Virus record (IMG/VR): IMGVR_UViG_3300035183_000733
Location: 62,001 to 126,000 of that record
DNA: 64,000 nucleotides
Strand: one strand, 5' to 3'
The notes beneath the pieces were generated by a model. That model did not search any database, was not told where the DNA came from, and saw nothing but the letters and a program-made list of their open reading frames with translations. Positions 1 to 64,000 of this stretch are shown piece by piece. Made by a program: the position numbers and the translations under genes. The stretch's first letter is position 1, and each line of letters starts with the position of its first letter.

Positions 1-98
1 CTATGTGGTTCAACTAACAAAGTAGCGCTTTCACCACATCCACAAACTATTATGTTTGATCCTTTATGTTTGTTTAATATGCTACCTAACTCTATCAT
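1..98 (-). CDS. Partial (5' end) MptE/DUF115-like or glycosyltransferase-like Rossmann protein
   Basis: Manual translation MIELGSILNKHKGSNIIVCGCGESATLLVEPH runs off the window edge; NKHKG..IIVCGCG.S resembles the N-terminus of this family; AT-rich. Confidence 0.5.
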   Translation of the reverse strand, partial: MIELGSILNKHKGSNIIVCGCGESATLLVEPH

Positions 99-189
99 TC
101 AAATAGTTTATCATATTTTGAAGCATATTGCAGGAGTCACATAGTAATCCTCACCGCGCCTGTCATCCTCACACGTTGAACAAATCTTT

Positions 190-392
190 TCATGGTTGCG
201 GATCCAGAATTTCTACCTCCGTGAATGCAGCCAAATGGAGCACATGTTTTTTGTCCTTGTCCAGAACGAGTACATCCCGTCGATATGGTCGAAGAATATA
301 ATCTCGCCGACCTTATCGGCGCGCATCCTACCGGTACGTGCACGTCTTCAAGCACTTTGATAGGTCTCCCTTGGTACGTCGTAAAGTTTCAT
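190..392 (-). pseudogene. Frameshifted small phage hypothetical gene
   Basis: Pieces MKLYDVPRETY / KVLEDVHVPVGCAP / KVGEIIFFDHIDGMYSF / HVLHLAAFTEVEILDPQP lie in different frames and join into one plausible ~65-aa protein. Confidence 0.6.
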
Positions 393-399
393 GTGTATT

Positions 400-1599
400 T
401 TATTTGAATCCTATGCCCTTCGTTGGTTTTGAGTCCCCAAGTAGTACAGTGTCGTCCTCGTCCTGCCTCAGCGAGAATATGTCGGCCAGACTCATAGGCC
501 CGGTTGCCGTATGCTTGATCTCATACTTGTCTATCACCCTCTGAGCATCCTCTTTAGACAGCTTGTTGAACTCCTTTATGGAGAGCATGCGCTGTTTTCT
601 GAGTATCGCTTCGTCTATCATCTTTATGTCGGAGTTGAATGTGGCAAGCACCTGAATGTTCAGGAAGTCGTTGAGTATGCCATCGGACGAGTTGAGTATG
701 TTGGACACGCCGTCTCCGCCGTACTGGTTTATGTCCCTCTTGATGAGCACGCGCTCGGCGTCCTCTATCACGAGCAGTATGCCTGGCTTCTTCTTGCCGC
801 CCTCTTCGTCTATCCTGTCATCAGCCCAGTCGAGCAGGAAGTTGTTGAACACCGGGGTTCCTATCATGTCGACCATGTTGTTCGGCATGTACAGGATATT
901 CTTCTTCGTTTTCGCCAGGTCTCTTATCAGCCTGCGTATGTAGTACGACTTGCCAGTTCCTGGCGTGCCGTACAGGAGTATGATGCCCTTGTTCTTCTCG
1001 CTTATCCTCTTCAGGTTAAGCTCGTGGAACTTGGAAAACCCGTCTCCGTAGTGAATGTCGAGGTCGAACTTCAGGTCCGCGCTTATCATCGGCAGCTCCT
1101 TGGTGTACAATCCGGACTCTGAGTCCTGGCACAACAAGTGAATCCTGTTTATCTCGTCCGACGTCTCGAGCTTTATCTTGTGCAGCGCCTCGACAAGCTC
1201 ATCGGGGACACCCACATACTGATTGTACATGATGTCAACCTCCTGACACACGAGCGTGCCGTGTTCCTTGTCCTTGAACTTCTTCTGCGCCGGCTTTATC
1301 TTGTAGTGATCGTCGTCGGCAGAGTGAGACCTCCTGTTGCGAACGTACACGATGCTGTCCTTGTACTTTATGCGCATGAGGACCTGCTGGTACTCGTCGT
1401 CCTGGTACTTCCAGTCCAGGCTGCAGTCCTCCTTGTAGATGTCCTGTATAACAGATATGAACTGGTTAAACAAGAACGGCCCGTTGATCCGCATCCATGA
1501 CGGTACGACCGAGTTGTCCTTTACGAAGAAGTTTAGCGCGTCAGATTCCTCCTCGTGTATCCTGTGCCCGAGCTTGTCTATCTTTAGTTTATCCATCAT
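400..1599 (-). CDS. AAA+ ATPase
   Basis: Walker A GTPGTGKS, Walker B LLVIEDAE, sensor region ATFN...IDEAILRKQR, C-terminal IGFK. Confidence 0.9.
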   Translation of the reverse strand: MMDKLKIDKLGHRIHEEESDALNFFVKDNSVVPSWMRINGPFLFNQFISVIQDIYKEDCSLDWKYQDDEYQQVLMRIKYKDSIVYVRNRRSHSADDDHYKIKPAQKKFKDKEHGTLVCQEVDIMYNQYVGVPDELVEALHKIKLETSDEINRIHLLCQDSESGLYTKELPMISADLKFDLDIHYGDGFSKFHELNLKRISEKNKGIILLYGTPGTGKSYYIRRLIRDLAKTKKNILYMPNNMVDMIGTPVFNNFLLDWADDRIDEEGGKKKPGILLVIEDAERVLIKRDINQYGGDGVSNILNSSDGILNDFLNIQVLATFNSDIKMIDEAILRKQRMLSIKEFNKLSKEDAQRVIDKYEIKHTATGPMSLADIFSLRQDEDDTVLLGDSKPTKGIGFK

Positions 1600-1659
1600 G
1601 TTGTTTTTATTTGATTTATCTGCAATGTTGCGCCTCCCTGTTTTATATATCGGAAAAAA

Positions 1660-1686
1660 TTAGGGGGCTTTTGTCGCCCCCCCTAA
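1660..1686 (-). terminator. Intrinsic terminator-like hairpin
   Basis: TTAGGGGGC...GCCCCCCCTAA inverted repeat, with a T-run on the - strand, downstream of 1697-2326. Confidence 0.6.
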
Positions 1687-1696
1687 TAAACTGGTT

Positions 1697-2326
1697 TTAA
1701 ATAGTGTAACCGCCACAGCGGATCTTCTTACCGCGGTGCGTGAAATCTGGAGCCGGCGCTTCATCGTACAGCACCACGAAATTCTGGTCTATGTACCTCC
1801 TGAAGTCTTCGGGCGTTATCAGGTTGATGTTATCGTAAGTGTTCAGCCCGAGCAGGTTGACGTAGAACTGCGCGAACTCACTGCAGATGAACCGGTCGGA
1901 CTTGCCGAGACCGGTAAGGTCTATTCCGGTCTTCTTTATTAAAGCGATGCGCAGCAGCAACGTGTTGTCGTACTTGACCTCCTTGCCGCCCCAATAAGAG
2001 AGAATCTCCTTTATGGCAGCCTCCATCTTTGCCTCGCCAACGCGAGGACGCATGATGCAGAAGTCGCTGTACCCGTCCATCCTCCTTGACAGCGGGACGC
2101 AAACGAGACCTCCTGACCACATGTCCAGCGTGAGCACGCGGTCCATGTCATCAGCCTTCCAAACAACCCCTATGTGGTTGTAGTATGCGCGGTCGAAATA
2201 CTGGATGGACCTCGATAGGAAGCTGCTTCCCCTATACAACACAAGGTCTCCAGTCTCAAAACTGTCCCTGTATTTTTTGTACTTCTCAGGTACGTCTTGG
2301 TTCTTGGAACCGATAAGCATTTGCAT
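1697..2326 (-). CDS. Permuted papain-like NlpC/P60 amidase (YiiX/YebB-like)
   Basis: GDLVLYRG, YNHIGVV (His), YD, FICSEF (Cys), ITPEDF in permuted order. Confidence 0.85.
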   Translation of the reverse strand: MQMLIGSKNQDVPEKYKKYRDSFETGDLVLYRGSSFLSRSIQYFDRAYYNHIGVVWKADDMDRVLTLDMWSGGLVCVPLSRRMDGYSDFCIMRPRVGEAKMEAAIKEILSYWGGKEVKYDNTLLLRIALIKKTGIDLTGLGKSDRFICSEFAQFYVNLLGLNTYDNINLITPEDFRRYIDQNFVVLYDEAPAPDFTHRGKKIRCGGYTI

Positions 2327-2346
2327 TATTTCTTAGTTTTTATTTT

Positions 2347-2997
2347 TTATCTAAAACGCATCTCGTTGTCCACGTTCTCGTAATTACCGTTTACAAATAT
2401 GTCGAGCAGCTCGTACATAAGCGAAGTGGTGTATCCGGGCATCTGAGCGAACCCGTTATTCGTGTAATTTATACCGAGCACTGGGTACGAACCGTTCTGC
2501 AGCCACAGGATAATGTGAGGAAGATTCGCATAGTAATAGTCATAGCACATCTCTTTGGTGACCATGTATATCATGGCCACATACGCCTCCGGAAGACGGA
2601 ATGATATTTTTTGGAACGCTGCGAATAGTCGCGATAGGCGAACCTCCCTTGTCCTCGCCGTTAGTATGTTCCAGTTGCGCTCATGCTCAGCTGGTGTGAA
2701 ATAGGTGTCCCACTCACCCTGACTTATGTCTGCGGGGTAGCGGTAGTGTTGCACGCATTTCTTACGATCTTCATACATGAGAGCGCCCCAGTCGGTAACA
2801 AGTATGTCGCGCAACGAATCTCTGAACACGCCATAGTCAAACTTCCTACCGTTCGTCATCGTCAGCAGCGTATCCACCGATGTTACATCGTCTTCATCCT
2901 GGGAAAAGACATGATTATTTGGAACCGTGTAATAGTAGTTCAAAATTCCTTGACTCGTGTCCTGGTGCGGTGTTGTTTTTAGTTTGGCTATCCTCAT
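2347..2997 (-). CDS. Hypothetical virion-associated protein; N-domain paralogous to 3015-4445
   Basis: ORF; MRIA...NYYYTVPNN..F....DDVTSVDTL aligns with MRIA...NYYIVPDN..F....TDVTSPETL. Confidence 0.7.
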   Translation of the reverse strand: MRIAKLKTTPHQDTSQGILNYYYTVPNNHVFSQDEDDVTSVDTLLTMTNGRKFDYGVFRDSLRDILVTDWGALMYEDRKKCVQHYRYPADISQGEWDTYFTPAEHERNWNILTARTREVRLSRLFAAFQKISFRLPEAYVAMIYMVTKEMCYDYYYANLPHIILWLQNGSYPVLGINYTNNGFAQMPGYTTSLMYELLDIFVNGNYENVDNEMRFR

Positions 2998-3014
2998 TTT
3001 AATAACTCTATGAT

Positions 3015-4445
3015 TTATTGTGCTTCCCACATATACACCTGCGCTGTTGTCGTTCCAGTTTCAGTCCATGCAATATCGAATGATGTTGATGTGACGTTCT
3101 GAATGACTCCCGAAATATAACTTCCCCCGCCTGTTGCTAAAAGTATTGCAAAGGTGGTTGAAGATAAACCCGCTTGAGTTGCGGTAATTGTTGCTCCGAA
3201 TCGTTGATATACACACCTGTTTCCGCTTGAGTTCCATATACCAATAGATGATGTGGTTGCGGTTGCAGAGCTGTTTGCGGTAAATGTACCATAACCATAA
3301 ATTCTTATGATAGCTGGAACCTTTCCGAGACCATGTGTGATTGTTGTTGTTTGGGTAGCAGCTGGAGAAGTACCAACACCTGCTGTTGATAACGGGGCTC
3401 CAGAGTAACCAGAAACCCCAGATACTCCGCTGAACCCACTTCGACCGCTGAACCCAGATATTCCGGATGAGCCACTCGTACCGGAGAATCCTGAAGTACC
3501 TGCTGCACCGTTTGTTCCCGAGAATCCTGAAGTCCCGCTATAACCAGAAAACCCAGAGACCCCTGAGTAACCCGACATGCCGCTGAATCCAAAGATCCCT
3601 GAGTAACCCGACAGCCCAGAAAAACCAGATGCGCCAGAGTATCCGGAGAACCCGCTTCGGCCGCTGGTACCAGAAACTCCGGAGTATCCGGAGAACCCTG
3701 AGGAACCATTTGTACCGTCAGTACCACTGAATCCAGATACTCCAGAATAACCGGAGAAACCACTAATGCCGGAGAAACCGGACACGCCCGACACGCCCGA
3801 AAAACCTTGGGTCCCGCTGAAACCAGAAGTACCAGAAATACCGATATTTCCCGAATAACCCGACACGCCACTGAATCCGCTCACTCCAGAGACCCCCGAC
3901 ACGCCAGATGATCCACTCGTGCCGCTTATACCAGAATAACCGGATAAGCCGAGTCCTGAATAACCAGAGACCCCGCTAAATCCAGAAGCAGCTTGTGCAT
4001 CCGCCAAATTTTGCGTTGTTATTAACTTTCCAGATGTACCAAGATCTGGTAGCTCTATCAGTACCGTCTGAGTCAAAGATCTTGGGTCGAATGATATTAC
4101 GTCTGGACGCCATACAAGATCCTGCATGAACTCGTATATCTCGGCCCTTGTAAAGTAGTCGAGAATATTCTCAGAGTTCGGCATAACAAAATGCCTTCTG
4201 TACTCGTATTTCATCTCAGCGGAAACGCCAGACCAATTCGGAATAACGTGCGAATTTGCCGAGTCCTTCCAGTCAAAATACTCCATGCGCTTAACTGAAA
4301 AGAACAAGTACAACGTCTCAGGCGAAGTGACGTCCGTGGCGCCATTGGTGGCAAAGTTATAGTTGTCCGGCACTATGTAATAGTTGCTCAACTGTCCGTC
4401 GACCGTAGATTGAATGCCGTTGCTATCTAATACTGCTATCCTCAT
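3015..4445 (-). CDS. Collagen-like (Ser-Gly-X) fibre protein
   Basis: Long [11 protein letters not shown] triplet tract; C-terminal beta domain with ITHGLGKVP motif seen in phage fibre domains. Confidence 0.8.
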   Translation of the reverse strand: MRIAVLDSNGIQSTVDGQLSNYYIVPDNYNFATNGATDVTSPETLYLFFSVKRMEYFDWKDSANSHVIPNWSGVSAEMKYEYRRHFVMPNSENILDYFTRAEIYEFMQDLVWRPDVISFDPRSLTQTVLIELPDLGTSGKLITTQNLADAQAASGFSGVSGYSGLGLSGYSGISGTSGSSGVSGVSGVSGFSGVSGYSGNIGISGTSGFSGTQGFSGVSGVSGFSGISGFSGYSGVSGFSGTDGTNGSSGFSGYSGVSGTSGRSGFSGYSGASGFSGLSGYSGIFGFSGMSGYSGVSGFSGYSGTSGFSGTNGAAGTSGFSGTSGSSGISGFSGRSGFSGVSGVSGYSGAPLSTAGVGTSPAATQTTTITHGLGKVPAIIRIYGYGTFTANSSATATTSSIGIWNSSGNRCVYQRFGATITATQAGLSSTTFAILLATGGGSYISGVIQNVTSTSFDIAWTETGTTTAQVYMWEAQ

Positions 4446-4447
4446 TT

Positions 4448-6541
4448 TTATATCCTTGTCATTGTAAAGTTCATGTACGATATAGTTATGTCCGCGGCGG
4501 ATGTTATATTCTGCACCCACAACTCTACGTAATCGTTAGTTGCAAGAGATACCAAGCAATTGACTCCAGCTGCGTATTGATCAGTAGAAGTCCTGAAGAA
4601 TGAATTTATCTGCGACTTTGTAACTCGCGCGCCGTTCTTGTAAACAAAGAAACTGAACGTCTCGTTGGCGGATGCAGATACAGACGACACGGACACGTTT
4701 ATTAAAAATTCTCTCGTTGCCGCACCAGTATAAGTCAGTCTTCCATTGGAATGCGTCACGTCTGCCGTAAGATCTCCGGCTGTAGTAGTTCCAGCCACTT
4801 TCAATGGAGTGGATGTTGCCGCGATTGCCGTTGCCGTTGCGTTGCCGTTTAAGTACATTTCTCCGTATGTCGATGCTGGCGAATTTCCAGAAAAACCGCT
4901 CGTGCCAGAGTAACCAGAATATCCGCTAACTCCAGAATAGCCAGAAACGCCAGAGAACCCAGATACACCACTAAAACCACTCACTCCAGAGCGGCCAGAA
5001 ACGCCAGAGAACCCAGATACACCACTAAAACCACTCACTCCAGAGTAACCTGAGGTTCCTGAGGTTCCGGAGTAACCCGAAAATCCCGACGTGCCGGAGT
5101 AACCCGAAAATCCCGACGTGCCGGAGTAACCCGAAAATCCCGACGTGCCGGAGTAACCCGATACGCCGGAGAATCCGCTCGTCCCAGAGTAACCAGATAT
5201 GCCGGAGGTTCCTGAGTATCCGCTTGTTCCTGAGTATCCGCTGAATCCGCTTGTTCCTGAGTATCCAGAAACGCCCGAGTATCCGCTCACACCGGAGTAT
5301 CCAGAAACGCCAGAGTATCCGCTCACACCGGAGTATCCAGAAACGCCCGAGAATCCTGATGTACCGCTGTAACCCGAAAATCCGGAAGTGCCGCTGTAAC
5401 CCGAAAATCCGGAAGTGCCGGAGCCCGAAAATCCGGAGGTGCCAGAGTAACCCGAAGTACCAGAAAAACCAGACACGCCTGAGTAGCCCGATAAACCTAT
5501 GCCAGAGTAACCGGAGATTCCAGACTCACCCTGCACGCCCTGCACGCCGTCAAGATTGACGGTCCACGAAGAATAAGTTCCCGAACCCTCCTCTGTTATG
5601 ACGAGGACTACGAGTTCTCCAGTGCCTGAGTTGTACGACTGCACCTCTCCTATGAAAAGATTTGTAGCGTTGTACGCGACGACAACTCCTTGTCCTACGG
5701 AATACGATAATCCCGACTCAACAAAAATTATTTGTATATTAGGAGACCCAACTGGTATTGTGAGCGAATCAGTTGATGATGTTAAATATCTGTCCGCTTT
5801 GCCAGAGAATCCCGAAAGCCCCGAGTAACCCGAGTAACCCGAGTAACCACTTACCCCAGAGTAGCCGGAGACCCCTGATACCCCGCTTGTACCTGAGTAA
5901 CCAGACTCACCAGAAGTGCCAGAAATTCCAGAAATGCCAGAGTATCCACTGAAACCTGATATGCCCGAATAACCAGACTCGCCTGATGTGCCGCTCGTTC
6001 CAGAGTAACCGCTGAATCCCGAGGTTCCGGAGTATCCGGAGACTCCAGAGTAACCCGAATAGCCCGAGACTCCAGAGTAACCCGAGAACCCGCTCACGCC
6101 AGAGGTTCCACTCGTTCCAGAGTAACCGCTAAAACCGCTCACTCCAGAGTGGCCAGAAACGCCAGAGTAACCCGAGAACCCACTAACGCCAGAGTAACCC
6201 GAGAACCCACTAACGCCAGAGTAACCCGAGATGCCAGAAAATCCAGATATTCCCGAGTGACCACTAACGCCAGAAAACCCACTAAAGCCCGACACACCTG
6301 TTACGAAATTGTAGAAATCGTCAGCTGAAGTAACAGAATATCCATTATAGTTGCCGGTCAATTTACCGTCATCTATAGCTGTTATTAGATCGCGTGAATT
6401 CTGTAATTCCGACAGCGAGTACTCCTCCAGCAGATCATGGTCGACGACTGGATGATAAAAAGTACGTTCACCGAGGTCATAAAGAACCACGATGTCCGGA
6501 CTTCCAACTCCTGTTGTCGTTATTTTTAAAAATGGCACCAT
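4448..6541 (-). CDS. Collagen-like (Ser-Gly-X) fibre protein with C1q/BclA-like head
   Basis: Two long SGX tracts separated by a beta domain; C-terminus [29 protein letters not shown] resembles a C1q/TNF jelly roll. Confidence 0.8.
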
Positions 6542-6546
6542 TTATA

Positions 6547-7632
6547 TTACCTTCTCTTTATTACTATTGTTCCCTTCGGTCTGTCTATGGATGCCCCAGT
6601 CATATACAGTTGAAGTAAATCGCCGGCGTTCACATCCACGTTGTATGTATCTGAGTAATTGCTCGTTTGTGCACCAGTTAAATTTATCACAGCTCCGGTA
6701 AGAGTACCGTTGTTCCGCACCTCTATGCTCCACGCGTTGCCGTTAACCGAGTTGCATGATGCGGACATTGCCACTATAGTGCCATTGTAAGGCATTACGA
6801 CCGGCGCCAGGTTCATGGGCACACCGTCCTCGTCCCTTAGGTATTGATTCGTTGTGTTTGCCGAGTTGCGAGATGCGCTAATGGTAAGCAAGCCGTAGCT
6901 CGGATCACCACTGAGGCCTGAGAATCCGCTCACTCCCGAATAACCGGAAACTCCACTGAATCCAGATACTCCCGATCCGCTCACTCCCGAATAACCACTT
7001 ACGCCAGAAAACCCCGAAACTCCACTGAATCCGGATACTCCAGAAAAACCGGACACGCCACTGAATCCAGATACTCCCAAGTATCCGCTGAACCCTGAGG
7101 TTCCTGAGAATCCGATCACTCCTGAGAATCCACTCACTCCTGAGTATCCAGATATGCCAGAAGTTCCGCTAAATCCACTAACCCCGCTTGTACCGGAGTA
7201 GCCGGAGAACCCCGATGTGCCTGAATAACCGGAGAACCCCGATATACCTGTAACTTTTTTCTCGCCAAGAGTGGTGAGTACCATCCATCCAGCACCGTCG
7301 TTGAATACGAGCTGCTCGTCCGGTTTAAGTATCACGCTTATCAATGTTCTGCTCGTACCCGTGTTGTAGAGCTCGACTGTTATCACCCTGTTGACCGTGT
7401 CGTTGTTGAACACGTTCACGTATTTTATGTTCCTGTATATGGATGCAGCAGGAGGTGCCACAGCCGTTACCGGTGTGTTGCCAGTGAGCACACCGTCATT
7501 GCCACCGGGCGTCATAACTGGTGTTGTCGACTCTATGTCATCGTACGCCGTTACAAATATCGGCTCGCTCGTCGTCGCCGCAGCGTCCGAGTATATCCTG
7601 AGAGATTTGTTTATGGTATCTAATCTTATCAT
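6547..7632 (-). CDS. Collagen-like (Ser-Gly-X) fibre protein, paralogue of 9901-10668
   Basis: N-terminus MIRLDTINKSLRIYSDA near-identical to the 9901 ORF; central SGX tract; C-terminal jelly roll with VNAGD. Confidence 0.8.
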   Translation of the reverse strand: MIRLDTINKSLRIYSDAAATTSEPIFVTAYDDIESTTPVMTPGGNDGVLTGNTPVTAVAPPAASIYRNIKYVNVFNNDTVNRVITVELYNTGTSRTLISVILKPDEQLVFNDGAGWMVLTTLGEKKVTGISGFSGYSGTSGFSGYSGTSGVSGFSGTSGISGYSGVSGFSGVIGFSGTSGFSGYLGVSGFSGVSGFSGVSGFSGVSGFSGVSGYSGVSGSGVSGFSGVSGYSGVSGFSGLSGDPSYGLLTISASRNSANTTNQYLRDEDGVPMNLAPVVMPYNGTIVAMSASCNSVNGNAWSIEVRNNGTLTGAVINLTGAQTSNYSDTYNVDVNAGDLLQLYMTGASIDRPKGTIVIKRR

Positions 7633-7778
7633 CAGCCTACCTGTATTGTAACTATTTCGGCCACTTGGGTGAACGTGTACGCAGAGCCGTCGAGGCTTAT
7701 GCCGACAATAGTGCCGGGGGTCGTGTCTGCGACCTCGAGCACAAATTCTGACGGATCAAAAACTATGTCGTTGATCAT
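7632..7778 (-). CDS. Small hypothetical protein (48 aa), not in ORF track
   Basis: MINDIVFDPSEFVLEVADTTPGTIVGISLDGSAYTFTQVAEIVTIQVG; fills the gap; TGATG overlap with the next start. Confidence 0.65.
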   Translation of the reverse strand: MINDIVFDPSEFVLEVADTTPGTIVGISLDGSAYTFTQVAEIVTIQVG

Positions 7779-7784
7779 GTTCTA

Positions 7785-9899
7785 TTACGCCTGCGTAAGC
7801 AGCGCCCTCACTTTAATTGAACCCGGCAGCGACGTAGCGACGTAACGGATGTAGTTGCCCACGACATCTGCCGAAGAGCTCCATGCGTTCCATACGTTGC
7901 CGTCGGTCGAGTACTGCCACGTTCCGAAGGCGGAAGCCGTCACTGTGTCGTCGACTATCGGCACGCCCGATACCGCGTTGTACAGCCTTATCCTCAGGTC
8001 AGGTATTGTGCCGCCCCATAGGGACGATTGCCTGTACCCGAAGGTGTTAGATGTCACGCTTGACTTGGCCACTGACGGCGTGTAATGAGAATCAGTTGTG
8101 TCGTCCTCGTAAACCACCGTAAGTCCCATTATCCTCGCGGGTATGCACGACTCGCCAAGCACTCTAAATTCGAACTTAAACTGTATAGACGTTGACGGCG
8201 ATATTGATGTTAGCGTGCCACTATCGTCAAGTAGAGTCCACGTACCAGAGTTATCAGATATTCCGGCAGTCCTGACGTAAGTCTTGAACGGCTCCGGATT
8301 CTTAACGAGATAATCATTACCCATCTTCTTAATCTCGTTCACGTAAACCCTATACAGCTTGGTGGCGTTCGACGTGTCCATGGCAGGTGTTATTAGGACC
8401 TGGTTAGTGGTTGACGTGTATGTCCAGTGTGCCTCTATCGGTATGGTGTATATCTGATTGGCCGTTGCTGCCGTACTGTGACGTGCCATATACAGTATTC
8501 CCCCCTCCGACCAAATAGAAAAAGTGGAAGCCTGTATTGAAGGGTGTGGTACTATAGTGGAATCCGCCGTAGACTGGTCGAGCTGTCTGTCGTCTGCGAG
8601 GAATATCAACTCGAACTGCGACGATATTGTGTTATATGTGGTGACGTAGCTGCGGGTACTTGTAGCACCAGTTGTCATTATCACGAGTCTGTCTATCAAG
8701 CTCGAGATCTCTACAGAAGACAACGCGGATGTCGCTGCGAATGTTGCAGTCCCGCCCGGCGGGACCTCGACCATTACGTCCGAGGTCCAGGTTGTGCTAC
8801 CGTTGGTTATGTTAGTCAACGCACACCTGTAAACCCTTGTGGTGGTTACAAAATATAAGCTCTCAACCCCACTTCCAGGACCGTGAGATAACGTACCAAT
8901 CCTGCCGTTATTGATCTGCGACATGGTTCCTGTCAGAACTTGGTTACCAGTCTTAATAATGTTAGTAGTAGTATCCTTGCCCGCGGCAAGCGTTAGCGCC
9001 ATTCTTATGTTATACACGAAGCAGATAGATCCTGTCGCATTCAGTACGTATACATACTGAGATGTCCAAGAAGTCCTCTGTCCTATGGCGGATCCTGCAG
9101 CTGTAGTATTAGTGACCACCGCCGCGTCGGCGAGCCAGTACACAGCCCTTATATTATCGACTGTGGTCGCGGCCGGTATCGTGGTACCGGACGTCGTAAA
9201 ATTTTCTATTCTCAATCCCTTTGTGACGAACAGACCACCATTGGTCGCAGTCGCATTAGTCGTAGACGTCACACACATCAAGTCTTGTATTACGTATGCA
9301 GTTCCACCTGGTATAGTTCCCGCAGAGGTCGTTAACGTTATGGAAGTATCGCCGCCGATGGCCGAGATTTCGTACCACGTGGTTATCGCAGTCGGATCGG
9401 TGGACCCGAATCCAATTCGGCATCCTACGCTCATCCTATCAGTTAGCCAGGCAGATCCGCTTCCGGTCACGGCCGTGCCTGATACAGATACTGTACCAGT
9501 TGTATACGACTCGCATATCATCCTGAACCCCCTTATGGTATGCGCGGTCGCGGTTGGATATGTCAGAGTTATGAAACCCCTCCAGTTGAACATTGACGTG
9601 ACCTTGTTGTACTCATACATAATTATCCTTCTCGTTGCAGCGGCAGCGGCGTTATCGGCAAGGAACACGTAATCGGTATTCGTGTCACAGTTTATTACGT
9701 GCGGGAACATCCCCGGTATCGCCGTGGATTGTTCCATTGGTCTTGCCACACCTATTATCGATGGACCTGCAAACTTGTCGGTAGGGTTGGATCCCGTGTA
9801 TTGCCTGATCTGCGTACCAACGTTGGTCTTGGTGGAGTCGTACGACGTTATAGGCGTCGTGGCTCCGGTGAATAAATGTTCTACTGCTTTCTTTGACAT
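7785..9899 (-). CDS. Large Thr/Ser-rich beta-structured virion (fibre/baseplate) protein
   Basis: 704-aa ORF inside the fibre cluster; GTVSVSGTAVTGSG motif; low charge. Confidence 0.65.
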   Translation of the reverse strand: MSKKAVEHLFTGATTPITSYDSTKTNVGTQIRQYTGSNPTDKFAGPSIIGVARPMEQSTAIPGMFPHVINCDTNTDYVFLADNAAAAATRRIIMYEYNKVTSMFNWRGFITLTYPTATAHTIRGFRMICESYTTGTVSVSGTAVTGSGSAWLTDRMSVGCRIGFGSTDPTAITTWYEISAIGGDTSITLTTSAGTIPGGTAYVIQDLMCVTSTTNATATNGGLFVTKGLRIENFTTSGTTIPAATTVDNIRAVYWLADAAVVTNTTAAGSAIGQRTSWTSQYVYVLNATGSICFVYNIRMALTLAAGKDTTTNIIKTGNQVLTGTMSQINNGRIGTLSHGPGSGVESLYFVTTTRVYRCALTNITNGSTTWTSDVMVEVPPGGTATFAATSALSSVEISSLIDRLVIMTTGATSTRSYVTTYNTISSQFELIFLADDRQLDQSTADSTIVPHPSIQASTFSIWSEGGILYMARHSTAATANQIYTIPIEAHWTYTSTTNQVLITPAMDTSNATKLYRVYVNEIKKMGNDYLVKNPEPFKTYVRTAGISDNSGTWTLLDDSGTLTSISPSTSIQFKFEFRVLGESCIPARIMGLTVVYEDDTTDSHYTPSVAKSSVTSNTFGYRQSSLWGGTIPDLRIRLYNAVSGVPIVDDTVTASAFGTWQYSTDGNVWNAWSSSADVVGNYIRYVATSLPGSIKVRALLTQA

Positions 9900-9900
9900 C

Positions 9901-10668
9901 TTAGTCTTTCATTATTTTGAGGTGCACAGTAACTCTCGTTATAGTTGATACTGAGTCGATGTTAAAGGCGAATATGTCGCCGGCATTGACCGTAGTATCC
10001 GTCCACCCCGTTAGGTTCGTGTTCCTGTTCTTTATCTGCGATACGAGGCGAGGCTTATCGCTGCCCGGTATAGAATCGGCGACAGTCGGCGGATAGTTGT
10101 CGTACGTGTCCTTCCACACGTCCACCTGGATGTCGCCTATTTGGTCGGCGAAAACTACCCACGCTACTATGGTACCAGAGAACGGCACGGTCACGTACGC
10201 TTTAGTTCCTATGGTCAGAGGGTTTGCTCCGTTGTCAAGACCGAACCCGATCGAACCGACCTTTATGTTCTGCCCAGATTCCCCGGTAACTCGTATCTCA
10301 CCAAGAGAGTTCATTACCATCCATCCGGCGGCGTCGCTGAACACGAGCTCTTCCCCTATCTCGAGGTAAACCTTCATCAGCGTACGTTGGTCGACTCCAT
10401 TGAGGAGCTCAATAGTTACCGTATGCGGTGCCGTATCGACATTAGCTACACTTATGTACTTTATGTTCCTGTAGAACGGCGACACAGGCGACGAAACTGC
10501 AGTAACAGGCGTTGTACCATTCAACGATCCGTCCTGACTCCCTGGAGTGAACGCCGGATTGACCACGCGTATATCGTCATACGACGTTACGAATACAGGC
10601 TCGCTCGTCGTCGCCGTAGCGTCCGAGTATATCCTAATGCTCTTCGAGGTCGTATCTAAACGGATCAT
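9901..10668 (-). CDS. Virion fibre-associated protein (stalk-less paralogue of 6547-7632)
   Basis: Shares N-domain and C-domain (VPFSGTIVAW...VNAGD) with 6547-7632 but has no SGX tract. Confidence 0.7.
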   Translation of the reverse strand: MIRLDTTSKSIRIYSDATATTSEPVFVTSYDDIRVVNPAFTPGSQDGSLNGTTPVTAVSSPVSPFYRNIKYISVANVDTAPHTVTIELLNGVDQRTLMKVYLEIGEELVFSDAAGWMVMNSLGEIRVTGESGQNIKVGSIGFGLDNGANPLTIGTKAYVTVPFSGTIVAWVVFADQIGDIQVDVWKDTYDNYPPTVADSIPGSDKPRLVSQIKNRNTNLTGWTDTTVNAGDIFAFNIDSVSTITRVTVHLKIMKD

Positions 10669-10683
10669 ATTTTATATATTTTC

Positions 10684-12222
10684 TTATAGTCCGAGGCTGT
10701 TTATTATCATAGCGAGTATACCAGCATCAAATCCGCTGAAACCAGAGGCGCCGGAGAACCCGCTCACGCCGGAGAACCCGCTCACGCCGGAGAACCCTGA
10801 GGCGCCGAAGTATCCGCTGAAACCAGAGGTGCCCGATAAACCGCTCGTCCCACTCTCTCCCGAGAAACCGCTCGTCCCACTCTCTCCCGAGAATCCTGAG
10901 GCTCCGCTGAATCCTGAGACTCCTGAGTAACCGCTCAAACCAGAGGTGCCCGAGAAACCAGAGGCGCCCGAGAAACCGCTCACCCCGCTGAAACCCGAAA
11001 ATCCAGAGGCTCCAACGAAAGACACCGGCGAGTGAACGTGTGTAGCGTTTGTAAACCCTTCAACGTATAGACTCACCGTTATATTAGACACAGAAGTGGT
11101 CTTAGCATAATACTTGACGAGTATCCTATCCGTGAGGTCGAGGTCGAACTCGCCCTGTAATATCTCTTTAGAATAGAGTGCTACGACCGCGCCGTTTATC
11201 TCGGCAGTCTCAGCACTGAATAAAGGTGTCTCCGTTCCGACGAAATCCCTCTTGTACACGCGTATAACTATTCGCGTGTCTCCAACTGGGTTGTCGACCG
11301 AAGAGTAAGTATCGAATATCCACGAACCACCAGATATGTAAAGCTGGTCTGGGTTAGACGGTAAGGTCAAGAATTGCTGGATAAGAACCTCGCCTGTCGT
11401 ATTATTACACACCGCGGTGAATGAACTCTCTGGATCTATAGAATCGGGATTGATATTCAATTGCCTGAAACCAACTATATCAGAGGCATCGTTCCTCAGG
11501 TAGTATAATGCACCACCGGCTACACCATTGACGCCGGAAAATCCGGAAGCGCCGTCAACACCAGAAAATCCAGAAAATCCAGAGACTCCGGACATACCAT
11601 CCTGTCCATAGTAACCTGATGAACCTGATATTCCGCTGAACCCGGACGTCCCGCTCGCTCCGCTCACACCCGATATGCCACTTGCGCCGGACTCACCAGA
11701 GAAACCCGACGTACCGGAGAATCCTGATACTCCGCTGAATCCGCTCACACCACTGAACCCTGATACGCCCGATGATCCACTCGTGCCGCTTAGACCAGAT
11801 GTGCCGGAAAACCCACTCGTTCCGGAAGTACCGCTGAATCCAGACGTGCCGGAGAATCCTGATACTCCGCTGAATCCGCTCACACCGCTGAACCCTGATA
11901 CGCCCGAGAAACCACTCACGCCCGAAGTACCACTCAATCCGGACGTTCCGGAAATACCGGAAGTGCCGGAGAACCCGGAGGTTCCACTGAATCCTGAAGT
12001 TCCACTCGCGCCGACAAAACTGCCGCTATCGAGCCACTTGACCCCGTCGCCAGTGGTCATAAGTATTTGGCCGGATATACCGGACGAGCCGTCGCCGTCG
12101 ACGAGCGTCGAATTAAGCGCCAGAGGTCCGGACATTGCATCACCCGCCTTGTTCAACTTTGAATCAAGATCGGCCTGCAGTCCATCTATCTGTCGAATGG
12201 GTATTTGACTTTTTGGTGTCAT
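10684..12222 (-). CDS. Collagen-like (Ser-Gly-X) fibre protein
   Basis: [21 protein letters not shown] tail-fibre motif; two SGX tracts flanking a globular domain. Confidence 0.8.
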
Positions 12223-12258
12223 TAAAATATCGTTGCATTCGAAACCTTTCGGCTCTTT

Positions 12259-12300
12259 TTATATATCTAAAACATAACGCTTCAGACAGGCGATATATAC
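12259..12300. promoter_or_regulatory. Divergent putative late promoters (GATATATA)
   Basis: GATATATAA on - (12259-12267) and GATATATAC on + (12292-12300), each ~20-40 bp upstream of a start codon. Confidence 0.6.
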
Positions 12301-12322
12301 TAAAACCAATAATCAGGAACGC

Positions 12323-13036
12323 ATGCTGAAAGTTCTCACACCTACGTGGTTTTTGAAACCTCCATTCGACTTCGAACACAAGCAATACGTCCTGCTCGCC
12401 TACATACGGGACGCCAATAAGGCATTCGAGACCAACAAGCTCGAACCGTACTTCGACGACGTAAGGGCGCAGCTAAAGAATATGGAGTGCTACAGCTCGA
12501 TCCGAGGACTCCTGAAAAGGGAGGGCGACGAGTTCACCGAGGAGGATCTGAAGACCATAGATTACGTGTCCATGCTGCCGGATAACCACCCAGATCGGAT
12601 GGAGGTCGACAAGATAGTAAAGTGGTCGGTGCTGCAACTAAAGGACCTGCAGAGGCACGGATCAGACGTCTGGAAGCACATAGAGAACTGCCTGGCGATG
12701 TCGTTCATCGGCAACAAACCAAAGAAGGTGAGGGGTGGGTACATGTTCATACGGTACCCCGGCTCCTGGATAGTGGAGACGTACAAGTTTTGGGTGGATA
12801 AGGACCAAGTGAAGTCGGAGCTCATAGGGTTCGACGAGAACGAGTCGCCCAAGTACTCAGACGTCATGGCTAAGTACTCAGGCGTGCACGAGGACTACGC
12901 ATACATATCGGTTGAGCCCACCAAACCATTTGACACAAAAGACGGGCTGCTACCTGTGGTACACCAGGTGATCAAGTCCAAAGTAATAACCAAGACGTCT
13001 TCTTCAAAGGAGGACAGCGAGAAGTGGAGAATGTAA
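12323..13036 (+). CDS. Hypothetical protein
   Basis: 237-aa ORF with phage codon usage, flanked by a promoter motif and a terminator. Confidence 0.8.
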   Translation: MLKVLTPTWFLKPPFDFEHKQYVLLAYIRDANKAFETNKLEPYFDDVRAQLKNMECYSSIRGLLKREGDEFTEEDLKTIDYVSMLPDNHPDRMEVDKIVKWSVLQLKDLQRHGSDVWKHIENCLAMSFIGNKPKKVRGGYMFIRYPGSWIVETYKFWVDKDQVKSELIGFDENESPKYSDVMAKYSGVHEDYAYISVEPTKPFDTKDGLLPVVHQVIKSKVITKTSSSKEDSEKWRM

Positions 13037-13060
13037 AAAGCCGGCTAAAAACCGGCTTTT
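13036..13060. terminator. Bidirectional terminator
   Basis: AAAAGCCGG-CTAAAAA-CCGGCTTTT between convergent genes. Confidence 0.8.
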
Positions 13061-13063
13061 AAA

Positions 13064-14017
13064 TTATTCTTGCTCCAGACCCGCAGGGTTATCCTTGCCG
13101 TATTCGTCCTTCAGTCCCGACCAGTAGTCGTCCCACTTTCTCGTGTAGTAGTCGTCCTTGTCCTTCATGAAGTTGATGAACTCATCGTTCACGTACTTTT
13201 CTTTTTCCTTCTTGAAATCGTCAATGGTGATCTCGAGGTCGTTGTTGTCTATGTACTCCTGTATCTCCTCATCAACCTCATCCGCATCTATATCGTTCTC
13301 GAGAAGCTCATCCTTTATGTAAGCGTCGAAGTTCTCATTGACCATGTCAAACACATTGGTGTAGAACTCTACGAAAGTGGCCGTGGCCGTGAGCTGTGGC
13401 TTGACGTCATCTATCAATTTAGCAACCTGAGAATCAAAGTTCAACTCGAACTCCTCCGCACGCCCGCTGCCGGATGACAGCGTGATCGAGTCGTAGTGAC
13501 CGTTATTGTACCTGGCAGCATCGCTGCCGATGATGAGATCACCCTTCTCGAACTCGCCGCGTATGTAACCGGCGAAGTGCACCTCCCTGTAGTTATTGAA
13601 ACTTATATTGAACGTTACGTTGAGTACGAGCTCCGGTTGCGCTATGAACAGGTCGCCCAGTTTCTTCACGTCTTCTCTCGCCGCTTCTTCTATACCGAGA
13701 TCGTCGAACAGTCCACTGTAGTCCGAGACGGACCCTATAGGTATCTGCCTTATCTTATTCTCGAGCTTGTCCAGCTTGAGGTCGAGTCCGCTCTTGAGCA
13801 TCCAGGTGCCGACTTCGTCCATGCCGTCGTCGTATCCCTCCGCGTCGAACGTGTCCGCCATCTCAATTTTCTTGCTGACCTCTGTGAGTCCTGATGCGGA
13901 CAGCTCGAGAATTAGATTGACGTCGACATCCGTCCTGAAGTCGATGCCCGCCCCTCCGCCCTCGTTGAGACGGTAACTCTCGTTTACAAATTCGTTGAAT
14001 CCGAATATCCTTTTCAT
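13064..14017 (-). CDS. Acidic hypothetical protein with capsid-targeting-like leader
   Basis: Likely start MKRIFGFNEFVNESYRLNEG after an A-rich leader. Confidence 0.75.
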   Translation of the reverse strand: MKRIFGFNEFVNESYRLNEGGGAGIDFRTDVDVNLILELSASGLTEVSKKIEMADTFDAEGYDDGMDEVGTWMLKSGLDLKLDKLENKIRQIPIGSVSDYSGLFDDLGIEEAAREDVKKLGDLFIAQPELVLNVTFNISFNNYREVHFAGYIRGEFEKGDLIIGSDAARYNNGHYDSITLSSGSGRAEEFELNFDSQVAKLIDDVKPQLTATATFVEFYTNVFDMVNENFDAYIKDELLENDIDADEVDEEIQEYIDNNDLEITIDDFKKEKEKYVNDEFINFMKDKDDYYTRKWDDYWSGLKDEYGKDNPAGLEQE

Positions 14018-14034
14018 TTTTTGTCTTGTTTTTT

Positions 14035-14487
14035 TTATCGGCCGATGCCCTTCTTTAATTTTTTGTAGTCTTGTAGTAGCTTGTACGATATTAGCGCTGG
14101 GGCGAATACGCCGAAAAATCCACCAGCCGCCCAAGTTATCCAATCGGACTTGTCGCCGGTTATGAACGAGCCGAGGCCTATTGCCGCATTTAGGAACAGA
14201 CCTATTAGGTATGACAACCTCATGTAAATAAGCCACGGCCAGAACTCGTATCCGCCGGTATAGTCCTTCTGAACATCCACTGCGTAATCAATCTCTTCCT
14301 TGGTCCTCTTCTTGAAATTCATGGCACTATTCTTTTTCTTCAGGAGCTTCTCGACGTACCGTACCGATTCGACTGGTCCTATTATAGCGTCGGCCTTCAT
14401 TATCCAGTTCAGTGTAGACTTCGGCTCCTGTTTGTATCTCTCCTTCATCTCCTTGACGTCGGGTAGAATAATCTTGTTGAATCCCAT
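14035..14487 (-). CDS. Hypothetical membrane protein
   Basis: 150-aa ORF with two hydrophobic segments in the C-half; may be two fused small ORFs. Confidence 0.6.
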   Translation of the reverse strand: MGFNKIILPDVKEMKERYKQEPKSTLNWIMKADAIIGPVESVRYVEKLLKKKNSAMNFKKRTKEEIDYAVDVQKDYTGGYEFWPWLIYMRLSYLIGLFLNAAIGLGSFITGDKSDWITWAAGGFFGVFAPALISYKLLQDYKKLKKGIGR

Positions 14488-14490
14488 TCT

Positions 14491-15567
14491 TTATTTTTTG
14501 TAAACTGAGCTGGAGTCGTCCTTGATCTTCATCATTATCTCCGTGCACACGACCGTCATGGCGAGCGCCTCAATTAAAGTTAGTATCTCTTTGTTCATAG
14601 GCAAGAACTTGAGCACACCTTCGGACTTCAGGATCTGGTCCTTCATGTCGCCTGGTATCGTATTGTTCCTGTACTTAACAACCTCCTCCATTACTATGGG
14701 GAGCATTGCGTATTTCTTCGTGGATGGCCCGCCTGCGTCGGCAGTGTACTTGATGTACGCCTCGGCGAATTTCTCTGGTGTGGTGCCGTCAAAACTCCTG
14801 ACAGCACTTATGGATTTAAACGGCTCGGCGTCCTTCAGCTGGTCGGTTATGTCGTCCATGAACGCCCACAGAGCCTGGTTGTCCTCATTAAGCTTCGTAG
14901 GACTGAACTTCATTAGGGAAGTGTGAATATCTGCCGAAACCTCAAGTGACTCCTTCATAATAGCCTTTGAGTAGTTTTGAAGCAGTGCCTTGGACACAAG
15001 TCCTGGAAATACTTTTAGCCAGAACATGCTGACCTCCTTAAGTGCGGCGAGTTCTGCCGCTATGTTGTCGTTGAGATCGGTTCCCTCCTTGCGTAGTTGC
15101 TTTATGCGAGCGAACGCATCGGTCTTGGCCGGGTCGAGCTTTGTCTTGTAGAATCCGAGCGCGCGATCCCACGCTCTGAGAACAAGATCTGCAAGGTATT
15201 TGGAGAATGCACTTGCACTCTTCATTACCTTCTCGAGTTTGTCGATAGTTTCCTCCTTCACCTCAACTCCGTCCTCCTTCAACTTAGGGAGTACTTCGCG
15301 CATCCGGGTGAGGATGCTCTCGTTCAGCGCTTTGTTGTCGAGGCCGGCGGCCTTCATTGCGCTGTATATTCCCTTCTTGTCCGCCTCACTAAAGTACGAC
15401 GACTCCATCACGCCTTTCCAGACGAGTTTCTTCATCTTATCTTCTAATTTATTCATGGTCTGGTTGTTCTCGTGCACGGTTCTCACGGGTTGTACGGCGA
15501 CAGGAGAAACCTCTTCCGGCTTCTTCCTGTCGTTATTGAAATCGTCAAATTTTAGGAGTCTACTCAT
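14491..15567 (-). CDS. Hypothetical helical protein with capsid-targeting-like leader
   Basis: MSRLLKFDDFNN; internal VME-S, LNE-S, LNE-D sites. Confidence 0.75.
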   Translation of the reverse strand: MSRLLKFDDFNNDRKKPEEVSPVAVQPVRTVHENNQTMNKLEDKMKKLVWKGVMESSYFSEADKKGIYSAMKAAGLDNKALNESILTRMREVLPKLKEDGVEVKEETIDKLEKVMKSASAFSKYLADLVLRAWDRALGFYKTKLDPAKTDAFARIKQLRKEGTDLNDNIAAELAALKEVSMFWLKVFPGLVSKALLQNYSKAIMKESLEVSADIHTSLMKFSPTKLNEDNQALWAFMDDITDQLKDAEPFKSISAVRSFDGTTPEKFAEAYIKYTADAGGPSTKKYAMLPIVMEEVVKYRNNTIPGDMKDQILKSEGVLKFLPMNKEILTLIEALAMTVVCTEIMMKIKDDSSSVYKK

Positions 15568-15976
15568 TACTTCTCTGTTTCTTCGTCCTATCCTCAGGCT
15601 TCACCGACTCGTCGATGTCCGAACCAACGATAGTGGCCGTGTTAACTATAACTTCGTTTGGCGTAGCGCCCTTACCGAGACCCTTACCCTGTGTGATGAC
15701 CTCGACCCTGTTGTTCTTGGTCTGGTCGAACAGATGCACGCGGTTGGCGTTCATGCGGTCGTTAACGTTGGCTTCCTGCGCATTGTGCGGAATACCAAAA
15801 GCCTTGTAGGGGTTAGCGTCATTCCTGACATAAGACCCCTCGGCCTTTATCTTGTGGGTTCCGGGGTGAGCGTCCTCGCCGTTCTTCAGCATGACGGTTT
15901 TCCTCGCCTGGTCGTATGCTTCGACAAACTCGTCGAATGACCACACGTCCCTTTTCTTGATGTTCTTCTGATCCAT
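15560..15976 (-). CDS. Hypothetical protein with leader-like WSFDEFVE motif
   Basis: ORF preceded by GATATATATAA (16001-16011). Confidence 0.7.
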   Translation of the reverse strand: MDQKNIKKRDVWSFDEFVEAYDQARKTVMLKNGEDAHPGTHKIKAEGSYVRNDANPYKAFGIPHNAQEANVNDRMNANRVHLFDQTKNNRVEVITQGKGLGKGATPNEVIVNTATIVGSDIDESVKPEDRTKKQRSNE

Positions 15977-16086
15977 TTACAAATGGGGTTCTTTTACTTT
16001 TTATATATATCCAGTCATTTAGTTTCGTTCTGAGCTTTTATCCGAGGGGGCTTCCAAATGTCAAGTATTTTCGCTTTCTTTACAGC

Positions 16087-16662
16087 ATGAATGAAGCAAG
16101 TAAAATAATCATCGTGGAGGGGGCCAAAAACGTAGGAAAGACCTACCTAATGGAAACCTCGGGCATCCCGAGCTACAAATTTCCCTTCGCCGGTTACTTC
16201 AACACGTTCCTCAAGGACAACACGGACAGCATGGGCACCGGGGACAAAACAACCTATCATTTCACCACATCGTTCGACGTGACAATCATGTCGATGGCCA
16301 AGCAGGGTCTCATCTGGGGACCGAGACTGCTCGTGGACCGAGGGTTCCTGTCTAATATCGTGCTGGGTGTCGTCCAAAAAAGGATAACCGACGAGGATGC
16401 GTACGCATACATGGACTTCCTGCGCAGAGAGGGATATATTGGCAGCAACGTCAGAGTCTTGTACATCAAGCGTGGAAATTCACCTGGCGGGCGTGATATG
16501 CCGAAAGACCAGTGGGAATACCTGACGTACGAGGACGTTCACAACAAATACTTGTTGTACATTGAATACCTGAGGGAGAAGTTTAGCTTTGATGTCGAGA
16601 TATTCGAGAACACTTTTGACGGCGAGGCCGTCGTAAAATTCGCAGAGCTATGTCTAAAATAA
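16087..16662 (+). CDS. Nucleoside monophosphate kinase (thymidylate-kinase-like)
   Basis: IIIVEGAKNVGKT P-loop and LLVDRGFLS (DR motif). Confidence 0.7.
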   Translation: MNEASKIIIVEGAKNVGKTYLMETSGIPSYKFPFAGYFNTFLKDNTDSMGTGDKTTYHFTTSFDVTIMSMAKQGLIWGPRLLVDRGFLSNIVLGVVQKRITDEDAYAYMDFLRREGYIGSNVRVLYIKRGNSPGGRDMPKDQWEYLTYEDVHNKYLLYIEYLREKFSFDVEIFENTFDGEAVVKFAELCLK

Positions 16663-16691
16663 GAAAACCGGCTTCTGGCCGGTCTCCTCAC

Positions 16692-17000
16692 TCACACGAA
16701 CGGGTTTCGCCCGTCCGCAATCTTGTACCAAGTCTTACCGCCGGATTCACGAGTCTTCTCAAAGGTCCCGTCCGACAGCATCTCGTTTATGTGCTTCTCG
16801 TGCTTGGTTCCCTTCCAGCTTGCAACGCCGGCAGCGTCACACCATATCCCGTTGAACGTCTGCTCTGAGAACTCTTGCGCCTTCATGTTCTTGAGAACAT
16901 AGACGTAGAGTTCATACATCACATCCATCTTGGTCGGGTAACCCCGACGAGTCTTCCACATTCCGAGTAGGTACTTGAATGGTACTTTGTCAGTATTCAT
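16692..17000 (-). CDS. Hypothetical protein
   Basis: 102-aa ORF whose start overlaps the uvsX stop. Confidence 0.7.
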   Translation of the reverse strand: MNTDKVPFKYLLGMWKTRRGYPTKMDVMYELYVYVLKNMKAQEFSEQTFNGIWCDAAGVASWKGTKHEKHINEMLSDGTFEKTRESGGKTWYKIADGRNPFV

Positions 17001-18277
17001 TACTCAGTGTCGATTTGTTTGTCAAACTCCGTTAGGTCCTCACTGTCAACGTGGTCTGGGAACTTGAACTCGTTCTGAATTACGTTCTCGTCGAGCTGTT
17101 TGATCACCTCATGAGTGAATACGAGCTTGTTGAACAGCTGGCTACCGCTTGATAGCGATTTGCCGAGGTGCTTCACACACCAGCGCCCTGTGTCCTTTTG
17201 CACGAACACGAGCTCCTCCGTGATAGTCTTCTTGATCTCCCCGGTCTCCTTGTCTACGTCGTCGTACGTGTATGTGAACGGATGGCCGTTCTTTACGCCT
17301 TCCTTCTCCGCCTCCTTCTTAGTGTAGATCTTGCCCCTGTCGATTCCGCACGCCTCCCAGTTCACGTACTCCTCAAGTCCAACATAAGGGTTCATACCGC
17401 CAACGAAACTGACGTGCATGCTTATGTTCTTCGGGATCACGTTCCTGCTCTTGCGCGGACGGACGTTAAGGATTACTCCGGTCTTAACCTTGTCCACTCC
17501 CTCGGTCTCGAACTTCTTAGACATAAATAGGAGCGAAGACATTGCGAATATCGGACCATCGCCACCGGCAGACTCTTTAGTAGGGCCTGTGTAAGAACCG
17601 ATACCACCTATGGTCGTGTGGTTGGTGCAAATCAATGGGATCTTGTTAGCGGCGAGGTCGAGCGTTATGGCGCGGAACATCGCGCGGAGCTGCTTGGCTT
17701 TGAGACCCATATCCATCGCGGTCTTGCCTTCGAGCGCGTCGTTAATCTCCTTCTCAGTGCTCAACATACCGAGAGAGTCGAGGAACAGCGCGATCTTCGG
17801 GTTGTGGCCGGCCTCGCGAGCCTCCTGTACACCCTTGATCACCTGCATGGTGAATATCTTGAACTCGTTAACGGTCTTGATAGGCTGGTACCTCATGCGC
17901 ATCGTGTCGATGCCGAACTTCTTAACAGTCACGCGATCAACAGCAGCCTCCGTCTCGCAGTAGATGCAATCGTAGTTTGCTTTCTGAAACTCACGAACGA
18001 AGTTCAAGCACAAGTAGGTCTTGCCCGTCTCGGGATCCCCAACAAGACCGAGACTCCTGCTGTTCGGTATACCGCCGAGCAGCGAGCCCGACAGAACCGC
18101 ATTGAGTAGGTAGTTGCCCGTGTTTATGTACTCAGAAACCTCCGAAAAGGTGTTGTGCTCTATGACCGAACCAAGCTCGAAACCTGGTATCTTACTGAGC
18201 TTCTTGTCAAAATCGAGGAAAGAAAATCCTCCACCTGAATTTGCCGCCGAAGCAGCTTCTGTTTTCTTCTTAGCCAT
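17000..18277 (-). CDS. uvsX: RecA-like recombinase (T4 UvsX type)
   Basis: NTGNYLLNAVLSGS, GDPETGKT, LFLDSLGML, DMG.KA, CTNH, GG.G. Confidence 0.9.
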   Translation of the reverse strand: MAKKKTEAASAANSGGGFSFLDFDKKLSKIPGFELGSVIEHNTFSEVSEYINTGNYLLNAVLSGSLLGGIPNSRSLGLVGDPETGKTYLCLNFVREFQKANYDCIYCETEAAVDRVTVKKFGIDTMRMRYQPIKTVNEFKIFTMQVIKGVQEAREAGHNPKIALFLDSLGMLSTEKEINDALEGKTAMDMGLKAKQLRAMFRAITLDLAANKIPLICTNHTTIGGIGSYTGPTKESAGGDGPIFAMSSLLFMSKKFETEGVDKVKTGVILNVRPRKSRNVIPKNISMHVSFVGGMNPYVGLEEYVNWEACGIDRGKIYTKKEAEKEGVKNGHPFTYTYDDVDKETGEIKKTITEELVFVQKDTGRWCVKHLGKSLSSGSQLFNKLVFTHEVIKQLDENVIQNEFKFPDHVDSEDLTEFDKQIDTE

Positions 18278-18296
18278 CTTTGATAAACTTTGATTC

Positions 18297-18908
18297 TTAT
18301 TTATTTGTGCTTGGGTTGTCTTTCTTTATTATTACGTGTCCTTGCTGCTTTGTTTCGGCAGGTTTATCGCCTTTAAAATCAAGGAAGAACTCGATAGATT
18401 GCGGGGCACTCATCGGCTGCACAGGCACGATGTCGAGCCCTATGGTTTGCGCCTGGACGCGCCTGGACGCGCCTGACCATTGCAGCTTCACCTTGCGTGG
18501 GAATACCTGGCGCCATGCCTTCATGAACCGCAACACGTACTTGTTGGTGTACCACGAGTTGTTAACGTGAAGAACGAACGCGCCCCAGTTTGTCTTCGGC
18601 ACCGGAACGTACTCGGTGTTGGTGCTGAATATGCCCCACGAGCTGTCAAAAATCTTTACGACCATCCTCGTCCAAGTGCTGTCGTCCTGGTTCCACCTGT
18701 AAATCCTCGCGGACTTGCACATTTCGACGAACACGTGTTCCCTGTACTTGTACTCCCAGCGCTTGCCGGTTTTAGTCACGTACACGAAGTTGTCAGAATC
18801 CGCGTCTGCGTCCAGTGTCATAGGATTACTCGTCATCGGGCAATACAGACCTGTCGGCAGTATTACTCTGCGGTGGAACTTTAGGTATTTCTCTGCGATG
18901 TTGCTCAT
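18297..18908 (-). CDS. Hypothetical protein carrying a capsid-protein-like motif
   Basis: C-terminal VQAQTIGLDIVPVQPMSAP..FFLDF matches the MCP segment VAAKTVGFDIVPVIPMPGP..TYLDY. Confidence 0.7.
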   Translation of the reverse strand: MSNIAEKYLKFHRRVILPTGLYCPMTSNPMTLDADADSDNFVYVTKTGKRWEYKYREHVFVEMCKSARIYRWNQDDSTWTRMVVKIFDSSWGIFSTNTEYVPVPKTNWGAFVLHVNNSWYTNKYVLRFMKAWRQVFPRKVKLQWSGASRRVQAQTIGLDIVPVQPMSAPQSIEFFLDFKGDKPAETKQQGHVIIKKDNPSTNK

Positions 18909-20146
18909 GCGAATGGGTCGTAATCATTTAGGTTGTCCTCCGACTTATCGTCATCCGACTTCTTCAAGTCGGTGACGTCCGTCAAACGCTGAAGTCCAAC
19001 CGGTATCTCGGTGTGTCCCATGGCCACCATGATCCTATTTATCGGGTCAAGAATAGTTTTAGAGAACTGCTCGTCGTAATCTATGGCAGGCGCGAACTCG
19101 TACGGATACATACCCGGTATGTAAGCGAACACGTTCTCCTCCGCGTTCTTGTGCTTGGTTTTTGCGTAGTAGAACTTGACCTTGTCGCCAGCCCTGATGA
19201 GCTGGTACTTAGACTTGTACTTGGACTGATTAAGGGTGAAGTTGTAGTAACCAGAAGCGCGGACGTGAATAGGTGTCTGCTTGCCAGTCTCGAATGCAGT
19301 TGTGTCATTCAGGATGTACTTCCCGTAGTCGTTGATGCTCCGGCCCATCGAGATCTTCTCAGGGTCCGCCATCTTGAACTCCTCCTTTATTTTTCGGAGA
19401 ATCGTCACCATCTCGTTCTTGTTCAAAGACTTCTTCTTAGTGAACACATATTTCACCAGCTCCTTGAGCTTCTCGCGAGCGAACGCCGGTGTCGAACTCT
19501 GCGCCAACTCAACTCCCTTAAATATAATGTGAGACAGAGACTCCATGGCTATGCCGGACTCCCACACCTCGTTTATCAGGTATTTCTTCTTAGCGAGCCA
19601 TATACCGGACTCGGAGATGTTTTCAAGCTCAAAGTCCATGTGGTTCTTGGTGTTCCACTTCTCAGCGTACTTATCGAAGCACTTGTTGAGATAGGAGGCG
19701 AGCCTGTGCTCGTTGATTTCGAGTATGAGTTGCTTTGGGTCCCCGGTCCAATTACACGACTCCACAACCTCCTCAAACGACACGTAGCAAGAATCCGTAT
19801 CCGAATAGATGTTCACTGGGCGCTTCACCTGCCTAACCTCGTAGTCTATGCCAAGCTTCGCGTGAAGCTCCGTATCCTTATGCCAAAATTCGTTGAAGTA
19901 CTGGTTGAGCCTCTCCTCAGCGTACTTGATGAGGTTTTGACCCTGCAACGTGATGGTCTCCGCAACCTCAGGGTTGAAGCACACCAGCCACTTGTTACCG
20001 AGCGCCCCGTATATGGAGTTGATGGTTAGCTTGATGGCCTGTTCCTCGTTTTTCCATTCGTTGGAGAGCTGCTTCATGCGCTCTATCTCCGCCTTGATTT
20101 CTTCTACGGTGGCGGTGGAAGGATCTATAGTAGTGTATGTAAACAT
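18905..20146 (-). CDS. Family B DNA polymerase, C-terminal subunit (gp43B-like)
   Basis: KLTINSIYG (motif B), YSDTDS (motif C), KKKY, KGVELAQSSTP; no exonuclease or motif A. Confidence 0.92.
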   Translation of the reverse strand: MFTYTTIDPSTATVEEIKAEIERMKQLSNEWKNEEQAIKLTINSIYGALGNKWLVCFNPEVAETITLQGQNLIKYAEERLNQYFNEFWHKDTELHAKLGIDYEVRQVKRPVNIYSDTDSCYVSFEEVVESCNWTGDPKQLILEINEHRLASYLNKCFDKYAEKWNTKNHMDFELENISESGIWLAKKKYLINEVWESGIAMESLSHIIFKGVELAQSSTPAFAREKLKELVKYVFTKKKSLNKNEMVTILRKIKEEFKMADPEKISMGRSINDYGKYILNDTTAFETGKQTPIHVRASGYYNFTLNQSKYKSKYQLIRAGDKVKFYYAKTKHKNAEENVFAYIPGMYPYEFAPAIDYDEQFSKTILDPINRIMVAMGHTEIPVGLQRLTDVTDLKKSDDDKSEDNLNDYDPFA

Positions 20147-20184
20147 CGAGAATATTTTGTTAATTTTATGGTGTTCAAATTGAT

Positions 20185-20592
20185 TTGTTTCTCGTGGATT
20201 TCCAACCAACAGAAGATGAAAACTATCTTACGCACCGGATGACGTCAGGTCGCGTTGAGATAGGTGTGTACCGCGTAATTTTCGGGTACAGGGTCAGAGC
20301 CGGCTACGTCGGCTCAGGGTTTTACCACATAGACTACTGTTGCGGGGCAGACCAAGATTGGATTAGACGGGTGTATGCTGCCGTGCTTACCGTGCTTACT
20401 GCACGCGAAGAGCAAGATGCCTTCAAGGGGTTCCCGTCACAGACATACAAGCCAATGTCAGAGGATTATGTCTGTTTCGTAAGCCTGTGCCAAATGATGA
20501 AGGGCGTCCCACCGGTGAAAGTCGAAATTAACGTCCCGCCTGTGGATAAGAACAAAATATTCAGCATTGAGTCGATGTTCAATGTTCAATGA
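20185..20592 (+). CDS. Hypothetical protein
   Basis: 135-aa ORF; start uncertain (TTG 20185 or GTG 20194). Confidence 0.55.
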   Translation: MFLVDFQPTEDENYLTHRMTSGRVEIGVYRVIFGYRVRAGYVGSGFYHIDYCCGADQDWIRRVYAAVLTVLTAREEQDAFKGFPSQTYKPMSEDYVCFVSLCQMMKGVPPVKVEINVPPVDKNKIFSIESMFNVQ

Positions 20593-20720
20593 ATAAATCG
20601 GTGAAGATACAGATACTCGAGTATTTGGGGCATTTCATGTTGTGTTGTGGACACAGACTTGTCCGGTGGAGAAGAAGACACTAAATATAGTGAAACAAAA
20701 GTTAGGTGTGTAAACGTATC

Positions 20721-20875
20721 AGACGAGCCTTAAGGTATCCTAAGTGAGGTGTCCGTTGGACTGCGGCTAAGCGTAGCTAAAATATCTTAGATTTCCGGGA
20801 ATCTGAGACTATTTTCTTACGTTCGAAAATGGAAAATGTATAAATTAAGAAGCCGACAAATAAGTCGGCTTTTTC
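20721..20875 (+). ncRNA. Candidate structured small RNA ending in a terminator
   Basis: Non-coding stretch with successive hairpins (10-bp stem with G-U pairs at 20785-20808) and an AAGCCGAC/GTCGGCTT-TTT terminator. Confidence 0.35.
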
Positions 20876-20876
20876 T

Positions 20877-21536
20877 TTAATGATGGTTGTCTATAGCAGT
20901 TGGGACCCGCTTGTCCATTATCTTCTTCAGTTCATCGAAGCTATACGGATAAAGATTGTTAGTATCAACTCCTACGTCCATGGTCCTTGCATTTGGTATC
21001 TCTGCAAGAGATCCGTGACTGTGTCCATAAAGGAACCACGAGCCCCTGTGTGACTGGTCCCACACCCTTGCCGAGTAGTGGAACATGCAGACCATCTGCC
21101 CGTCTATTAGGACCTCCATGTACGAGTCGCACCTCTTGAAATATCTTCTGAGGTTCTCGTCCCTACGGATGTTGTGGTCATGATTACCGTATATCAGGTA
21201 CACGTTCTTGCACACGAGCCTGTCCATAAATATCCCGACGTTCTCGCGTCCGCCGAACGCCACGTCGCCGAGAATGAACAGCACGTCCGTCTGTCTCACC
21301 GTCTCATTATACCTGCTCACGAGTGCCTCGTTCATGTCCTCGAGCGTCGCGAAATCTCTCAGTCCATTCTCTTTACAAAACGCGCTACGCGCATCTCTGT
21401 CAGTCCATTTGTTGTATGGTGTAGGCCAGTCCTCTGGCTTAATCCATGAACTAACCCCAGCCGTGATGTTTTTGTGTCCGTAATGACTATCGGCCGAGAA
21501 ATATACTTGGCATTCGTCAGTTTGTTGTATTTTCAT
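20877..21536 (-). CDS. Calcineurin-like metallophosphoesterase
   Basis: DSHYGH, LGDVA, GNHD, GHSH, DVGVD. Confidence 0.9.
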   Translation of the reverse strand: MKIQQTDECQVYFSADSHYGHKNITAGVSSWIKPEDWPTPYNKWTDRDARSAFCKENGLRDFATLEDMNEALVSRYNETVRQTDVLFILGDVAFGGRENVGIFMDRLVCKNVYLIYGNHDHNIRRDENLRRYFKRCDSYMEVLIDGQMVCMFHYSARVWDQSHRGSWFLYGHSHGSLAEIPNARTMDVGVDTNNLYPYSFDELKKIMDKRVPTAIDNHH

Positions 21537-21585
21537 TATTCAATTTTTTAATATTTACCGGCGCACAAGCCGGTGAAATTCCTAA

Positions 21586-21593
21586 CAAAGATA
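21586..21593 (-). promoter_or_regulatory. Bacteroidota-type -7 promoter box TATCTTTG
   Basis: Exact TAnnTTTG ~50 bp upstream of the 21536 start; similar boxes at 22315-22322 and 55201-55208. Confidence 0.6.
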
Positions 21594-21632
21594 CTATTTG
21601 TTTTTGTGTTAATCCTTGTTCGAAATATAATT

Positions 21633-22262
21633 TTAAATTAGCACTTTTTTACCCGGAGGCAGCTTGAGCGAGAACGATCTCCGGTGGTGCACCGTGTAAC
21701 CGTAGTCCGCTATTGCTTGGAGATGGGCCTCCGTTCCATACCCCTTGTTATTTTCCCACAGATACTGGGGGAACTGTTCGCCGAGCTTCGTCATCAACCT
21801 GTCTCTGTACACCTTCGCAATAACCGAGGCTGCCGCTATGTGGAGATACTTGTCGTCGCCTTTGACCACAGTGACGTGAGGTATGTTTCCATACGGCTTG
21901 AACTGATTGCCATCCGACACGATGAGGCTCACGCTATCGTGCCACATAGATAGGCTGTCTATGGCAAGGTGCATCGCCTTTATAGAAGCGTTCAGGATGT
22001 TCATCTCGTCTATCTTGGACGGCGAAACGACCCCGATGCCATACCCAATCACCATGTCATTATCCTCGGCGGTCAAGAACTCGTACGCCTTGTCCCGCGC
22101 CTTCTCGGTCATCTTCTTGGAATCGCGGATGCCATCGTACTTGAAGTTATCGCCGAGTATGACGGCAGCGGCCACTACCGGACCTGCGCAGCATCCTCGC
22201 CCAACCTCATCGGTGCCTATCTCGGTGCCGGAATCGTATTTAAGTTTAAGTTCCATTTCCAT
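21633..22262 (-). CDS. rnhB: Ribonuclease HII
   Basis: GTDEVGRG, GPVVAAAV, DSKK, DGN, KGD, IAAASVIAKV.RD, NKGYGT, HRRSF. Confidence 0.93.
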   Translation of the reverse strand: MEMELKLKYDSGTEIGTDEVGRGCCAGPVVAAAVILGDNFKYDGIRDSKKMTEKARDKAYEFLTAEDNDMVIGYGIGVVSPSKIDEMNILNASIKAMHLAIDSLSMWHDSVSLIVSDGNQFKPYGNIPHVTVVKGDDKYLHIAAASVIAKVYRDRLMTKLGEQFPQYLWENNKGYGTEAHLQAIADYGYTVHHRRSFSLKLPPGKKVLI

Positions 22263-22329
22263 TAAATGAAAAAAGGCCCTAAGTATTTTACCCAAGCCTC
22301 TTGAATTATCAATACAAATATACACATTT

Positions 22330-23043
22330 TTAGAACGGCAGTTCCGGTTCTGCCTCAATAACGCGGAAATAAGAATTGTTATCCCAGTACACATCCTCTC
22401 CGGAATCGAGGTCAAAACTGTCCCTGGAAACACGCACATACACCTTTCCAAATCTGTGCACATCCGAATCTGACGTATCAGCAAACTGTTCAAGATCCAT
22501 CTTTAGAATCCTATCGAGCTTCTGCTCGAACTCGCGCATCAAGGTTGCCTTTAGGTCCGCAACCCTCAGGTCGCTTCTTTCCCACTTGCCCACCATCACT
22601 CCTGCAGGCTCTATGATAGAGTCCCTGTCGAATCTCGCATCGGCAATGCGATCCAGCTCAATCTTAGTCAGTATCGTCCTCGTCAGTTTGAAGTTCACCT
22701 CGGACGTCGTAGGCGGCAGCAAATAAACACCATGGTTCATGTTCTGCATGTTCTCCTTGAACACCCCAGGTGTGAATGCGATGGAGTATATGCGTACCTT
22801 ACTTCTCGGCTTGAACATGTTGTTAAGCTGAACGGTCACGCACAGGTTACCGTCATCGACCGAACCGTAGACCGAATCGTAGAATGGACTGTCGAGCACT
22901 TCGATCTCGCATCCCGAGAAAAGAGGCATTCTCTCGAGCGCGTCAACAACCCCCCTCAGCTGGTCGCCCTGGTACGTGAATGTGTCGGCGATTGCCGGAC
23001 GCATATCCTCATACAGCTTCTGTATTTCGTTATCCTTGAGCAT
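22330..23043 (-). CDS. Hypothetical protein
   Basis: 237-aa ORF coupled to the clamp gene. Confidence 0.7.
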   Translation of the reverse strand: MLKDNEIQKLYEDMRPAIADTFTYQGDQLRGVVDALERMPLFSGCEIEVLDSPFYDSVYGSVDDGNLCVTVQLNNMFKPRSKVRIYSIAFTPGVFKENMQNMNHGVYLLPPTTSEVNFKLTRTILTKIELDRIADARFDRDSIIEPAGVMVGKWERSDLRVADLKATLMREFEQKLDRILKMDLEQFADTSDSDVHRFGKVYVRVSRDSFDLDSGEDVYWDNNSYFRVIEAEPELPF

Positions 23044-23810
23044 CAGTCAACCCTCCCTATTACGATTAAAGTGTCAGACTCCTGTGACTTCACGACGAGC
23101 TTCGAGTTACCTACCACAAAGGTCGAAATCTCTGGCTCCACCATAGAGAAGTGCTCGTTGAGGATAGCGAAATCTATGTTCGCGTCCTTTGGAACATTGC
23201 CGACCTCGTACTCGAACGACTTGCCCTTGAATACCACCTTGCCATCATTTATCTTGATGTTAAGAAAGTCCTTCACTGAGTCGATCTTACACAGTGAGTT
23301 GATCTTGGCGAAAGACTCCTTAGGAAACGGGAAATCAATGACCTTGTCGTCCATGGCAGCCTTCACGATGCGCTTAATCATCTCACTGCTAATGTATGTC
23401 AACAGCGACAAGTCTGCGCACTCAACCCTGATCCTTAGTGAGTCTGTGTGGAATAGAATCTCAGTGCCAACGTACTCTTCGGATATTACCTCGTACTTGA
23501 TGTCGACGAAAATTTCGTCCGCCTCGGAGAAGTGGTTGAACACATTGATTATTTTGCCGATGTCGAACACCGCAACCTTCATTAGGTCAGCGGGCACTTT
23601 GCCCTCCAAAACGTCACCTATCGCGAGCTTGGAGTACTTGACTATACACTTGTCGCCGGTGTACGACTTCGCCTGTATAGTATCCGGTGTTATCTCTATC
23701 AGCAGGTTCTTGTCAATGGTGGAGAACCTCTTGAGGAACGATATTAAGTTCGACGAGCTCTTGAGCTTGAACTTGGCGACGTTCGTCTTTGTTTTTGTAG
23801 CGGTAGCCAT
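23043..23810 (-). CDS. DNA polymerase sliding clamp (gp45-like)
   Basis: FLKRFSTIDKNLLI resembles the gp45 N-terminus; size ~255 aa; lies in the replication cluster. Confidence 0.7.
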   Translation of the reverse strand: MATATKTKTNVAKFKLKSSSNLISFLKRFSTIDKNLLIEITPDTIQAKSYTGDKCIVKYSKLAIGDVLEGKVPADLMKVAVFDIGKIINVFNHFSEADEIFVDIKYEVISEEYVGTEILFHTDSLRIRVECADLSLLTYISSEMIKRIVKAAMDDKVIDFPFPKESFAKINSLCKIDSVKDFLNIKINDGKVVFKGKSFEYEVGNVPKDANIDFAILNEHFSMVEPEISTFVVGNSKLVVKSQESDTLIVIGRVD

Positions 23811-23880
23811 GCCTTTCTTATTTGTCTTATTGTTTATACGGTAAACTGATTGTTTGTTTCATCGCGTGCGGCGGAAATTA

Positions 23881-25278
23881 TTAGTCCTCGTCCTCCTCGA
23901 TTTCGTCCCCAGTCTCATCCTCGTCTTCACCGTTATACACCTCCACGCCGTCAATGCTCATAGGCTGGTCGTCGAAGAGCGGCACGGACTTCATGTTGAT
24001 CTTACCCTTTGACACAAATGTCTTCTCGAGAGCCTTGCACTTCTTGAGCTGTTCCTCTATGGTTTTCTTCTGGTCGCGTATTTGCTTCTCGAGCTCCTTG
24101 ATTTCCTCCTCCGTCTTCTTAACCGTCTCCGGTGACAGGGCGGTGAGCTTTATGTTATCGAGGCGTGCCGCTATTTTCTTGTTGTATTTTGATATGAATA
24201 CTTTGATCTCCTCGTTCTTGCGCTTCTTCTCCATCATGAACAACAAGAATTCCCTCTTGGCCCTCAAGTAGTCGAGCTCCTCATTGTACACGTGAAGGTC
24301 GTACACCATCCGGTTGTGTATGACGCGCTCCCTGTGCACCTTGAACTCGTCAAGGTAATCACTTATGCTCTCGTACTCTATGACGGAACCGTCCTTAACG
24401 AATATCAGACCCTCAACCACGACAAGCTTCGTCAGTTTCTCTATATCCTCGCACACCGCGGCAAACGTGGATTTATCCCTCCACCTGATGGTGATGTCGA
24501 CTTCCTTCTTGGAGTTGTTCTCTATCTTGATATAGTTGTCGCCGTGCTTCGCAAGCTTCTCGTGCATCCTTACTATGAACGAATCGTACTTCATGAGCGG
24601 CGGGAGATCACCAATGTGCATGGTCATCTTGGCGTCGTCTTTCTCGAACTGCCCCTCTATGAGCCAGGCCTTGTCGAGACCGTTGTGCTTCTTGATGTTG
24701 CCCTTGAACCCAACGAAGTATGGTTTAAGCTGCTTGTTCTCGCCGTTCAAGTATTTTATTACGTCATCCATCTTACGAGGCAGGATGTTGGACCTGTACC
24801 CAACCGCGATACCGACGATGTGCGTGTACAACCCTATTGGCACATCGAGATTCAAGAACTCGAAATTACCTTCCATGTTCCTTACGTTTAACGGCGCGTA
24901 CTTGTCCAGTATCTCTTTGATATGCGGGTCGCTCTTAACCTTTGTGTACCTGGTGGATGCCGGTCTCGGCCGCACCGGGCTTCCGAAGAATCCGTCACCT
25001 ATTATCATGGAGCGCGAGCATCCGAATGGTCGAGCCAGTTTGTTTATAGCCTTCGACAAGCTCATATCGCCGTGGTGATACAGGCCCGTGGCCATTACCG
25101 ACCCAACGAGCGCGACTGTGGTCTGAAACCTCTCGGGCACGTGCAGCAGTATCAATCGCTGAACCGGAGTTATCGAATCGTAGAAGTTCGGGATGCCGCG
25201 ACTCTGAATAACGTACATCGAGTACGTGCGGTAGTCCGTATTTATCTGCTCCTTAATTCCTATTGTAGTTATATCCAT
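23881..25278 (-). CDS. DNA topoisomerase II, breakage-reunion subunit (gp52/GyrA-like)
   Basis: SRGIPNFYDS.TPVQR, YHHGD, GFFGS, ASTRYT catalytic Tyr, GIAVGY. Confidence 0.93.
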   Translation of the reverse strand: MDITTIGIKEQINTDYRTYSMYVIQSRGIPNFYDSITPVQRLILLHVPERFQTTVALVGSVMATGLYHHGDMSLSKAINKLARPFGCSRSMIIGDGFFGSPVRPRPASTRYTKVKSDPHIKEILDKYAPLNVRNMEGNFEFLNLDVPIGLYTHIVGIAVGYRSNILPRKMDDVIKYLNGENKQLKPYFVGFKGNIKKHNGLDKAWLIEGQFEKDDAKMTMHIGDLPPLMKYDSFIVRMHEKLAKHGDNYIKIENNSKKEVDITIRWRDKSTFAAVCEDIEKLTKLVVVEGLIFVKDGSVIEYESISDYLDEFKVHRERVIHNRMVYDLHVYNEELDYLRAKREFLLFMMEKKRKNEEIKVFISKYNKKIAARLDNIKLTALSPETVKKTEEEIKELEKQIRDQKKTIEEQLKKCKALEKTFVSKGKINMKSVPLFDDQPMSIDGVEVYNGEDEDETGDEIEEDED

Positions 25279-25348
25279 TTCTCTCTCTTATTACTTGTAC
25301 AATTTGTTCGAAGAAGTACCTTCTTGACCTCCATCGATGTATTCCATG

Positions 25349-27157
25349 TTATTCAAATTCGTTTGACAACCATTTCTTTCTCGGTGCCGAGTCCATACCG
25401 AATGCCATGTCCAGGAACTTCTTAGCATCCTCTCCACGCTGGATCTGTAACAATTGCTTGTTCGCCATTATGTGCTCCCAATCCTCCTCAGCAAGAGACC
25501 CGAGACCCTTGAGGAACCTAAGACCCTTGTACGATTTCTTCTTGCGCTGAAACTCCTCGAACTCTTTCTTGTCGAAGAAGTACTGCCTGCTTTTGCCCTC
25601 GTCTATAGACATGAGTGGAATCTTAAGCCTGTACAACTTGCCCTCGTCGATTATGTATGGGAACCACCTGTAGAACAAATTGACGAGCAGCGAGCAGATG
25701 TGCCCTCCGTCCTCGTCGGAATCGGACGCTATTATTATTCGCTTGTATGTGAAGTGGTTGCGCTTATTAGGGTCGAGGTCGAGGTCGAGTATCTGCATCA
25801 GTGCTACGATCTCCTCGTTGCCAGACAGGTCCGATACGGAGCGCACGTTGTTTATCTTACCCTTTAGCGAGTACACACCGTCAGTCTTCGTATCACGCTT
25901 CTGCAGGATAGAACCCATAGCGGACTCGCCCTCGACTATGAACAGGTTCTCTATCCTCCCAGAGGGCGGGAAGTACTTGGAAGACTTCTTCATGTTTGTC
26001 TTCTTCTTAACGTTCCTGAGCTTGTTGACCTCGGTGGACATCTTACGGTCCTCAACCCTCTTCAGGATTTTCTGGAACAAGTCGGTTGTGTAGAACTGCT
26101 GGAGCCCCCTTCTGAAGTTTTCTAATATGGTTCCCTCAACGTCGTCTCTCGTGGACGCGAGCCTGGTCTTGTTCTGGTCCTGGAACCTCACCAATTTCGG
26201 CGGGAGGTTGAGCACGAAGAACGTCTCGTAGAAGTGGTGACCAAGCGTGTCGTCGAGCTCCTTGTTGATGTTCTCGTTTATGATCCTCTGATGTATACCA
26301 GTACACATAGCAGAGTTCACGAACGACAAGGACCCAGACGAGTCATAGCTCTCGTACAGTATCAAGTGTCCGAGCTTTGATTTGTAGACAAATGCCGATG
26401 ACGGGTAGAACGGCACGTCGAGCGCAAGCTTCTCGCCATCAAAGAACACCTCGAACTTAAGTGACGCAAGGAACTCGTCCTGCTTGAGGAGAAAATTCTT
26501 GAATATCATCTGTGTCCTTATTATGTCCTTGTTCCATCTCGCCTTCTTGAATATATCCTTGCGCGGTATGAAACCAACCTTCGTGCCGGTAGTCACCTGT
26601 ATGCCCTTCGACACGGTTGTATTGTTGGACTTGAAGTTATTCCACTCCTTGTGAAAGTATGATTCTTTGTTACGCGTCTCAATGTAGAACTTGCTCGACA
26701 GCATGTTAACGAGCGCAGCACCAACTCCATTAGTACCTATAAGCGCGTCATTTATGTTGTCGTTGTTGAAGTTGGAACCGGCCCTCAGCTGGCTTATCGC
26801 GGTCTCGATGTTGGTCAGGCCCGACTTCTTGTTTATCGCGGTCCCGTTATGGAATCCTTCTCCGCCGTCGATAATCTCCACGAGGTTGTTCGTCGAATCG
26901 ATGGTAACCTTTATGGACTTCATCTTTCCCTTCAGTCGCTTTGCCTCGTCCACCGCGTTGTCGAGTATCTCGTGAAACAGCTTGTAAAAACCAACTGATA
27001 TGTCGTGTTGCTCCATGACTATCCTGCCATCGCGGACGATTGGTATCTTCTCCTCGGTTAGCTCCACTGCACCGACATACATAGTCGGTCTCTGTAATAC
27101 GTGCTCGTGCTCGTCGAGTACTACTATTTCCTTATTATTAGACTGTTTGCTTGACAT
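25349..27157 (-). CDS. DNA topoisomerase II, ATPase/TOPRIM subunit (gp39+60/GyrB-like)
   Basis: EHVLQRPTMYVG, EILDNAVDE, GTNGVGA, VEGESA, LKGK, DSDEDGGHI, KGLG. Confidence 0.95.
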   Translation of the reverse strand: MSSKQSNNKEIVVLDEHEHVLQRPTMYVGAVELTEEKIPIVRDGRIVMEQHDISVGFYKLFHEILDNAVDEAKRLKGKMKSIKVTIDSTNNLVEIIDGGEGFHNGTAINKKSGLTNIETAISQLRAGSNFNNDNINDALIGTNGVGAALVNMLSSKFYIETRNKESYFHKEWNNFKSNNTTVSKGIQVTTGTKVGFIPRKDIFKKARWNKDIIRTQMIFKNFLLKQDEFLASLKFEVFFDGEKLALDVPFYPSSAFVYKSKLGHLILYESYDSSGSLSFVNSAMCTGIHQRIINENINKELDDTLGHHFYETFFVLNLPPKLVRFQDQNKTRLASTRDDVEGTILENFRRGLQQFYTTDLFQKILKRVEDRKMSTEVNKLRNVKKKTNMKKSSKYFPPSGRIENLFIVEGESAMGSILQKRDTKTDGVYSLKGKINNVRSVSDLSGNEEIVALMQILDLDLDPNKRNHFTYKRIIIASDSDEDGGHICSLLVNLFYRWFPYIIDEGKLYRLKIPLMSIDEGKSRQYFFDKKEFEEFQRKKKSYKGLRFLKGLGSLAEEDWEHIMANKQLLQIQRGEDAKKFLDMAFGMDSAPRKKWLSNEFE

Positions 27158-27470
27158 GATAAAATTCGAGTACGTTTTTGATTGTGTCCATCAGTATATT
27201 GTTGTCGACCGACATCCCGGAATGTACCGCCTTACCATCGAAGAACAACGGCGACCTGTTACCGGAGGACATGCAGTAAAAATATGATTTTCTTTCGGAA
27301 TTAGAAACTACGAGGTGGATCCTCTCGTCCAACCACTCACAATTGAATGTCGGGTAAATGACGTAATGATCCTTACCTGGCAAGTCGTTGCCAGGCGGGA
27401 CGCGCCATAACTTATACGCAAGACCTTCAGATACAAGGTCCATGACGTTTTCAATGTGTATATCAACCAT
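27138..27470 (-). CDS. Hypothetical protein
   Basis: 110-aa ORF in the operon. Confidence 0.6.
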   Translation of the reverse strand: MVDIHIENVMDLVSEGLAYKLWRVPPGNDLPGKDHYVIYPTFNCEWLDERIHLVVSNSERKSYFYCMSSGNRSPLFFDGKAVHSGMSVDNNILMDTIKNVLEFYHVKQTV

Positions 27471-27500
27471 GGTAATTTTAGGTCAATATACGAAAAAGTT

Positions 27501-27887
27501 TCAGATTAAAATCCGCATGTGGCGCTTGAAGAAGCGTTTCCACTCTATAAAAGTTTCCTTGTGGTTCATCGTGCCACCAACGTATAGGTACTGATATTGG
27601 TGAACCATCTCGTGCGCAAGTGTGGATATGAAGAGCTCCCGGTTGTCGATTGTCTCGTTGATGCTTATCACTATCTCGTTACCATTGTCGCCCTCACAGA
27701 GACCCCATGCGCCGCGTAAACGGCGGATCTTGAATACCGGCATTGGGAGCTTGTTCCTGAATGCGGCCCTGTTGATCACCCCAAACCAGTACACGATGTG
27801 ACGATCGGTGAACTGGAAGTCATTCCCGTTCTTGTATCGCGTCACGTGCGACTTAACCTTCTTCTTCGCTGCCGATGAGCTAAGCAT
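27501..27887 (-). CDS. SprT-like zinc metalloprotease
   Basis: TLAHEMVHQYQ, downstream H...F..W. Confidence 0.85.
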   Translation of the reverse strand: MLSSSAAKKKVKSHVTRYKNGNDFQFTDRHIVYWFGVINRAAFRNKLPMPVFKIRRLRGAWGLCEGDNGNEIVISINETIDNRELFISTLAHEMVHQYQYLYVGGTMNHKETFIEWKRFFKRHMRILI

Positions 27888-27950
27888 AGTTCCTTGAGAT
27901 GGTTAGTTTTGCTGGGTTTGGGTCTTTATCCCATATCTTATATATCAAAT

Positions 27951-27975
27951 AAAAAACCGGCCCTAAGCCGGTTTT
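27951..27975 (-). terminator. Intrinsic terminator
   Basis: AAAACCGGC-CCTAA-GCCGGTTTT. Confidence 0.75.
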
Positions 27976-28020
27976 CCATATTTTTACAAATTTTATTTAC
28001 TTAGTAACTTTAAGCCTTCT

Positions 28021-28344
28021 TTAATCCAGAAAACCATTTTTCAACCATCGGTGTAGCCATTTTCCGAGTCCGGGTATTTCGGATCCTGGGAAATTTTTCT
28101 CGCCGCTGTGCAACGAATACCTGGACCGGACGAGTACTGCGCACTGATGCTGCCGCAAAAGAGGTAAAACGTTTTTTTCGCAGCGCCAAAGAAAGAAATC
28201 TGCGCCACGGTTTTTGTCATCGTCTAAATGGACAATTCTTACCCACCCTATCCGTCCATTATCATAAACTTTCTGCTCTGCTTGTTCTTGATTTTCTGCT
28301 CCACATATACCATATTCGTGTATTAACCGTAGTGCCTTTTGCAA
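28021..28344 (-). other. Doubtful ORF or gene remnant downstream of the repeat array
   Basis: TTG-start ORF with atypical codon usage; an alternative frame contains DPKYPDS, similar to the upstream gene's NVNYPGS. Confidence 0.3.
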
Positions 28345-28345
28345 T

Positions 28346-28502
28346 TACACTTATCAATTCATTTTGAAGTGCTTTTCCAGCGGCTCGTGCGGCTCAGGAG
28401 TAGCATCGTCGCTGCGACACCCTTCATTTTGAAGTGCTTTTCCTGGTTGTAGTTTATATGAAAAAGGCTGCGACACCCTTCATTTTGAAGTGCTTTCCGA
28501 GC
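28346..28502 (-). CRISPR. CRISPR-like mini-array: 3 x 36-nt repeats, 2 spacers, no cas gene in window
   Basis: Repeats at 28467-28502, 28411-28446 and degenerate 28346-28381; + strand consensus GCTGCGACACCCTTCATTTTGAAGTGCTTTTCCAGC; spacers of 20 and 29 nt. Confidence 0.55.
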
Positions 28503-28693
28503 GCACTTTTTATAAAGTCTTGAATCTGAACATAGTTCATATTAAATTCATCTTCAAAAATCTTCCAAAATAGATGGTAGTTTAAAAACACTCTATCATT
28601 TTCAATTTCAAACATAAATTTGTCGTCTCGGAAATATAATATGCTGCCAGGATAATTCACATTGTCTATCTTAACATCTCTGATAAAGTTCAT
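28454..28693 (-). CDS. Small hypothetical protein whose 3' end is repeat 1 of the array
   Basis: MNFIRDVKIDNVNYPGSILYF...WKIFEDEFNMNYVQIQDFIKSALGKHFKMKGVAAFFI; AT-rich; the ORF track extends it to 28825. Confidence 0.7.
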   Translation of the reverse strand: MNFIRDVKIDNVNYPGSILYFRDDKFMFEIENDRVFLNYHLFWKIFEDEFNMNYVQIQDFIKSALGKHFKMKGVAAFFI

Positions 28694-28779
28694 TTCCTCC
28701 GAAGAAAAAACAGGTAACAATGGTTTTGCGTCAGGCTGTGGTTCGGCAGTATCATCTGGTACAGATGCTTCGCACGGTC

Positions 28780-29502
28780 CTAGTCGTTCTTTGCGAAATT
28801 GGGCACCATCTGTTCGTGGAACCACTGGTCGTCCTTGTCCTCCATGGCGCTAATTATGCAGCGCTGCGTGCCGTGGTAGAACACCTTGATGCTGCGGCCG
28901 TTCAACTTCATCTCGCGGATGCTGTTACCGCATCCCACGTCCTTTATCACCCGTGCGTTGCGCACGGTCTTCTGCAGGTGACCGAACTGCTCCTTGGTTA
29001 TGCTTAGCCCGTATCTCTCTTGCAATCTCTTTGACACCTTTTCGAAATATCTGTCGTATTTGCTCGGTGCGGGTCCACCATGCTTAGCTTGGAACTCGTG
29101 CATAGGCATGTCCTTCTTCTTGACGTTGCATATCTCGCACATAGGCTGTAAGTTCTCTATCTCGTCGCTGCCGCCCTTAGACCGAGCATGTATGTGGTCC
29201 TTTGTCATAAGTATCTCGGTCCCGTACTCATTTACGCCGTAGAGATTGAGGTGCCACTCGTTGAATATGGAGTTGCCCTTGCCCATCCTCTCTATGCGGA
29301 AGAATGCGCCCTTGAGTTCGCAATGGACGCAGTCGCATCCCTTGGCCGCGTACAGCCTCACATTAAGCATACCGATGTTAACCTCCGCGCCGTCGAACCA
29401 GGCGGACGTGAATTTTGGGGTGTCTGGCGTTACCTTGGACAGAACCTCATTGAGTGGAATTTTCCTTCCGTTGTAATTCTCTTTAATTCTCATATATTTC
29501 AT
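28780..29502 (-). CDS. HNH endonuclease domain protein
   Basis: CVHC...TKDHIHARSKGGSDEIENLQPMCEICNVKK. Confidence 0.88.
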   Translation of the reverse strand: MKYMRIKENYNGRKIPLNEVLSKVTPDTPKFTSAWFDGAEVNIGMLNVRLYAAKGCDCVHCELKGAFFRIERMGKGNSIFNEWHLNLYGVNEYGTEILMTKDHIHARSKGGSDEIENLQPMCEICNVKKKDMPMHEFQAKHGGPAPSKYDRYFEKVSKRLQERYGLSITKEQFGHLQKTVRNARVIKDVGCGNSIREMKLNGRSIKVFYHGTQRCIISAMEDKDDQWFHEQMVPNFAKND

Positions 29503-29504
29503 AA

Positions 29505-29593
29505 ATACGGGCAGTCGCCTCGTAGCGCACTCGCGCCGATGGGGCTACTATGTAAGCGGCGAACCTGTTTAATCGGTTCTCGATTCTGCCGTA
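29505..29593 (-). ncRNA. Candidate structured 5'-leader RNA
   Basis: Nested stems GGCAG/CUGCC, GAACC/GGUUC, CGCC/GGCG, GUAGC/GCUAC between a TAAATTCG box (29602-29609) and the HNH start. Confidence 0.4.
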
Positions 29594-29649
29594 AAACTTT
29601 ACGAATTTAGATATTATTTTTGACATAATTTTTTGTTTTTGGAATTTTG

Positions 29650-29952
29650 TTATTTCTTTTTACGATTAGCAGTGTCGTTCTTGTCGTAGTAGTCGGGCTC
29701 CTTCTTCTGGACCCACGCTATGAACTTCTGCATGTCCGGGTGCGCAATGACCTTGTTGGGGTCGTTGAACTCTTTCTCGAGCTCCTTCTCAGTCCACAGC
29801 GAGTGAATCTTGCGGTGACATATCTTGTGTAGGTACTCGGAGTCCTTCCCACCGCGGCACTTCGGTGTAAAGTGGTGCTTATCGATGGATGGACCTTTCC
29901 ACATATCCCGCTCGCAAATCGGGCACTGTCCTATTACTACTGGATCGCTCAT
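29650..29952 (-). CDS. Small HNH-family protein
   Basis: CPIC, HHFTPK, LHKICHRKIH. Confidence 0.8.
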   Translation of the reverse strand: MSDPVVIGQCPICERDMWKGPSIDKHHFTPKCRGGKDSEYLHKICHRKIHSLWTEKELEKEFNDPNKVIAHPDMQKFIAWVQKKEPDYYDKNDTANRKKK

Positions 29953-29998
29953 GCCAACTTTATTCAGCTTCTTGGTGATGATGCTTCCTTATATACGA

Positions 29999-30184
29999 CT
30001 ATACGAATTCAAACGCTGCACACAATTCGGCAGACGGAGTTAGGACATCAAGCACCTGGTTCTCGAACTTGCCGATGTCTTTCCCATCAACCATCAAGTT
30101 GATCTTCATCTTGTCGAGTTCCATCTCGACCATCTTCGGGATGCCGTACTCGTCACACTCGCACTTTCCGCTATTGTCCGTCAA
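29999..30184 (-). CDS. Small hypothetical protein
   Basis: 61-aa ORF with phage codon usage; start uncertain. Confidence 0.45.
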   Translation of the reverse strand: MTDNSGKCECDEYGIPKMVEMELDKMKINLMVDGKDIGKFENQVLDVLTPSAELCAAFEFV

Positions 30185-30280
30185 AACAAATCTTCCACGG
30201 GAAGTCTTCTTTATTCACGGGTCTTAGCGCGCTTAGGCTTCTGCTCTACCATCTGCTCTACCATCTGTTTTATGTTGTGG

Positions 30281-30550
30281 TTACTTTTTGATCCAGGTAC
30301 CGTCTTTCAGTTGCACGCACTTTTCGCGTCTCACCATGATGGTGGTCCTTGCGTCTATTTTAACTGGCACCTTGTCGCTGTCCGCCGACTTAGAAATGGC
30401 CGAGCTCTCCGATTTCTGCTGTTCTGCCCACTTCCTCTCCCTCTTGTCCTTCTCCACAGTGGATTTCATTTTCCGGTTCACTCGCTTCATAGCCTCGGCT
30501 CTTAGCGCCTTTAATTGCTCTGGTGTCAGTTCGCTCATTTTTATGCTCAT
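30281..30550 (-). CDS. Basic hypothetical protein
   Basis: C-terminal KVPVKIDARTTIMVRREKCVQLKDGTWIKK is duplicated in the upstream ORF. Confidence 0.7.
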   Translation of the reverse strand: MSIKMSELTPEQLKALRAEAMKRVNRKMKSTVEKDKRERKWAEQQKSESSAISKSADSDKVPVKIDARTTIMVRREKCVQLKDGTWIKK

Positions 30551-31407
30551 AGTTATTCTTGTTTGTCAGTGATGATTTCTTTACCCAGCTACCGTTATCA
30601 AGTCTAACGCACTTGTCTCGTCTAACCCACACCGTCGTTTTGTGATCGATCTTAACGGGAACCTTCCCCTCATTCACGAGCTCCTCCTGCGCTTGCGCAA
30701 TGGTCTTCTGCTTGTAATTTCTTTTGAACTCCGCGAACTTCTCGTTCGCAGCAGAAGCCGCCTTCCTACGTTCAATCGACTCCAGGGATGGTGCCGACTT
30801 GACGCGCTTCGGTTTCTTTAACTGTTTCTGTTTCTCCTTCTCTTCCTTCCTTCTTGCCTGTTCCTTCTTCTTCTCGCGGATACGCACAAAGTTGGCAAAT
30901 TTACTCCTGGAAATTACCATCAAATCTTCAAAACTGTCGAAGTCTCCTGTTCTATAAACGAGCATCTGCCGTTTCTTTAATGGACCATTCAGTGTCTGCC
31001 ATTTAACAAGGTGCCACCTGGATTTACTGTTGTTCCTGCTCCCGCCCTCAATCTTAGCTCTTGACGCCGCAACCTCCTTGTAGTCCACATTAGACAAGAC
31101 GCGCTCCGAGCTCCGCAAGTTTATCGCAGATATAAGTTTTCTTAAATCCGAGAGCTTCTCCGATCTCACGATTGCTCATGGAGTGCATATTATCGCGCAG
31201 GAATTTTTCGTGGTCCTTGGTGAAAACGAGTCGCTGTCCGTCCTTACTCGCAGTCGCTATAATAGCGCGTGCTTCTTCAGGAGTTCTTTTCAACCCGAGT
31301 TTAGTCAGAGCCCTGTATATATTTTTTATGCCCGTGCGCTCAGATAGCTCCGAATTCTTAGTAGTTCTAAAGTTATCTCTCAGGAATAATTCTGTTTCTT
31401 TATCCAT
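30390..31407 (-). pseudogene. Frameshift-split degenerate HNH-type DNA-binding gene
   Basis: 31090-31407 has two FLRDN..N.E repeats; the next frame continues with HLVKWQTLNGP...EDLMVISR, a degenerate phage HNH core; shift near 31090-31105. Confidence 0.5.
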
Positions 31408-31408
31408 C

Positions 31409-33427
31409 TTACAGTGAATTGATTAGGTCCTCGTACGTCATAATCTTGATGCCCTTCTTCTCTGCGTCCTTCATCTTAGAGGTTTTAGAAGTATACGAAT
31501 CGGTAATAAGCAGAGACGCTTTGGCCAGCTTGCCGTGCACATACCCGTAACGTGCGACGTAATTAACAAACTCCTCCTTCGTCTTGTATCCGGCGCTTTC
31601 CGGGCTTCCAGTCATCTCGAATACGATAGCGCCTGCGGCAATCTGCTTCGGCATATTAACTGTGATGCCGTTATCCTTTAAAACTCCGAGGAAAGACTTT
31701 ATGGACTGGGACTGCCAAGAGTTGGCATTTAAGAACGGGTCCACAACCGCCTTCTCCAATCCCATGTTGTCGAAATTCTGTATGCGACCGGCAACGAGGT
31801 CTGCAACCGCCTTTGACCCTGTATCGCCGAGGCCATCAAATTGTAGTGCGAGAATCGCTTTGTCAAGGTCAACCTGTTTGATGGCCTTTATAGCGTTCAG
31901 GACAAGCTCGAGCTGACGTCCAGGCTTGAATACTCCGGCCTTACATAATGCCTGAGTGTTGAATTTGGTGGCATCGAAAACGTCGAAGATGGTCTTAACG
32001 CCGGACTTGATGAGGCCCTCGCAAGTGGAATCGCCGATCCCTTTAACTTTCAACGCGGATATACCAAGAGAAAGTTTGCGAGTGAGTTTACCGGAGCAAT
32101 CGGGGTTGTTGCACATCAAGTGCTCGGTGGGCGCATCATTTTTTTTGTTCGTAGAGTAAACCTCAACATCGATGTTGCCTCCGCAAGCGGGGCAACACGT
32201 AGGGAAGAAGTTCTTGTCGCGGATATATTTGGCGCTATCCGGAGACGGCTGAACTATTTTGATAATTTGCGGGATGATGTCACCGGCCTTGCGGATGGTA
32301 ACCACCGCGCCCGGGAACGTACCGCTCGCGATAATACGCGACTTGTTGTACAACGAAACTCTCGTAATCTCGGAACCGTCAAGATCAACCGGCTCGAGTA
32401 TGCCAACTGGGCTCAGCTCGCCGGTATAACCAACTTCCCAAACGTGTGAAATGATTTTTGTGGTAACCTCTTTGGCAGGGAACTTCAATGCAATCGCCCA
32501 TTTTGGATGACGGCTGTTCTCCCCAATAGCAGCGCGCTTGTTCTCAGGGGTCTTGAATACGATACCGTCAAGCTGGAACGGAGACTGCACCTCGCGGTAA
32601 TGCTTGAATATGTCGTACACTCTACGGTAATCCTGCGCGTTCTGGATTGTCTCAACGCGAACCGGATAGTCCTTGTTGAAGCCGAAGCGCTCGAGGTTTG
32701 CCATTGCGTCTTCCACGTAGTGTACTCTTCCGTTCTGGTGTACCTTCACAGAGTACGCCACGAACGCGCAATCTGACGAGCGCTCGTCCTTATCGTTGTT
32801 GGGATTCAATATGCCGGCAACCAGGTTGCGCGGGTTCTTAAAATCCTTCTGGTATTTGTTTTTGAAAATGGTCATCGGCATACAGACCTCTCCGCGTATC
32901 TCGATGTCCTTGTCGACCGGGAGCTGCTCTGGGATACCCATGGTGAGCAGCTTCTTTGTGACGTCACCTCCCTTGCCGTGTTCTCCTCGTGTTATCGCCA
33001 GCTTAAGCTTTCCGCCACGGTACTGAAGCTCAATTGCGTTACCATCGAATTTGGGAGTTGCCTCGAGCGGATACGTGTGTGTCGCGTTCCACGATTGGAT
33101 CTCCGCCAAAGGGAAGTTATCCTCATCGTTAACCTGAATCTTCTCAAGAGAAAGCATCGGACTCATGTGCGGGTGTATGAGCTTGTCGCGGTCGCCGTCG
33201 GCGCCACCGACCTTCTGTGTGACTTTGGAATCTTCAGACTCCAACCACAACTCCAGCCTGTCAAATTGCGGGTCTGACATGATAGGGTCTCCGCTGTAGT
33301 AGCGGTCCTTAGCCTTAAGGTACAGGGTTTCTTTTTCTTTGAGACTCATCTTCTTTAGACGAGATTCGAAACTGGCATCGGTGATGCCAATGAACGTGTC
33401 CTCTGTGTCGAATAAACTTTTTGCCAT
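31409..33427 (-). CDS. ligA: NAD-dependent DNA ligase
   Basis: YY.G.P.MSD..FD, PMLSL, KFDG, EIRGE, NPRN, DGIVFK, KAGDIIP, Zn finger, C-terminal BRCT. Confidence 0.95.
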   Translation of the reverse strand: MAKSLFDTEDTFIGITDASFESRLKKMSLKEKETLYLKAKDRYYSGDPIMSDPQFDRLELWLESEDSKVTQKVGGADGDRDKLIHPHMSPMLSLEKIQVNDEDNFPLAEIQSWNATHTYPLEATPKFDGNAIELQYRGGKLKLAITRGEHGKGGDVTKKLLTMGIPEQLPVDKDIEIRGEVCMPMTIFKNKYQKDFKNPRNLVAGILNPNNDKDERSSDCAFVAYSVKVHQNGRVHYVEDAMANLERFGFNKDYPVRVETIQNAQDYRRVYDIFKHYREVQSPFQLDGIVFKTPENKRAAIGENSRHPKWAIALKFPAKEVTTKIISHVWEVGYTGELSPVGILEPVDLDGSEITRVSLYNKSRIIASGTFPGAVVTIRKAGDIIPQIIKIVQPSPDSAKYIRDKNFFPTCCPACGGNIDVEVYSTNKKNDAPTEHLMCNNPDCSGKLTRKLSLGISALKVKGIGDSTCEGLIKSGVKTIFDVFDATKFNTQALCKAGVFKPGRQLELVLNAIKAIKQVDLDKAILALQFDGLGDTGSKAVADLVAGRIQNFDNMGLEKAVVDPFLNANSWQSQSIKSFLGVLKDNGITVNMPKQIAAGAIVFEMTGSPESAGYKTKEEFVNYVARYGYVHGKLAKASLLITDSYTSKTSKMKDAEKKGIKIMTYEDLINSL

Positions 33428-33833
33428 TGTGCGAATTTACTAATTATTTTGTTTTCGGAAATTCTTCTGTGGTTCACCGGGTCGGTTTCCGGCAAAACCT
33501 CGTAATACAGTCCTTTCCGCTGGATACCCTCTTAGGGTTCAAGAAATTTGTAAAATCTCAGAGGGGACACATATACATGCAGAAGATCGACGGAACCTGC
33601 CAATGCGGAGGGTCCGTGACATCTGGCAAGAGACTGTAGATATAGGCGAGGCACCTAACGAGAGGATGGTCGAAAAAGCCAGTTCTACGAGGAGAGCGTC
33701 GACAAGTCGTATCTGAACAACTGGTGCGACGAGTCCTGCGACGAGATCAAATCGCTGATCGAACAACCTTCGATTGCAACAAGATCCCTTCATGAAACGG
33801 GTCTGCCTCCAGCGTTGGCGCTATTGTTTTCAT

Positions 33834-34085
33834 TTACTTTATGATCGCGCCATCGTCGATGCTCGCGCGCTGGCGGATGCTCGCGCACCGACCGATTTTC
33901 GCGCCTTCGCCGATGCTCGCGCCTTCGCCGATGTTCGCGCGGGGGCCGATGCTCGCGTCCCATCCGATGCTCGCGCGCTGGCCGATGCTAATGCCACGCT
34001 TTTTGAACTCAGCGGAGATGTCGCTGAGTTTATCGTACTCGAATGTTTCCCACCGTGACTGAGTAAAAAGTTTTACCGATTTCAT
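33834..34085 (-). CDS. Truncated duplicate of the hexapeptide-repeat protein
   Basis: First ~40 codons near-identical to 34082-34969; short repeat run; C-domain missing. Confidence 0.65.
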   Translation of the reverse strand: MKSVKLFTQSRWETFEYDKLSDISAEFKKRGISIGQRASIGWDASIGPRANIGEGASIGEGAKIGRCASIRQRASIDDGAIIK

Positions 34086-34969
34086 CCGATGTGAGACAGC
34101 GCGTTTTTCTCATGCAAATTTGCAATCAACTCGATGTAGTTGCCATACTCCGCGATCTCTTCTGCGCTGTAATCTTCGGTTTCACCGACGCTCTTGAGGT
34201 TATTTTGCCAATATTTTATAGAGTATTTCATGCAGCCGATTTGAATCTCATCTGAGCCCCAATATGACACGTGATGTCTTGAGCCGTTGAAGCTGAGAGA
34301 GCGCACGATAACGCATTCCTCGATGATCGCGCCCCGGCCGATGTTCGCGCGGGGGCCGATGATCGCGCCGTCGCCGATGATCGCGCCCCATCCGACGTTC
34401 GCGCGGGGGCCGATGCTCGCGCCTTCGCCGATGCTCGCGCGTGGGCCGATGCTCGCGCCTTCGCCGATGCTCGCGCGTGGGCCGATGCTCGCGCCTTCGC
34501 CGATGCTCGCGCCTTCGCCGATGTTCGTGCCCCGGCCGATGATCGCGCGGGGGGCGATGCTCGCGCCTTCGCCGATGCTCGCGCCTTCGCCGATGCTCGC
34601 GCCTTCGCCGATGCTCGCGCCTTCGCCGATGTTCGTGCGGGGGTCGATGCTTGCGCCTTCGCCGATGATCGCGCGGGGGGCGATGCTCGCGCCCCATCCG
34701 ATGCTCGCGCGGGGGGCGATGCTCGCGCCTTCGCCGATGCTCGCGCCTTCGCCGATGCTCGCGCCTTCGCCGATGCTCGCGCCTTCGCCGATGCTCGCGC
34801 CTTCGCCGATGCTCGCGCCTTCGCCGATGCTCGCGCCTTCGCCGATGCTCACGCGCTGGCCGATGCTAATGCCGCGCTTTTTGAACTCAGCGGAGATGTC
34901 GCTGAGTTTATCGTACTCGAATGTTTCCCACTGTGACTGAGTAAAAAGTTTTACGGTTTTCATTGTCAT
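34082..34969 (-). CDS. Hexapeptide-repeat (left-handed beta-helix) protein
   Basis: ~30 IGEGAS-type hexads followed by GSRH..IQIGC...YW C-domain. Confidence 0.8.
   Translation of the reverse strand: MTMKTVKLFTQSQWETFEYDKLSDISAEFKKRGISIGQRVSIGEGASIGEGASIGEGASIGEGASIGEGASIGEGASIGEGASIAPRASIGWGASIAPRAIIGEGASIDPRTNIGEGASIGEGASIGEGASIGEGASIAPRAIIGRGTNIGEGASIGEGASIGPRASIGEGASIGPRASIGEGASIGPRANVGWGAIIGDGAIIGPRANIGRGAIIEECVIVRSLSFNGSRHHVSYWGSDEIQIGCMKYSIKYWQNNLKSVGETEDYSAEEIAEYGNYIELIANLHEKNALSHIG
34320..34866. repeat. 18-bp tandem repeat (CGCCGATGCTCGCGCCTT and variants)
   Basis: Directly visible GC-rich tandem array inside the gene. Confidence 0.95.
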
Positions 34970-35077
34970 GATTTTGATTGATTTTATAGTGAAGATAAGA
35001 AGTTTTTTTTAATATATGGAAGCATAACAACAAAAAAAATTCCAAAAAAAAACGGGTGACTTTTATAGCCACCCGTC

Positions 35078-35210
35078 TGTATTCTCGACAGGTCTACCAT
35101 CAGGACCTCAGGATTGGTAGGAAAAACAATCGAAGGTTTTAACGCCTTCCTCGCCGACCAGAAGAAAGAGTCTGGAAACGCGAAGCTAACGCTGTGCCTT
35201 TTTGACGGAG
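35078..35210 (+). pseudogene. vWA-domain gene remnant
   Basis: CILDRS...GL..KTIEGFNAFLADQKKESGNAKLTLCLFD matches a vWA N-terminus; no start codon, DxSxS broken, truncated. Confidence 0.6.
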
Positions 35211-35276
35211 ATGATGTCCGTAGAACCCGACTTGATTCTTACATGTTCCATTGTTGTCGTATTTGTTTTTGTTAAT

Positions 35277-36050
35277 CTATAGTAACTCGCCGCACGATGG
35301 GCAGTACTTCCAGCTTGACTTGCGTATCCTGTTGCGGCATCCAGGGCAATACTGGCGTATCTTGGAAGCCTCAACCGGCTGCATCGACATTGGCAGTATC
35401 TGGTACTCGCTGTTCGCGAAGCTGTAGTACTCGAAAGTCCCGTGATACGTGTCGAAGCTCTGTCCGCTCGCATTACCAGCCTCTATCCTCCCGGTCTCAA
35501 CCTCGTTGAGACTTGATAAGCTGTCGTGCGTGACATTGTTGCACTGAACGTCCCCAATGTTGGCACTGAGGTCCTGGCTAAACAGAGATCGGGCGTCTCC
35601 GGTCGTGGACCTGTACAGCGGACCCATGCCGCTGCCTGTATTTGTGATGTTGAGGCTCGTCCCACCCACACCCCAGGTTATCATGGTGTACGGACGGCAC
35701 TCGCGGTAGAACTCCACCCTGACGAACCCGTTTCGCGATATGGCATGTCTCGCCTCCGGCGTGTCACCCACCTTGTAGGTGTTGAACACGAACTTGCGAT
35801 CCTTGTCGATGTACCGACGAAGCACATCTCTCTCACCCGGGCGAAGCACGACCATCCTGCCGGATATGGCTTTGCCGTTGATGAAGATCTTGGCGCCGAT
35901 AGTGTTCTGTGTTGGATTGAAAAGCTCTATCAAGAACTCCTGGCCGTCTTGGAGATAGACTTTGCTGCCTCCGTAGATTTTGAGTCTGTTTTGGTCCCTG
36001 CCAACGGCCAAATAGGCAGCAGGCGACGAACTCGTTGAAGTTGTCTTCAT
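35277..36050 (-). CDS. Hypothetical protein with C-terminal zinc ribbon
   Basis: YCPGC...WKYCPSCG; N-terminal beta domain. Confidence 0.8.
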   Translation of the reverse strand: MKTTSTSSSPAAYLAVGRDQNRLKIYGGSKVYLQDGQEFLIELFNPTQNTIGAKIFINGKAISGRMVVLRPGERDVLRRYIDKDRKFVFNTYKVGDTPEARHAISRNGFVRVEFYRECRPYTMITWGVGGTSLNITNTGSGMGPLYRSTTGDARSLFSQDLSANIGDVQCNNVTHDSLSSLNEVETGRIEAGNASGQSFDTYHGTFEYYSFANSEYQILPMSMQPVEASKIRQYCPGCRNRIRKSSWKYCPSCGELL

Positions 36051-36079
36051 GTTACTTGTTTTGTTTATTTTGCAATAAA

Positions 36080-36146
36080 TTCGGCAAATGCTATCGGCGC
36101 CTATGGAACGCCTCGAGGGTGTGTTTAGTACCCAGCACTCACTGAA
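36080..36146 (-). ncRNA. Candidate three-way-junction 5'UTR RNA
   Basis: UUCAGUGAGUGCU pairs with AGCAUUUGCCGAA (12/13, including G-U) and encloses GGG/CCC and GGCG/CGCC hairpins. Confidence 0.45.
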
Positions 36147-36190
36147 CGTAAGTACCCTTTATATATCGCGCGGATAAAATGTTTCAAGCG

Positions 36191-36218
36191 AAAGGCCCCA
36201 GATTTTCTGGGGCTTTTT
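36191..36218. terminator. Intrinsic terminator
   Basis: GCCCCAGA-TTT-TCTGGGGC flanked by A/T runs. Confidence 0.75.
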
Positions 36219-36279
36219 GTCATTATCATTTCACTATTTAAGTACGGTACTATTTGACACGGTCGTCCATCCTGGTCGA

Positions 36280-36606
36280 TCAATTTACTTTTTCCTGTAA
36301 GCTTTCATCGAACCCGTCAAACCAGCCCTTCTTCTCGCCGTACTTGACGTGCTCGTCCTCGAGTTGTGACTTGTCGCCCTCCACCGAGTTTATCATCACC
36401 TGGAGCTGGAAGTCTATCGCCTCCGGCGTGATCTCGCCGAGCTTTAACGGCATCAGGAAGAAGAAGTACTCCGTGCCCGACTGCATGTCATCCAGCACCT
36501 TCTTCTGCTCTGGGGTCGCGACCTTCATGACCTCCTTGGACTTGGCCTCGTTGTCCCTCTGGCGCTGATCTCGCTCGCCCTCGTTGAACAATTTCAGGTA
36601 CTTCAT
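36280..36606 (-). CDS. Hypothetical protein with capsid-targeting-like leader
   Basis: MKYLKLFNEG. Confidence 0.75.
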   Translation of the reverse strand: MKYLKLFNEGERDQRQRDNEAKSKEVMKVATPEQKKVLDDMQSGTEYFFFLMPLKLGEITPEAIDFQLQVMINSVEGDKSQLEDEHVKYGEKKGWFDGFDESLQEKVN

Positions 36607-36620
36607 TGTGATTCGTTGTT

Positions 36621-37769
36621 TTAGTTGTACGCTTGCTGCGCTATCATTTTTTTTGCCTTCGCCAGATCAGAAACCGAATCGAGTATGCGCATGGCCTTCT
36701 GCAAGGTCCTCCAGTCAATCTTGATCTTAGGATCCTCCTTCGCTATCGCTTTTATGGTGCTCAGCGCAAACTTCTTCGCTTCCATGCTCTCTTCGGGCAT
36801 GAATCCCTTTATATTCTTCTCCATGTACTCTGCCATGTCCTTAGGTCTCAACGCTCCCTCCACTATGAACGAGCGGCTCTTCAGCGCCGGCGGCAGTGAC
36901 TTTATCGACTTGTTGCTTATGAATATTATCTTACCCTTGAACTCGAACCTCTTTGGAACGGGCTTGTCGTCAGACGTCCTTAGCTTGCTTGCCTTCGCCC
37001 ACGATATTTCCCTGTCATCGGAGTCGAGCGCTCCCTTCAACACATTGACGCCATCCTTGTCATCGAACACACCGTCGCAGTCGTCGAACAGGATGAACTT
37101 CCCGTTGTTCTCGTACAGCTGCGTGTACAAACCGACCGCGGAGGCGGTTCCGGTTATCTTCACGTAATCTACGTCGCGCTTCATTCCCGCTGCATCGAGG
37201 CGGTCCTTGACGATCCTCGTCTTGCCGAGACCTGGCATGCCGGTCAGCATGAGCGCCGGCTGCTTGCCCTTGATTACCATGTCAACGTACGAACGTATCT
37301 GGTCGAACAGCTCGTCCTCATCGTCCGCAAAGATGTACTCGTCGTCAACCTTAGCGTCCTCTGTAGTATCTTCCTTAGCCTTGGGCGCGGCGATGGTCAG
37401 ATCGGTTTCCTTCTCGTTAACCTTCGGGTTGTTAACCAGCTCCGGGAGCTGCGGCACAATATCGTCAACGCTCATCTTGTTAGCATACACGGTGGCCACT
37501 GGTCCCTTCGATTCCGGCTTCCAGATGTCAATACTGTACAGCTTGTTGGTCGCCTTGACGATGTTCAGTGCGAACGACTGCATCTTGTCGTTGCTGAAAA
37601 GTATGGCGGTCTGCACGGGTTCCCCCGGGCGCTTGAATGTGTGGAGGTCCTTGACAACATTAAGCTTGCCCATATCCGGTTCAACCGCAGTCTTCACCTT
37701 GTCCACTATGTCGTCGAACTGTGCAGCCTCGTTGAGGTTGCTCCATCCGTCAAAGCCAAGTACCCTCAT
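36621..37769 (-). CDS. AAA+ ATPase with capsid-targeting-like leader
   Basis: MRVLGFDGWSNLNEA; GMPGLGKT, ILFDDCD, LKGALDS, FISN, ALKSRS. Confidence 0.85.
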   Translation of the reverse strand: MRVLGFDGWSNLNEAAQFDDIVDKVKTAVEPDMGKLNVVKDLHTFKRPGEPVQTAILFSNDKMQSFALNIVKATNKLYSIDIWKPESKGPVATVYANKMSVDDIVPQLPELVNNPKVNEKETDLTIAAPKAKEDTTEDAKVDDEYIFADDEDELFDQIRSYVDMVIKGKQPALMLTGMPGLGKTRIVKDRLDAAGMKRDVDYVKITGTASAVGLYTQLYENNGKFILFDDCDGVFDDKDGVNVLKGALDSDDREISWAKASKLRTSDDKPVPKRFEFKGKIIFISNKSIKSLPPALKSRSFIVEGALRPKDMAEYMEKNIKGFMPEESMEAKKFALSTIKAIAKEDPKIKIDWRTLQKAMRILDSVSDLAKAKKMIAQQAYN

Positions 37770-37773
37770 TGTA

Positions 37774-39117
37774 TTATCCTTTGTTATATGTATCGAACAA
37801 CTCCTCGAGCTCTATGTCCGTCAGACTGCCGTCGAGCTTGTTTTTCTTTTTCTTGTACTCGTAAACCTTGCCTGCGAAATTAACAATACTCATCTGCAAT
37901 GTGCGCATCTTCATCTCCTTATTGTCTCTCTTGTACGCGAACGTCAGCTTGCCGAACAGAGACACCAGGTCGTCCTTCAGCAGCTCGTACCTCTCGTCGG
38001 ATATTGGGCCGGTAGTGTCCTCTATTATGGACTTGGCGTCCTTGAAGAACTTGTCAGTCTCCTTTGTTAGGTCCTCGATCACATCCTTCGCGTCGTCGCC
38101 GACCTTATCTATGGAGTTCTGTATGGTGTCCGCAACGTTTTCCTTGCCGATCTCCGGGGTTGTCACTGGAGTGACCACCTCGGGGTCGCTCTTCACCTCG
38201 TCCTTAACCTTTGCGGAGAACCCAGCCTTCTGCAGGTAGTCTATCTTCTTCTCGAGCGTGCTTATTATGTGCTTGGCCGTGCTCTCGAGCGACGTGCTCG
38301 GACCCTTCTTAGTCTCATCCGCAAGCTTGTCTTTGACTCTCTTTATCTTGCTCGCAAGGTACACCTCGAGGTTCTTCTTTTTCTTGTCGTCGGCCGCTAT
38401 CTCGTCAAGCTCGTCCCTGACGTCGTTCAGATCCTTGTACACCATATCGTCTATATCATCCACGCCGAGCTTTGACAGCGTGCTTTCGCCCGCCCCCCTG
38501 AACTCGCGCATCGAGCCAGTAGATTGTCCGCCATACTTCTTCTTGAACTCTTCCTCCTTCTTGCGCGCGTTCTCTGTGTCGACCTCCACCTTCTTGTAGA
38601 GCGTGTCGACCGTGTCCTTGTCGGACAGTTTCTTCAACTTCTTGTAGCTCTCGTTGGCGACCTCTTCGTCGGCCTTGGCCTTTGCCATGAGGTAGTAATC
38701 GCCGAGCCGTGCGTTACCCTTTATTATGTGCTGCGCCTGGCGCGACAACGCATCGTTGACCTCGTCCCTTGACGAGTCCACAACCCTGAGCAGCTTGTCC
38801 GCCCTCTGCTTCATCTCAAGATACTTCTCTTTCTCAGATGGGTCGCTCGTCTGGCGCATCAACGCGTCTGCCTCGTTGAACTTGAAGTTGGCGTCCGCCC
38901 ACTTAGCCCAGTAGTCATGTTCGTTGGACTTGTACTTGGAGATTATCTTGTCGAGCTTGTCGATCTTACCGCCAAGCAGCTTGGAGAAGTAGTTCATTAT
39001 GCTCGAGAATATGCCCTCGCTCAGGTTCTCCGACTCCATCAGCGAAGTTAGCTCCGCCATATCGACGCCCCCATCGATAGCATTCTTTATTTTCTCAAAC
39101 TGATGGAACTTTATCAT
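37774..39117 (-). CDS. Coiled-coil protein with capsid-targeting-like leader
   Basis: MIKFHQFEKI...LMESENLSEGIFS; N-half paralogous to 39117-39866. Confidence 0.75.
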   Translation of the reverse strand: MIKFHQFEKIKNAIDGGVDMAELTSLMESENLSEGIFSSIMNYFSKLLGGKIDKLDKIISKYKSNEHDYWAKWADANFKFNEADALMRQTSDPSEKEKYLEMKQRADKLLRVVDSSRDEVNDALSRQAQHIIKGNARLGDYYLMAKAKADEEVANESYKKLKKLSDKDTVDTLYKKVEVDTENARKKEEEFKKKYGGQSTGSMREFRGAGESTLSKLGVDDIDDMVYKDLNDVRDELDEIAADDKKKKNLEVYLASKIKRVKDKLADETKKGPSTSLESTAKHIISTLEKKIDYLQKAGFSAKVKDEVKSDPEVVTPVTTPEIGKENVADTIQNSIDKVGDDAKDVIEDLTKETDKFFKDAKSIIEDTTGPISDERYELLKDDLVSLFGKLTFAYKRDNKEMKMRTLQMSIVNFAGKVYEYKKKKNKLDGSLTDIELEELFDTYNKG

Positions 39118-39866
39118 TACGCAGCTTTTTTCTGTTCTTGTTCACCCTCTTTCTTACCGCCCTCGACCTTCTCCAGGTCCTTCTTTGCCGTCTCAATCTC
39201 CTTGTCAAGCTGACCCGTGTTCTTAGCGTCCTTGCCGCCCTTGGCTATCTTCTCGAGCTTGGTAGCGTACTTTTGCTTGAGCGCACCGCGCTTCTTCACG
39301 ATGTCCTCGAGCTTCTTCAACTCTTCCTCGGAACCGTAATTCTGCGCATCCTTCATCTCGAGCTCCGCCATCTTCTGTTGTATCTCGGCGACACGCATCT
39401 GTACGTACGACTTCACGCGGTCCGGCTTGTCCTTTACGAACGTCATGAGCCTGTCCTCTATCGCCTGCATCTGCTTATCCTCCGCGTTCTGTACAATCCT
39501 TGACGCACGCTTCATGCGGTCATCGGCTTCAGCCGCGAGGTCTGCAAGATTCTTGTCGTCTTTGTTGGCGTTGGCCTTTATTTTCGCCTTGAACGCAGTA
39601 GTCCTCAGCGAGCCGATCTTCTTCAACGTGTCCTTCTTGATGTTCTCGTAGTCCTTCAGGATCTTCTCGGCCTTGTTTATAGCCCCGCCTGGCAGCGCCT
39701 TGCTGAGCATGTTTTTGAACTTGTCAAATAGTCCTTCGTTGACGCTCTCGATGTCAGAGATGTCCGACTCGTCGAGCCCGTACGACTCGAGTATCTGCTT
39801 GTCTACTTCTTCCGGCGAGTGGTACTCGAGGAGCGAGCTTATCTTTTCGAATTTGCTGAACTTCAT
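39117..39866 (-). CDS. Coiled-coil protein with capsid-targeting-like leader
   Basis: MKFSKFEKI...VNEGLFD..K.LPGGAINKAEKIL. Confidence 0.75.
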   Translation of the reverse strand: MKFSKFEKISSLLEYHSPEEVDKQILESYGLDESDISDIESVNEGLFDKFKNMLSKALPGGAINKAEKILKDYENIKKDTLKKIGSLRTTAFKAKIKANANKDDKNLADLAAEADDRMKRASRIVQNAEDKQMQAIEDRLMTFVKDKPDRVKSYVQMRVAEIQQKMAELEMKDAQNYGSEEELKKLEDIVKKRGALKQKYATKLEKIAKGGKDAKNTGQLDKEIETAKKDLEKVEGGKKEGEQEQKKAA

Positions 39867-39867
39867 G

Positions 39868-40596
39868 TTATTCTCTACTTTCTTTTTCTACACTCGTCGC
39901 CCTGTTGTTCCTGGTGAACTCCTGGTTGTTGTACGAGGCGAAGGTTATTGGCTTGCCGTCGTCCTTGGTCAGTGATGCGACAGCGCTGTAGTACTTGCCC
40001 TTGAACTTGAAGTACACGCCAAACGTAGGCAGGCCCTTAAACGAATCGTACGGTTCGGACACCGCAAAACCTCCGACCTTTATGCCGTCTATCGAGGATA
40101 TGTATATCGGGGGTAGAACGCCGTGCATATCATCATACTTGTCCTCGGTAATAGCGGCTATCTGCTTCACGTTCTTCAGCTCCTCCGGAATTTCCGACTC
40201 ATTAACCACCTCAGTTGCCTGAAAAGATTCGAACGTCTTTATGCCGTAAAGAAACCTGCCGGTGCTCTCCTGAACAATGGACTCGTACTTGCCGAGGTCG
40301 GTAGCCGGCATCTTCTCGAGCTCGCCCTTTATCTTGGCGGCAAACTCGTCCGGCGTTATCCCGAGCAGGTCCGCGATGGTCTCTGTGGATCCGTCGTTCT
40401 CCACTTCGAGTGTGTCTATGTCGAAGTAAACGGTTCCCATCTCGTCCTCGATTGTTTTCTTGCCGGGGCCGGATAGTGTGAAGTCCTCACCGAGCTTTTT
40501 CATTAGCGTGGCCTTTACCTTGTCCTCGAGGTCTCCTATCGCTATCCTGTTTTCGAAACCCTCAAGCAGGGAATCAAGTCTGTCGTATTTGCTCAT
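39868..40596 (-). CDS. Hypothetical protein with internal IKTFESF..VVNES motif
   Basis: 242-aa ORF in the leader-bearing operon. Confidence 0.75.
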   Translation of the reverse strand: MSKYDRLDSLLEGFENRIAIGDLEDKVKATLMKKLGEDFTLSGPGKKTIEDEMGTVYFDIDTLEVENDGSTETIADLLGITPDEFAAKIKGELEKMPATDLGKYESIVQESTGRFLYGIKTFESFQATEVVNESEIPEELKNVKQIAAITEDKYDDMHGVLPPIYISSIDGIKVGGFAVSEPYDSFKGLPTFGVYFKFKGKYYSAVASLTKDDGKPITFASYNNQEFTRNNRATSVEKESRE

Positions 40597-40610
40597 TTGT
40601 GTTTTGGTTT

Positions 40611-40721
40611 TTATGATATGTATTTGCCGAACATGACCATGTCGTGTCCGTCGTATTTCATATCGTGGTAGGTCTCGTTTAGTTCTCCCACGAATTGTTT
40701 AAATAGCTTGATGTTCTTCAT
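40611..40721 (-). CDS. 36-aa peptide with capsid-targeting-like leader (not in ORF track)
   Basis: MKNIKLFKQFVGELNETYHDMKYDGHDMVMFGKYIS directly after GATATATAA (40725-40733). Confidence 0.55.
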   Translation of the reverse strand: MKNIKLFKQFVGELNETYHDMKYDGHDMVMFGKYIS

Positions 40722-40742
40722 GTCTTATATATCCTCGATTAT

Positions 40743-41198
40743 TTAATCAAGTGAGCCGTAATCGCCGCGGCTCATGGCGGCGCCGAAGTCGCTTATGCCC
40801 TTGTTGTTCATGGTTATGCTTACGCGCTTTGACTTGCCAGGCTCCACGAATTCCGCGAGTTTCTCGAGCCCGGATGCGAGCAGCCTGGTGCTGTTTATGT
40901 AGTTGAGTCTCGAGTCATCTATGCTCCAGATGCAGAGCTTGACCGGGTCCTTCCTGTCGGACCAGTACTTGACCCACTTCTCGAGCTCCGACTTGGCCTC
41001 CTCGAACTTGGCGTAATGGGTCGCGTGCCCGTAGATGTCGGACGGCGTACCCCACTCCATGTCAGGCGCTTTAGCCGCCACCGCGTCTATGAGTTTGAGG
41101 AATTCCTCGGCATCGTACCATTTGTAATCGCCGGTCTTGTACTTCTCTGGGTTCCTCTTCTTGCCCTCCCATAATTGGAAAGTCTTTACGTGCTTCAT
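40743..41198 (-). CDS. Hypothetical protein with capsid-targeting-like leader
   Basis: MKHVKTFQLWEG; AATATATAA upstream. Confidence 0.75.
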   Translation of the reverse strand: MKHVKTFQLWEGKKRNPEKYKTGDYKWYDAEEFLKLIDAVAAKAPDMEWGTPSDIYGHATHYAKFEEAKSELEKWVKYWSDRKDPVKLCIWSIDDSRLNYINSTRLLASGLEKLAEFVEPGKSKRVSITMNNKGISDFGAAMSRGDYGSLD

Positions 41199-41231
41199 TT
41201 GTGCTGGATTAGTTTTTTTATATATTCGACT

Positions 41232-41699
41232 ATGAGACTAATAACGTGGATAAAACTAATAACGTGGATAAAGGGGATTGTTTCGGGCAAAAAGAAGGCC
41301 AAGGCCCTGGTACTGCTCAGAGGAGTGCCCGGTTCTGGCAAATCGACAATGGCCGAGACGCTGTCTGATGGCAAGTACCCGATTCTGGCGGCCGACGACT
41401 ACTTTATGGTTGGCGGCGAGTACAAGTGGGACCGGTTCAAGCTCGGCAAGGCACACGAGGACTGCCAAGGTAGGTGCAGGCGCGCCATGGAAGACGGCAA
41501 GCGGCTCATATTCGTTAGCAACACGTTTATTAAGGTAAGGGACATGAAGGAGTACATCGACATGGCGCAGGAGCACGGATACATGGTGTTCTCTGTCGTG
41601 GTCGAGAACCGCCACGGCGGCAAGGACGTCCACGGCGTCCCAGAAGAAACACTGACGAAGATGGCGGCGGAACTAATGAACAGTATAAAATTGAGATGA
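41232..41699 (+). CDS. P-loop kinase (AAA_33 / polynucleotide-kinase-like)
   Basis: LLRGVPGSGKST, AADDYF, AH..C, VSNTF, HGVP. Confidence 0.85.
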   Translation: MRLITWIKLITWIKGIVSGKKKAKALVLLRGVPGSGKSTMAETLSDGKYPILAADDYFMVGGEYKWDRFKLGKAHEDCQGRCRRAMEDGKRLIFVSNTFIKVRDMKEYIDMAQEHGYMVFSVVVENRHGGKDVHGVPEETLTKMAAELMNSIKLR

Positions 41700-41800
41700 G
41701 TGATCATGCAGAACCTCCGCGAGCTCCAGCTTCGCCCTGTTGCGCAGCCCGGTGGGCAGCTCTTCCATCTTGAAGGCCACCCTCGCCCGAACTTCCCGAC

Positions 41801-42274
41801 ATGGTCGACATGCCCGCCCAGTCGGCGAAGCACATGCACTACAACGAGGCGTACAAGAACAATGGTCCTGAAAGAGTGCAACATGCCAGCGCCAAAAGCA
41901 GCGAGATGTACGAGGCGCGGCTGCACACGGGCAAGGACATAGCGGTGAACAAGATAATGCGCCGCATAAACGACACCACGAGGGGCAAGCTTGGTTCGAA
42001 CGACACTATACAGGTGACCGAGTACAGCAAGCGCTGGACGAAGTGCCTGGCGAAGACGCAGACCGAGATATGCGTGAACACCGCGAAGCTCGACAGGAGC
42101 AACTCCAGCATCACCAACACCATAATACACGAGATGGTGCACTACGTGGACTGGGACACCAACCACCGCTGGGACTACACGCACTACGGGCAGGGGTCCG
42201 AGGATCCGGCGGCATCCGCACCGTACGTGATAGGGATGATAGCGGGGCAACTGACGGAAGAAAACAAGCAGTAA
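41801..42274 (+). CDS. Zinc metalloprotease-like protein (5' end possibly disrupted)
   Basis: NTIIHEMVH...YTH...SAPYVIG. Confidence 0.6.
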   Translation: MVDMPAQSAKHMHYNEAYKNNGPERVQHASAKSSEMYEARLHTGKDIAVNKIMRRINDTTRGKLGSNDTIQVTEYSKRWTKCLAKTQTEICVNTAKLDRSNSSITNTIIHEMVHYVDWDTNHRWDYTHYGQGSEDPAASAPYVIGMIAGQLTEENKQ

Positions 42275-42343
42275 TATGAAAAGAGTAGCGATAGTGGCGC
42301 TGATAATGACGGCGCTGTTTGAAAATTTACTTAAACTGAACTG

Positions 42344-42619
42344 ATGAAATACGCTGAGGTTATAGAGAAGAGGACATGGCACGACGGGCAGTTTCCCGAT
42401 CCGGAGGACGGCAAGCCGTACAAGACGCGCCAGATAGTGTTCAGGACAGACGACGGGAAACGCATACACGTAAACGTCAAGGACAAGAACAAGAACTCGA
42501 TGAAGTTCAATGAGCTTAAGGTTGGCGACAAGATATGTGAGTTCACCATGCTCAAGGGTGGCAACATAATAAATCCCGACTCGAAATTCACAATGTACAG
42601 TAAGAACGCTTTATTCTAA
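42344..42619 (+). CDS. Hypothetical protein
   Basis: 91-aa ORF with phage codon usage. Confidence 0.7.
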   Translation: MKYAEVIEKRTWHDGQFPDPEDGKPYKTRQIVFRTDDGKRIHVNVKDKNKNSMKFNELKVGDKICEFTMLKGGNIINPDSKFTMYSKNALF

Positions 42620-42839
42620 TTAACATGGCATACAAAGTAAACTACTACACCCTTGCTATCATGCAGGACGACAAGATCGGCAACATCAAGCAGGAGACCG
42701 GTCACGTGTTCACAGACAACAAAATCGAGGACATCCCGGCCAAACTCAATGAACACCTGAAACCGAAGAAGAGGGTGGAGTCATAGAGAAGATAGAGGAC
42801 GTCAAGGGCGTTTGCATATAAATTTTAAAACCGACAATA

Positions 42840-43132
42840 ATGAACGAATCAATCAAATCACCCTTATGGTGCAGGGTCTCGAGCACCTACCGAACAAGGA
42901 CATAGCAGGCGAATTCATGGGCGAGCTGCTCATGGGCGCAATCGTCAAGGACGAGGAGGAACGCCAGAAAATGAAGCTCGAGCGCGACAGGCTGCGCGCC
43001 CAGCAGATACGCGAAAAGCAAGCGCTCGTGGAGGATAGCAAGATCCTCCAGGGGAAACTGCTCATGCTGAAGAGGTTCCTGATAGAGAACGACCTGCTCA
43101 AGGAGGTCAACTCCATAATCAACCCGAGATAA
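42840..43132 (+). pseudogene. Coiled-coil hypothetical gene with apparent 1-nt deletion after the start
   Basis: ATG AAC GAA TC AAT CAA ATC: one extra base restores MNE(I)NQITLMVQG; an in-frame ATG follows shortly. Confidence 0.45.
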
Positions 43133-43277
43133 TAAGGTGCGACACGTGCGTACACCTTAGGTTCGAGAACGCGTCAAGCAACCCGGACGTCGGCAGGCCG
43201 TGGCCGGAAGCTTGGTGCGCGCAGGACAAGTGGGGCGGAATGACACCGGAGATGAAGAACATCACAAAGAAACTTAA

Positions 43278-44153
43278 ATGGGAAACGAAATGAAAATAGT
43301 GCACGCACACGTGTACAACCCGGAGAACGCGCTGTTCAAGTCCAGAAGGAACGACAGGGCGGAGTGCCAGATAGTAACGTGCTCGAACTCCGAGAACTGC
43401 GGGCTGTTCAAGCGCGGCGAGTGTGCCACCATAGCCATGCTCGACGCCCGCGACTGCCCGTACGGCAAGAAATCGTACGAGTACGGATTCACAAGGAAGG
43501 CAAGAGGCTTCGGCAAATGGATCTCGGAGCGGAAGGAGAAGTATAAGGACGCGCTCGGCAAGCTGGGATCGTACAAGAAGAAGCTCGCGATAGTCGGGGA
43601 CTACGTGTTCCTACCGTACGCGCACATGAACATGAACATGAACAAGGACCTGCCGGTGTCGAGCCACGGGTCGTTCATGAACAACGGGTCGCACTTCATA
43701 GACATCAAGGCGTTCGACGTGAATCTAATAATGAACATAATAAGGTTCAGACCGCAGGCCTTATTCGGCGGCGAGATAACGTCGTACCAGAAGGAGGTCA
43801 TACCGATGTTCTTGATGCACCTGAAGGAAGAGATGCCCGAGATGTACGCCCTCGTGGTAAAGGAGCACGAGTACGTCGAGAACATAATAAAGAACTTATC
43901 TCCAGTAGGCAGGAAGGCCCTCGTGCACACGCTAAGGCCAGGGACGGTGGTGACCAAGTACCACGACACGACCAAGCTCAGCACGCAGCACTGGACGTGG
44001 GACGGCGAGTACCTCAGTTCGACCGATGCTGGCATGACATTCGCGATAGTAAACTACGATGAGTGCATCATAAAGATGAAGCCAAAGAAGGGTGAGGCGG
44101 TAGTGATAACGAGCGAGGACCAGGTCGATGAAAATACGGAATACGTTGATTAA
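43278..44153 (+). CDS. Hypothetical protein (Cys-containing N-terminus)
   Basis: 291-aa ORF. Confidence 0.8.
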   Translation: MGNEMKIVHAHVYNPENALFKSRRNDRAECQIVTCSNSENCGLFKRGECATIAMLDARDCPYGKKSYEYGFTRKARGFGKWISERKEKYKDALGKLGSYKKKLAIVGDYVFLPYAHMNMNMNKDLPVSSHGSFMNNGSHFIDIKAFDVNLIMNIIRFRPQALFGGEITSYQKEVIPMFLMHLKEEMPEMYALVVKEHEYVENIIKNLSPVGRKALVHTLRPGTVVTKYHDTTKLSTQHWTWDGEYLSSTDAGMTFAIVNYDECIIKMKPKKGEAVVITSEDQVDENTEYVD

Positions 44154-44277
44154 ATGGACATAGACATAGACAGAGGCGTTCTTCTCTGAAAACGAGTCCT
44201 CGACGGTAAATTGGTTGCGGTGGACTACGGAATGAGCAATAAATCACTATATTGAGCACAAATACTAAACTACAGAT

Positions 44278-44967
44278 ATGAACAATAGAGACGAATTCAG
44301 AAAGTATGCCGTCAAACACAGGGGCATCAGTTCAAACACGTTTGATTCCTACACGAAGCACGGCATCAACAGCAGCATAACACCGTACATCATCGAGGAG
44401 CGTCAGCTCAACGTGGCAGAGATGGACGTGTTCTCGCGTCTCATGATGGACCGCATCATCTTCCTCGGAACGGGGATATACGACGAGGTCGCGAACATCA
44501 TACAGGCGCAGCTCCTCTTCCTGCAGTCGCTCGACGGAAAGAAGGACATCCAAATTTACATCAACTCACCAGGCGGCAGCGTATACGCGGGTCTCGGAAT
44601 ATACGACACCATGCAGTACATCACGCCCGACGTAGCGACCATCTGCACCGGGATGGCAGCATCCATGGGAGCGGTACTTATGTGTGCAGGTGCCAGGGGC
44701 AAGCGCTCGGCACTAAAGCACTCGAGGATAATGATACACCAGCCGCTCGGAGGCGCCGAGGGGCAGGCTTCGGACATCGAGATCACCGCCAGAGAGATCC
44801 AGATTCTCAAGAAGGAACTGTACGAGATAATCGCGAACCACTCGGGTCAGACGTACGACAAGGTGTGGACCGACTCGGACCGTGACTACTGGATGACATC
44901 CGGCCAAGCCAAGGAGTACGGAATGATCGATGAGATTCTTATAGCTGACCCTTCTGCTAAGAAGTAA
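44278..44967 (+). CDS. clpP: ATP-dependent Clp protease proteolytic subunit
   Basis: MDVFSRLMMDRIIFLG, YINSPGG, GMAASMG (Ser), MIHQPLGG (His), DRDYWM (Asp). Confidence 0.97.
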   Translation: MNNRDEFRKYAVKHRGISSNTFDSYTKHGINSSITPYIIEERQLNVAEMDVFSRLMMDRIIFLGTGIYDEVANIIQAQLLFLQSLDGKKDIQIYINSPGGSVYAGLGIYDTMQYITPDVATICTGMAASMGAVLMCAGARGKRSALKHSRIMIHQPLGGAEGQASDIEITAREIQILKKELYEIIANHSGQTYDKVWTDSDRDYWMTSGQAKEYGMIDEILIADPSAKK

Positions 44968-45096
44968 TGGGCGGGCCGGACGACTTGATGGATGAGATAC
45001 GCGAGGCAACGAAGGCGGTCGACGGCCTTGTCCTGCTCGACAGATCATCTACGACCACCTTCACCTCGAAAACGAAGAAATAAAAATAAAGCTGAA

Positions 45097-45399
45097 ATGA
45101 AATTAACGAGAGACCAATTCAACAGTTTGGGACCGTTCCACACGGACGACCTCAACATAAATGACGGAGACCAGGACTTCATGTTCCAAGTGTTCAATGA
45201 GCTGCCTGACCATATCCAGGGAGAGGCCGTGAAGTGGGGGTTCCAGGAATCGCTGACGAGAGAAGCCGTGTTTGAGCACCTGGTGAGAACGCTGTACGGC
45301 ATGAGCATCGACGAGTACTATGATAAGAAAGTGTACGAGAGACCGACGCTATCGAACAGGTACGTGCTCGACAAACTAAGGGACAGCGACGGGGAATGA
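45097..45399 (+). CDS. Hypothetical protein
   Basis: Likely start MKLTRDQF. Confidence 0.65.
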   Translation: MKLTRDQFNSLGPFHTDDLNINDGDQDFMFQVFNELPDHIQGEAVKWGFQESLTREAVFEHLVRTLYGMSIDEYYDKKVYERPTLSNRYVLDKLRDSDGE

Positions 45400-46002
45400 G
45401 ATGGATAAGGCGCCTGCTCGGCATAACAGAGCTCGAAGACAGGGGTCAAGAACCTGAACCGACCAAGTGCTCAAGCTGCGCCAGGACTCGACCTCGAGCT
45501 TTACGACAAGGTCATCGAGTACATACGGCAGTGGACGTGACGAAGGTGCGGAACCATGCTCTGCGTGCTCAGCCTCGCGGACTGCATACACGAGTCGACA
45601 AGCTGGAAAACTACGAACAAAAGGTTAAGGAATACGACATGCTCTACATAGGTGGAGCGCCAAAAAGTAATAGCAATGCAATCAAGGAGGGCACAGAGAT
45701 CATCGTTCTTCACCACCACGGTAAAGGACACAAACACGCCGGTCGGGCCCATGACCTTCGACGAATGGAAGACGGTTTTTTCGTACAACGGCGGACCAAG
45801 CCTTAGTACCGGATTGCAGCACATGGAGGATTACAGGACATACCTGCGACAAGCGGCAGTAGAAAACATGATGCAGCACCCGTCCTTGACGACTAATTTT
45901 GTGGAGATAATAATGGAGATAAACGCGGCACGCGACATACCGACGCTCGAGGTAAAGGCCAGGGAGCTCGACGAACTGTCCTCGTACGTATACGCAAATT
46001 GA
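45396..46002 (+). pseudogene. Fragmented hypothetical gene(s)
   Basis: Coding-like segments switch between overlapping frames (45396-45806, 45652-46002). Confidence 0.4.
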
Positions 46003-46019
46003 GAAATTGATAAGGGACG

Positions 46020-46418
46020 ATGACGACGATTGAGAGGGACATGCCCGACGGCCTGGAACCGAGGGTGAACATATTCTACGAGAACTTCCAGGGCTACATG
46101 GACAAGAAGGAGCTGCAGATGGAGTCGGACCTGATAGGGCTGTTCAAGCAGGTGGGCATACACGCCGCGACGAAGACGGACCGCAAGTCGCTCGATCACC
46201 ACGAGTCTATAGAAAAGACGCTGATACTCGAGTCGTGGATACCGGGATGGTTCGAGCACGAGAGGACGTTCAGGGACATCGTGAAGGGGCTGCTCGAGAA
46301 GGACATCACCAAGGTGAGGTTCTACGTGCACATCGAGCCCGTCAAGCTCGATCGGACGTTCTTCCTGATGCCGCTGTACGGCATGAAATACTCATTCAGA
46401 TACTACACACACCGATGA
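46020..46418 (+). CDS. Hypothetical protein
   Basis: 132-aa ORF. Confidence 0.7.
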   Translation: MTTIERDMPDGLEPRVNIFYENFQGYMDKKELQMESDLIGLFKQVGIHAATKTDRKSLDHHESIEKTLILESWIPGWFEHERTFRDIVKGLLEKDITKVRFYVHIEPVKLDRTFFLMPLYGMKYSFRYYTHR

Positions 46419-46801
46419 AAACAATAGACGCAGTAGGAGCAGTAGGAGAGGAAATAGTAATAGGCGCCGAGTACGGGTACTCGAAGAGCCAGAACGGCAT
46501 GACCTGGGTAGTTACCGGGATAGCCACGGCGGCCGAGAACGGGAAGGTCACGCTCGAGAAGATAATCGAGAAGAACTTCACCAGCCTTTACAAGGGCAAC
46601 CAGGACCTGCACAAGATGATACGGCCGAACCGCAGGCGCACGATAGCCTCTGTGCAAGTGTTCAGGATTGCGAGGGACCAGGACAACGGCGCCGTTAAAT
46701 ACGAGAAGCTCAAGTCCGACCTCAAGGAACTGCTCGACATGGATGTGCCGAACAACTTCGAGAACGCCTCAACCAAATTATACCTTGAACTTATTAAGTA
46801 A
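46415..46801 (+). CDS. Hypothetical protein
   Basis: ATGA-coupled start MKTIDAVG. Confidence 0.65.
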   Translation: MKTIDAVGAVGEEIVIGAEYGYSKSQNGMTWVVTGIATAAENGKVTLEKIIEKNFTSLYKGNQDLHKMIRPNRRRTIASVQVFRIARDQDNGAVKYEKLKSDLKELLDMDVPNNFENASTKLYLELIK

Positions 46802-47447
46802 AATACAGCACCTGCACTGGATCGAGGGCAACGGGATAATAATATTCCGAACGAGCATGCTCAGCCCGGCCGAGGAGATCCTCGACGCCCGCAAGGAGTC
46901 GCACAGGGACCTGTCCGCGTGGATGGGATGGGCGCAGGAGTACCCGACCATGGAGAGAGTGGAAGACGACCTGAGAGAGGCGGAGAAGCTCAGGGAGAGC
47001 CGCGCGTCATTCAGGTACGACGTATTCAAGCGCGTCGACAACACGCCGAGGTTCATCGGCAGCGTCGGAATAATACGCGCGCCGTTCAACGCTCACGTGG
47101 CAGAGATAGGGTACTGGATGAGGACGTCGGAGCAAGGCAAGGGTCACACAAAAACCGCGGCAGCTCTGCTCGCGACCGTGCTGAGGCACATGGGAGTGTA
47201 CAGGATAGAGATACGCACCGACGCCGGCAACGAGAAGAGTGTCGGCGTGGCGCGGTCTCTGGAGTTCAACCTCGACGGCATACTGAGGGGAGACCGGATA
47301 ACAATGGATGGACGCATATCGAGCACGTGCGTGTTCTCGGTGATGCCCAACGAAATAATAGCGCACAGGCTCGGTGATGTCAAGTACCGACTCTACTGCA
47401 GCGGAACGCCTGGGATAGACGAGACACATTTGATAACTACATTATGA
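46800..47447 (+). CDS. GNAT acetyltransferase, RimJ/RimL family (start unclear)
   Basis: L.AWM.W, FIGSVGI, AEIGYW, QGKG, N.KS..VA..L.F..DG.LR. Confidence 0.85.
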   Translation, partial: KIQHLHWIEGNGIIIFRTSMLSPAEEILDARKESHRDLSAWMGWAQEYPTMERVEDDLREAEKLRESRASFRYDVFKRVDNTPRFIGSVGIIRAPFNAHVAEIGYWMRTSEQGKGHTKTAAALLATVLRHMGVYRIEIRTDAGNEKSVGVARSLEFNLDGILRGDRITMDGRISSTCVFSVMPNEIIAHRLGDVKYRLYCSGTPGIDETHLITTL

Positions 47448-47587
47448 GGGAGAAGAGAAACATATTCTGGCGCATAGTTGGCGGGATCCTCGTGTTGATG
47501 GGCGTCGCAACTCCCGGTTTGTCGCCTTGGCAGTTGCCAGCTTGCATGGTCGGCGGCATGCTGATCAGTGGAATACTCGACGAATAA
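47444..47587 (+). CDS. Small membrane protein (47 aa)
   Basis: MREKRNIFWRIVGGILVLMGVATPGLSPWQLPACMVGGMLISGILDE; ATGA overlap. Confidence 0.55.
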   Translation: MREKRNIFWRIVGGILVLMGVATPGLSPWQLPACMVGGMLISGILDE

Positions 47588-47609
47588 ATCACGACCGATA
47601 TAAAATAAG

Positions 47610-47636
47610 AAACCCCGAAGTATCCTTCGGGGTTTC
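47610..47636. terminator. Bidirectional terminator
   Basis: AAACCCCGAAG-TATC-CTTCGGGGTTT between convergent units. Confidence 0.8.
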
Positions 47637-47685
47637 GTTATTCCGTGTACTCGTTCAGAGCACCCGTCCTTTACAGGATCATGGA

Positions 47686-49200
47686 TTAGATGATACCTGA
47701 GGTAGGCACCTGGATCGTGAAAGTGAAGTACATTGTCTGTGGGTGGAATCCAGCTGACACGAGGGCGTAGCGAGACTTCACAGCGATCTTCGGAGACATA
47801 GTGCCTTCAGAGATTGTCTGGATAGACTCAGCCATCATGTACGGCATGAACTTCAGACCTGGCTCGTCGTCTGCGCCCTTACGGCCGACAAGTACGCGAG
47901 TGTCAGTCCACTTCATGTTCTGGTCAACGTACACAGTCATACCAGCGAGTGATCCTACTGGGTAGAGAGCACCGTTGTTCTGGCTTGCGGTGTTCGCGAA
48001 CGGAGCTGGCTGGAACTGGCTGATGTCCTGGATCGCCGTAGCAATCTGAGAGTTACATACAACGAAGTTCGCAGGTCCACGACGACCACGGTTTGCTACT
48101 ACGTTAGCGGCAGCAAGTATGCGGCTGAAGATTCTCCTCTGGAACGTCTGGAGGTTCTCGTACGTACCAACCGTAGGCAGAGCCGTAAGGTTGAGGTCGA
48201 GCACCTGTCCTTCAGTTGCAGCGAACTCAGTAGCGTTCTGCGTACCAAGACCGAATGCGGTCACGAGGATGTGTTTGTTGATGTGCTGTGATACATCGTT
48301 AACGAGCGAGTTCTCAACCATCGACACAACGTCGATACCGAACTGCTTGTTAAGGTCTTGTATCTGCTCAGTAGTTACCTGCGCAGCAAGCTGGTAGGTC
48401 TCAGTCTCAACGAACTTGGTGAAAGTCTTGAGGTTAGTCGTCCTGTAGTAGGTAGACTCACCAACTTCACGGGTCATTGGACCAGAGTCGTTAGCATCTG
48501 CGTAAGGACCGGTCCAGTTAGCTGTGTCAGTGTCACCTGCACCAGCGAAACCTTGGATGTGATCTTCGAGCATTGCTACGAGGGCAGCAGCGTTAGTAGC
48601 TGCAACCGGAGCTGCGTCAGTTGTTACTGTCGCGCCAACCACACCAATAACCTGAGCTACAGAGATGGTAGACGGAGTAGATGCACCAACCTTGAAGATT
48701 GGGTAACCGTCGATCCTCGACTTACCAACGAAGGTAAGGGCAAGGGTACCAGCACCTGAAGTTGCGGTGTACGATGTACCGTTAGTCCACGTACCTGTCG
48801 CGTTGAACTTGATCAGGAGTGGCTTATGGTCAGCGTTGTCGATACGTCCACCTGCGTAAACGTAATCGAGGTAGGTGAGAACACCTGTTGGGCCTGGCAT
48901 CGGGATAACCGGAACGATGTCGAAACCTACAGTCTTAGCTGCTACCTGGATAGCGAGCGGAAGAAGTGAAGGGAACTTGTCGCCGGAACCGTTAGCGGAC
49001 CTGGTCGGAGCCAAAGGCTGGCCCATACCGTTAAGCGCGTCGAGAGTGCCGTATCCAGCGTGGATAGCAGACTCATTGAGCGAGTGGTAGTGGCAGTACT
49101 TAGAAAGCCATTCTACTTTGTTCGAGTCTTTGATATTAGTCTTCTCGTTGATAACCGGAGACCAAGTTTCAAAAACCTCTTGTTCGTTGATCATTTTCAT
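47686..49200 (-). CDS. Major capsid protein (T4 gp23-like)
   Basis: WSPVI, DIVPVIPMPGPTG, TTEQIQDL, RRGPANFVV, VG.LAG..VYVD, FMPY, MSPKIAVKSRYAL. Confidence 0.95.
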   Translation of the reverse strand: MKMINEQEVFETWSPVINEKTNIKDSNKVEWLSKYCHYHSLNESAIHAGYGTLDALNGMGQPLAPTRSANGSGDKFPSLLPLAIQVAAKTVGFDIVPVIPMPGPTGVLTYLDYVYAGGRIDNADHKPLLIKFNATGTWTNGTSYTATSGAGTLALTFVGKSRIDGYPIFKVGASTPSTISVAQVIGVVGATVTTDAAPVAATNAAALVAMLEDHIQGFAGAGDTDTANWTGPYADANDSGPMTREVGESTYYRTTNLKTFTKFVETETYQLAAQVTTEQIQDLNKQFGIDVVSMVENSLVNDVSQHINKHILVTAFGLGTQNATEFAATEGQVLDLNLTALPTVGTYENLQTFQRRIFSRILAAANVVANRGRRGPANFVVCNSQIATAIQDISQFQPAPFANTASQNNGALYPVGSLAGMTVYVDQNMKWTDTRVLVGRKGADDEPGLKFMPYMMAESIQTISEGTMSPKIAVKSRYALVSAGFHPQTMYFTFTIQVPTSGII

Positions 49201-49218
49201 GATGCTTGTTTGGTTTTT

Positions 49219-51207
49219 TTACTTTTTAAAACGTTGTCCGAGTTGTGACGCGATTTTGTCCATGTACTCTGTGCCGTAGCCGAGTGTCTTGGTTTTATCG
49301 GTGTTCGCTGGAACTGCCGTTTCATTTTCGTTGAGTTTTACAAGTCCAACAACCTTGCCCCTTACAAATGGCCTGCTTGTCCAGAAGTTCTTGATTTTGT
49401 ACTCGGTGTCGAGGTTCATCAATTTGCTCTGTGCAAGTATGCCTTGCTTTTCGGATTCGGTAAGCGCCTCGTAGAGCGGCTTAATCGACTCCGGAATCAT
49501 TTGCAGGAACTTCGGAGTGTCATCCTGCTTCTCAATCAAAGCTGCTTCCCAAATTTTGGTTACGTCAGCTTCTGAAAAGTACGCACCTGGTTTCAGGGCG
49601 TTTGCGACCTTTTCTTTCTTGGCCTCCTCGAGGGCTTCGAACTCGTTCCTCTTAGCTTCGCTTAGGAAGCGGAAGAAGTGGTACTGGCTCTCGTTCATTT
49701 TGGTGGCGGCTTTCTGTTTAGTAGCGGCCTCCAGCAGTTGGTTTATCTGTGCGGACAAACCAGTGTATTTGTTCGCCTCAGCTACGCTCTCGTTAACCTT
49801 GGCTATCGGTGCAGAACTATTGTTCGTAGCTGCTGGCATTGCGGTAACCGCTGGGGCCGCAGCAACGACGTTTTCAGCTATATATTCGGAATAAGCGATG
49901 TTATTCTCGATTTTTTCTGCCAAATACTCAGAATATCCGATTCCCCTGTCGAGGTTCTCTGCGAGGTACTCGGAATAAGAAATGTTCTTGTCGAGGTTCT
50001 CTGCGAGGTACTCGGAATAAGAAATGTTCTTGTCGAGGTTCTCTGCGAGGTACTCGGAATAAGAAATGTTCTTGTCGAGGTTCTCTGCGAGGTACTCGCT
50101 GTAGTTGATGTTCTTCTCGAGGTTCTCTGCGAGGTAGTCCATAAACGAAATACCGCGGTCGAGGTTCTCTGCGAGGTACTCGCTGTAAGAAATGTTACGG
50201 TCGAGGTTCTCTGCGAGGTACTCGCTGTAAGAAATGTTACGGTCGAGGTTCTCTGCGAGGTACTTAGAATACTCGATGTTCTTGTCGAGGTTCTCAGCCA
50301 CGTACTCAGTGTACTGAATGTTCTTATCAAGGTTGCCTGCGAGATACTTCATGTACCTCTCGTGCTTCTCGATTTTTTCAAGAAGGGTCTTGATAATTTC
50401 AGCATCAGTAGACTCGGTAACCTTCGACTTAACATTTTCAATCTCCTTCATGATTCCGGTACGGAATGCAGCGGACCAATCGTTGAGCTCTTCAGATGTT
50501 ACGAATTGATTCATGTCGTTGTTGGTTTTTTTGTCCTCATCCAGCATCGCCTTCTTAAACGCCGCATTGTTCGGATCTACACTATATATCTTCGTGTGTG
50601 CGGAAAATTCTGGCGCAAAGCTCTCCGAGATGTCCGTAAGCTCTGAAATAACGGACTTTTTAGTGCCCGCATCAAAGTTCGCGCTCTCGTAAATCCTATC
50701 AAGCTGTGCCTTTTCGAAACCAGGGTCTGCGACGAGGTCGTATGTGAATATCTTTTTGATCTTAACCTTCTTGTTCTCCATAACAGAACCGGCAGCACGC
50801 GAAGAAATAGACAGCGGGTATCCGGCGTCTACTAATGTCTTGGCAATCTGTCCGTGTGGAGTGTCGAGCAAGCGCACGCGAATCCTGAGGGTCCTGTCCT
50901 TCTCGTTGTACTCGAGCTTCTCAACTATGTGGGATATGTTCTTGAGGGAAACGTCAAACTTCTCTGGGTGGTCGAGCTCTCCGACCAGGCGCTTCTGCTG
51001 AATCTTCTTGTTTAGGTACTCGAGGTGCGGAAGATACTCCTTTGCCTCGTAAATCCTGTGGTTGTTATTCTCCTCGCCCATGATAGCGGCGATACCTTCG
51101 AGAATGTAGTCTTTCGGATTGCTACCCGTAGCCTCTACCACGAGGTTGCTCTCAGCACGCTCGAGGAGGAACACGTAGTTCTCTTGTAGTTGCAGGTTTG
51201 TATTCAT
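49219..51207 (-). CDS. Prohead protease (gp21-like) fused to a repeat scaffold (gp22-like)
   Basis: N.N.RIY, GELDHP, LDTP.G, ISSRAAG, YDLVADPGF, followed by 14-aa repeats. Confidence 0.92.
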   Translation of the reverse strand: MNTNLQLQENYVFLLERAESNLVVEATGSNPKDYILEGIAAIMGEENNNHRIYEAKEYLPHLEYLNKKIQQKRLVGELDHPEKFDVSLKNISHIVEKLEYNEKDRTLRIRVRLLDTPHGQIAKTLVDAGYPLSISSRAAGSVMENKKVKIKKIFTYDLVADPGFEKAQLDRIYESANFDAGTKKSVISELTDISESFAPEFSAHTKIYSVDPNNAAFKKAMLDEDKKTNNDMNQFVTSEELNDWSAAFRTGIMKEIENVKSKVTESTDAEIIKTLLEKIEKHERYMKYLAGNLDKNIQYTEYVAENLDKNIEYSKYLAENLDRNISYSEYLAENLDRNISYSEYLAENLDRGISFMDYLAENLEKNINYSEYLAENLDKNISYSEYLAENLDKNISYSEYLAENLDKNISYSEYLAENLDRGIGYSEYLAEKIENNIAYSEYIAENVVAAAPAVTAMPAATNNSSAPIAKVNESVAEANKYTGLSAQINQLLEAATKQKAATKMNESQYHFFRFLSEAKRNEFEALEEAKKEKVANALKPGAYFSEADVTKIWEAALIEKQDDTPKFLQMIPESIKPLYEALTESEKQGILAQSKLMNLDTEYKIKNFWTSRPFVRGKVVGLVKLNENETAVPANTDKTKTLGYGTEYMDKIASQLGQRFKK
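49870..50355. repeat. 42-bp tandem repeat encoding YSEYLAENLDKNIS (11 full + 1 partial)
   Basis: Directly visible in DNA and protein. Confidence 0.95.
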
Positions 51208-51233
51208 CCGTTGTAAGGTTGATTCCTTTGTCT

Positions 51234-51400
51234 TTATATATCTGGAAATTTTTGGAAAATCCTTTCAAAAAGGATAAAACTTCCCAGAGCCTTTAGTATT
51301 CTGGGACTCTAAACGCTTGAAAACCTTTGATTGGTCTATATAAATTGGACTTCGAACAGATGGTATCTACTCTGTATATATCAGGAAATTTGCGGAAAAT
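51234..51400 (-). promoter_or_regulatory. Tandem putative late promoters of the head operon
   Basis: Two copies of ATTTTCCnnAAATTTCCwGATATATA, 140 bp apart. Confidence 0.6.
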
Positions 51401-51414
51401 TGTGGTGGATCAAT

Positions 51415-51441
51415 AAAAAAGCCCGGACAAACCGGGCTTTG
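51415..51441 (-). terminator. Intrinsic terminator
   Basis: AAAGCCCGG-ACAAA-CCGGGCTTT with T6 on the - strand. Confidence 0.75.
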
Positions 51442-51598
51442 TTTAATTCATCAGGCTGAGATGATCAACTATTATGACGTCCGGAATGGACGAGTCCCTC
51501 ATGGGGCGATGCACATAACCGTCACTATTGTTATATTATCCTTTTGGCGAGCTCGGATAACCACTTTGCGGCGAGCTCTGCCTTTTCGTATTTGTTTG

Positions 51599-51862
51599 TC
51601 ATTGCTTGGGCTTGAAATGTTTACAGCTGAACTCTGGATCGAAAGATACCGGGCCGAACGGTGACTCACCGGGCCAGTCCCACCTGTAGAAGCCATTCGC
51701 TGTTCTGCCGTACGGAACGCACGCGCTGCGCACATCCTTGTTGTCGCACAGTCCAAGCATTATGTCTTCCAGTCTGTTACCCTGCACCCTGACCTTGTTG
51801 TAGTGCGCGCAGTTACCACAGCAGGGCTTAACTTGCTTCTTGCGTTTAAACGGCCAAATCAT
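51599..51862 (-). CDS. Small Cys-rich hypothetical protein
   Basis: CCGNCAHY...GLC...SCKHF. Confidence 0.65.
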   Translation of the reverse strand: MIWPFKRKKQVKPCCGNCAHYNKVRVQGNRLEDIMLGLCDNKDVRSACVPYGRTANGFYRWDWPGESPFGPVSFDPEFSCKHFKPKQ

Positions 51863-52671
51863 TTCAGGGTCTCCTTTCCGTACTTCCCGTACTCCGAGTT
51901 CACGCTCTCCTTGATTATGTTCATAGAGTCCTTTATCTGCTTGAAGTACGTGTCTATCGGCAGGTCGTTCGGATCGTCCGCGAATGGGTCCTCTATCTCG
52001 TTGCTTATTATCTCGATGCCGGCGACTATGTAGAATATGACCATGACCATCGCTGCGGCCCAGAGTCCGAGGTCGTGAAACAACCCGAATGGCAGGCTCA
52101 GCAGGTATATGAATATCGATGCCTTTATGTGCAGGGCGTACGCCTTCGGTATCGGCGTGCTCTTGATACGCTCGAACGAGTTGGATATGTCAACTATCTC
52201 ATTTAGTTTGTCCTCGAGAATGTTGAGGTCCCTGTCAGACAACTTGGCGTCGCGTATGAGTAACAACATATCGCAAACGAACTTGGTCTGCTTATTATGA
52301 TGTCCCATGACGTTATCGGCGTTCGTCTCTCGCAGGTAGTCGGACAGGTTGCGCAGTATCTGCTTTATGATGTTACGGGCCTGCGTCTTCACGAGGACGT
52401 CGGTGCAGCACGAGTTCAATTTTATTGAGAAGTAAGATATTGAGGTCGACAGCGCGCTGAAGAGCCTGCGTCCCTCCCACCAGCGGTCGTACGCGGTGTT
52501 CGTCCTGAAAACGAGCAGCAAGCCGATGACTATACCTATTAGCGAGTGCATGCTCGCCGGGATCTGAACATGGTAGTACTTACTGTTGACGTATAGCAGG
52601 TTGAGTAAAAACGTATAAACACCTATGACGCGTTGAACTTGCCGGCGAATTCTGTATTGTTGGTCGGGCAT
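51859..52671 (-). CDS. Bestrophin-family (YneE/VccN-like) ion channel
   Basis: LLVFRTNTAYDRWWEGR, ERIKSTPIP.AY, EIEDPF..D.NDLP; 4 hydrophobic segments; N-terminus possibly disrupted. Confidence 0.9.
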   Translation of the reverse strand: MPDQQYRIRRQVQRVIGVYTFLLNLLYVNSKYYHVQIPASMHSLIGIVIGLLLVFRTNTAYDRWWEGRRLFSALSTSISYFSIKLNSCCTDVLVKTQARNIIKQILRNLSDYLRETNADNVMGHHNKQTKFVCDMLLLIRDAKLSDRDLNILEDKLNEIVDISNSFERIKSTPIPKAYALHIKASIFIYLLSLPFGLFHDLGLWAAAMVMVIFYIVAGIEIISNEIEDPFADDPNDLPIDTYFKQIKDSMNIIKESVNSEYGKYGKETLK

Positions 52672-52914
52672 GCCGTGTTCCTCGTACTCGAATCAGAAGC
52701 CACTCGCCAATCTCCTTTCCCTCTCCATGCTTGTCGATGCTGTCCATTGACTTATTGGCCGATGCAAGAAGTCCAGACTATCGGGTGATTTTGCTGATGC
52801 CCACATACATGATGTCTGCGTCAGATTCGTTCTGTCCGTGATAGTTCTCTTCGTTGTATTCTCCGTAGTCGAGCAGTTTTAGGTAGTCTCGACCGAAGCC
52901 GTAAAATATCTTGT

Positions 52915-53406
52915 TCATATCATTGTCATTTCTTGTGTCTTCTCCTTGTAGTGTAAGAACGCCTCGTATAGTTGTTTGTCCTCGATGACCAGATCCTCGC
53001 ACTTGTCCAATCCGGAATTCATGAGCGCCTTATATTCCGACGGCATCGGCAGGTCGTTCTCGCTCGCCCAGTTGCGGGTAGCCACGTAAACGAGCGCGAG
53101 CTTCATACCCTCTTTGGTATGCACCGGTACGAAGCACTTCTCGTAGTGGTTAGGGTAGCCCTCCTTCTTGTCCAGTTCCTCCAGCTGGGCGGTCGACGGC
53201 AACGTGTACAGCACGCCGAACACACTCGACTCGAAGCACGGCTCGATGTTGACGAACGCGAGCGTCCTGTACTTCTGCGACATCTTGTTGCTCCGTAATC
53301 TGTAGTGGTGCAAGTGCCCGTACTCGAACGACTCGAACGCCACGCCTCTCGCAGTCATGCGGTCGGGGTTCATGTTGCTTCCGTATGCGAAATAATATAG
53401 TGACAT
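52915..53406 (-). CDS. Gamma-glutamylcyclotransferase (AIG2-like)
   Basis: YFAYGSNM, VFGVLY, LDKKEGYP, PSEY. Confidence 0.88.
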   Translation of the reverse strand: MSLYYFAYGSNMNPDRMTARGVAFESFEYGHLHHYRLRSNKMSQKYRTLAFVNIEPCFESSVFGVLYTLPSTAQLEELDKKEGYPNHYEKCFVPVHTKEGMKLALVYVATRNWASENDLPMPSEYKALMNSGLDKCEDLVIEDKQLYEAFLHYKEKTQEMTMI

Positions 53407-53407
53407 G

Positions 53408-53896
53408 TTAATCTTTTTTTGGTCCTTTCATGTTGCGCGTCTCGTAGTATATGTTGTCGAGGCTGCGGTCTATCTTCGATCTGACCTCGGCCTCGAGCGC
53501 TGCCCTGCGGCGCTCTATCACCTTGTGCAGGAAAGACGTTATCTTGCCGTTGAGATCGTCTGTGACCGATATGTCATAGTGGTACCTCCCGTTAATTATA
53601 CTAACCGTGCCACGCTCCACTATCACGAATATGTCGCCATAGCGGATGTAAAACTTCTGCGAGATTGGCGCTATCATCAGTTCGGAATCCGACTTGGCCG
53701 CGAGGTTGCGGATGATGCCGAAGCACTTCGCCTGGTCCGAGTTCATCCGGCGGTTCCACATGCCGGACATCCTCACATACTTACGCATGCGCCAGTAGTA
53801 GAACTTGCGTATAATGGCATGCCCCCATCGCGCCAAGAGCGAACCTTCTCCAACTTCCTTATCGGACTCTTCCCCGGTAGTTCCTTCGTTGATCAT
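53408..53896 (-). CDS. Hypothetical protein
   Basis: 162-aa ORF. Confidence 0.65.
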   Translation of the reverse strand: MINEGTTGEESDKEVGEGSLLARWGHAIIRKFYYWRMRKYVRMSGMWNRRMNSDQAKCFGIIRNLAAKSDSELMIAPISQKFYIRYGDIFVIVERGTVSIINGRYHYDISVTDDLNGKITSFLHKVIERRRAALEAEVRSKIDRSLDNIYYETRNMKGPKKD

Positions 53897-54123
53897 TTAA
53901 TCTCTGTTGCGCCGGACCTACTTGTCCAGCTTGTCAAAATAATAATAATTTGCAAGATGATGACGGCACAGCAAAACATGCCGACACCAAATGCAATCCA
54001 TTCCAATGAAGCCATTTTATTTTTCTTCTTGGACGACCTGCCGCTCTTAGGCGTCTCCTCCTTTTTCTCCTCTGTGGTCTTACCCGCGTTGGGGTCTTTC
54101 CATAATTTGTCAAGAAATCCCAT
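53893..54123 (-). CDS. Small membrane protein
   Basis: One TM segment; follows lemA. Confidence 0.55.
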   Translation of the reverse strand: MGFLDKLWKDPNAGKTTEEKKEETPKSGRSSKKKNKMASLEWIAFGVGMFCCAVIILQIIIILTSWTSRSGATEIK

Positions 54124-54127
54124 ATTT

Positions 54128-54729
54128 TTATTTGTCAAAGTTTACGGTTGGTGTTTTTTCTGCTCCCTTGTCTGCCTGGAAGTACGCCTTGGTCTGAAAT
54201 CCGAACATGCCGGCCCACACATTTTTTGGGAACCTTCTGATGTACTTGTTGTAGTCCTGCACAGCGATGTTGAACTCGCGGCGCTCTACGGTTATGCGGT
54301 TCTCCGTGCCCTCGAGCTGCGACATCAGCTGGTTGAACGCCTCATTGGATTTGAGGTTCGGATACTGCTCCATCGTCACCAACAAGCGAGATAGAGTTGT
54401 GCCAAGTTGACCTTGTGCCGCCTCGAATGCCTTCATGGATTCCGGTGTCAGGTTTGTAGGATCAATCTTAACTTGCGTGGCGCTTGCACGCGCTTGAATC
54501 ACCGCTTCGAGCGTTGATTTTTCAAAGTTGGCTTCTGTCTTGACAGTGTTAACCAAGTTCGGAATGAGGTCCGACCTCCGCTGGTATACGTTCTCAACCT
54601 GTGACCACTTAGCCGTTACGGTTTCTTCCATTGATACCATGTTGTTGTAGCTTACATAGCTACTGCAACCTGTGAAGAACAGGACGAACCCGATTACCCC
54701 CAGAAAATGTACTTACGATAGTTTTCCAT
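54128..54729 (-). CDS. lemA: LemA family protein, frameshifted in a G5 tract
   Basis: YQRRSDLIPNLV, E.YP.LK, LEGTENRI.VERR; one more G at 54697-54701 joins the TM N-terminus MENYRKYIFWGVIGFVLFF. Confidence 0.9.
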
Positions 54730-54788
54730 GTTTATCTATTATTTGTTTTGATGAAGTGAAGGTAATAAAAATAGTAAATTGGAAAAAC

Positions 54789-55196
54789 TTACAACCTGCA
54801 CCTGGCCCATTCCATGTATTTGCTGAGGAATTTATCGGCCGGGTTCTTCAGGTCGAGTCGCTTTCGGATGAATATGTCGTATGAGTCCTGTGCGTATTGA
54901 CCGAGTCCGTACAAGTCCTTCGGTTCGCGCCATTCCTTCTCTATGTAGTCCGCGCTCATCTTTATTATCCCTGTGCTGCGTTTGTTTGAGAATCCCAGCG
55001 GCTTTATCAGCTCTGCCATTTCCAATGGATCGGCAGACATGGCCTTCCTGGCGTTCGGCCACCTACGGAAGAATTCGTGCCGAACCCGGTCCACTTGCTG
55101 CCTGGTAGTTTGGTTAAGCATCATACAGCAAACGAAAATCTTCCAGTCGTCCGATCGGTAAATCTCCTGTAATAGATTGTAGGGGGATGTTTTCAC
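54789..55196 (-). CDS. MBD4-like HhH-GPD DNA glycosylase
   Basis: SPYNLLQE, WK.....MLNQT, KPLG, LYGLGQYAQDSY.IF, P.D..L..Y..W; GTG start after TATATTTG. Confidence 0.85.
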   Translation of the reverse strand: MKTSPYNLLQEIYRSDDWKIFVCCMMLNQTTRQQVDRVRHEFFRRWPNARKAMSADPLEMAELIKPLGFSNKRSTGIIKMSADYIEKEWREPKDLYGLGQYAQDSYDIFIRKRLDLKNPADKFLSKYMEWARCRL

Positions 55197-55261
55197 CCGA
55201 CAAATATAATTTTTTCTGCACAAAAATAATAAGCAATATTCTTTTTCCGGTCGAATATATA

Positions 55262-55480
55262 ATGGAAAGGAGAGAAATGGATTCAAACCAAGGCATAGGA
55301 GAAGGTTGCCATGGAGGGAGCGAGAACCTGGCTAAGCTCAGGGAGCTCATTGAGATACTCGACCCTCAGGTGGATGGTACCGAATACCAAAAAGCGGCGG
55401 CCAAAATCAGCGAGATAGTGGAGTCCGGTAAAGGGGGACATCATGACATCATGAAAGCTAAGAACGCTGCGCCGCTATGA
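55262..55480 (+). CDS. Hypothetical protein
   Basis: ATG immediately after AATATATA. Confidence 0.5.
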   Translation: MERREMDSNQGIGEGCHGGSENLAKLRELIEILDPQVDGTEYQKAAAKISEIVESGKGGHHDIMKAKNAAPL

Positions 55481-55539
55481 GTCGTTGTTTGCATCCATCT
55501 CAGCCATACTAACCGGAATAAAAAAAAATTACTCTAAAA

Positions 55540-55875
55540 ATGGAAGAAGAAAGGGGCTGGTCCGAATATGGTAGGTTGGTGTTGAAAGAGCTCGAGAGAC
55601 TTAACAACAACTACGAGTCTCTGCGCAAGGACTTCGACGATAAATTCAAAGAGATTAACGATAGGCTGGCATCCGTCCAGAATACCGAAAAGGTAATGCT
55701 CGAACTGAAGGCGTGGCAGGAGAAGGTCAACGACGTGTGGTCACCGTCCCAGATGAAGGAGTCCAAAGACGAGGTCTACAAGCAGAAGAACCGATGGACA
55801 GCAACCATCGCCATCATCGCGTTCATACAGGTCCTCATAGGCATAATACTCGCTCTAAAGGACAAGATATTCTAA
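55540..55875 (+). CDS. Coiled-coil protein with C-terminal TM (XhlA/holin-like architecture)
   Basis: Heptad N-region, single C-terminal hydrophobic helix. Confidence 0.6.
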   Translation: MEEERGWSEYGRLVLKELERLNNNYESLRKDFDDKFKEINDRLASVQNTEKVMLELKAWQEKVNDVWSPSQMKESKDEVYKQKNRWTATIAIIAFIQVLIGIILALKDKIF

Positions 55876-55878
55876 CAA

Positions 55879-55906
55879 TAAAAACCCCCGATTGAATCGG
55901 GGGTTT
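55879..55906. terminator. Bidirectional terminator
   Basis: AAACCCCGATT-G-AATCGGGGTTT. Confidence 0.75.
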
Positions 55907-55908
55907 CT

Positions 55909-56148
55909 TTAGGCTTGAGCCACAACTTTCTTGCCGGACTTCTCCTTGATGATGTCCTCATACTTGGCCTCGGCTATGCTCTTGATGTCGTAACCGCGGC
56001 TGTCTTCCTTCAGGTACTCCATCATGTTCATCAGCGCCTCGTACAGGCTTTCACCGTTGACAAGGAACCTGGCTTTCTTCACCTTCGGGTTTCCTGTCTC
56101 TTTGTCAATCTTGTCGGTCTCGAAACCGACTACGCATACGTAATTCAT
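55909..56148 (-). CDS. DUF4494-like protein
   Basis: G..KVKK..FLV...S..EA...IKSI.E..YEDII pattern. Confidence 0.6.
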   Translation of the reverse strand: MNYVCVVGFETDKIDKETGNPKVKKARFLVNGESLYEALMNMMEYLKEDSRGYDIKSIAEAKYEDIIKEKSGKKVVAQA

Positions 56149-56168
56149 GGTTGCTTGTTTTTTATTGT

Positions 56169-57596
56169 TTACTTAATATACTCTTCGAGCTTGGCTATCT
56201 CCTTGTTGATGTCGAGCATCTTCTTCTTGGTGGCCTTGCGCTTTGAATAAAGATCCTGCAGTATTGTACGCAAGACGGAGTCCTGTGTTGCGTCGAATAT
56301 GTTATTATTCGCCGTAATGATTTCCCCTTCCTTAGGTTTACCGTCGAGGCTCTTGCCCTTGTACGCCTCCGGAGAGATGTTGAACTGCATCATCGTATTC
56401 GGGTACAGGGACGCAAAGTCATAGCACGCAACCCAGTTGTGGAAACCGATAACCGGCTCCTTAACGTAAGCGCCCTCAAAGTGCTTCTGTTCCTGGTTGC
56501 GTTCCTCTTCCACGAATATCTTGCCCCTCTTGTAGAACTCGCGGCCCATGAGAGCCTCCTGCACAGACACCGGGGAGAACACCCTGTTTACCTCTACGCG
56601 GTCAACCTCTGCGAGCTTGAATAACGTCGTGAGAGTGTTTAGCTTCTTGTCTATGTAGTACACGAGCACGGAGTCAACCGCGTTGTAGAATATGAACTTG
56701 TTGTAGTCCTGCTCATACAAGTCCTTGAACGAACCGTTGTACTTTATCTTACCTATACCCGTCGCCTGCTCGCCGATGTGGTCGAGCTTGTAATTCTCTT
56801 TAATCTTGATGACGCGGTCCCACTTCTTGACAATCTCCAGGTAGTCGACTATGAGCCGGTGTTGCGGCAGCTTGTCCTTTCCAATCAAGGTATTGCTCAC
56901 CGAAGATATTGCTGGATCTATTTTCAATCGCTCGCACCTGTTGACGAGGTACGGCCAGTCAAACCCGCGTATGTTCCAACCAGTGATGCAGGGCATCTTG
57001 TGTATGAACTTAGCGAAGAACGTGTACAACATGTCGTACTCGCTGTCGAACTTGAAGTACCTGAACACCCACTTGTCGTTGAACTTCTTGAAGTGCTCGT
57101 TGACATCGCGCCCTATGGCATCTTGTTCTGCAGCAGTCAGTTCCTTCAGAGCGAGAACGGTTACGGCTTTGTCGGTGCAATTCACTATGGATATTGCAGT
57201 GACCTTATTAAGGGCGAACTCGGGATCGGGAAATCCGTCGGTCACCTCGGTCTCAATATCTATAATGTATTTCTTCGGCACGTTGAACTCAAACACCTCC
57301 TCGAGCTCCTTGGCTCTGTCGTAGAATATCTCCTCTATCCTGTACCTATTCAACCTCAGAGATCGCTCCTTGCGGACGGCACGCAGATTCCATGACATGA
57401 TGCCCGGCTCCGGCTTATCCGTACCGCGAGCATATCCCCAGGTAAACGCGTCCTTCTGCTGCAATGGCAGCTCTTTGTACGCTATCTCTCCGTTCTTGTC
57501 GAAATACGATATGCGCAAGTCCTTTATGCGCTCGCGCATGCCCCGAGTGTTCTCAGTCTCTATCTGTTCGGTTCTTACTTGTACGTCTACTATCAT
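56169..57596 (-). CDS. Family B DNA polymerase, N-terminal subunit (3'-5' exonuclease + motif A)
   Basis: DIETE, TGWNIRGFDWPYL, YN..D, FEGAYVKEP, YDFASLYP; ends in the fingers helix KRKATKK. Confidence 0.93.
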   Translation of the reverse strand: MIVDVQVRTEQIETENTRGMRERIKDLRISYFDKNGEIAYKELPLQQKDAFTWGYARGTDKPEPGIMSWNLRAVRKERSLRLNRYRIEEIFYDRAKELEEVFEFNVPKKYIIDIETEVTDGFPDPEFALNKVTAISIVNCTDKAVTVLALKELTAAEQDAIGRDVNEHFKKFNDKWVFRYFKFDSEYDMLYTFFAKFIHKMPCITGWNIRGFDWPYLVNRCERLKIDPAISSVSNTLIGKDKLPQHRLIVDYLEIVKKWDRVIKIKENYKLDHIGEQATGIGKIKYNGSFKDLYEQDYNKFIFYNAVDSVLVYYIDKKLNTLTTLFKLAEVDRVEVNRVFSPVSVQEALMGREFYKRGKIFVEEERNQEQKHFEGAYVKEPVIGFHNWVACYDFASLYPNTMMQFNISPEAYKGKSLDGKPKEGEIITANNNIFDATQDSVLRTILQDLYSKRKATKKKMLDINKEIAKLEEYIK

Positions 57597-58045
57597 TGGA
57601 GTGTGGATAAAAATTTGTCAAACTCGTCGAGCTCTGCTTGCGTTACCGCATAGAACTCTGCTTGCGTTACCGCATGCTTGTCCGCAAAGTACGCGACGAC
57701 CGGATCTTTGTGCTCCGGCTTTATATTACGTGTGACCAAAGTCTTTGTTCCGTCCTCCTTGGCAAGAATGATGGAAACAATATACTCGCCGATCCTCTTT
57801 GTGTTTAGCATATTGGTGAGCTTCTCGAGATCCTGTACCGCGTTGTCGAATGCGGTCTTGGCTTCGCGTATAATCCTGTACGCATCGTCGGATACGTCCG
57901 TCATATTCAGCGTTAACGCGTTGTTCGATATTTCCCGAGCGTAGCCCTCGAGCATATCGATCGATCTCGAATTGGCCTGGCGTTCGGCGAGCTCCTTGAG
58001 CTTCGCACGCAACTCCTCCACTATTTTATTATGTGTGTTGTCCAT
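57593..58045 (-). CDS. Hypothetical protein
   Basis: 150-aa ORF; short AVTQAE duplication. Confidence 0.7.
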   Translation of the reverse strand: MDNTHNKIVEELRAKLKELAERQANSRSIDMLEGYAREISNNALTLNMTDVSDDAYRIIREAKTAFDNAVQDLEKLTNMLNTKRIGEYIVSIILAKEDGTKTLVTRNIKPEHKDPVVAYFADKHAVTQAEFYAVTQAELDEFDKFLSTLQ

Positions 58046-58047
58046 GG

Positions 58048-58488
58048 TTAGTTTGTTCCGGTTGAACCGAAAGCTCCGGCGCCACGCTCGGTTTCTGTGG
58101 ATATGTCGCTCGACTCCTCAAGTTCGCCCATCCATACCTCTCGCATAACAAGCTGCGAAATCTTGTCCCCTTTTTTTATATGGACATCTGTATCAGAGTT
58201 GTTAAAAAAATGAATATGTACAGTGCCACGATAATCACTATCTACTAATTCTGCACCCTTACTCAATTTCTTTTTCGTTGCTACACCTGATTTGTTATAG
58301 ACTGCAAGGTCCCAACCAAAGGGAATATCAAAACGTATGTCCAGTGGTATAAGTGCATCACCACGTCCAGGTACTACAATGTCTATAGGGGAGAACACAT
58401 CTAACCCAGATGAACCAACAGTACCTCGCACTGGAGCTTTTGCATTCTCGGTCAATAATTGATATTTTAACTTCGGATATTTTTTCAT
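58048..58488 (-). CDS. dut: dUTPase (trimeric)
   Basis: SSGLDV, KSG, VDSDYRG, GDKISQLV, RGAGAFGSTG. Confidence 0.93.
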   Translation of the reverse strand: MKKYPKLKYQLLTENAKAPVRGTVGSSGLDVFSPIDIVVPGRGDALIPLDIRFDIPFGWDLAVYNKSGVATKKKLSKGAELVDSDYRGTVHIHFFNNSDTDVHIKKGDKISQLVMREVWMGELEESSDISTETERGAGAFGSTGTN

Positions 58489-58500
58489 GATATATAGTTT

Positions 58501-59238
58501 ATGAATACCTCTATAATATACATGCTGATAGACCCTGTTTCGGATGAAGTCAAATATATTGGAAAAACTAAGAGGACACTGGCTAAGAGGCTGGAAAATC
58601 ACCTATACGAACTCAAGTATAATACTAAGAAAGTAAATTGGATAAAATCATTAAAGTCTAAAAATTTAATACCTTTTATATTTGAGCTGGACAGAGTTCC
58701 AAATGAAGATGTAAATTTTTGGGAAATACATTACATCTCATTATTTAGAAGTTGGGGTATAGAACTATTGAATGGCACGCCTGGTGGAGACGGACTACCG
58801 CTCGGATATAAACATTCAGCAGAAACTAAGCGCAAAATAGGATTAGCATCTATTAGAACAAGGGCGGGCAAACAAGCCACGGATACAGCGAGATTAAATA
58901 TGTCTATCGCGCACAAAGGTAAAAAACACTCCGAAGAATTTAAAACACATATTTCCAATTGTAACAAACTTCGCAAATTAAAAGGCGAATATAAACCGTT
59001 GTCTAATGAGCACAAATTAAAATTGTCCAATTCCCTAAAGGGTCGTAAGGTACATAATAAGGGTAAACCTATGTCTACCGAGCAAAAATTGAAATTAAAA
59101 ATGGCTAACCTCGGAAAACGATGGTTTAATGATGGTACAAATAATTACTTAATACATCCAGAAAATTCGGCCATGCTCATAAAAGGAAGGATAAAAAAAT
59201 ATGGCCCGAAGGAAAAATCCTCCAGGCCCCCGCGATAG
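58501..59238 (+). mobile_element. Free-standing GIY-YIG homing endonuclease with NUMOD3-like repeats
   Basis: IIY...KYIGKT...R..NH, E..YI, N.TPGGDG, HSAETKRKI/HSEEFK repeats; AT-rich; opposite strand to its neighbours. Confidence 0.88.
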
Positions 59239-59252
59239 CTTGCCAAGCTATT

Positions 59253-61667
59253 TTAATTTGCTGCAGTGTGTTCCTGCGTGCTGTTGTTCTTGATGAAGTC
59301 GCGAATCTTAGACTCGAGCGGCGTGCCCTTGATTGTCTCCATAAGGCCGTCAAAGCTTCCCTTAGCGAACATATCGCCGAGGCCGCCGTTCTGCACCTTG
59401 AGGTTCTTTGCGAGAGTCTCGGTGAAGCTCACTGTGGATATAGCCATCAGCGCCTCGACCATTTTCGGATCAACGGCTTTAGCCTTCTCGACAGTCTCGT
59501 TAACGCGAATATCAGACTCTGCCTTGCTAACGAAAAGCTCCTGGTCGGCCTCAGCCTTCTCACGAGCGAGCTTGCGCTTGGCTATCTCGTCGAGACCATC
59601 CTGACGGTTCTTCTCATCGTTGAGCTTAGCGAGCTCGTTCTTGGCCATCTCCTGGATCTCCTTGAGCTGGATCTCATACTTGAGCATGTTGGTCTTGTTC
59701 TTCTCCTCGATCTGCTTCCTCATTATCTCCTCGGTCTTCGTGGTGTATTCAAGTTCCTGCTGCTTGCTCTGCATATCGAGGTTGTGCTTGACGGTGTTCT
59801 GCTGTGCTCTCCTGAGCATCTCAGCGATACCGGAATCTCCAATCTCTATGTTGAGAACCTCGACGTCGTACACGACCATGCCGTTCTCTTCAAATGTGCG
59901 ACCTGGGCGCTTGCTGTCTTCGTTCTTGCCGAGGATGAGGTCGCGGATTATGTCGGTAGCCGAAAGGTTGAACTCCTCGATCGTCGTTTTCTTGACAGCG
60001 TTGCGCACGACCGAACGTAGGTGCTGTGTGAGCAATTTGACGTAGTTCGATACGCTGAACCACTTCTTGTTGTCCCCGTCGAAATTAACTCTGTAAGAAA
60101 GGCGGATGCTAACGTTGACCGCGTCCTTGGTCTCCGCGTTAATTACGTCGGATACTATGTTGTTGTCGGTCTGTAAGTATACCGTGCGGAACAGGGTGTT
60201 GTCGGTTTTAGGCTTGCCGGTCGAGAGCGCAAGAACTTCGAGTGTCTCATCGAAATCAAGCAATGCAACCTTAGGTCCTTCCACAACCGAGCGCTCGCCG
60301 GTCTTCTTCACTATCTGGACCGCGTAGCCCGGCCACACGTTGATGCAAATAGCCCCCTCGTATTTTGTATCGAGCGTGATAGTACGGGGCTTGGTGAACT
60401 TCTCGCTGCGTTGTAATTCGTCTGCCACGGCAGAGAAACGCACGGTGCTCTTGGCGCGCAAGTCTGCGGTGCCATATTCGGCGAATAAGCCTGTCGGACC
60501 TTCCGAGCCGCTGATGCCCTGCGCTGCCTTCATGCGGGAATTGTAATCCTTCGCCTCGTGATTGCCCGGGAACCAAAGGTCAACCGTTCTGTCGTCGAGA
60601 ACCCTCTTCACAATAACTTCCTTGCGTGGATCCGGCAACAACATGCTCGGCCCCTTGACGGTCTTAACCTCGCCGGTGCTCTTGTCGAGCATGTACCTTG
60701 CCTCACCGGCAGGAACGGCCACCGCGTAGTGCACGACTTGGTCTCCGTATTTAATGATAGCGTGTTCCGGGCGCGGGAAGTAAATCTTCTGCTGCTTGCC
60801 TGTTATGAATAACTCGTCACCGGACTTGTAGTCTTCGTAGTCTGCGATCACCTTTACATAGATGCCCATGTTATCGTTCAGCTCGATGGCTTTGAACTTG
60901 GTGTTGCCGTTCTGCTCCACAAACGTCTCTGTCGGTTTAGGGAACACAACGGAAGGCCCTTCAACGAACCGCTTGTCGCCGTTCTGATCGAGTAGTATGC
61001 AGTACTCAAGACGCTCGAGAGTGACGGCTTTCCTCACGTACTTGCCGCTGTCGTTATCCTTAAGCACCTCGATACCGGTCGGTGGTATGTAGAACGACAC
61101 ATCCGTACCTTTAATGATGAAGAGCTTGCCTATCGCAATGTCCTTCTCGTTTATCGTTGTCGTGGAATTCTTCTTCTGTTCCTCCGCCTCATCGTTGGTC
61201 TTGATGATGGCATTCTTCAGATTCTTCTTAGCGGCATCCTCGTTGTATACGCGGACGAGCAGATACTCGTTGCTCTTAAGTTGGTGACCTGGAATTACGT
61301 TACCAATCTGTCCTGGGAACAGGGCCATTGTGTAAGGTCCCGGGATATTGATCTTGTGACCGATGTAGAGGTCCGGCGACTGCTGCTTGCCCTTGATTGG
61401 ATGTTGGATATTATCGCCCTTGTTCGGGTTGGTTAGGACGATGTACTCGCCCTCGTTTGCTGTTGGGAAGGTCTGTATCGCGTCCATCGCTGTGGATGCC
61501 CTGTGATACCTTCTTTGATTCGGGTCATAAGTTACCGGCTTGTCTGTGTCTGCGAGACTTATCTTGTTTGGTCCCACTATCACATCGACCTGACCGCTTG
61601 CGCCGTCCTGCACGTACACGAATGTGCCCTGTGCCAGAATGATGTCGCCTGTTCTTTCGTTACTCAT
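59253..61667 (-). CDS. Major vault protein (MVP) homologue
   Basis: Repeated vault-type units (V.D..SG.V.VIVGP; LLDQNG.KRFVEGP; LDKSTGEVKTVKGP; KTGERSVVEGP), LSTGKPK, shoulder/SPFH-like domain, long C-terminal coiled coil. Confidence 0.85.
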   Translation of the reverse strand: MSNERTGDIILAQGTFVYVQDGASGQVDVIVGPNKISLADTDKPVTYDPNQRRYHRASTAMDAIQTFPTANEGEYIVLTNPNKGDNIQHPIKGKQQSPDLYIGHKINIPGPYTMALFPGQIGNVIPGHQLKSNEYLLVRVYNEDAAKKNLKNAIIKTNDEAEEQKKNSTTTINEKDIAIGKLFIIKGTDVSFYIPPTGIEVLKDNDSGKYVRKAVTLERLEYCILLDQNGDKRFVEGPSVVFPKPTETFVEQNGNTKFKAIELNDNMGIYVKVIADYEDYKSGDELFITGKQQKIYFPRPEHAIIKYGDQVVHYAVAVPAGEARYMLDKSTGEVKTVKGPSMLLPDPRKEVIVKRVLDDRTVDLWFPGNHEAKDYNSRMKAAQGISGSEGPTGLFAEYGTADLRAKSTVRFSAVADELQRSEKFTKPRTITLDTKYEGAICINVWPGYAVQIVKKTGERSVVEGPKVALLDFDETLEVLALSTGKPKTDNTLFRTVYLQTDNNIVSDVINAETKDAVNVSIRLSYRVNFDGDNKKWFSVSNYVKLLTQHLRSVVRNAVKKTTIEEFNLSATDIIRDLILGKNEDSKRPGRTFEENGMVVYDVEVLNIEIGDSGIAEMLRRAQQNTVKHNLDMQSKQQELEYTTKTEEIMRKQIEEKNKTNMLKYEIQLKEIQEMAKNELAKLNDEKNRQDGLDEIAKRKLAREKAEADQELFVSKAESDIRVNETVEKAKAVDPKMVEALMAISTVSFTETLAKNLKVQNGGLGDMFAKGSFDGLMETIKGTPLESKIRDFIKNNSTQEHTAAN

Positions 61668-61736
61668 TAGTCTCCAACACTTTGTACTCGGAGTTTGGGT
61701 AATCCACTAATACCTTGTATCGTTCTTCTCTGAAAA

Positions 61737-62180
61737 TCATGCGAGATGCCTTTCGTCTTTGTACACCGGTTTCGGTTTGTTATTGTGAGTCCACAGACGT
61801 GCGAATGGCGTATCGAAATAATCGTTATACCTCATGGTGTCGTCTATGTGGAAATCGATACCGTGTTCCTTACAGTAGTCCCCCTTCGCCCTGTCCCACA
61901 GGATGTTGTCCTGATCCTTGTCGCCAGTGTTGATCCACGGGTGGTCGGGGTTAGGGTCGTATCGCATTGGAGTACCCGAGTTGATGTGGTGATCTGTGAT
62001 GCTGAACTGGTGAGTCCACTTTATGCCGAGATCTCTGAGCTGCTTCTCGATGTCTTCGTTCCACTTAGAACCGGTCATAATGTGCACCTCGTGCCCGTTA
62101 TCAACGAGCAATGTCGTTAGCACCGAAAAAACTTTGGGCAGCGCATCTATCACGCCATGAATGTCGAATCCGAACTTCAT
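61737..62180 (-). CDS. HAD-superfamily hydrolase-like protein
   Basis: FGFDIHGVI, IMTG, K...C, HIDD. Confidence 0.7.
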   Translation of the reverse strand: MKFGFDIHGVIDALPKVFSVLTTLLVDNGHEVHIMTGSKWNEDIEKQLRDLGIKWTHQFSITDHHINSGTPMRYDPNPDHPWINTGDKDQDNILWDRAKGDYCKEHGIDFHIDDTMRYNDYFDTPFARLWTHNNKPKPVYKDERHLA

Positions 62181-62527
62181 CTGAACCTCCTTAATTTACT
62201 TATAGATTTGTAGTTTGTCATTATCAAAACGAACATAGATAGTGCACCAATTATCAGGAACACCCAACGCAGCCAGGATACATAAGGGGCCCACCCTGCA
62301 GTGGTAATATCCGGTATCATCCAGCACACGTTCATCAACAGCCAGCAATTGGTGGCTACTGCAACGAGCACCTTGATCAGATGGTAGTCCGCGTGCCAGA
62401 ACATAAGCATGGTCGAGTATACTGTCGGCACTATCAGTACGGCCGCGAGCGTATCTTGGTCGGACATCCAGCAGACGTCCATCAAGAACCATAGTATCGA
62501 CGATATGTCCTCAATCAGTTTCTTCAT
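62177..62527 (-). CDS. Four-TM membrane protein
   Basis: Internal duplication W.LM.VCWM; hydrophobic. Confidence 0.7.
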   Translation of the reverse strand: MKKLIEDISSILWFLMDVCWMSDQDTLAAVLIVPTVYSTMLMFWHADYHLIKVLVAVATNCWLLMNVCWMIPDITTAGWAPYVSWLRWVFLIIGALSMFVLIMTNYKSISKLRRFR

Positions 62528-62658
62528 GCGTTTATTCCCCTTGCGTTTAATTTCTTGATAACAATCTTCTCCTCATCGCGTAGCTTGGCGGCCTCCTCGT
62601 ATTTTTGATTGCGCATTGTGCGGTTCTTTTCCTCCTTTATTCTGCGCAGCTCGAGCAT
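62524..62658 (-). CDS. Stand-alone UVR (UvrB/C, ClpC-type) coiled-coil peptide, 44 aa (not in ORF track)
   Basis: MLELRRIKEEKNRTMRNQKYEEAAKLRDEEK...; overlaps both neighbours' stop/start codons. Confidence 0.65.
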   Translation of the reverse strand: MLELRRIKEEKNRTMRNQKYEEAAKLRDEEKIVIKKLNARGINA

Positions 62659-63575
62659 CAGGTCCTCGATTTCTTTGTCGAGTCTATCAAGCTCGGGTTG
62701 CTTCTAACCGCGCACACGGGGATAGCCACCATCTTGTGACGGTTGGCCCTGTTTCTCGTTCTGTATATGTCGAGCACTTGCTGCTGTCTGTCAGTCAGAT
62801 CATGTTCGAGAGGCTTCTGCATTCTATCGGTCTCCTCGTAATCCATGGCCCACTCGAGCTCGGCATACGTGGCGCCGATCTGGTCCTCGTCCGTGCGGCC
62901 GTCGTCCCAGAGGCCGTCAGTCGGTCTCGCATCCTGTATCTCGGAGATAATGCCCAGGCACTTGGCCAGCTCATAAACCTCGGTCTTGTTGAGGTCGGCT
63001 ATCGGGCTTAAGTCGACCCCGCCATCTCCATACTTGGTGAAAAAACCCACGCCGAAATCCTCGATGCGATTGCCGGTGCCTGCAACGAGCAACTTATGCT
63101 TGGTCGCCAGATAGTACAGGGCAGTCATCCGCATGCGGGCCCTCGTGTTAGCCCTCGACAGGAATTCGGTCTCACGACCTACTTTCTTCTCCAGTCCATT
63201 GTACGGTGAGTTGGGGAACCTGGTAGTGAACACGGAATCGATGTCGTTAAGCGCGAGCATGAAGTGCTCGTACACGCTGGTGAGGTCGTAATGCACGACG
63301 TCAATATTATGCACGCGCTGTTCCTCCGAGATCCTTACAAGGGAGTCAATGTGCTTGTGTGCCCGCCTGACTTCGTCGGTCTTCTGCGCTATTGGCATGA
63401 CAACGCACACGGTGCGCAACCCTGTCATTGAGCACAGCTTGGAAACTACAGCAGAATCTACTCCGCCCGATACTCCGACCACGAAACCGTTCACGTTGGC
63501 ATTGGTAGCATAATCCTTTAACCACTTAACTATGTGGTTTGCCACCGCCGGCATTTTTAAAACTTTACCGGACAT
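62658..63575 (-). CDS. nadE: NH3-dependent NAD+ synthetase
   Basis: GVSGGVDS, NTRARMRM, GTGN..E, GFFTKYGDGGVD, PTDGLW, DEDQIG. Confidence 0.95.
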   Translation of the reverse strand: MSGKVLKMPAVANHIVKWLKDYATNANVNGFVVGVSGGVDSAVVSKLCSMTGLRTVCVVMPIAQKTDEVRRAHKHIDSLVRISEEQRVHNIDVVHYDLTSVYEHFMLALNDIDSVFTTRFPNSPYNGLEKKVGRETEFLSRANTRARMRMTALYYLATKHKLLVAGTGNRIEDFGVGFFTKYGDGGVDLSPIADLNKTEVYELAKCLGIISEIQDARPTDGLWDDGRTDEDQIGATYAELEWAMDYEETDRMQKPLEHDLTDRQQQVLDIYRTRNRANRHKMVAIPVCAVRSNPSLIDSTKKSRT

Positions 63576-63984
63576 TATCTGAATTTATTAGTTTCACCAT
63601 TGTATACGACAGACCGAAATCCTTGGCGACCTCGCCTATCTTCTTTGTTTTACACGCTTCACGAATCTTGGCGTCTCGCTGCTGGCGCTCCTTGGGTGTG
63701 AGTTTCTTCTTCTTGTCCTTGTGCACACCATTGCTGTGCCAGATGCTGTACACGTAATCCTTGCACAGTCCGTGCTTGTCTGCCGTGTACTGTGCCGAGA
63801 ATCCGCCGATCTTGCCCATCTGCACGATGTTCTCGTCGCGGTATCTCTGCGACTCCTTGAACAGATTGTACCCGAGGTTGGATTTTATCTCCCTCATAGT
63901 TTTCTCTCCGTACTTGGATGTGATGCCGCGGTACCAGGTTTTCCATGTTCGGTCGATGCCGCCCGGGTTTTCCTCGGACTTCAT
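63565..63984 (-). CDS. Hypothetical protein with C-terminal HTH
   Basis: RDAKI....KIGEVAKDFGLSY..VKLI. Confidence 0.6.
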   Translation of the reverse strand: MKSEENPGGIDRTWKTWYRGITSKYGEKTMREIKSNLGYNLFKESQRYRDENIVQMGKIGGFSAQYTADKHGLCKDYVYSIWHSNGVHKDKKKKLTPKERQQRDAKIREACKTKKIGEVAKDFGLSYTMVKLINSDNVR

Positions 63985-64000
63985 GTTCTCGTTGGACTTT

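What the first reader, a model, noticed from the sequence alone, without database searches (positions are those of the whole stretch)
59253..61667. Phage-encoded full-length Major Vault Protein homologue
Seen: an intact 804-aa ORF in phage codon usage. It has tandem beta-rich units ending in G...V.GP, then VVEGP...LEVLALSTGKPK, SDVINAETKD...IRLSY, WFSVSNYV, RSVVRNAV...EEF...IIR..ILG, FEENGMVVYDVEV and a long coiled coil. Known: the same motif order (VVFGP..LSLSAGRPK..DVITIET.D..LAY..F.V.DFV..SRVRGAV..F.QNGLVV) defines the repeat, shoulder and cap-helix domains of eukaryotic MVP, which self-assembles into vault particles; homologues exist in a few bacteria. Inference: the phage may build a vault-like or SPFH-like cage in the host, for sequestration, membrane protection or counter-defence. 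It is co-oriented downstream of nadE, a UVR peptide, a 4-TM protein and a HAD hydrolase, which are candidate partners.
Basis: partly seen in the sequence, partly recalled or inferred. Interest (0 to 1): 0.92.

Follow-up and report, generated by a model that had tools for sequence, protein, structure and literature searches.

The report
Huge-phage major vault protein homologue
A very large bacteriophage carries an intact, full-length relative of the protein that builds eukaryotic "vault" particles; the identification holds up, but phage vault proteins have been reported before and their function is still unknown.

Summary
The 804-aa ORF is real. It lies on the minus strand at 59253-61667. It is a full-length major vault protein (MVP) homologue: Pfam MVP_shoulder 2e-27 and Vault_3 2e-9, and a family profile matches human MVP at 1.7e-30. 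An AlphaFold model (pLDDT 80.8) matches whole MVP chains (Foldseek 1e-33) and the murine R1-R7 repeat crystal structure (3e-15, TM 0.59).

The window is phage: capsid, prohead protease, tail fibres, UvsX, split PolB and topoisomerase II, on a 374-kb contig. The locus was assembled twice independently, and its GC3 matches its neighbours, so it is not a chimera.

Full-length relatives occur on at least 204 IMG/VR contigs, many of 100-500 kb, and in 470 bacterial species. No neighbour is conserved across the family, so nadE, the UVR peptide, the membrane protein and the unconfirmed "HAD" protein are not supported as partners.

The likeliest mechanism is inferred, not shown: a soluble, self-assembling vault-type shell made from the replication gene module, with unknown cargo.

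A 2023 preprint already described two phage MVPs, so this is a new member of a known kind.

The parts
59253..61667 (-). MVP-homologue gene: 804 aa plus stop, ATG start
   Evidence: ORF list and translation. Pfam MVP_shoulder, Vault_3 and Band_7. PDB MVP at E 1.7e-30 with a family profile. Foldseek to MVP chains at 1e-33.
60513..61667 (-). N-terminal vault-repeat body, aa 1-385. About seven beta units (aa 8-56, 64-109, 121-157, 182-213, 215-259, 267-304, 312-353) are followed by helices at aa 359-385.
   Evidence: AF2 pLDDT is about 90 across aa 10-385 (DSSP). Foldseek to the murine MVP R1-R7 crystal structures gives E 3e-15, TMt 0.59, rmsd 7 A. Profile positions 219-352 align to human MVP 275-409. 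Internal repeat signal is weak.
60351..60512 (-). Low-confidence, poorly conserved linker, aa 386-439
   Evidence: pLDDT is below 50 for aa 388-421. Mean conservation is 0.44.
60168..60350 (-). Last vault repeat, aa 440-500 (R9-like). It ends in the invariant S-T-G-K-P-K loop, aa 482-487.
   Evidence: Pfam Vault_3 1.9e-9 at aa 449-498. It aligns to MVP 460-519. S482, P486 and K487 are invariant in 102 sequences. The loop corresponds to the human MVP 'keyhole loop' R504-P505-K506.
59835..60167 (-). Shoulder (SPFH/Band-7-like) domain, aa 501-611
   Evidence: Pfam MVP_shoulder 2.1e-27 at aa 502-611 and Band_7 3e-5. pLDDT is about 90. Foldseek also matches flotillin, HflK/C, prohibitin, erlin and stomatin at 1e-7 to 1e-5.
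59481..59834 (-). Cap-helix-like single long helix, aa 612-729
   Evidence: DSSP helix 612-729 with pLDDT 70-84. It aligns to the human MVP cap-helix region as part of the profile match of positions 451-760 to MVP 460-820. It has no significant heptad periodicity and low conservation, 0.37.
59253..59480 (-). C-terminal helical tail, aa 730-804 (cap-ring region equivalent), plus the stop codon
   Evidence: Short helices at aa 736-795 with pLDDT 45-64. The profile alignment reaches MVP residue 820.
61672..61675 (-). GGAG Shine-Dalgarno-like motif, 4 nt before the ATG
   Evidence: Read directly from the sequence.
59193..59228 (-). Intrinsic-terminator-like hairpin (11 pairs, 7 G-C) plus a T-run, 25 nt after the MVP stop
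   Evidence: Consensus scan. This is a pattern match only, not shown to function.
61737..63575 (-). Context: co-oriented upstream genes. nadE is at 62658-63575, the 44-aa UVR peptide at 62524-62658, the 116-aa hydrophobic protein at 62177-62527 and the 147-aa unknown protein at 61737-62180.
   Evidence: These genes are not conserved next to MVP elsewhere.
56169..59238 (.). Context: downstream block. It holds a NUMOD3 homing-endonuclease-like ORF at 58501-59238 (+), dUTPase at 58048-58602 (-), a 150-aa ORF at 57593-58045 (-) and the PolB N-terminal part at 56169-57596 (-).
   Evidence: The order MVP-dUTPase-ClpP-PolB is conserved in relatives of 61-67% identity.

Best explanation
The gene encodes a bacterial-type, full-length major vault protein. 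It has about eight tandem vault repeats, an SPFH-like shoulder, a long cap helix and a short helical tail, and it has no membrane anchor. It is a resident gene of a huge-phage lineage (contig of at least 374 kb). It sits in the replication and nucleotide-metabolism module with its own ribosome-binding site and a terminator-like hairpin directly after it.

By homology, the product most probably self-assembles in the infected cell's cytoplasm into a large closed ring or barrel, a vault-like shell. In that shell the shoulders and cap helices would form the closed end and the repeats the wall, enclosing or binding a cargo.

Shown here: the identity, the domain architecture, the phage residence, and the wide distribution in large phages. 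Inferred: the oligomeric shell. Unknown: the cargo and the benefit to the phage. The leading guesses are sequestration of nucleotide or ADP-ribose-type small molecules, or of an RNA/RNP.
For: Sequence. Pfam gives MVP_shoulder 2.1e-27 and Vault_3 1.9e-9. All 50 scanned family members hit both models. A family profile against PDB finds only MVP, at E 1.7e-30, and the alignment is co-linear: profile 219-352 to MVP 275-409 and 451-760 to 460-820.

Structure. The AF2 model built on 102 sequences has pLDDT 80.8. Foldseek returns whole MVP chains at 1e-33 with TM 0.41-0.47, then the R1-R7 crystal structures at 3e-15 with TMt 0.59, then SPFH cage proteins.

Solubility. There is no hydrophobic segment.

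Phage residence. The window holds a major head protein, prohead protease, tail fibres, UvsX, split PolB, topoisomerase II and an NAD-dependent ligase. Two independent assemblies share the gene order. GC3 equals that of the neighbours. Full-length homologues of 50-54% identity occur in the 462-735 kb huge phages LR756500/501/503.

Distribution. 204 IMG/VR contigs encode a full-length relative. Of the best 80, 42 are at least 100 kb and 16 at least 200 kb. The 1.84-billion representative library holds 1155 50%-identity clusters at E<=1e-3.

Vertical retention. MVP-dUTPase-ClpP-PolB synteny holds in relatives of 61-67% identity. Viral sequences form several deep clades.

Selection along the whole length. 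Mean column conservation is 0.62-0.70 in the repeats and 0.65 in the shoulder.

Basis for the assembly inference. It rests on established knowledge that MVP alone assembles vault shells, and that every structural match returned after MVP (flotillin, HflK/C, prohibitin, erlin, stomatin) is a closed-ring cage.
Against: No oligomer was modelled or observed; only a monomer could be predicted. The cap helix is shorter than in MVP (118 versus about 155 residues), is the least conserved part, and shows no heptad periodicity. There appears to be one repeat fewer than in MVP, plus a disordered 50-residue insert, so particle geometry could differ or the ring might not close.

No vault cofactor (TROVE/TEP1, PARP, vault RNA) was found among the ORFs scanned or by Rfam in the window, but only 64 of at least 374 kb were visible.

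Of the 12 human NAD+-pocket residues that could be mapped, 1 is identical and 3 are conservatively replaced. No conserved neighbour gives a functional clue across the family.
Confidence: 0.6

Rival explanations
1. Nucleotide, NAD+ or ADP-ribose sponge. The assembled shell, or even small oligomers, would bind NAD+-derived molecules at the shoulder interface, as human vaults do. This would buffer NAD+ or soak up ADP-ribose-based immune signals during infection. The phage's nadE and NAD-dependent ligase would belong to the same NAD economy.
For: Human MVP binds NAD+, ADP and ADP-ribose in a pocket between adjacent shoulders (PMC12280208; 10.64898/2026.05.01.722283). The most conserved loop of the phage family, S482-T-G-K485-P486-K487, aligns with the human keyhole loop, whose R504 and K506 contact the diphosphate. 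N503 aligns with D521. nadE lies 1 kb upstream, and an NAD-dependent ligase is in the window. In another viral clade MVP lies near NADAR and phosphoesterase genes.
Against: Most pocket residues are not conserved: R507->T, P508->D, H509->N, L517->Q, W545->V, P565->S and K573->Q, and the R511 alignment is ambiguous. nadE is near MVP in only 4 of 81 viral loci. The paper itself reports variable conservation of the pocket even among animals. No binding was tested.
Confidence: 0.15
2. RNA/RNP vault. The shell would work with an RNA-binding, vWA-containing partner and RNA-repair enzymes, analogous to the eukaryotic MVP-TEP1(TROVE)-vault RNA combination. It would protect or repair tRNAs or other RNAs attacked by host anticodon nucleases.
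For: In a deep viral clade (L054-L079), MVP is co-oriented and close to several such genes: a DUF2828+DUF7788 protein (13 loci; the C-terminal part is vWA-like with a DxSGS motif), the RlaP nucleotidyltransferase (17 loci), three calcineurin-like phosphoesterases, an AAA_33 kinase and NADAR. Jumbo phages are known to carry RNA-repair sets, including RlaP and occasionally TROVE proteins (PMC7824862).
Against: None of these genes is near the window's MVP; the only match is a weak metallophosphatase hit 38 kb away. The linkage is confined to one clade and may simply be inherited synteny. Homology of DUF2828 to TROVE was not shown. There are no Rfam or tRNA hits in the window.
Confidence: 0.1
3. 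Membrane SPFH scaffold that regulates a protease, like HflK/C-FtsH or stomatin-NfeD, rather than a free vault.
For: Band_7 passes the Pfam gathering score, 24.6 against 23.6 bits. Foldseek matches HflK/C, QmcA-YbbJ, prohibitin and others. A ClpP-family protease gene lies one or two genes downstream of MVP in the three closest large-contig relatives.
Against: There is no transmembrane or hydrophobic segment. In place of a membrane anchor there is a 385-residue vault-repeat body. ClpP is absent from this position in the window, and no ClpP homologue was found within 10 kb in any of the 80 IMG/VR loci.
Confidence: 0.05
4. Virion-associated protein (internal, scaffold-like or decoration) rather than an intracellular shell.
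For: The capsid and prohead protease genes are only 8-10 kb away. Huge phages package many proteins. The 2023 preprint raises and discounts the idea.
Against: The gene lies between nadE and dUTPase/PolB, not in the structural block. Bacterial chromosomes such as those of Nannocystis and Enhygromyxa carry 45-48% identical orthologues with no phage context apparent. There is no PHROG match.
Confidence: 0.07
5. Assembly chimera, or a recently captured host gene with no role in the phage.
For: Bacterial homologues are common: 470 species hits.
Against: The same 22-kb arrangement appears in an independent Logan assembly. GC and GC3 equal those of flanking phage genes. Orthologues hold the same position in relatives of 61-67% identity. 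The nearest sequences are all viral or of uncertain binning, and 71 of 80 bacterial sequences form a separate clade.
Confidence: 0.02

Closest known systems
Eukaryotic major vault protein (rat and human MVP; PDB 4V60, 9BW5)
   Same: The domain order is the same: tandem beta repeats, SPFH-like shoulder, long cap helix, C-terminal tail. The alignment is co-linear, and the whole chain matches structurally at E 1e-33. The protein is soluble.
   Different: Sequence identity is only about 17-19% in the structural alignment. There are about eight repeats rather than nine, and a disordered insert at aa 386-439. The cap helix is shorter. The NAD+ pocket is only partly conserved. No TEP1, PARP4 or vault RNA was seen. 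Assembly has not been shown.
Bacterial MVP homologues (Myxococcota, Bacteroidota, Chloroflexota, Vulcanimicrobiota and others; Daly 2013 PMC3762200; Sokolskyi 2019, 10.1101/872010)
   Same: They are 45-48% identical over the full length, of the same size, with the same Pfam hits including Band_7. Their function is equally unknown.
   Different: They are chromosomal genes of free-living bacteria and form a separate, well-supported clade holding 71 of the 80 sampled. They share no neighbourhood with the phage genes.
Phage MVPs of gut Caudoviricetes ctOa11 and ct2Ri15 (Santos et al. 2023 preprint, 10.1101/2023.11.10.566534)
   Same: They are phage-encoded, about 810 aa, with an MVP-like AlphaFold model. 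They are closest to bacterial MVPs and lie outside the structural gene cluster.
   Different: Those come from human-gut phages thought to infect Firmicutes. This one is from a 374-kb environmental huge phage.
SPFH cage proteins (HflK/C, flotillin, prohibitin, erlin, stomatin)
   Same: The shoulder domain fold plus a following long helix are shared, and all of these proteins form closed multimeric cages.
   Different: Those are membrane-anchored and lack vault repeats. This protein has no anchor and carries a repeat body of about 440 residues.
Giant-virus MVP-like protein (Harvfovirus A0A3G5A4K1, 802 aa)
   Same: It is the best match in the viral structure library and matches over the full length, at E 1.7e-13.
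   Different: It comes from a virus of eukaryotes, shares 11% identity and is annotated only as prohibitin-domain. Its relationship was not analysed further.

Membership tests
Major vault protein (MVP) family | MVP shoulder domain (PF11978) | tested here: met
   E 2.1e-27, 95.9 bits against a cutoff of 25, covering profile positions 2-118 of 118. All 50 of 50 relatives scanned match.
Major vault protein (MVP) family | Tandem vault repeats forming the N-terminal body | tested here: met
   Vault_3 scores 1.9e-9 for the last repeat. Foldseek of the confident model against the R1-R7 crystal structures gives E 3e-15 and TMt 0.59. About eight beta units are seen against nine in MVP. The other repeats fall below Pfam thresholds (Vault_4 E 0.12).
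Major vault protein (MVP) family | Cap-helix domain after the shoulder | tested here: met
   A single predicted helix spans aa 612-729 and is aligned to the MVP cap-helix region by the family profile. It is shorter and weakly conserved.
Major vault protein (MVP) family | Co-linear full-length similarity to MVP, with MVP as the best and only sequence match among solved structures | tested here: met
   All six significant PDB sequences are MVP. The top 12 Foldseek hits are MVP chains with about 910 aligned columns.
Major vault protein (MVP) family | Self-assembly into a closed multimeric (D39) vault shell | not testable with these tools
   Only monomer prediction was available. No experiment was done.
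Major vault protein (MVP) family | Association with vault cofactors (TEP1/TROVE, PARP4, vault RNA) | tested here: inconclusive
   None was found among the window ORFs scanned, and there were no Rfam hits. However, only 64 of at least 374 kb were seen. A vWA-containing DUF2828 protein sits near MVP in a different viral clade.
Major vault protein (MVP) family | NAD+/ADP-ribose pocket residues of human MVP (R504, K506, R507, P508, H509, R511, L517, D521, F522, W545, P565, K573) | tested here: inconclusive
   By the HMMER alignments: K506=K487 (invariant), R504~K485, D521~N503 and F522~I504. The other eight residues differ or align ambiguously.
SPFH / Band 7 membrane-scaffold family | SPFH domain | tested here: met
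   PF01145 scores 24.6 bits against a cutoff of 23.6. There are structural matches to stomatin, HflK/C, prohibitin, erlin and flotillin.
SPFH / Band 7 membrane-scaffold family | N-terminal membrane anchor (TM helix or hairpin) | tested here: not met
   No 19-residue window has a mean Kyte-Doolittle hydropathy above 1.6 anywhere in the protein. The N-terminus consists of vault repeats.

The most novel reading that the evidence does not exclude
Vault-type shells would be a widespread, ancient organelle-like device of large phages. The shells would work as a sequestering compartment in counter-defence, either a nucleotide/ADP-ribose signal sponge or an RNA-repair RNP housing. The viral lineages would be as old as, or older than, the bacterial clade, so phages may have spread, or even originated, the vault architecture found in cells. 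This would give a genetically tractable route to the 40-year-old question of what vaults do.
Probability: 0.12. Interest if true: 0.85.

Novelty: new member of a known kind. Interest (0 to 1): 0.55.

Why it matters
The function of vaults is still unresolved after four decades, and bacterial MVPs are uncharacterised. This survey shows that full-length MVPs are not a curiosity of two gut phages. They are a common gene of large and huge phages: at least 204 IMG/VR contigs, several deep viral clades, and stable synteny within lineages.

A phage gene must pay its way during a single infection cycle. That narrows the possible functions to sequestration, protection or counter-defence. It also offers simple experiments: express one gene in a laboratory bacterium, look for particles, and identify the cargo.

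The partial conservation of the loop that binds NAD+/ADP-ribose in human vaults gives one concrete hypothesis to test. The RNA-repair and vWA neighbourhood in one viral clade gives a second.

Tried and rejected
- **PHROGs** and **PADLOC** gave no hit for the MVP. It is not in curated phage-family or defence-system libraries.
- **Megablast** against 50,697 phage genomes found nothing. Only tblastn found three uncultured huge phages.
- **First AF2 run**, with 32 close sequences, was poor (pLDDT 55.6). It was replaced by a run with 102 sequences.
- **Conserved-neighbour search** over 81 viral and then 161 viral plus bacterial loci found no family-wide partner. The best cluster occurs in 17 of 81 loci and is clade-specific.
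- **ClpP adjacency** was considered as an SPFH-protease pair. It was rejected as general because ClpP is absent from the window and no ClpP homologue was found in any of the 80 IMG/VR loci.
- **Internal repeat detection** by profile-profile self-comparison gave only weak signals, with probabilities of at most 53%. The repeat count therefore rests on the structure model.
- **Heptad analysis** of the cap helix was not significant.
- **DUF2828 as a TROVE homologue.** PDB sequence and profile searches and Pfam at E<=10 gave only weak vWA hits. This is unresolved.
- **Rfam and tRNA scans** of the window found nothing.
- **Promoter scan** found no more sites than in shuffled sequence.
- **Tree rooting.** The direction of transfer is therefore left open.
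Full report
**1. Observation**

The window holds an uninterrupted 804-codon ORF at 59253-61667 with an ATG start, on the minus strand. A GGAG motif lies 4 nt before the ATG. A strong terminator-like hairpin (11 pairs plus a T-run) lies 25 nt after the stop. GC (0.52) and GC3 (0.70) equal those of the flanking phage genes.

**2. Identity by sequence**

Pfam gives MVP_shoulder (PF11978) at E 2.1e-27 for aa 502-611. It gives the vault repeat model Vault_3 at E 1.9e-9 for aa 449-498, and Band_7 just above its gathering score. Among all PDB sequences, the only significant matches are rat, human and rabbit MVP. They score E 2e-17 with the single sequence and 1.7e-30 with a 32-sequence profile.

The profile alignment is co-linear. 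Positions 219-352 align to MVP 275-409, which are middle repeats. Positions 451-760 align to MVP 460-820, which cover the last repeat, the shoulder, the cap helix and the start of the cap ring. PHROGs, NCBIfam and PADLOC have no model for the protein.

**3. Identity by structure**

A first AlphaFold run on a shallow alignment was poor (pLDDT 55.6). A second run used 102 diverse relatives, most of them translated from fetched viral loci. It gave pLDDT 80.8 and pTM 0.57, with about 90 across aa 10-385 and 440-610.

Foldseek against the PDB returned 12 whole MVP chains first (E 1e-33 to 5e-28, TM 0.38-0.47 for most, about 910 columns). Next came the four crystal chains of the murine R1-R7 repeat fragment (E 3e-15 to 5e-14, TMt 0.56-0.59, rmsd about 7 A). 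Only after these came the SPFH cage proteins.

DSSP shows about eight beta units. Together with the one-repeat offset in the profile alignment, this suggests eight repeats rather than MVP's nine. There is also a helical and disordered insert at aa 359-439.

The 'coiled coil' is a single 118-residue predicted helix. It has no significant heptad periodicity and is the least conserved part of the protein. No hydrophobic segment exists, so the protein should be soluble.

**4. The element is a huge phage and the gene belongs to it**

PHROGs identify a major head protein (47686-49200) and a prohead protease (49219-51207). They also identify four collagen-like tail-fibre genes (3015-12222), UvsX, both topoisomerase II subunits, an NAD-dependent ligase and a PolB split into two distant genes.

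The exact protein is encoded on a 373,759-bp JGI contig. An independently assembled Logan contig has the same gene order. Relatives of 61-67% identity on contigs of 113-165 kb keep the order MVP-(dUTPase)-ClpP-PolB(N)-DUF4494. A chimera or a fresh host capture is therefore excluded.

In the window a NUMOD3 homing-endonuclease-like ORF has been inserted on the other strand between MVP and dUTPase. The ClpP position is occupied by an unrelated 150-aa ORF.

**5. Distribution**

The word-indexed search returned more than 6,700 hits at E<=1e-3. Many lie on contigs of 100-530 kb, and JGI already names several 'major vault protein'. The exhaustive representative search found 1,155 clusters (50% identity) at E<=1e-3 and 588 at E<=1e-30.

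Two peptide patterns alone recovered 204 IMG/VR contigs with a full-length relative. Of the 80 fetched, 42 are at least 100 kb and 16 at least 200 kb. In the GenBank phage collection, only the uncultured huge phages LR756500 (462 kb) and LR756501/503 (735 kb) carry it. The viral structure library has no full-length phage match; its best hit is a giant-virus protein.

In GTDB genomes, 470 species match. These include cultured Nannocystis and Enhygromyxa at 45-48% identity.

A FastTree of 156 sequences puts 71 of the 80 genome-derived proteins in one clade with support 99. The viral sequences form several deeper clades. The nine remaining 'genome' rows come from CPR and archaeal MAGs or short contigs. 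They nest among viral rows and are probably mis-binned phage contigs. [quoted passage not shown]

**6. Neighbourhood**

Clustering all ORFs within 10 kb of MVP in 81 viral loci, and then in 161 viral plus bacterial loci, found no family-wide neighbour.

- nadE is within 10 kb in 4 of 81 viral loci.
- The 147-aa ORF has a homologue within 10 kb of MVP in one other viral locus, and the 116-aa ORF in none.
- The UVR peptide is real (PF02151).
- The 147-aa ORF has no detectable HAD signature.
- The gene upstream of nadE runs off the window. It is a 278-aa HTH/sigma-70-region-4/Mor-like protein. A similar gene lies directly upstream of MVP in two relatives.

**7. Mechanism**

Shown: a soluble protein with the complete MVP architecture. 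It is conserved along its whole length (conservation 0.62-0.70 in the repeats and shoulder). It is expressed from the replication and nucleotide-metabolism region of a huge phage.

The phage protein therefore most likely forms a large homo-oligomeric barrel or cap in the cytoplasm.

The cargo is unknown. Two leads exist.

(a) Human vaults bind NAD+/ADP-ribose between shoulders. The invariant phage loop S482-T-G-K-P-K487 aligns with the human keyhole loop, with K487 identical to K506 and K485 similar to R504. However, most other pocket residues differ.

(b) In a separate viral clade, MVP sits among RlaP, phosphoesterases, a P-loop kinase, NADAR and a DUF2828+vWA protein. The two-part layout of that last protein recalls Ro60/TEP1 TROVE, but homology was not shown.

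Neither lead is established for the window's gene.

**8. Comparison and novelty**

The protein passes every testable MVP membership feature. It fails the membrane-anchor feature of classical SPFH scaffolds.

Phage MVPs were described in 2023 for two gut Caudoviricetes, with the same conclusions: an MVP-like fold, closest to bacterial homologues, function unknown. Bacterial MVPs have been known since 2013-2019. Borgs and archaea have vault-like proteins. A comparative survey of 224 cultured jumbo phages does not mention vault or SPFH proteins.

This finding is therefore a new member of a known kind. What this analysis adds is the breadth and depth of the family in large uncultured phages, and two testable functional leads.

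**9. Verdict**

The partner and function claims are unproven. Interest is moderate, not exceptional.

Noticed in passing
L054-L079 (IMG/VR loci), e.g. L067:6641-8167, L068:6675-7484, L064:13247-14755, L063:20474-20929: In a deep viral MVP clade, the MVP gene is embedded in an RNA-repair and ADP-ribose-processing neighbourhood. The neighbours are a DUF2828+DUF7788 protein (vWA-like C-terminal part with a DxSGS motif, 13 loci), the RlaP nucleotidyltransferase (17 loci), three calcineurin-like phosphoesterases, an AAA_33 kinase and NADAR. The helical-plus-vWA layout recalls Ro60/TEP1 TROVE, but homology was not shown.
   Followed up: partly
window 56169-57596 and 18905-20209 (both minus strand): The family-B DNA polymerase is split into two genes about 36 kb apart: an exonuclease/N-terminal part and a C-terminal polymerase part. 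The N-terminal part is also a separate 470-aa gene in the relatives L163-L165.
   Followed up: no
window 58501-59238 (+): A NUMOD3 homing-endonuclease-like ORF lies on the opposite strand, wedged between MVP and dUTPase. It is absent from this position in relatives L163-L165. Paralogues are scattered through many of the viral loci (cluster 6).
   Followed up: partly
L163:11043-11669, L164:10931-11569, L165:10524-11165: A ClpP-family protease gene sits one or two genes downstream of MVP in the three closest large-contig relatives, but not in the window. This is reminiscent of SPFH-protease pairs, but it is lineage-specific.
   Followed up: partly
window 3015-12222 (minus strand): Four consecutive collagen-like (Gly-X-Y type) tail-fibre genes of 361-697 aa, with many PHROG tail-fibre hits.
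   Followed up: no
window 51859-52671; L161:17037-17540; L161:18295-18753; L161:1-1300: Unusual accessory genes surround the locus: bestrophin-like channel (9e-50), LemA, GGACT/AIG2-like gamma-glutamyl cyclotransferase, peptidase M50 and DHFR. LemA also lies near MVP in L163, L054 and L068.
   Followed up: no
window 63565-64000 (runs off the end); L161:7267-8103: The gene upstream of nadE is a 278-aa HTH/sigma-70 region 4/Mor-like putative transcription activator. A similar gene lies directly upstream of MVP in L164 and L165. This suggests MVP belongs to a regulated (middle?) transcription unit.
   Followed up: partly
L081, L082, L091, L107, L111, L115, L143, L149, L152 (GTDB genome loci): Nine MVP-bearing contigs are binned into MAGs of CPR bacteria, archaea (Methanosarcinales, Promethearchaeota), Cytophagales and others. 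Their MVPs nest inside viral clades. Two of the contigs are 329 kb and 368 kb. They are probably huge-phage contigs mis-binned as cellular genomes.
   Followed up: partly
window 31409-33427 and 62658-63575: The phage encodes both an NAD-dependent DNA ligase and an NAD synthase (nadE). Relative L163 adds a cytidylyltransferase-like (possible NMN adenylyltransferase) gene two genes upstream of nadE. This suggests a phage NAD-supply module.
   Followed up: no
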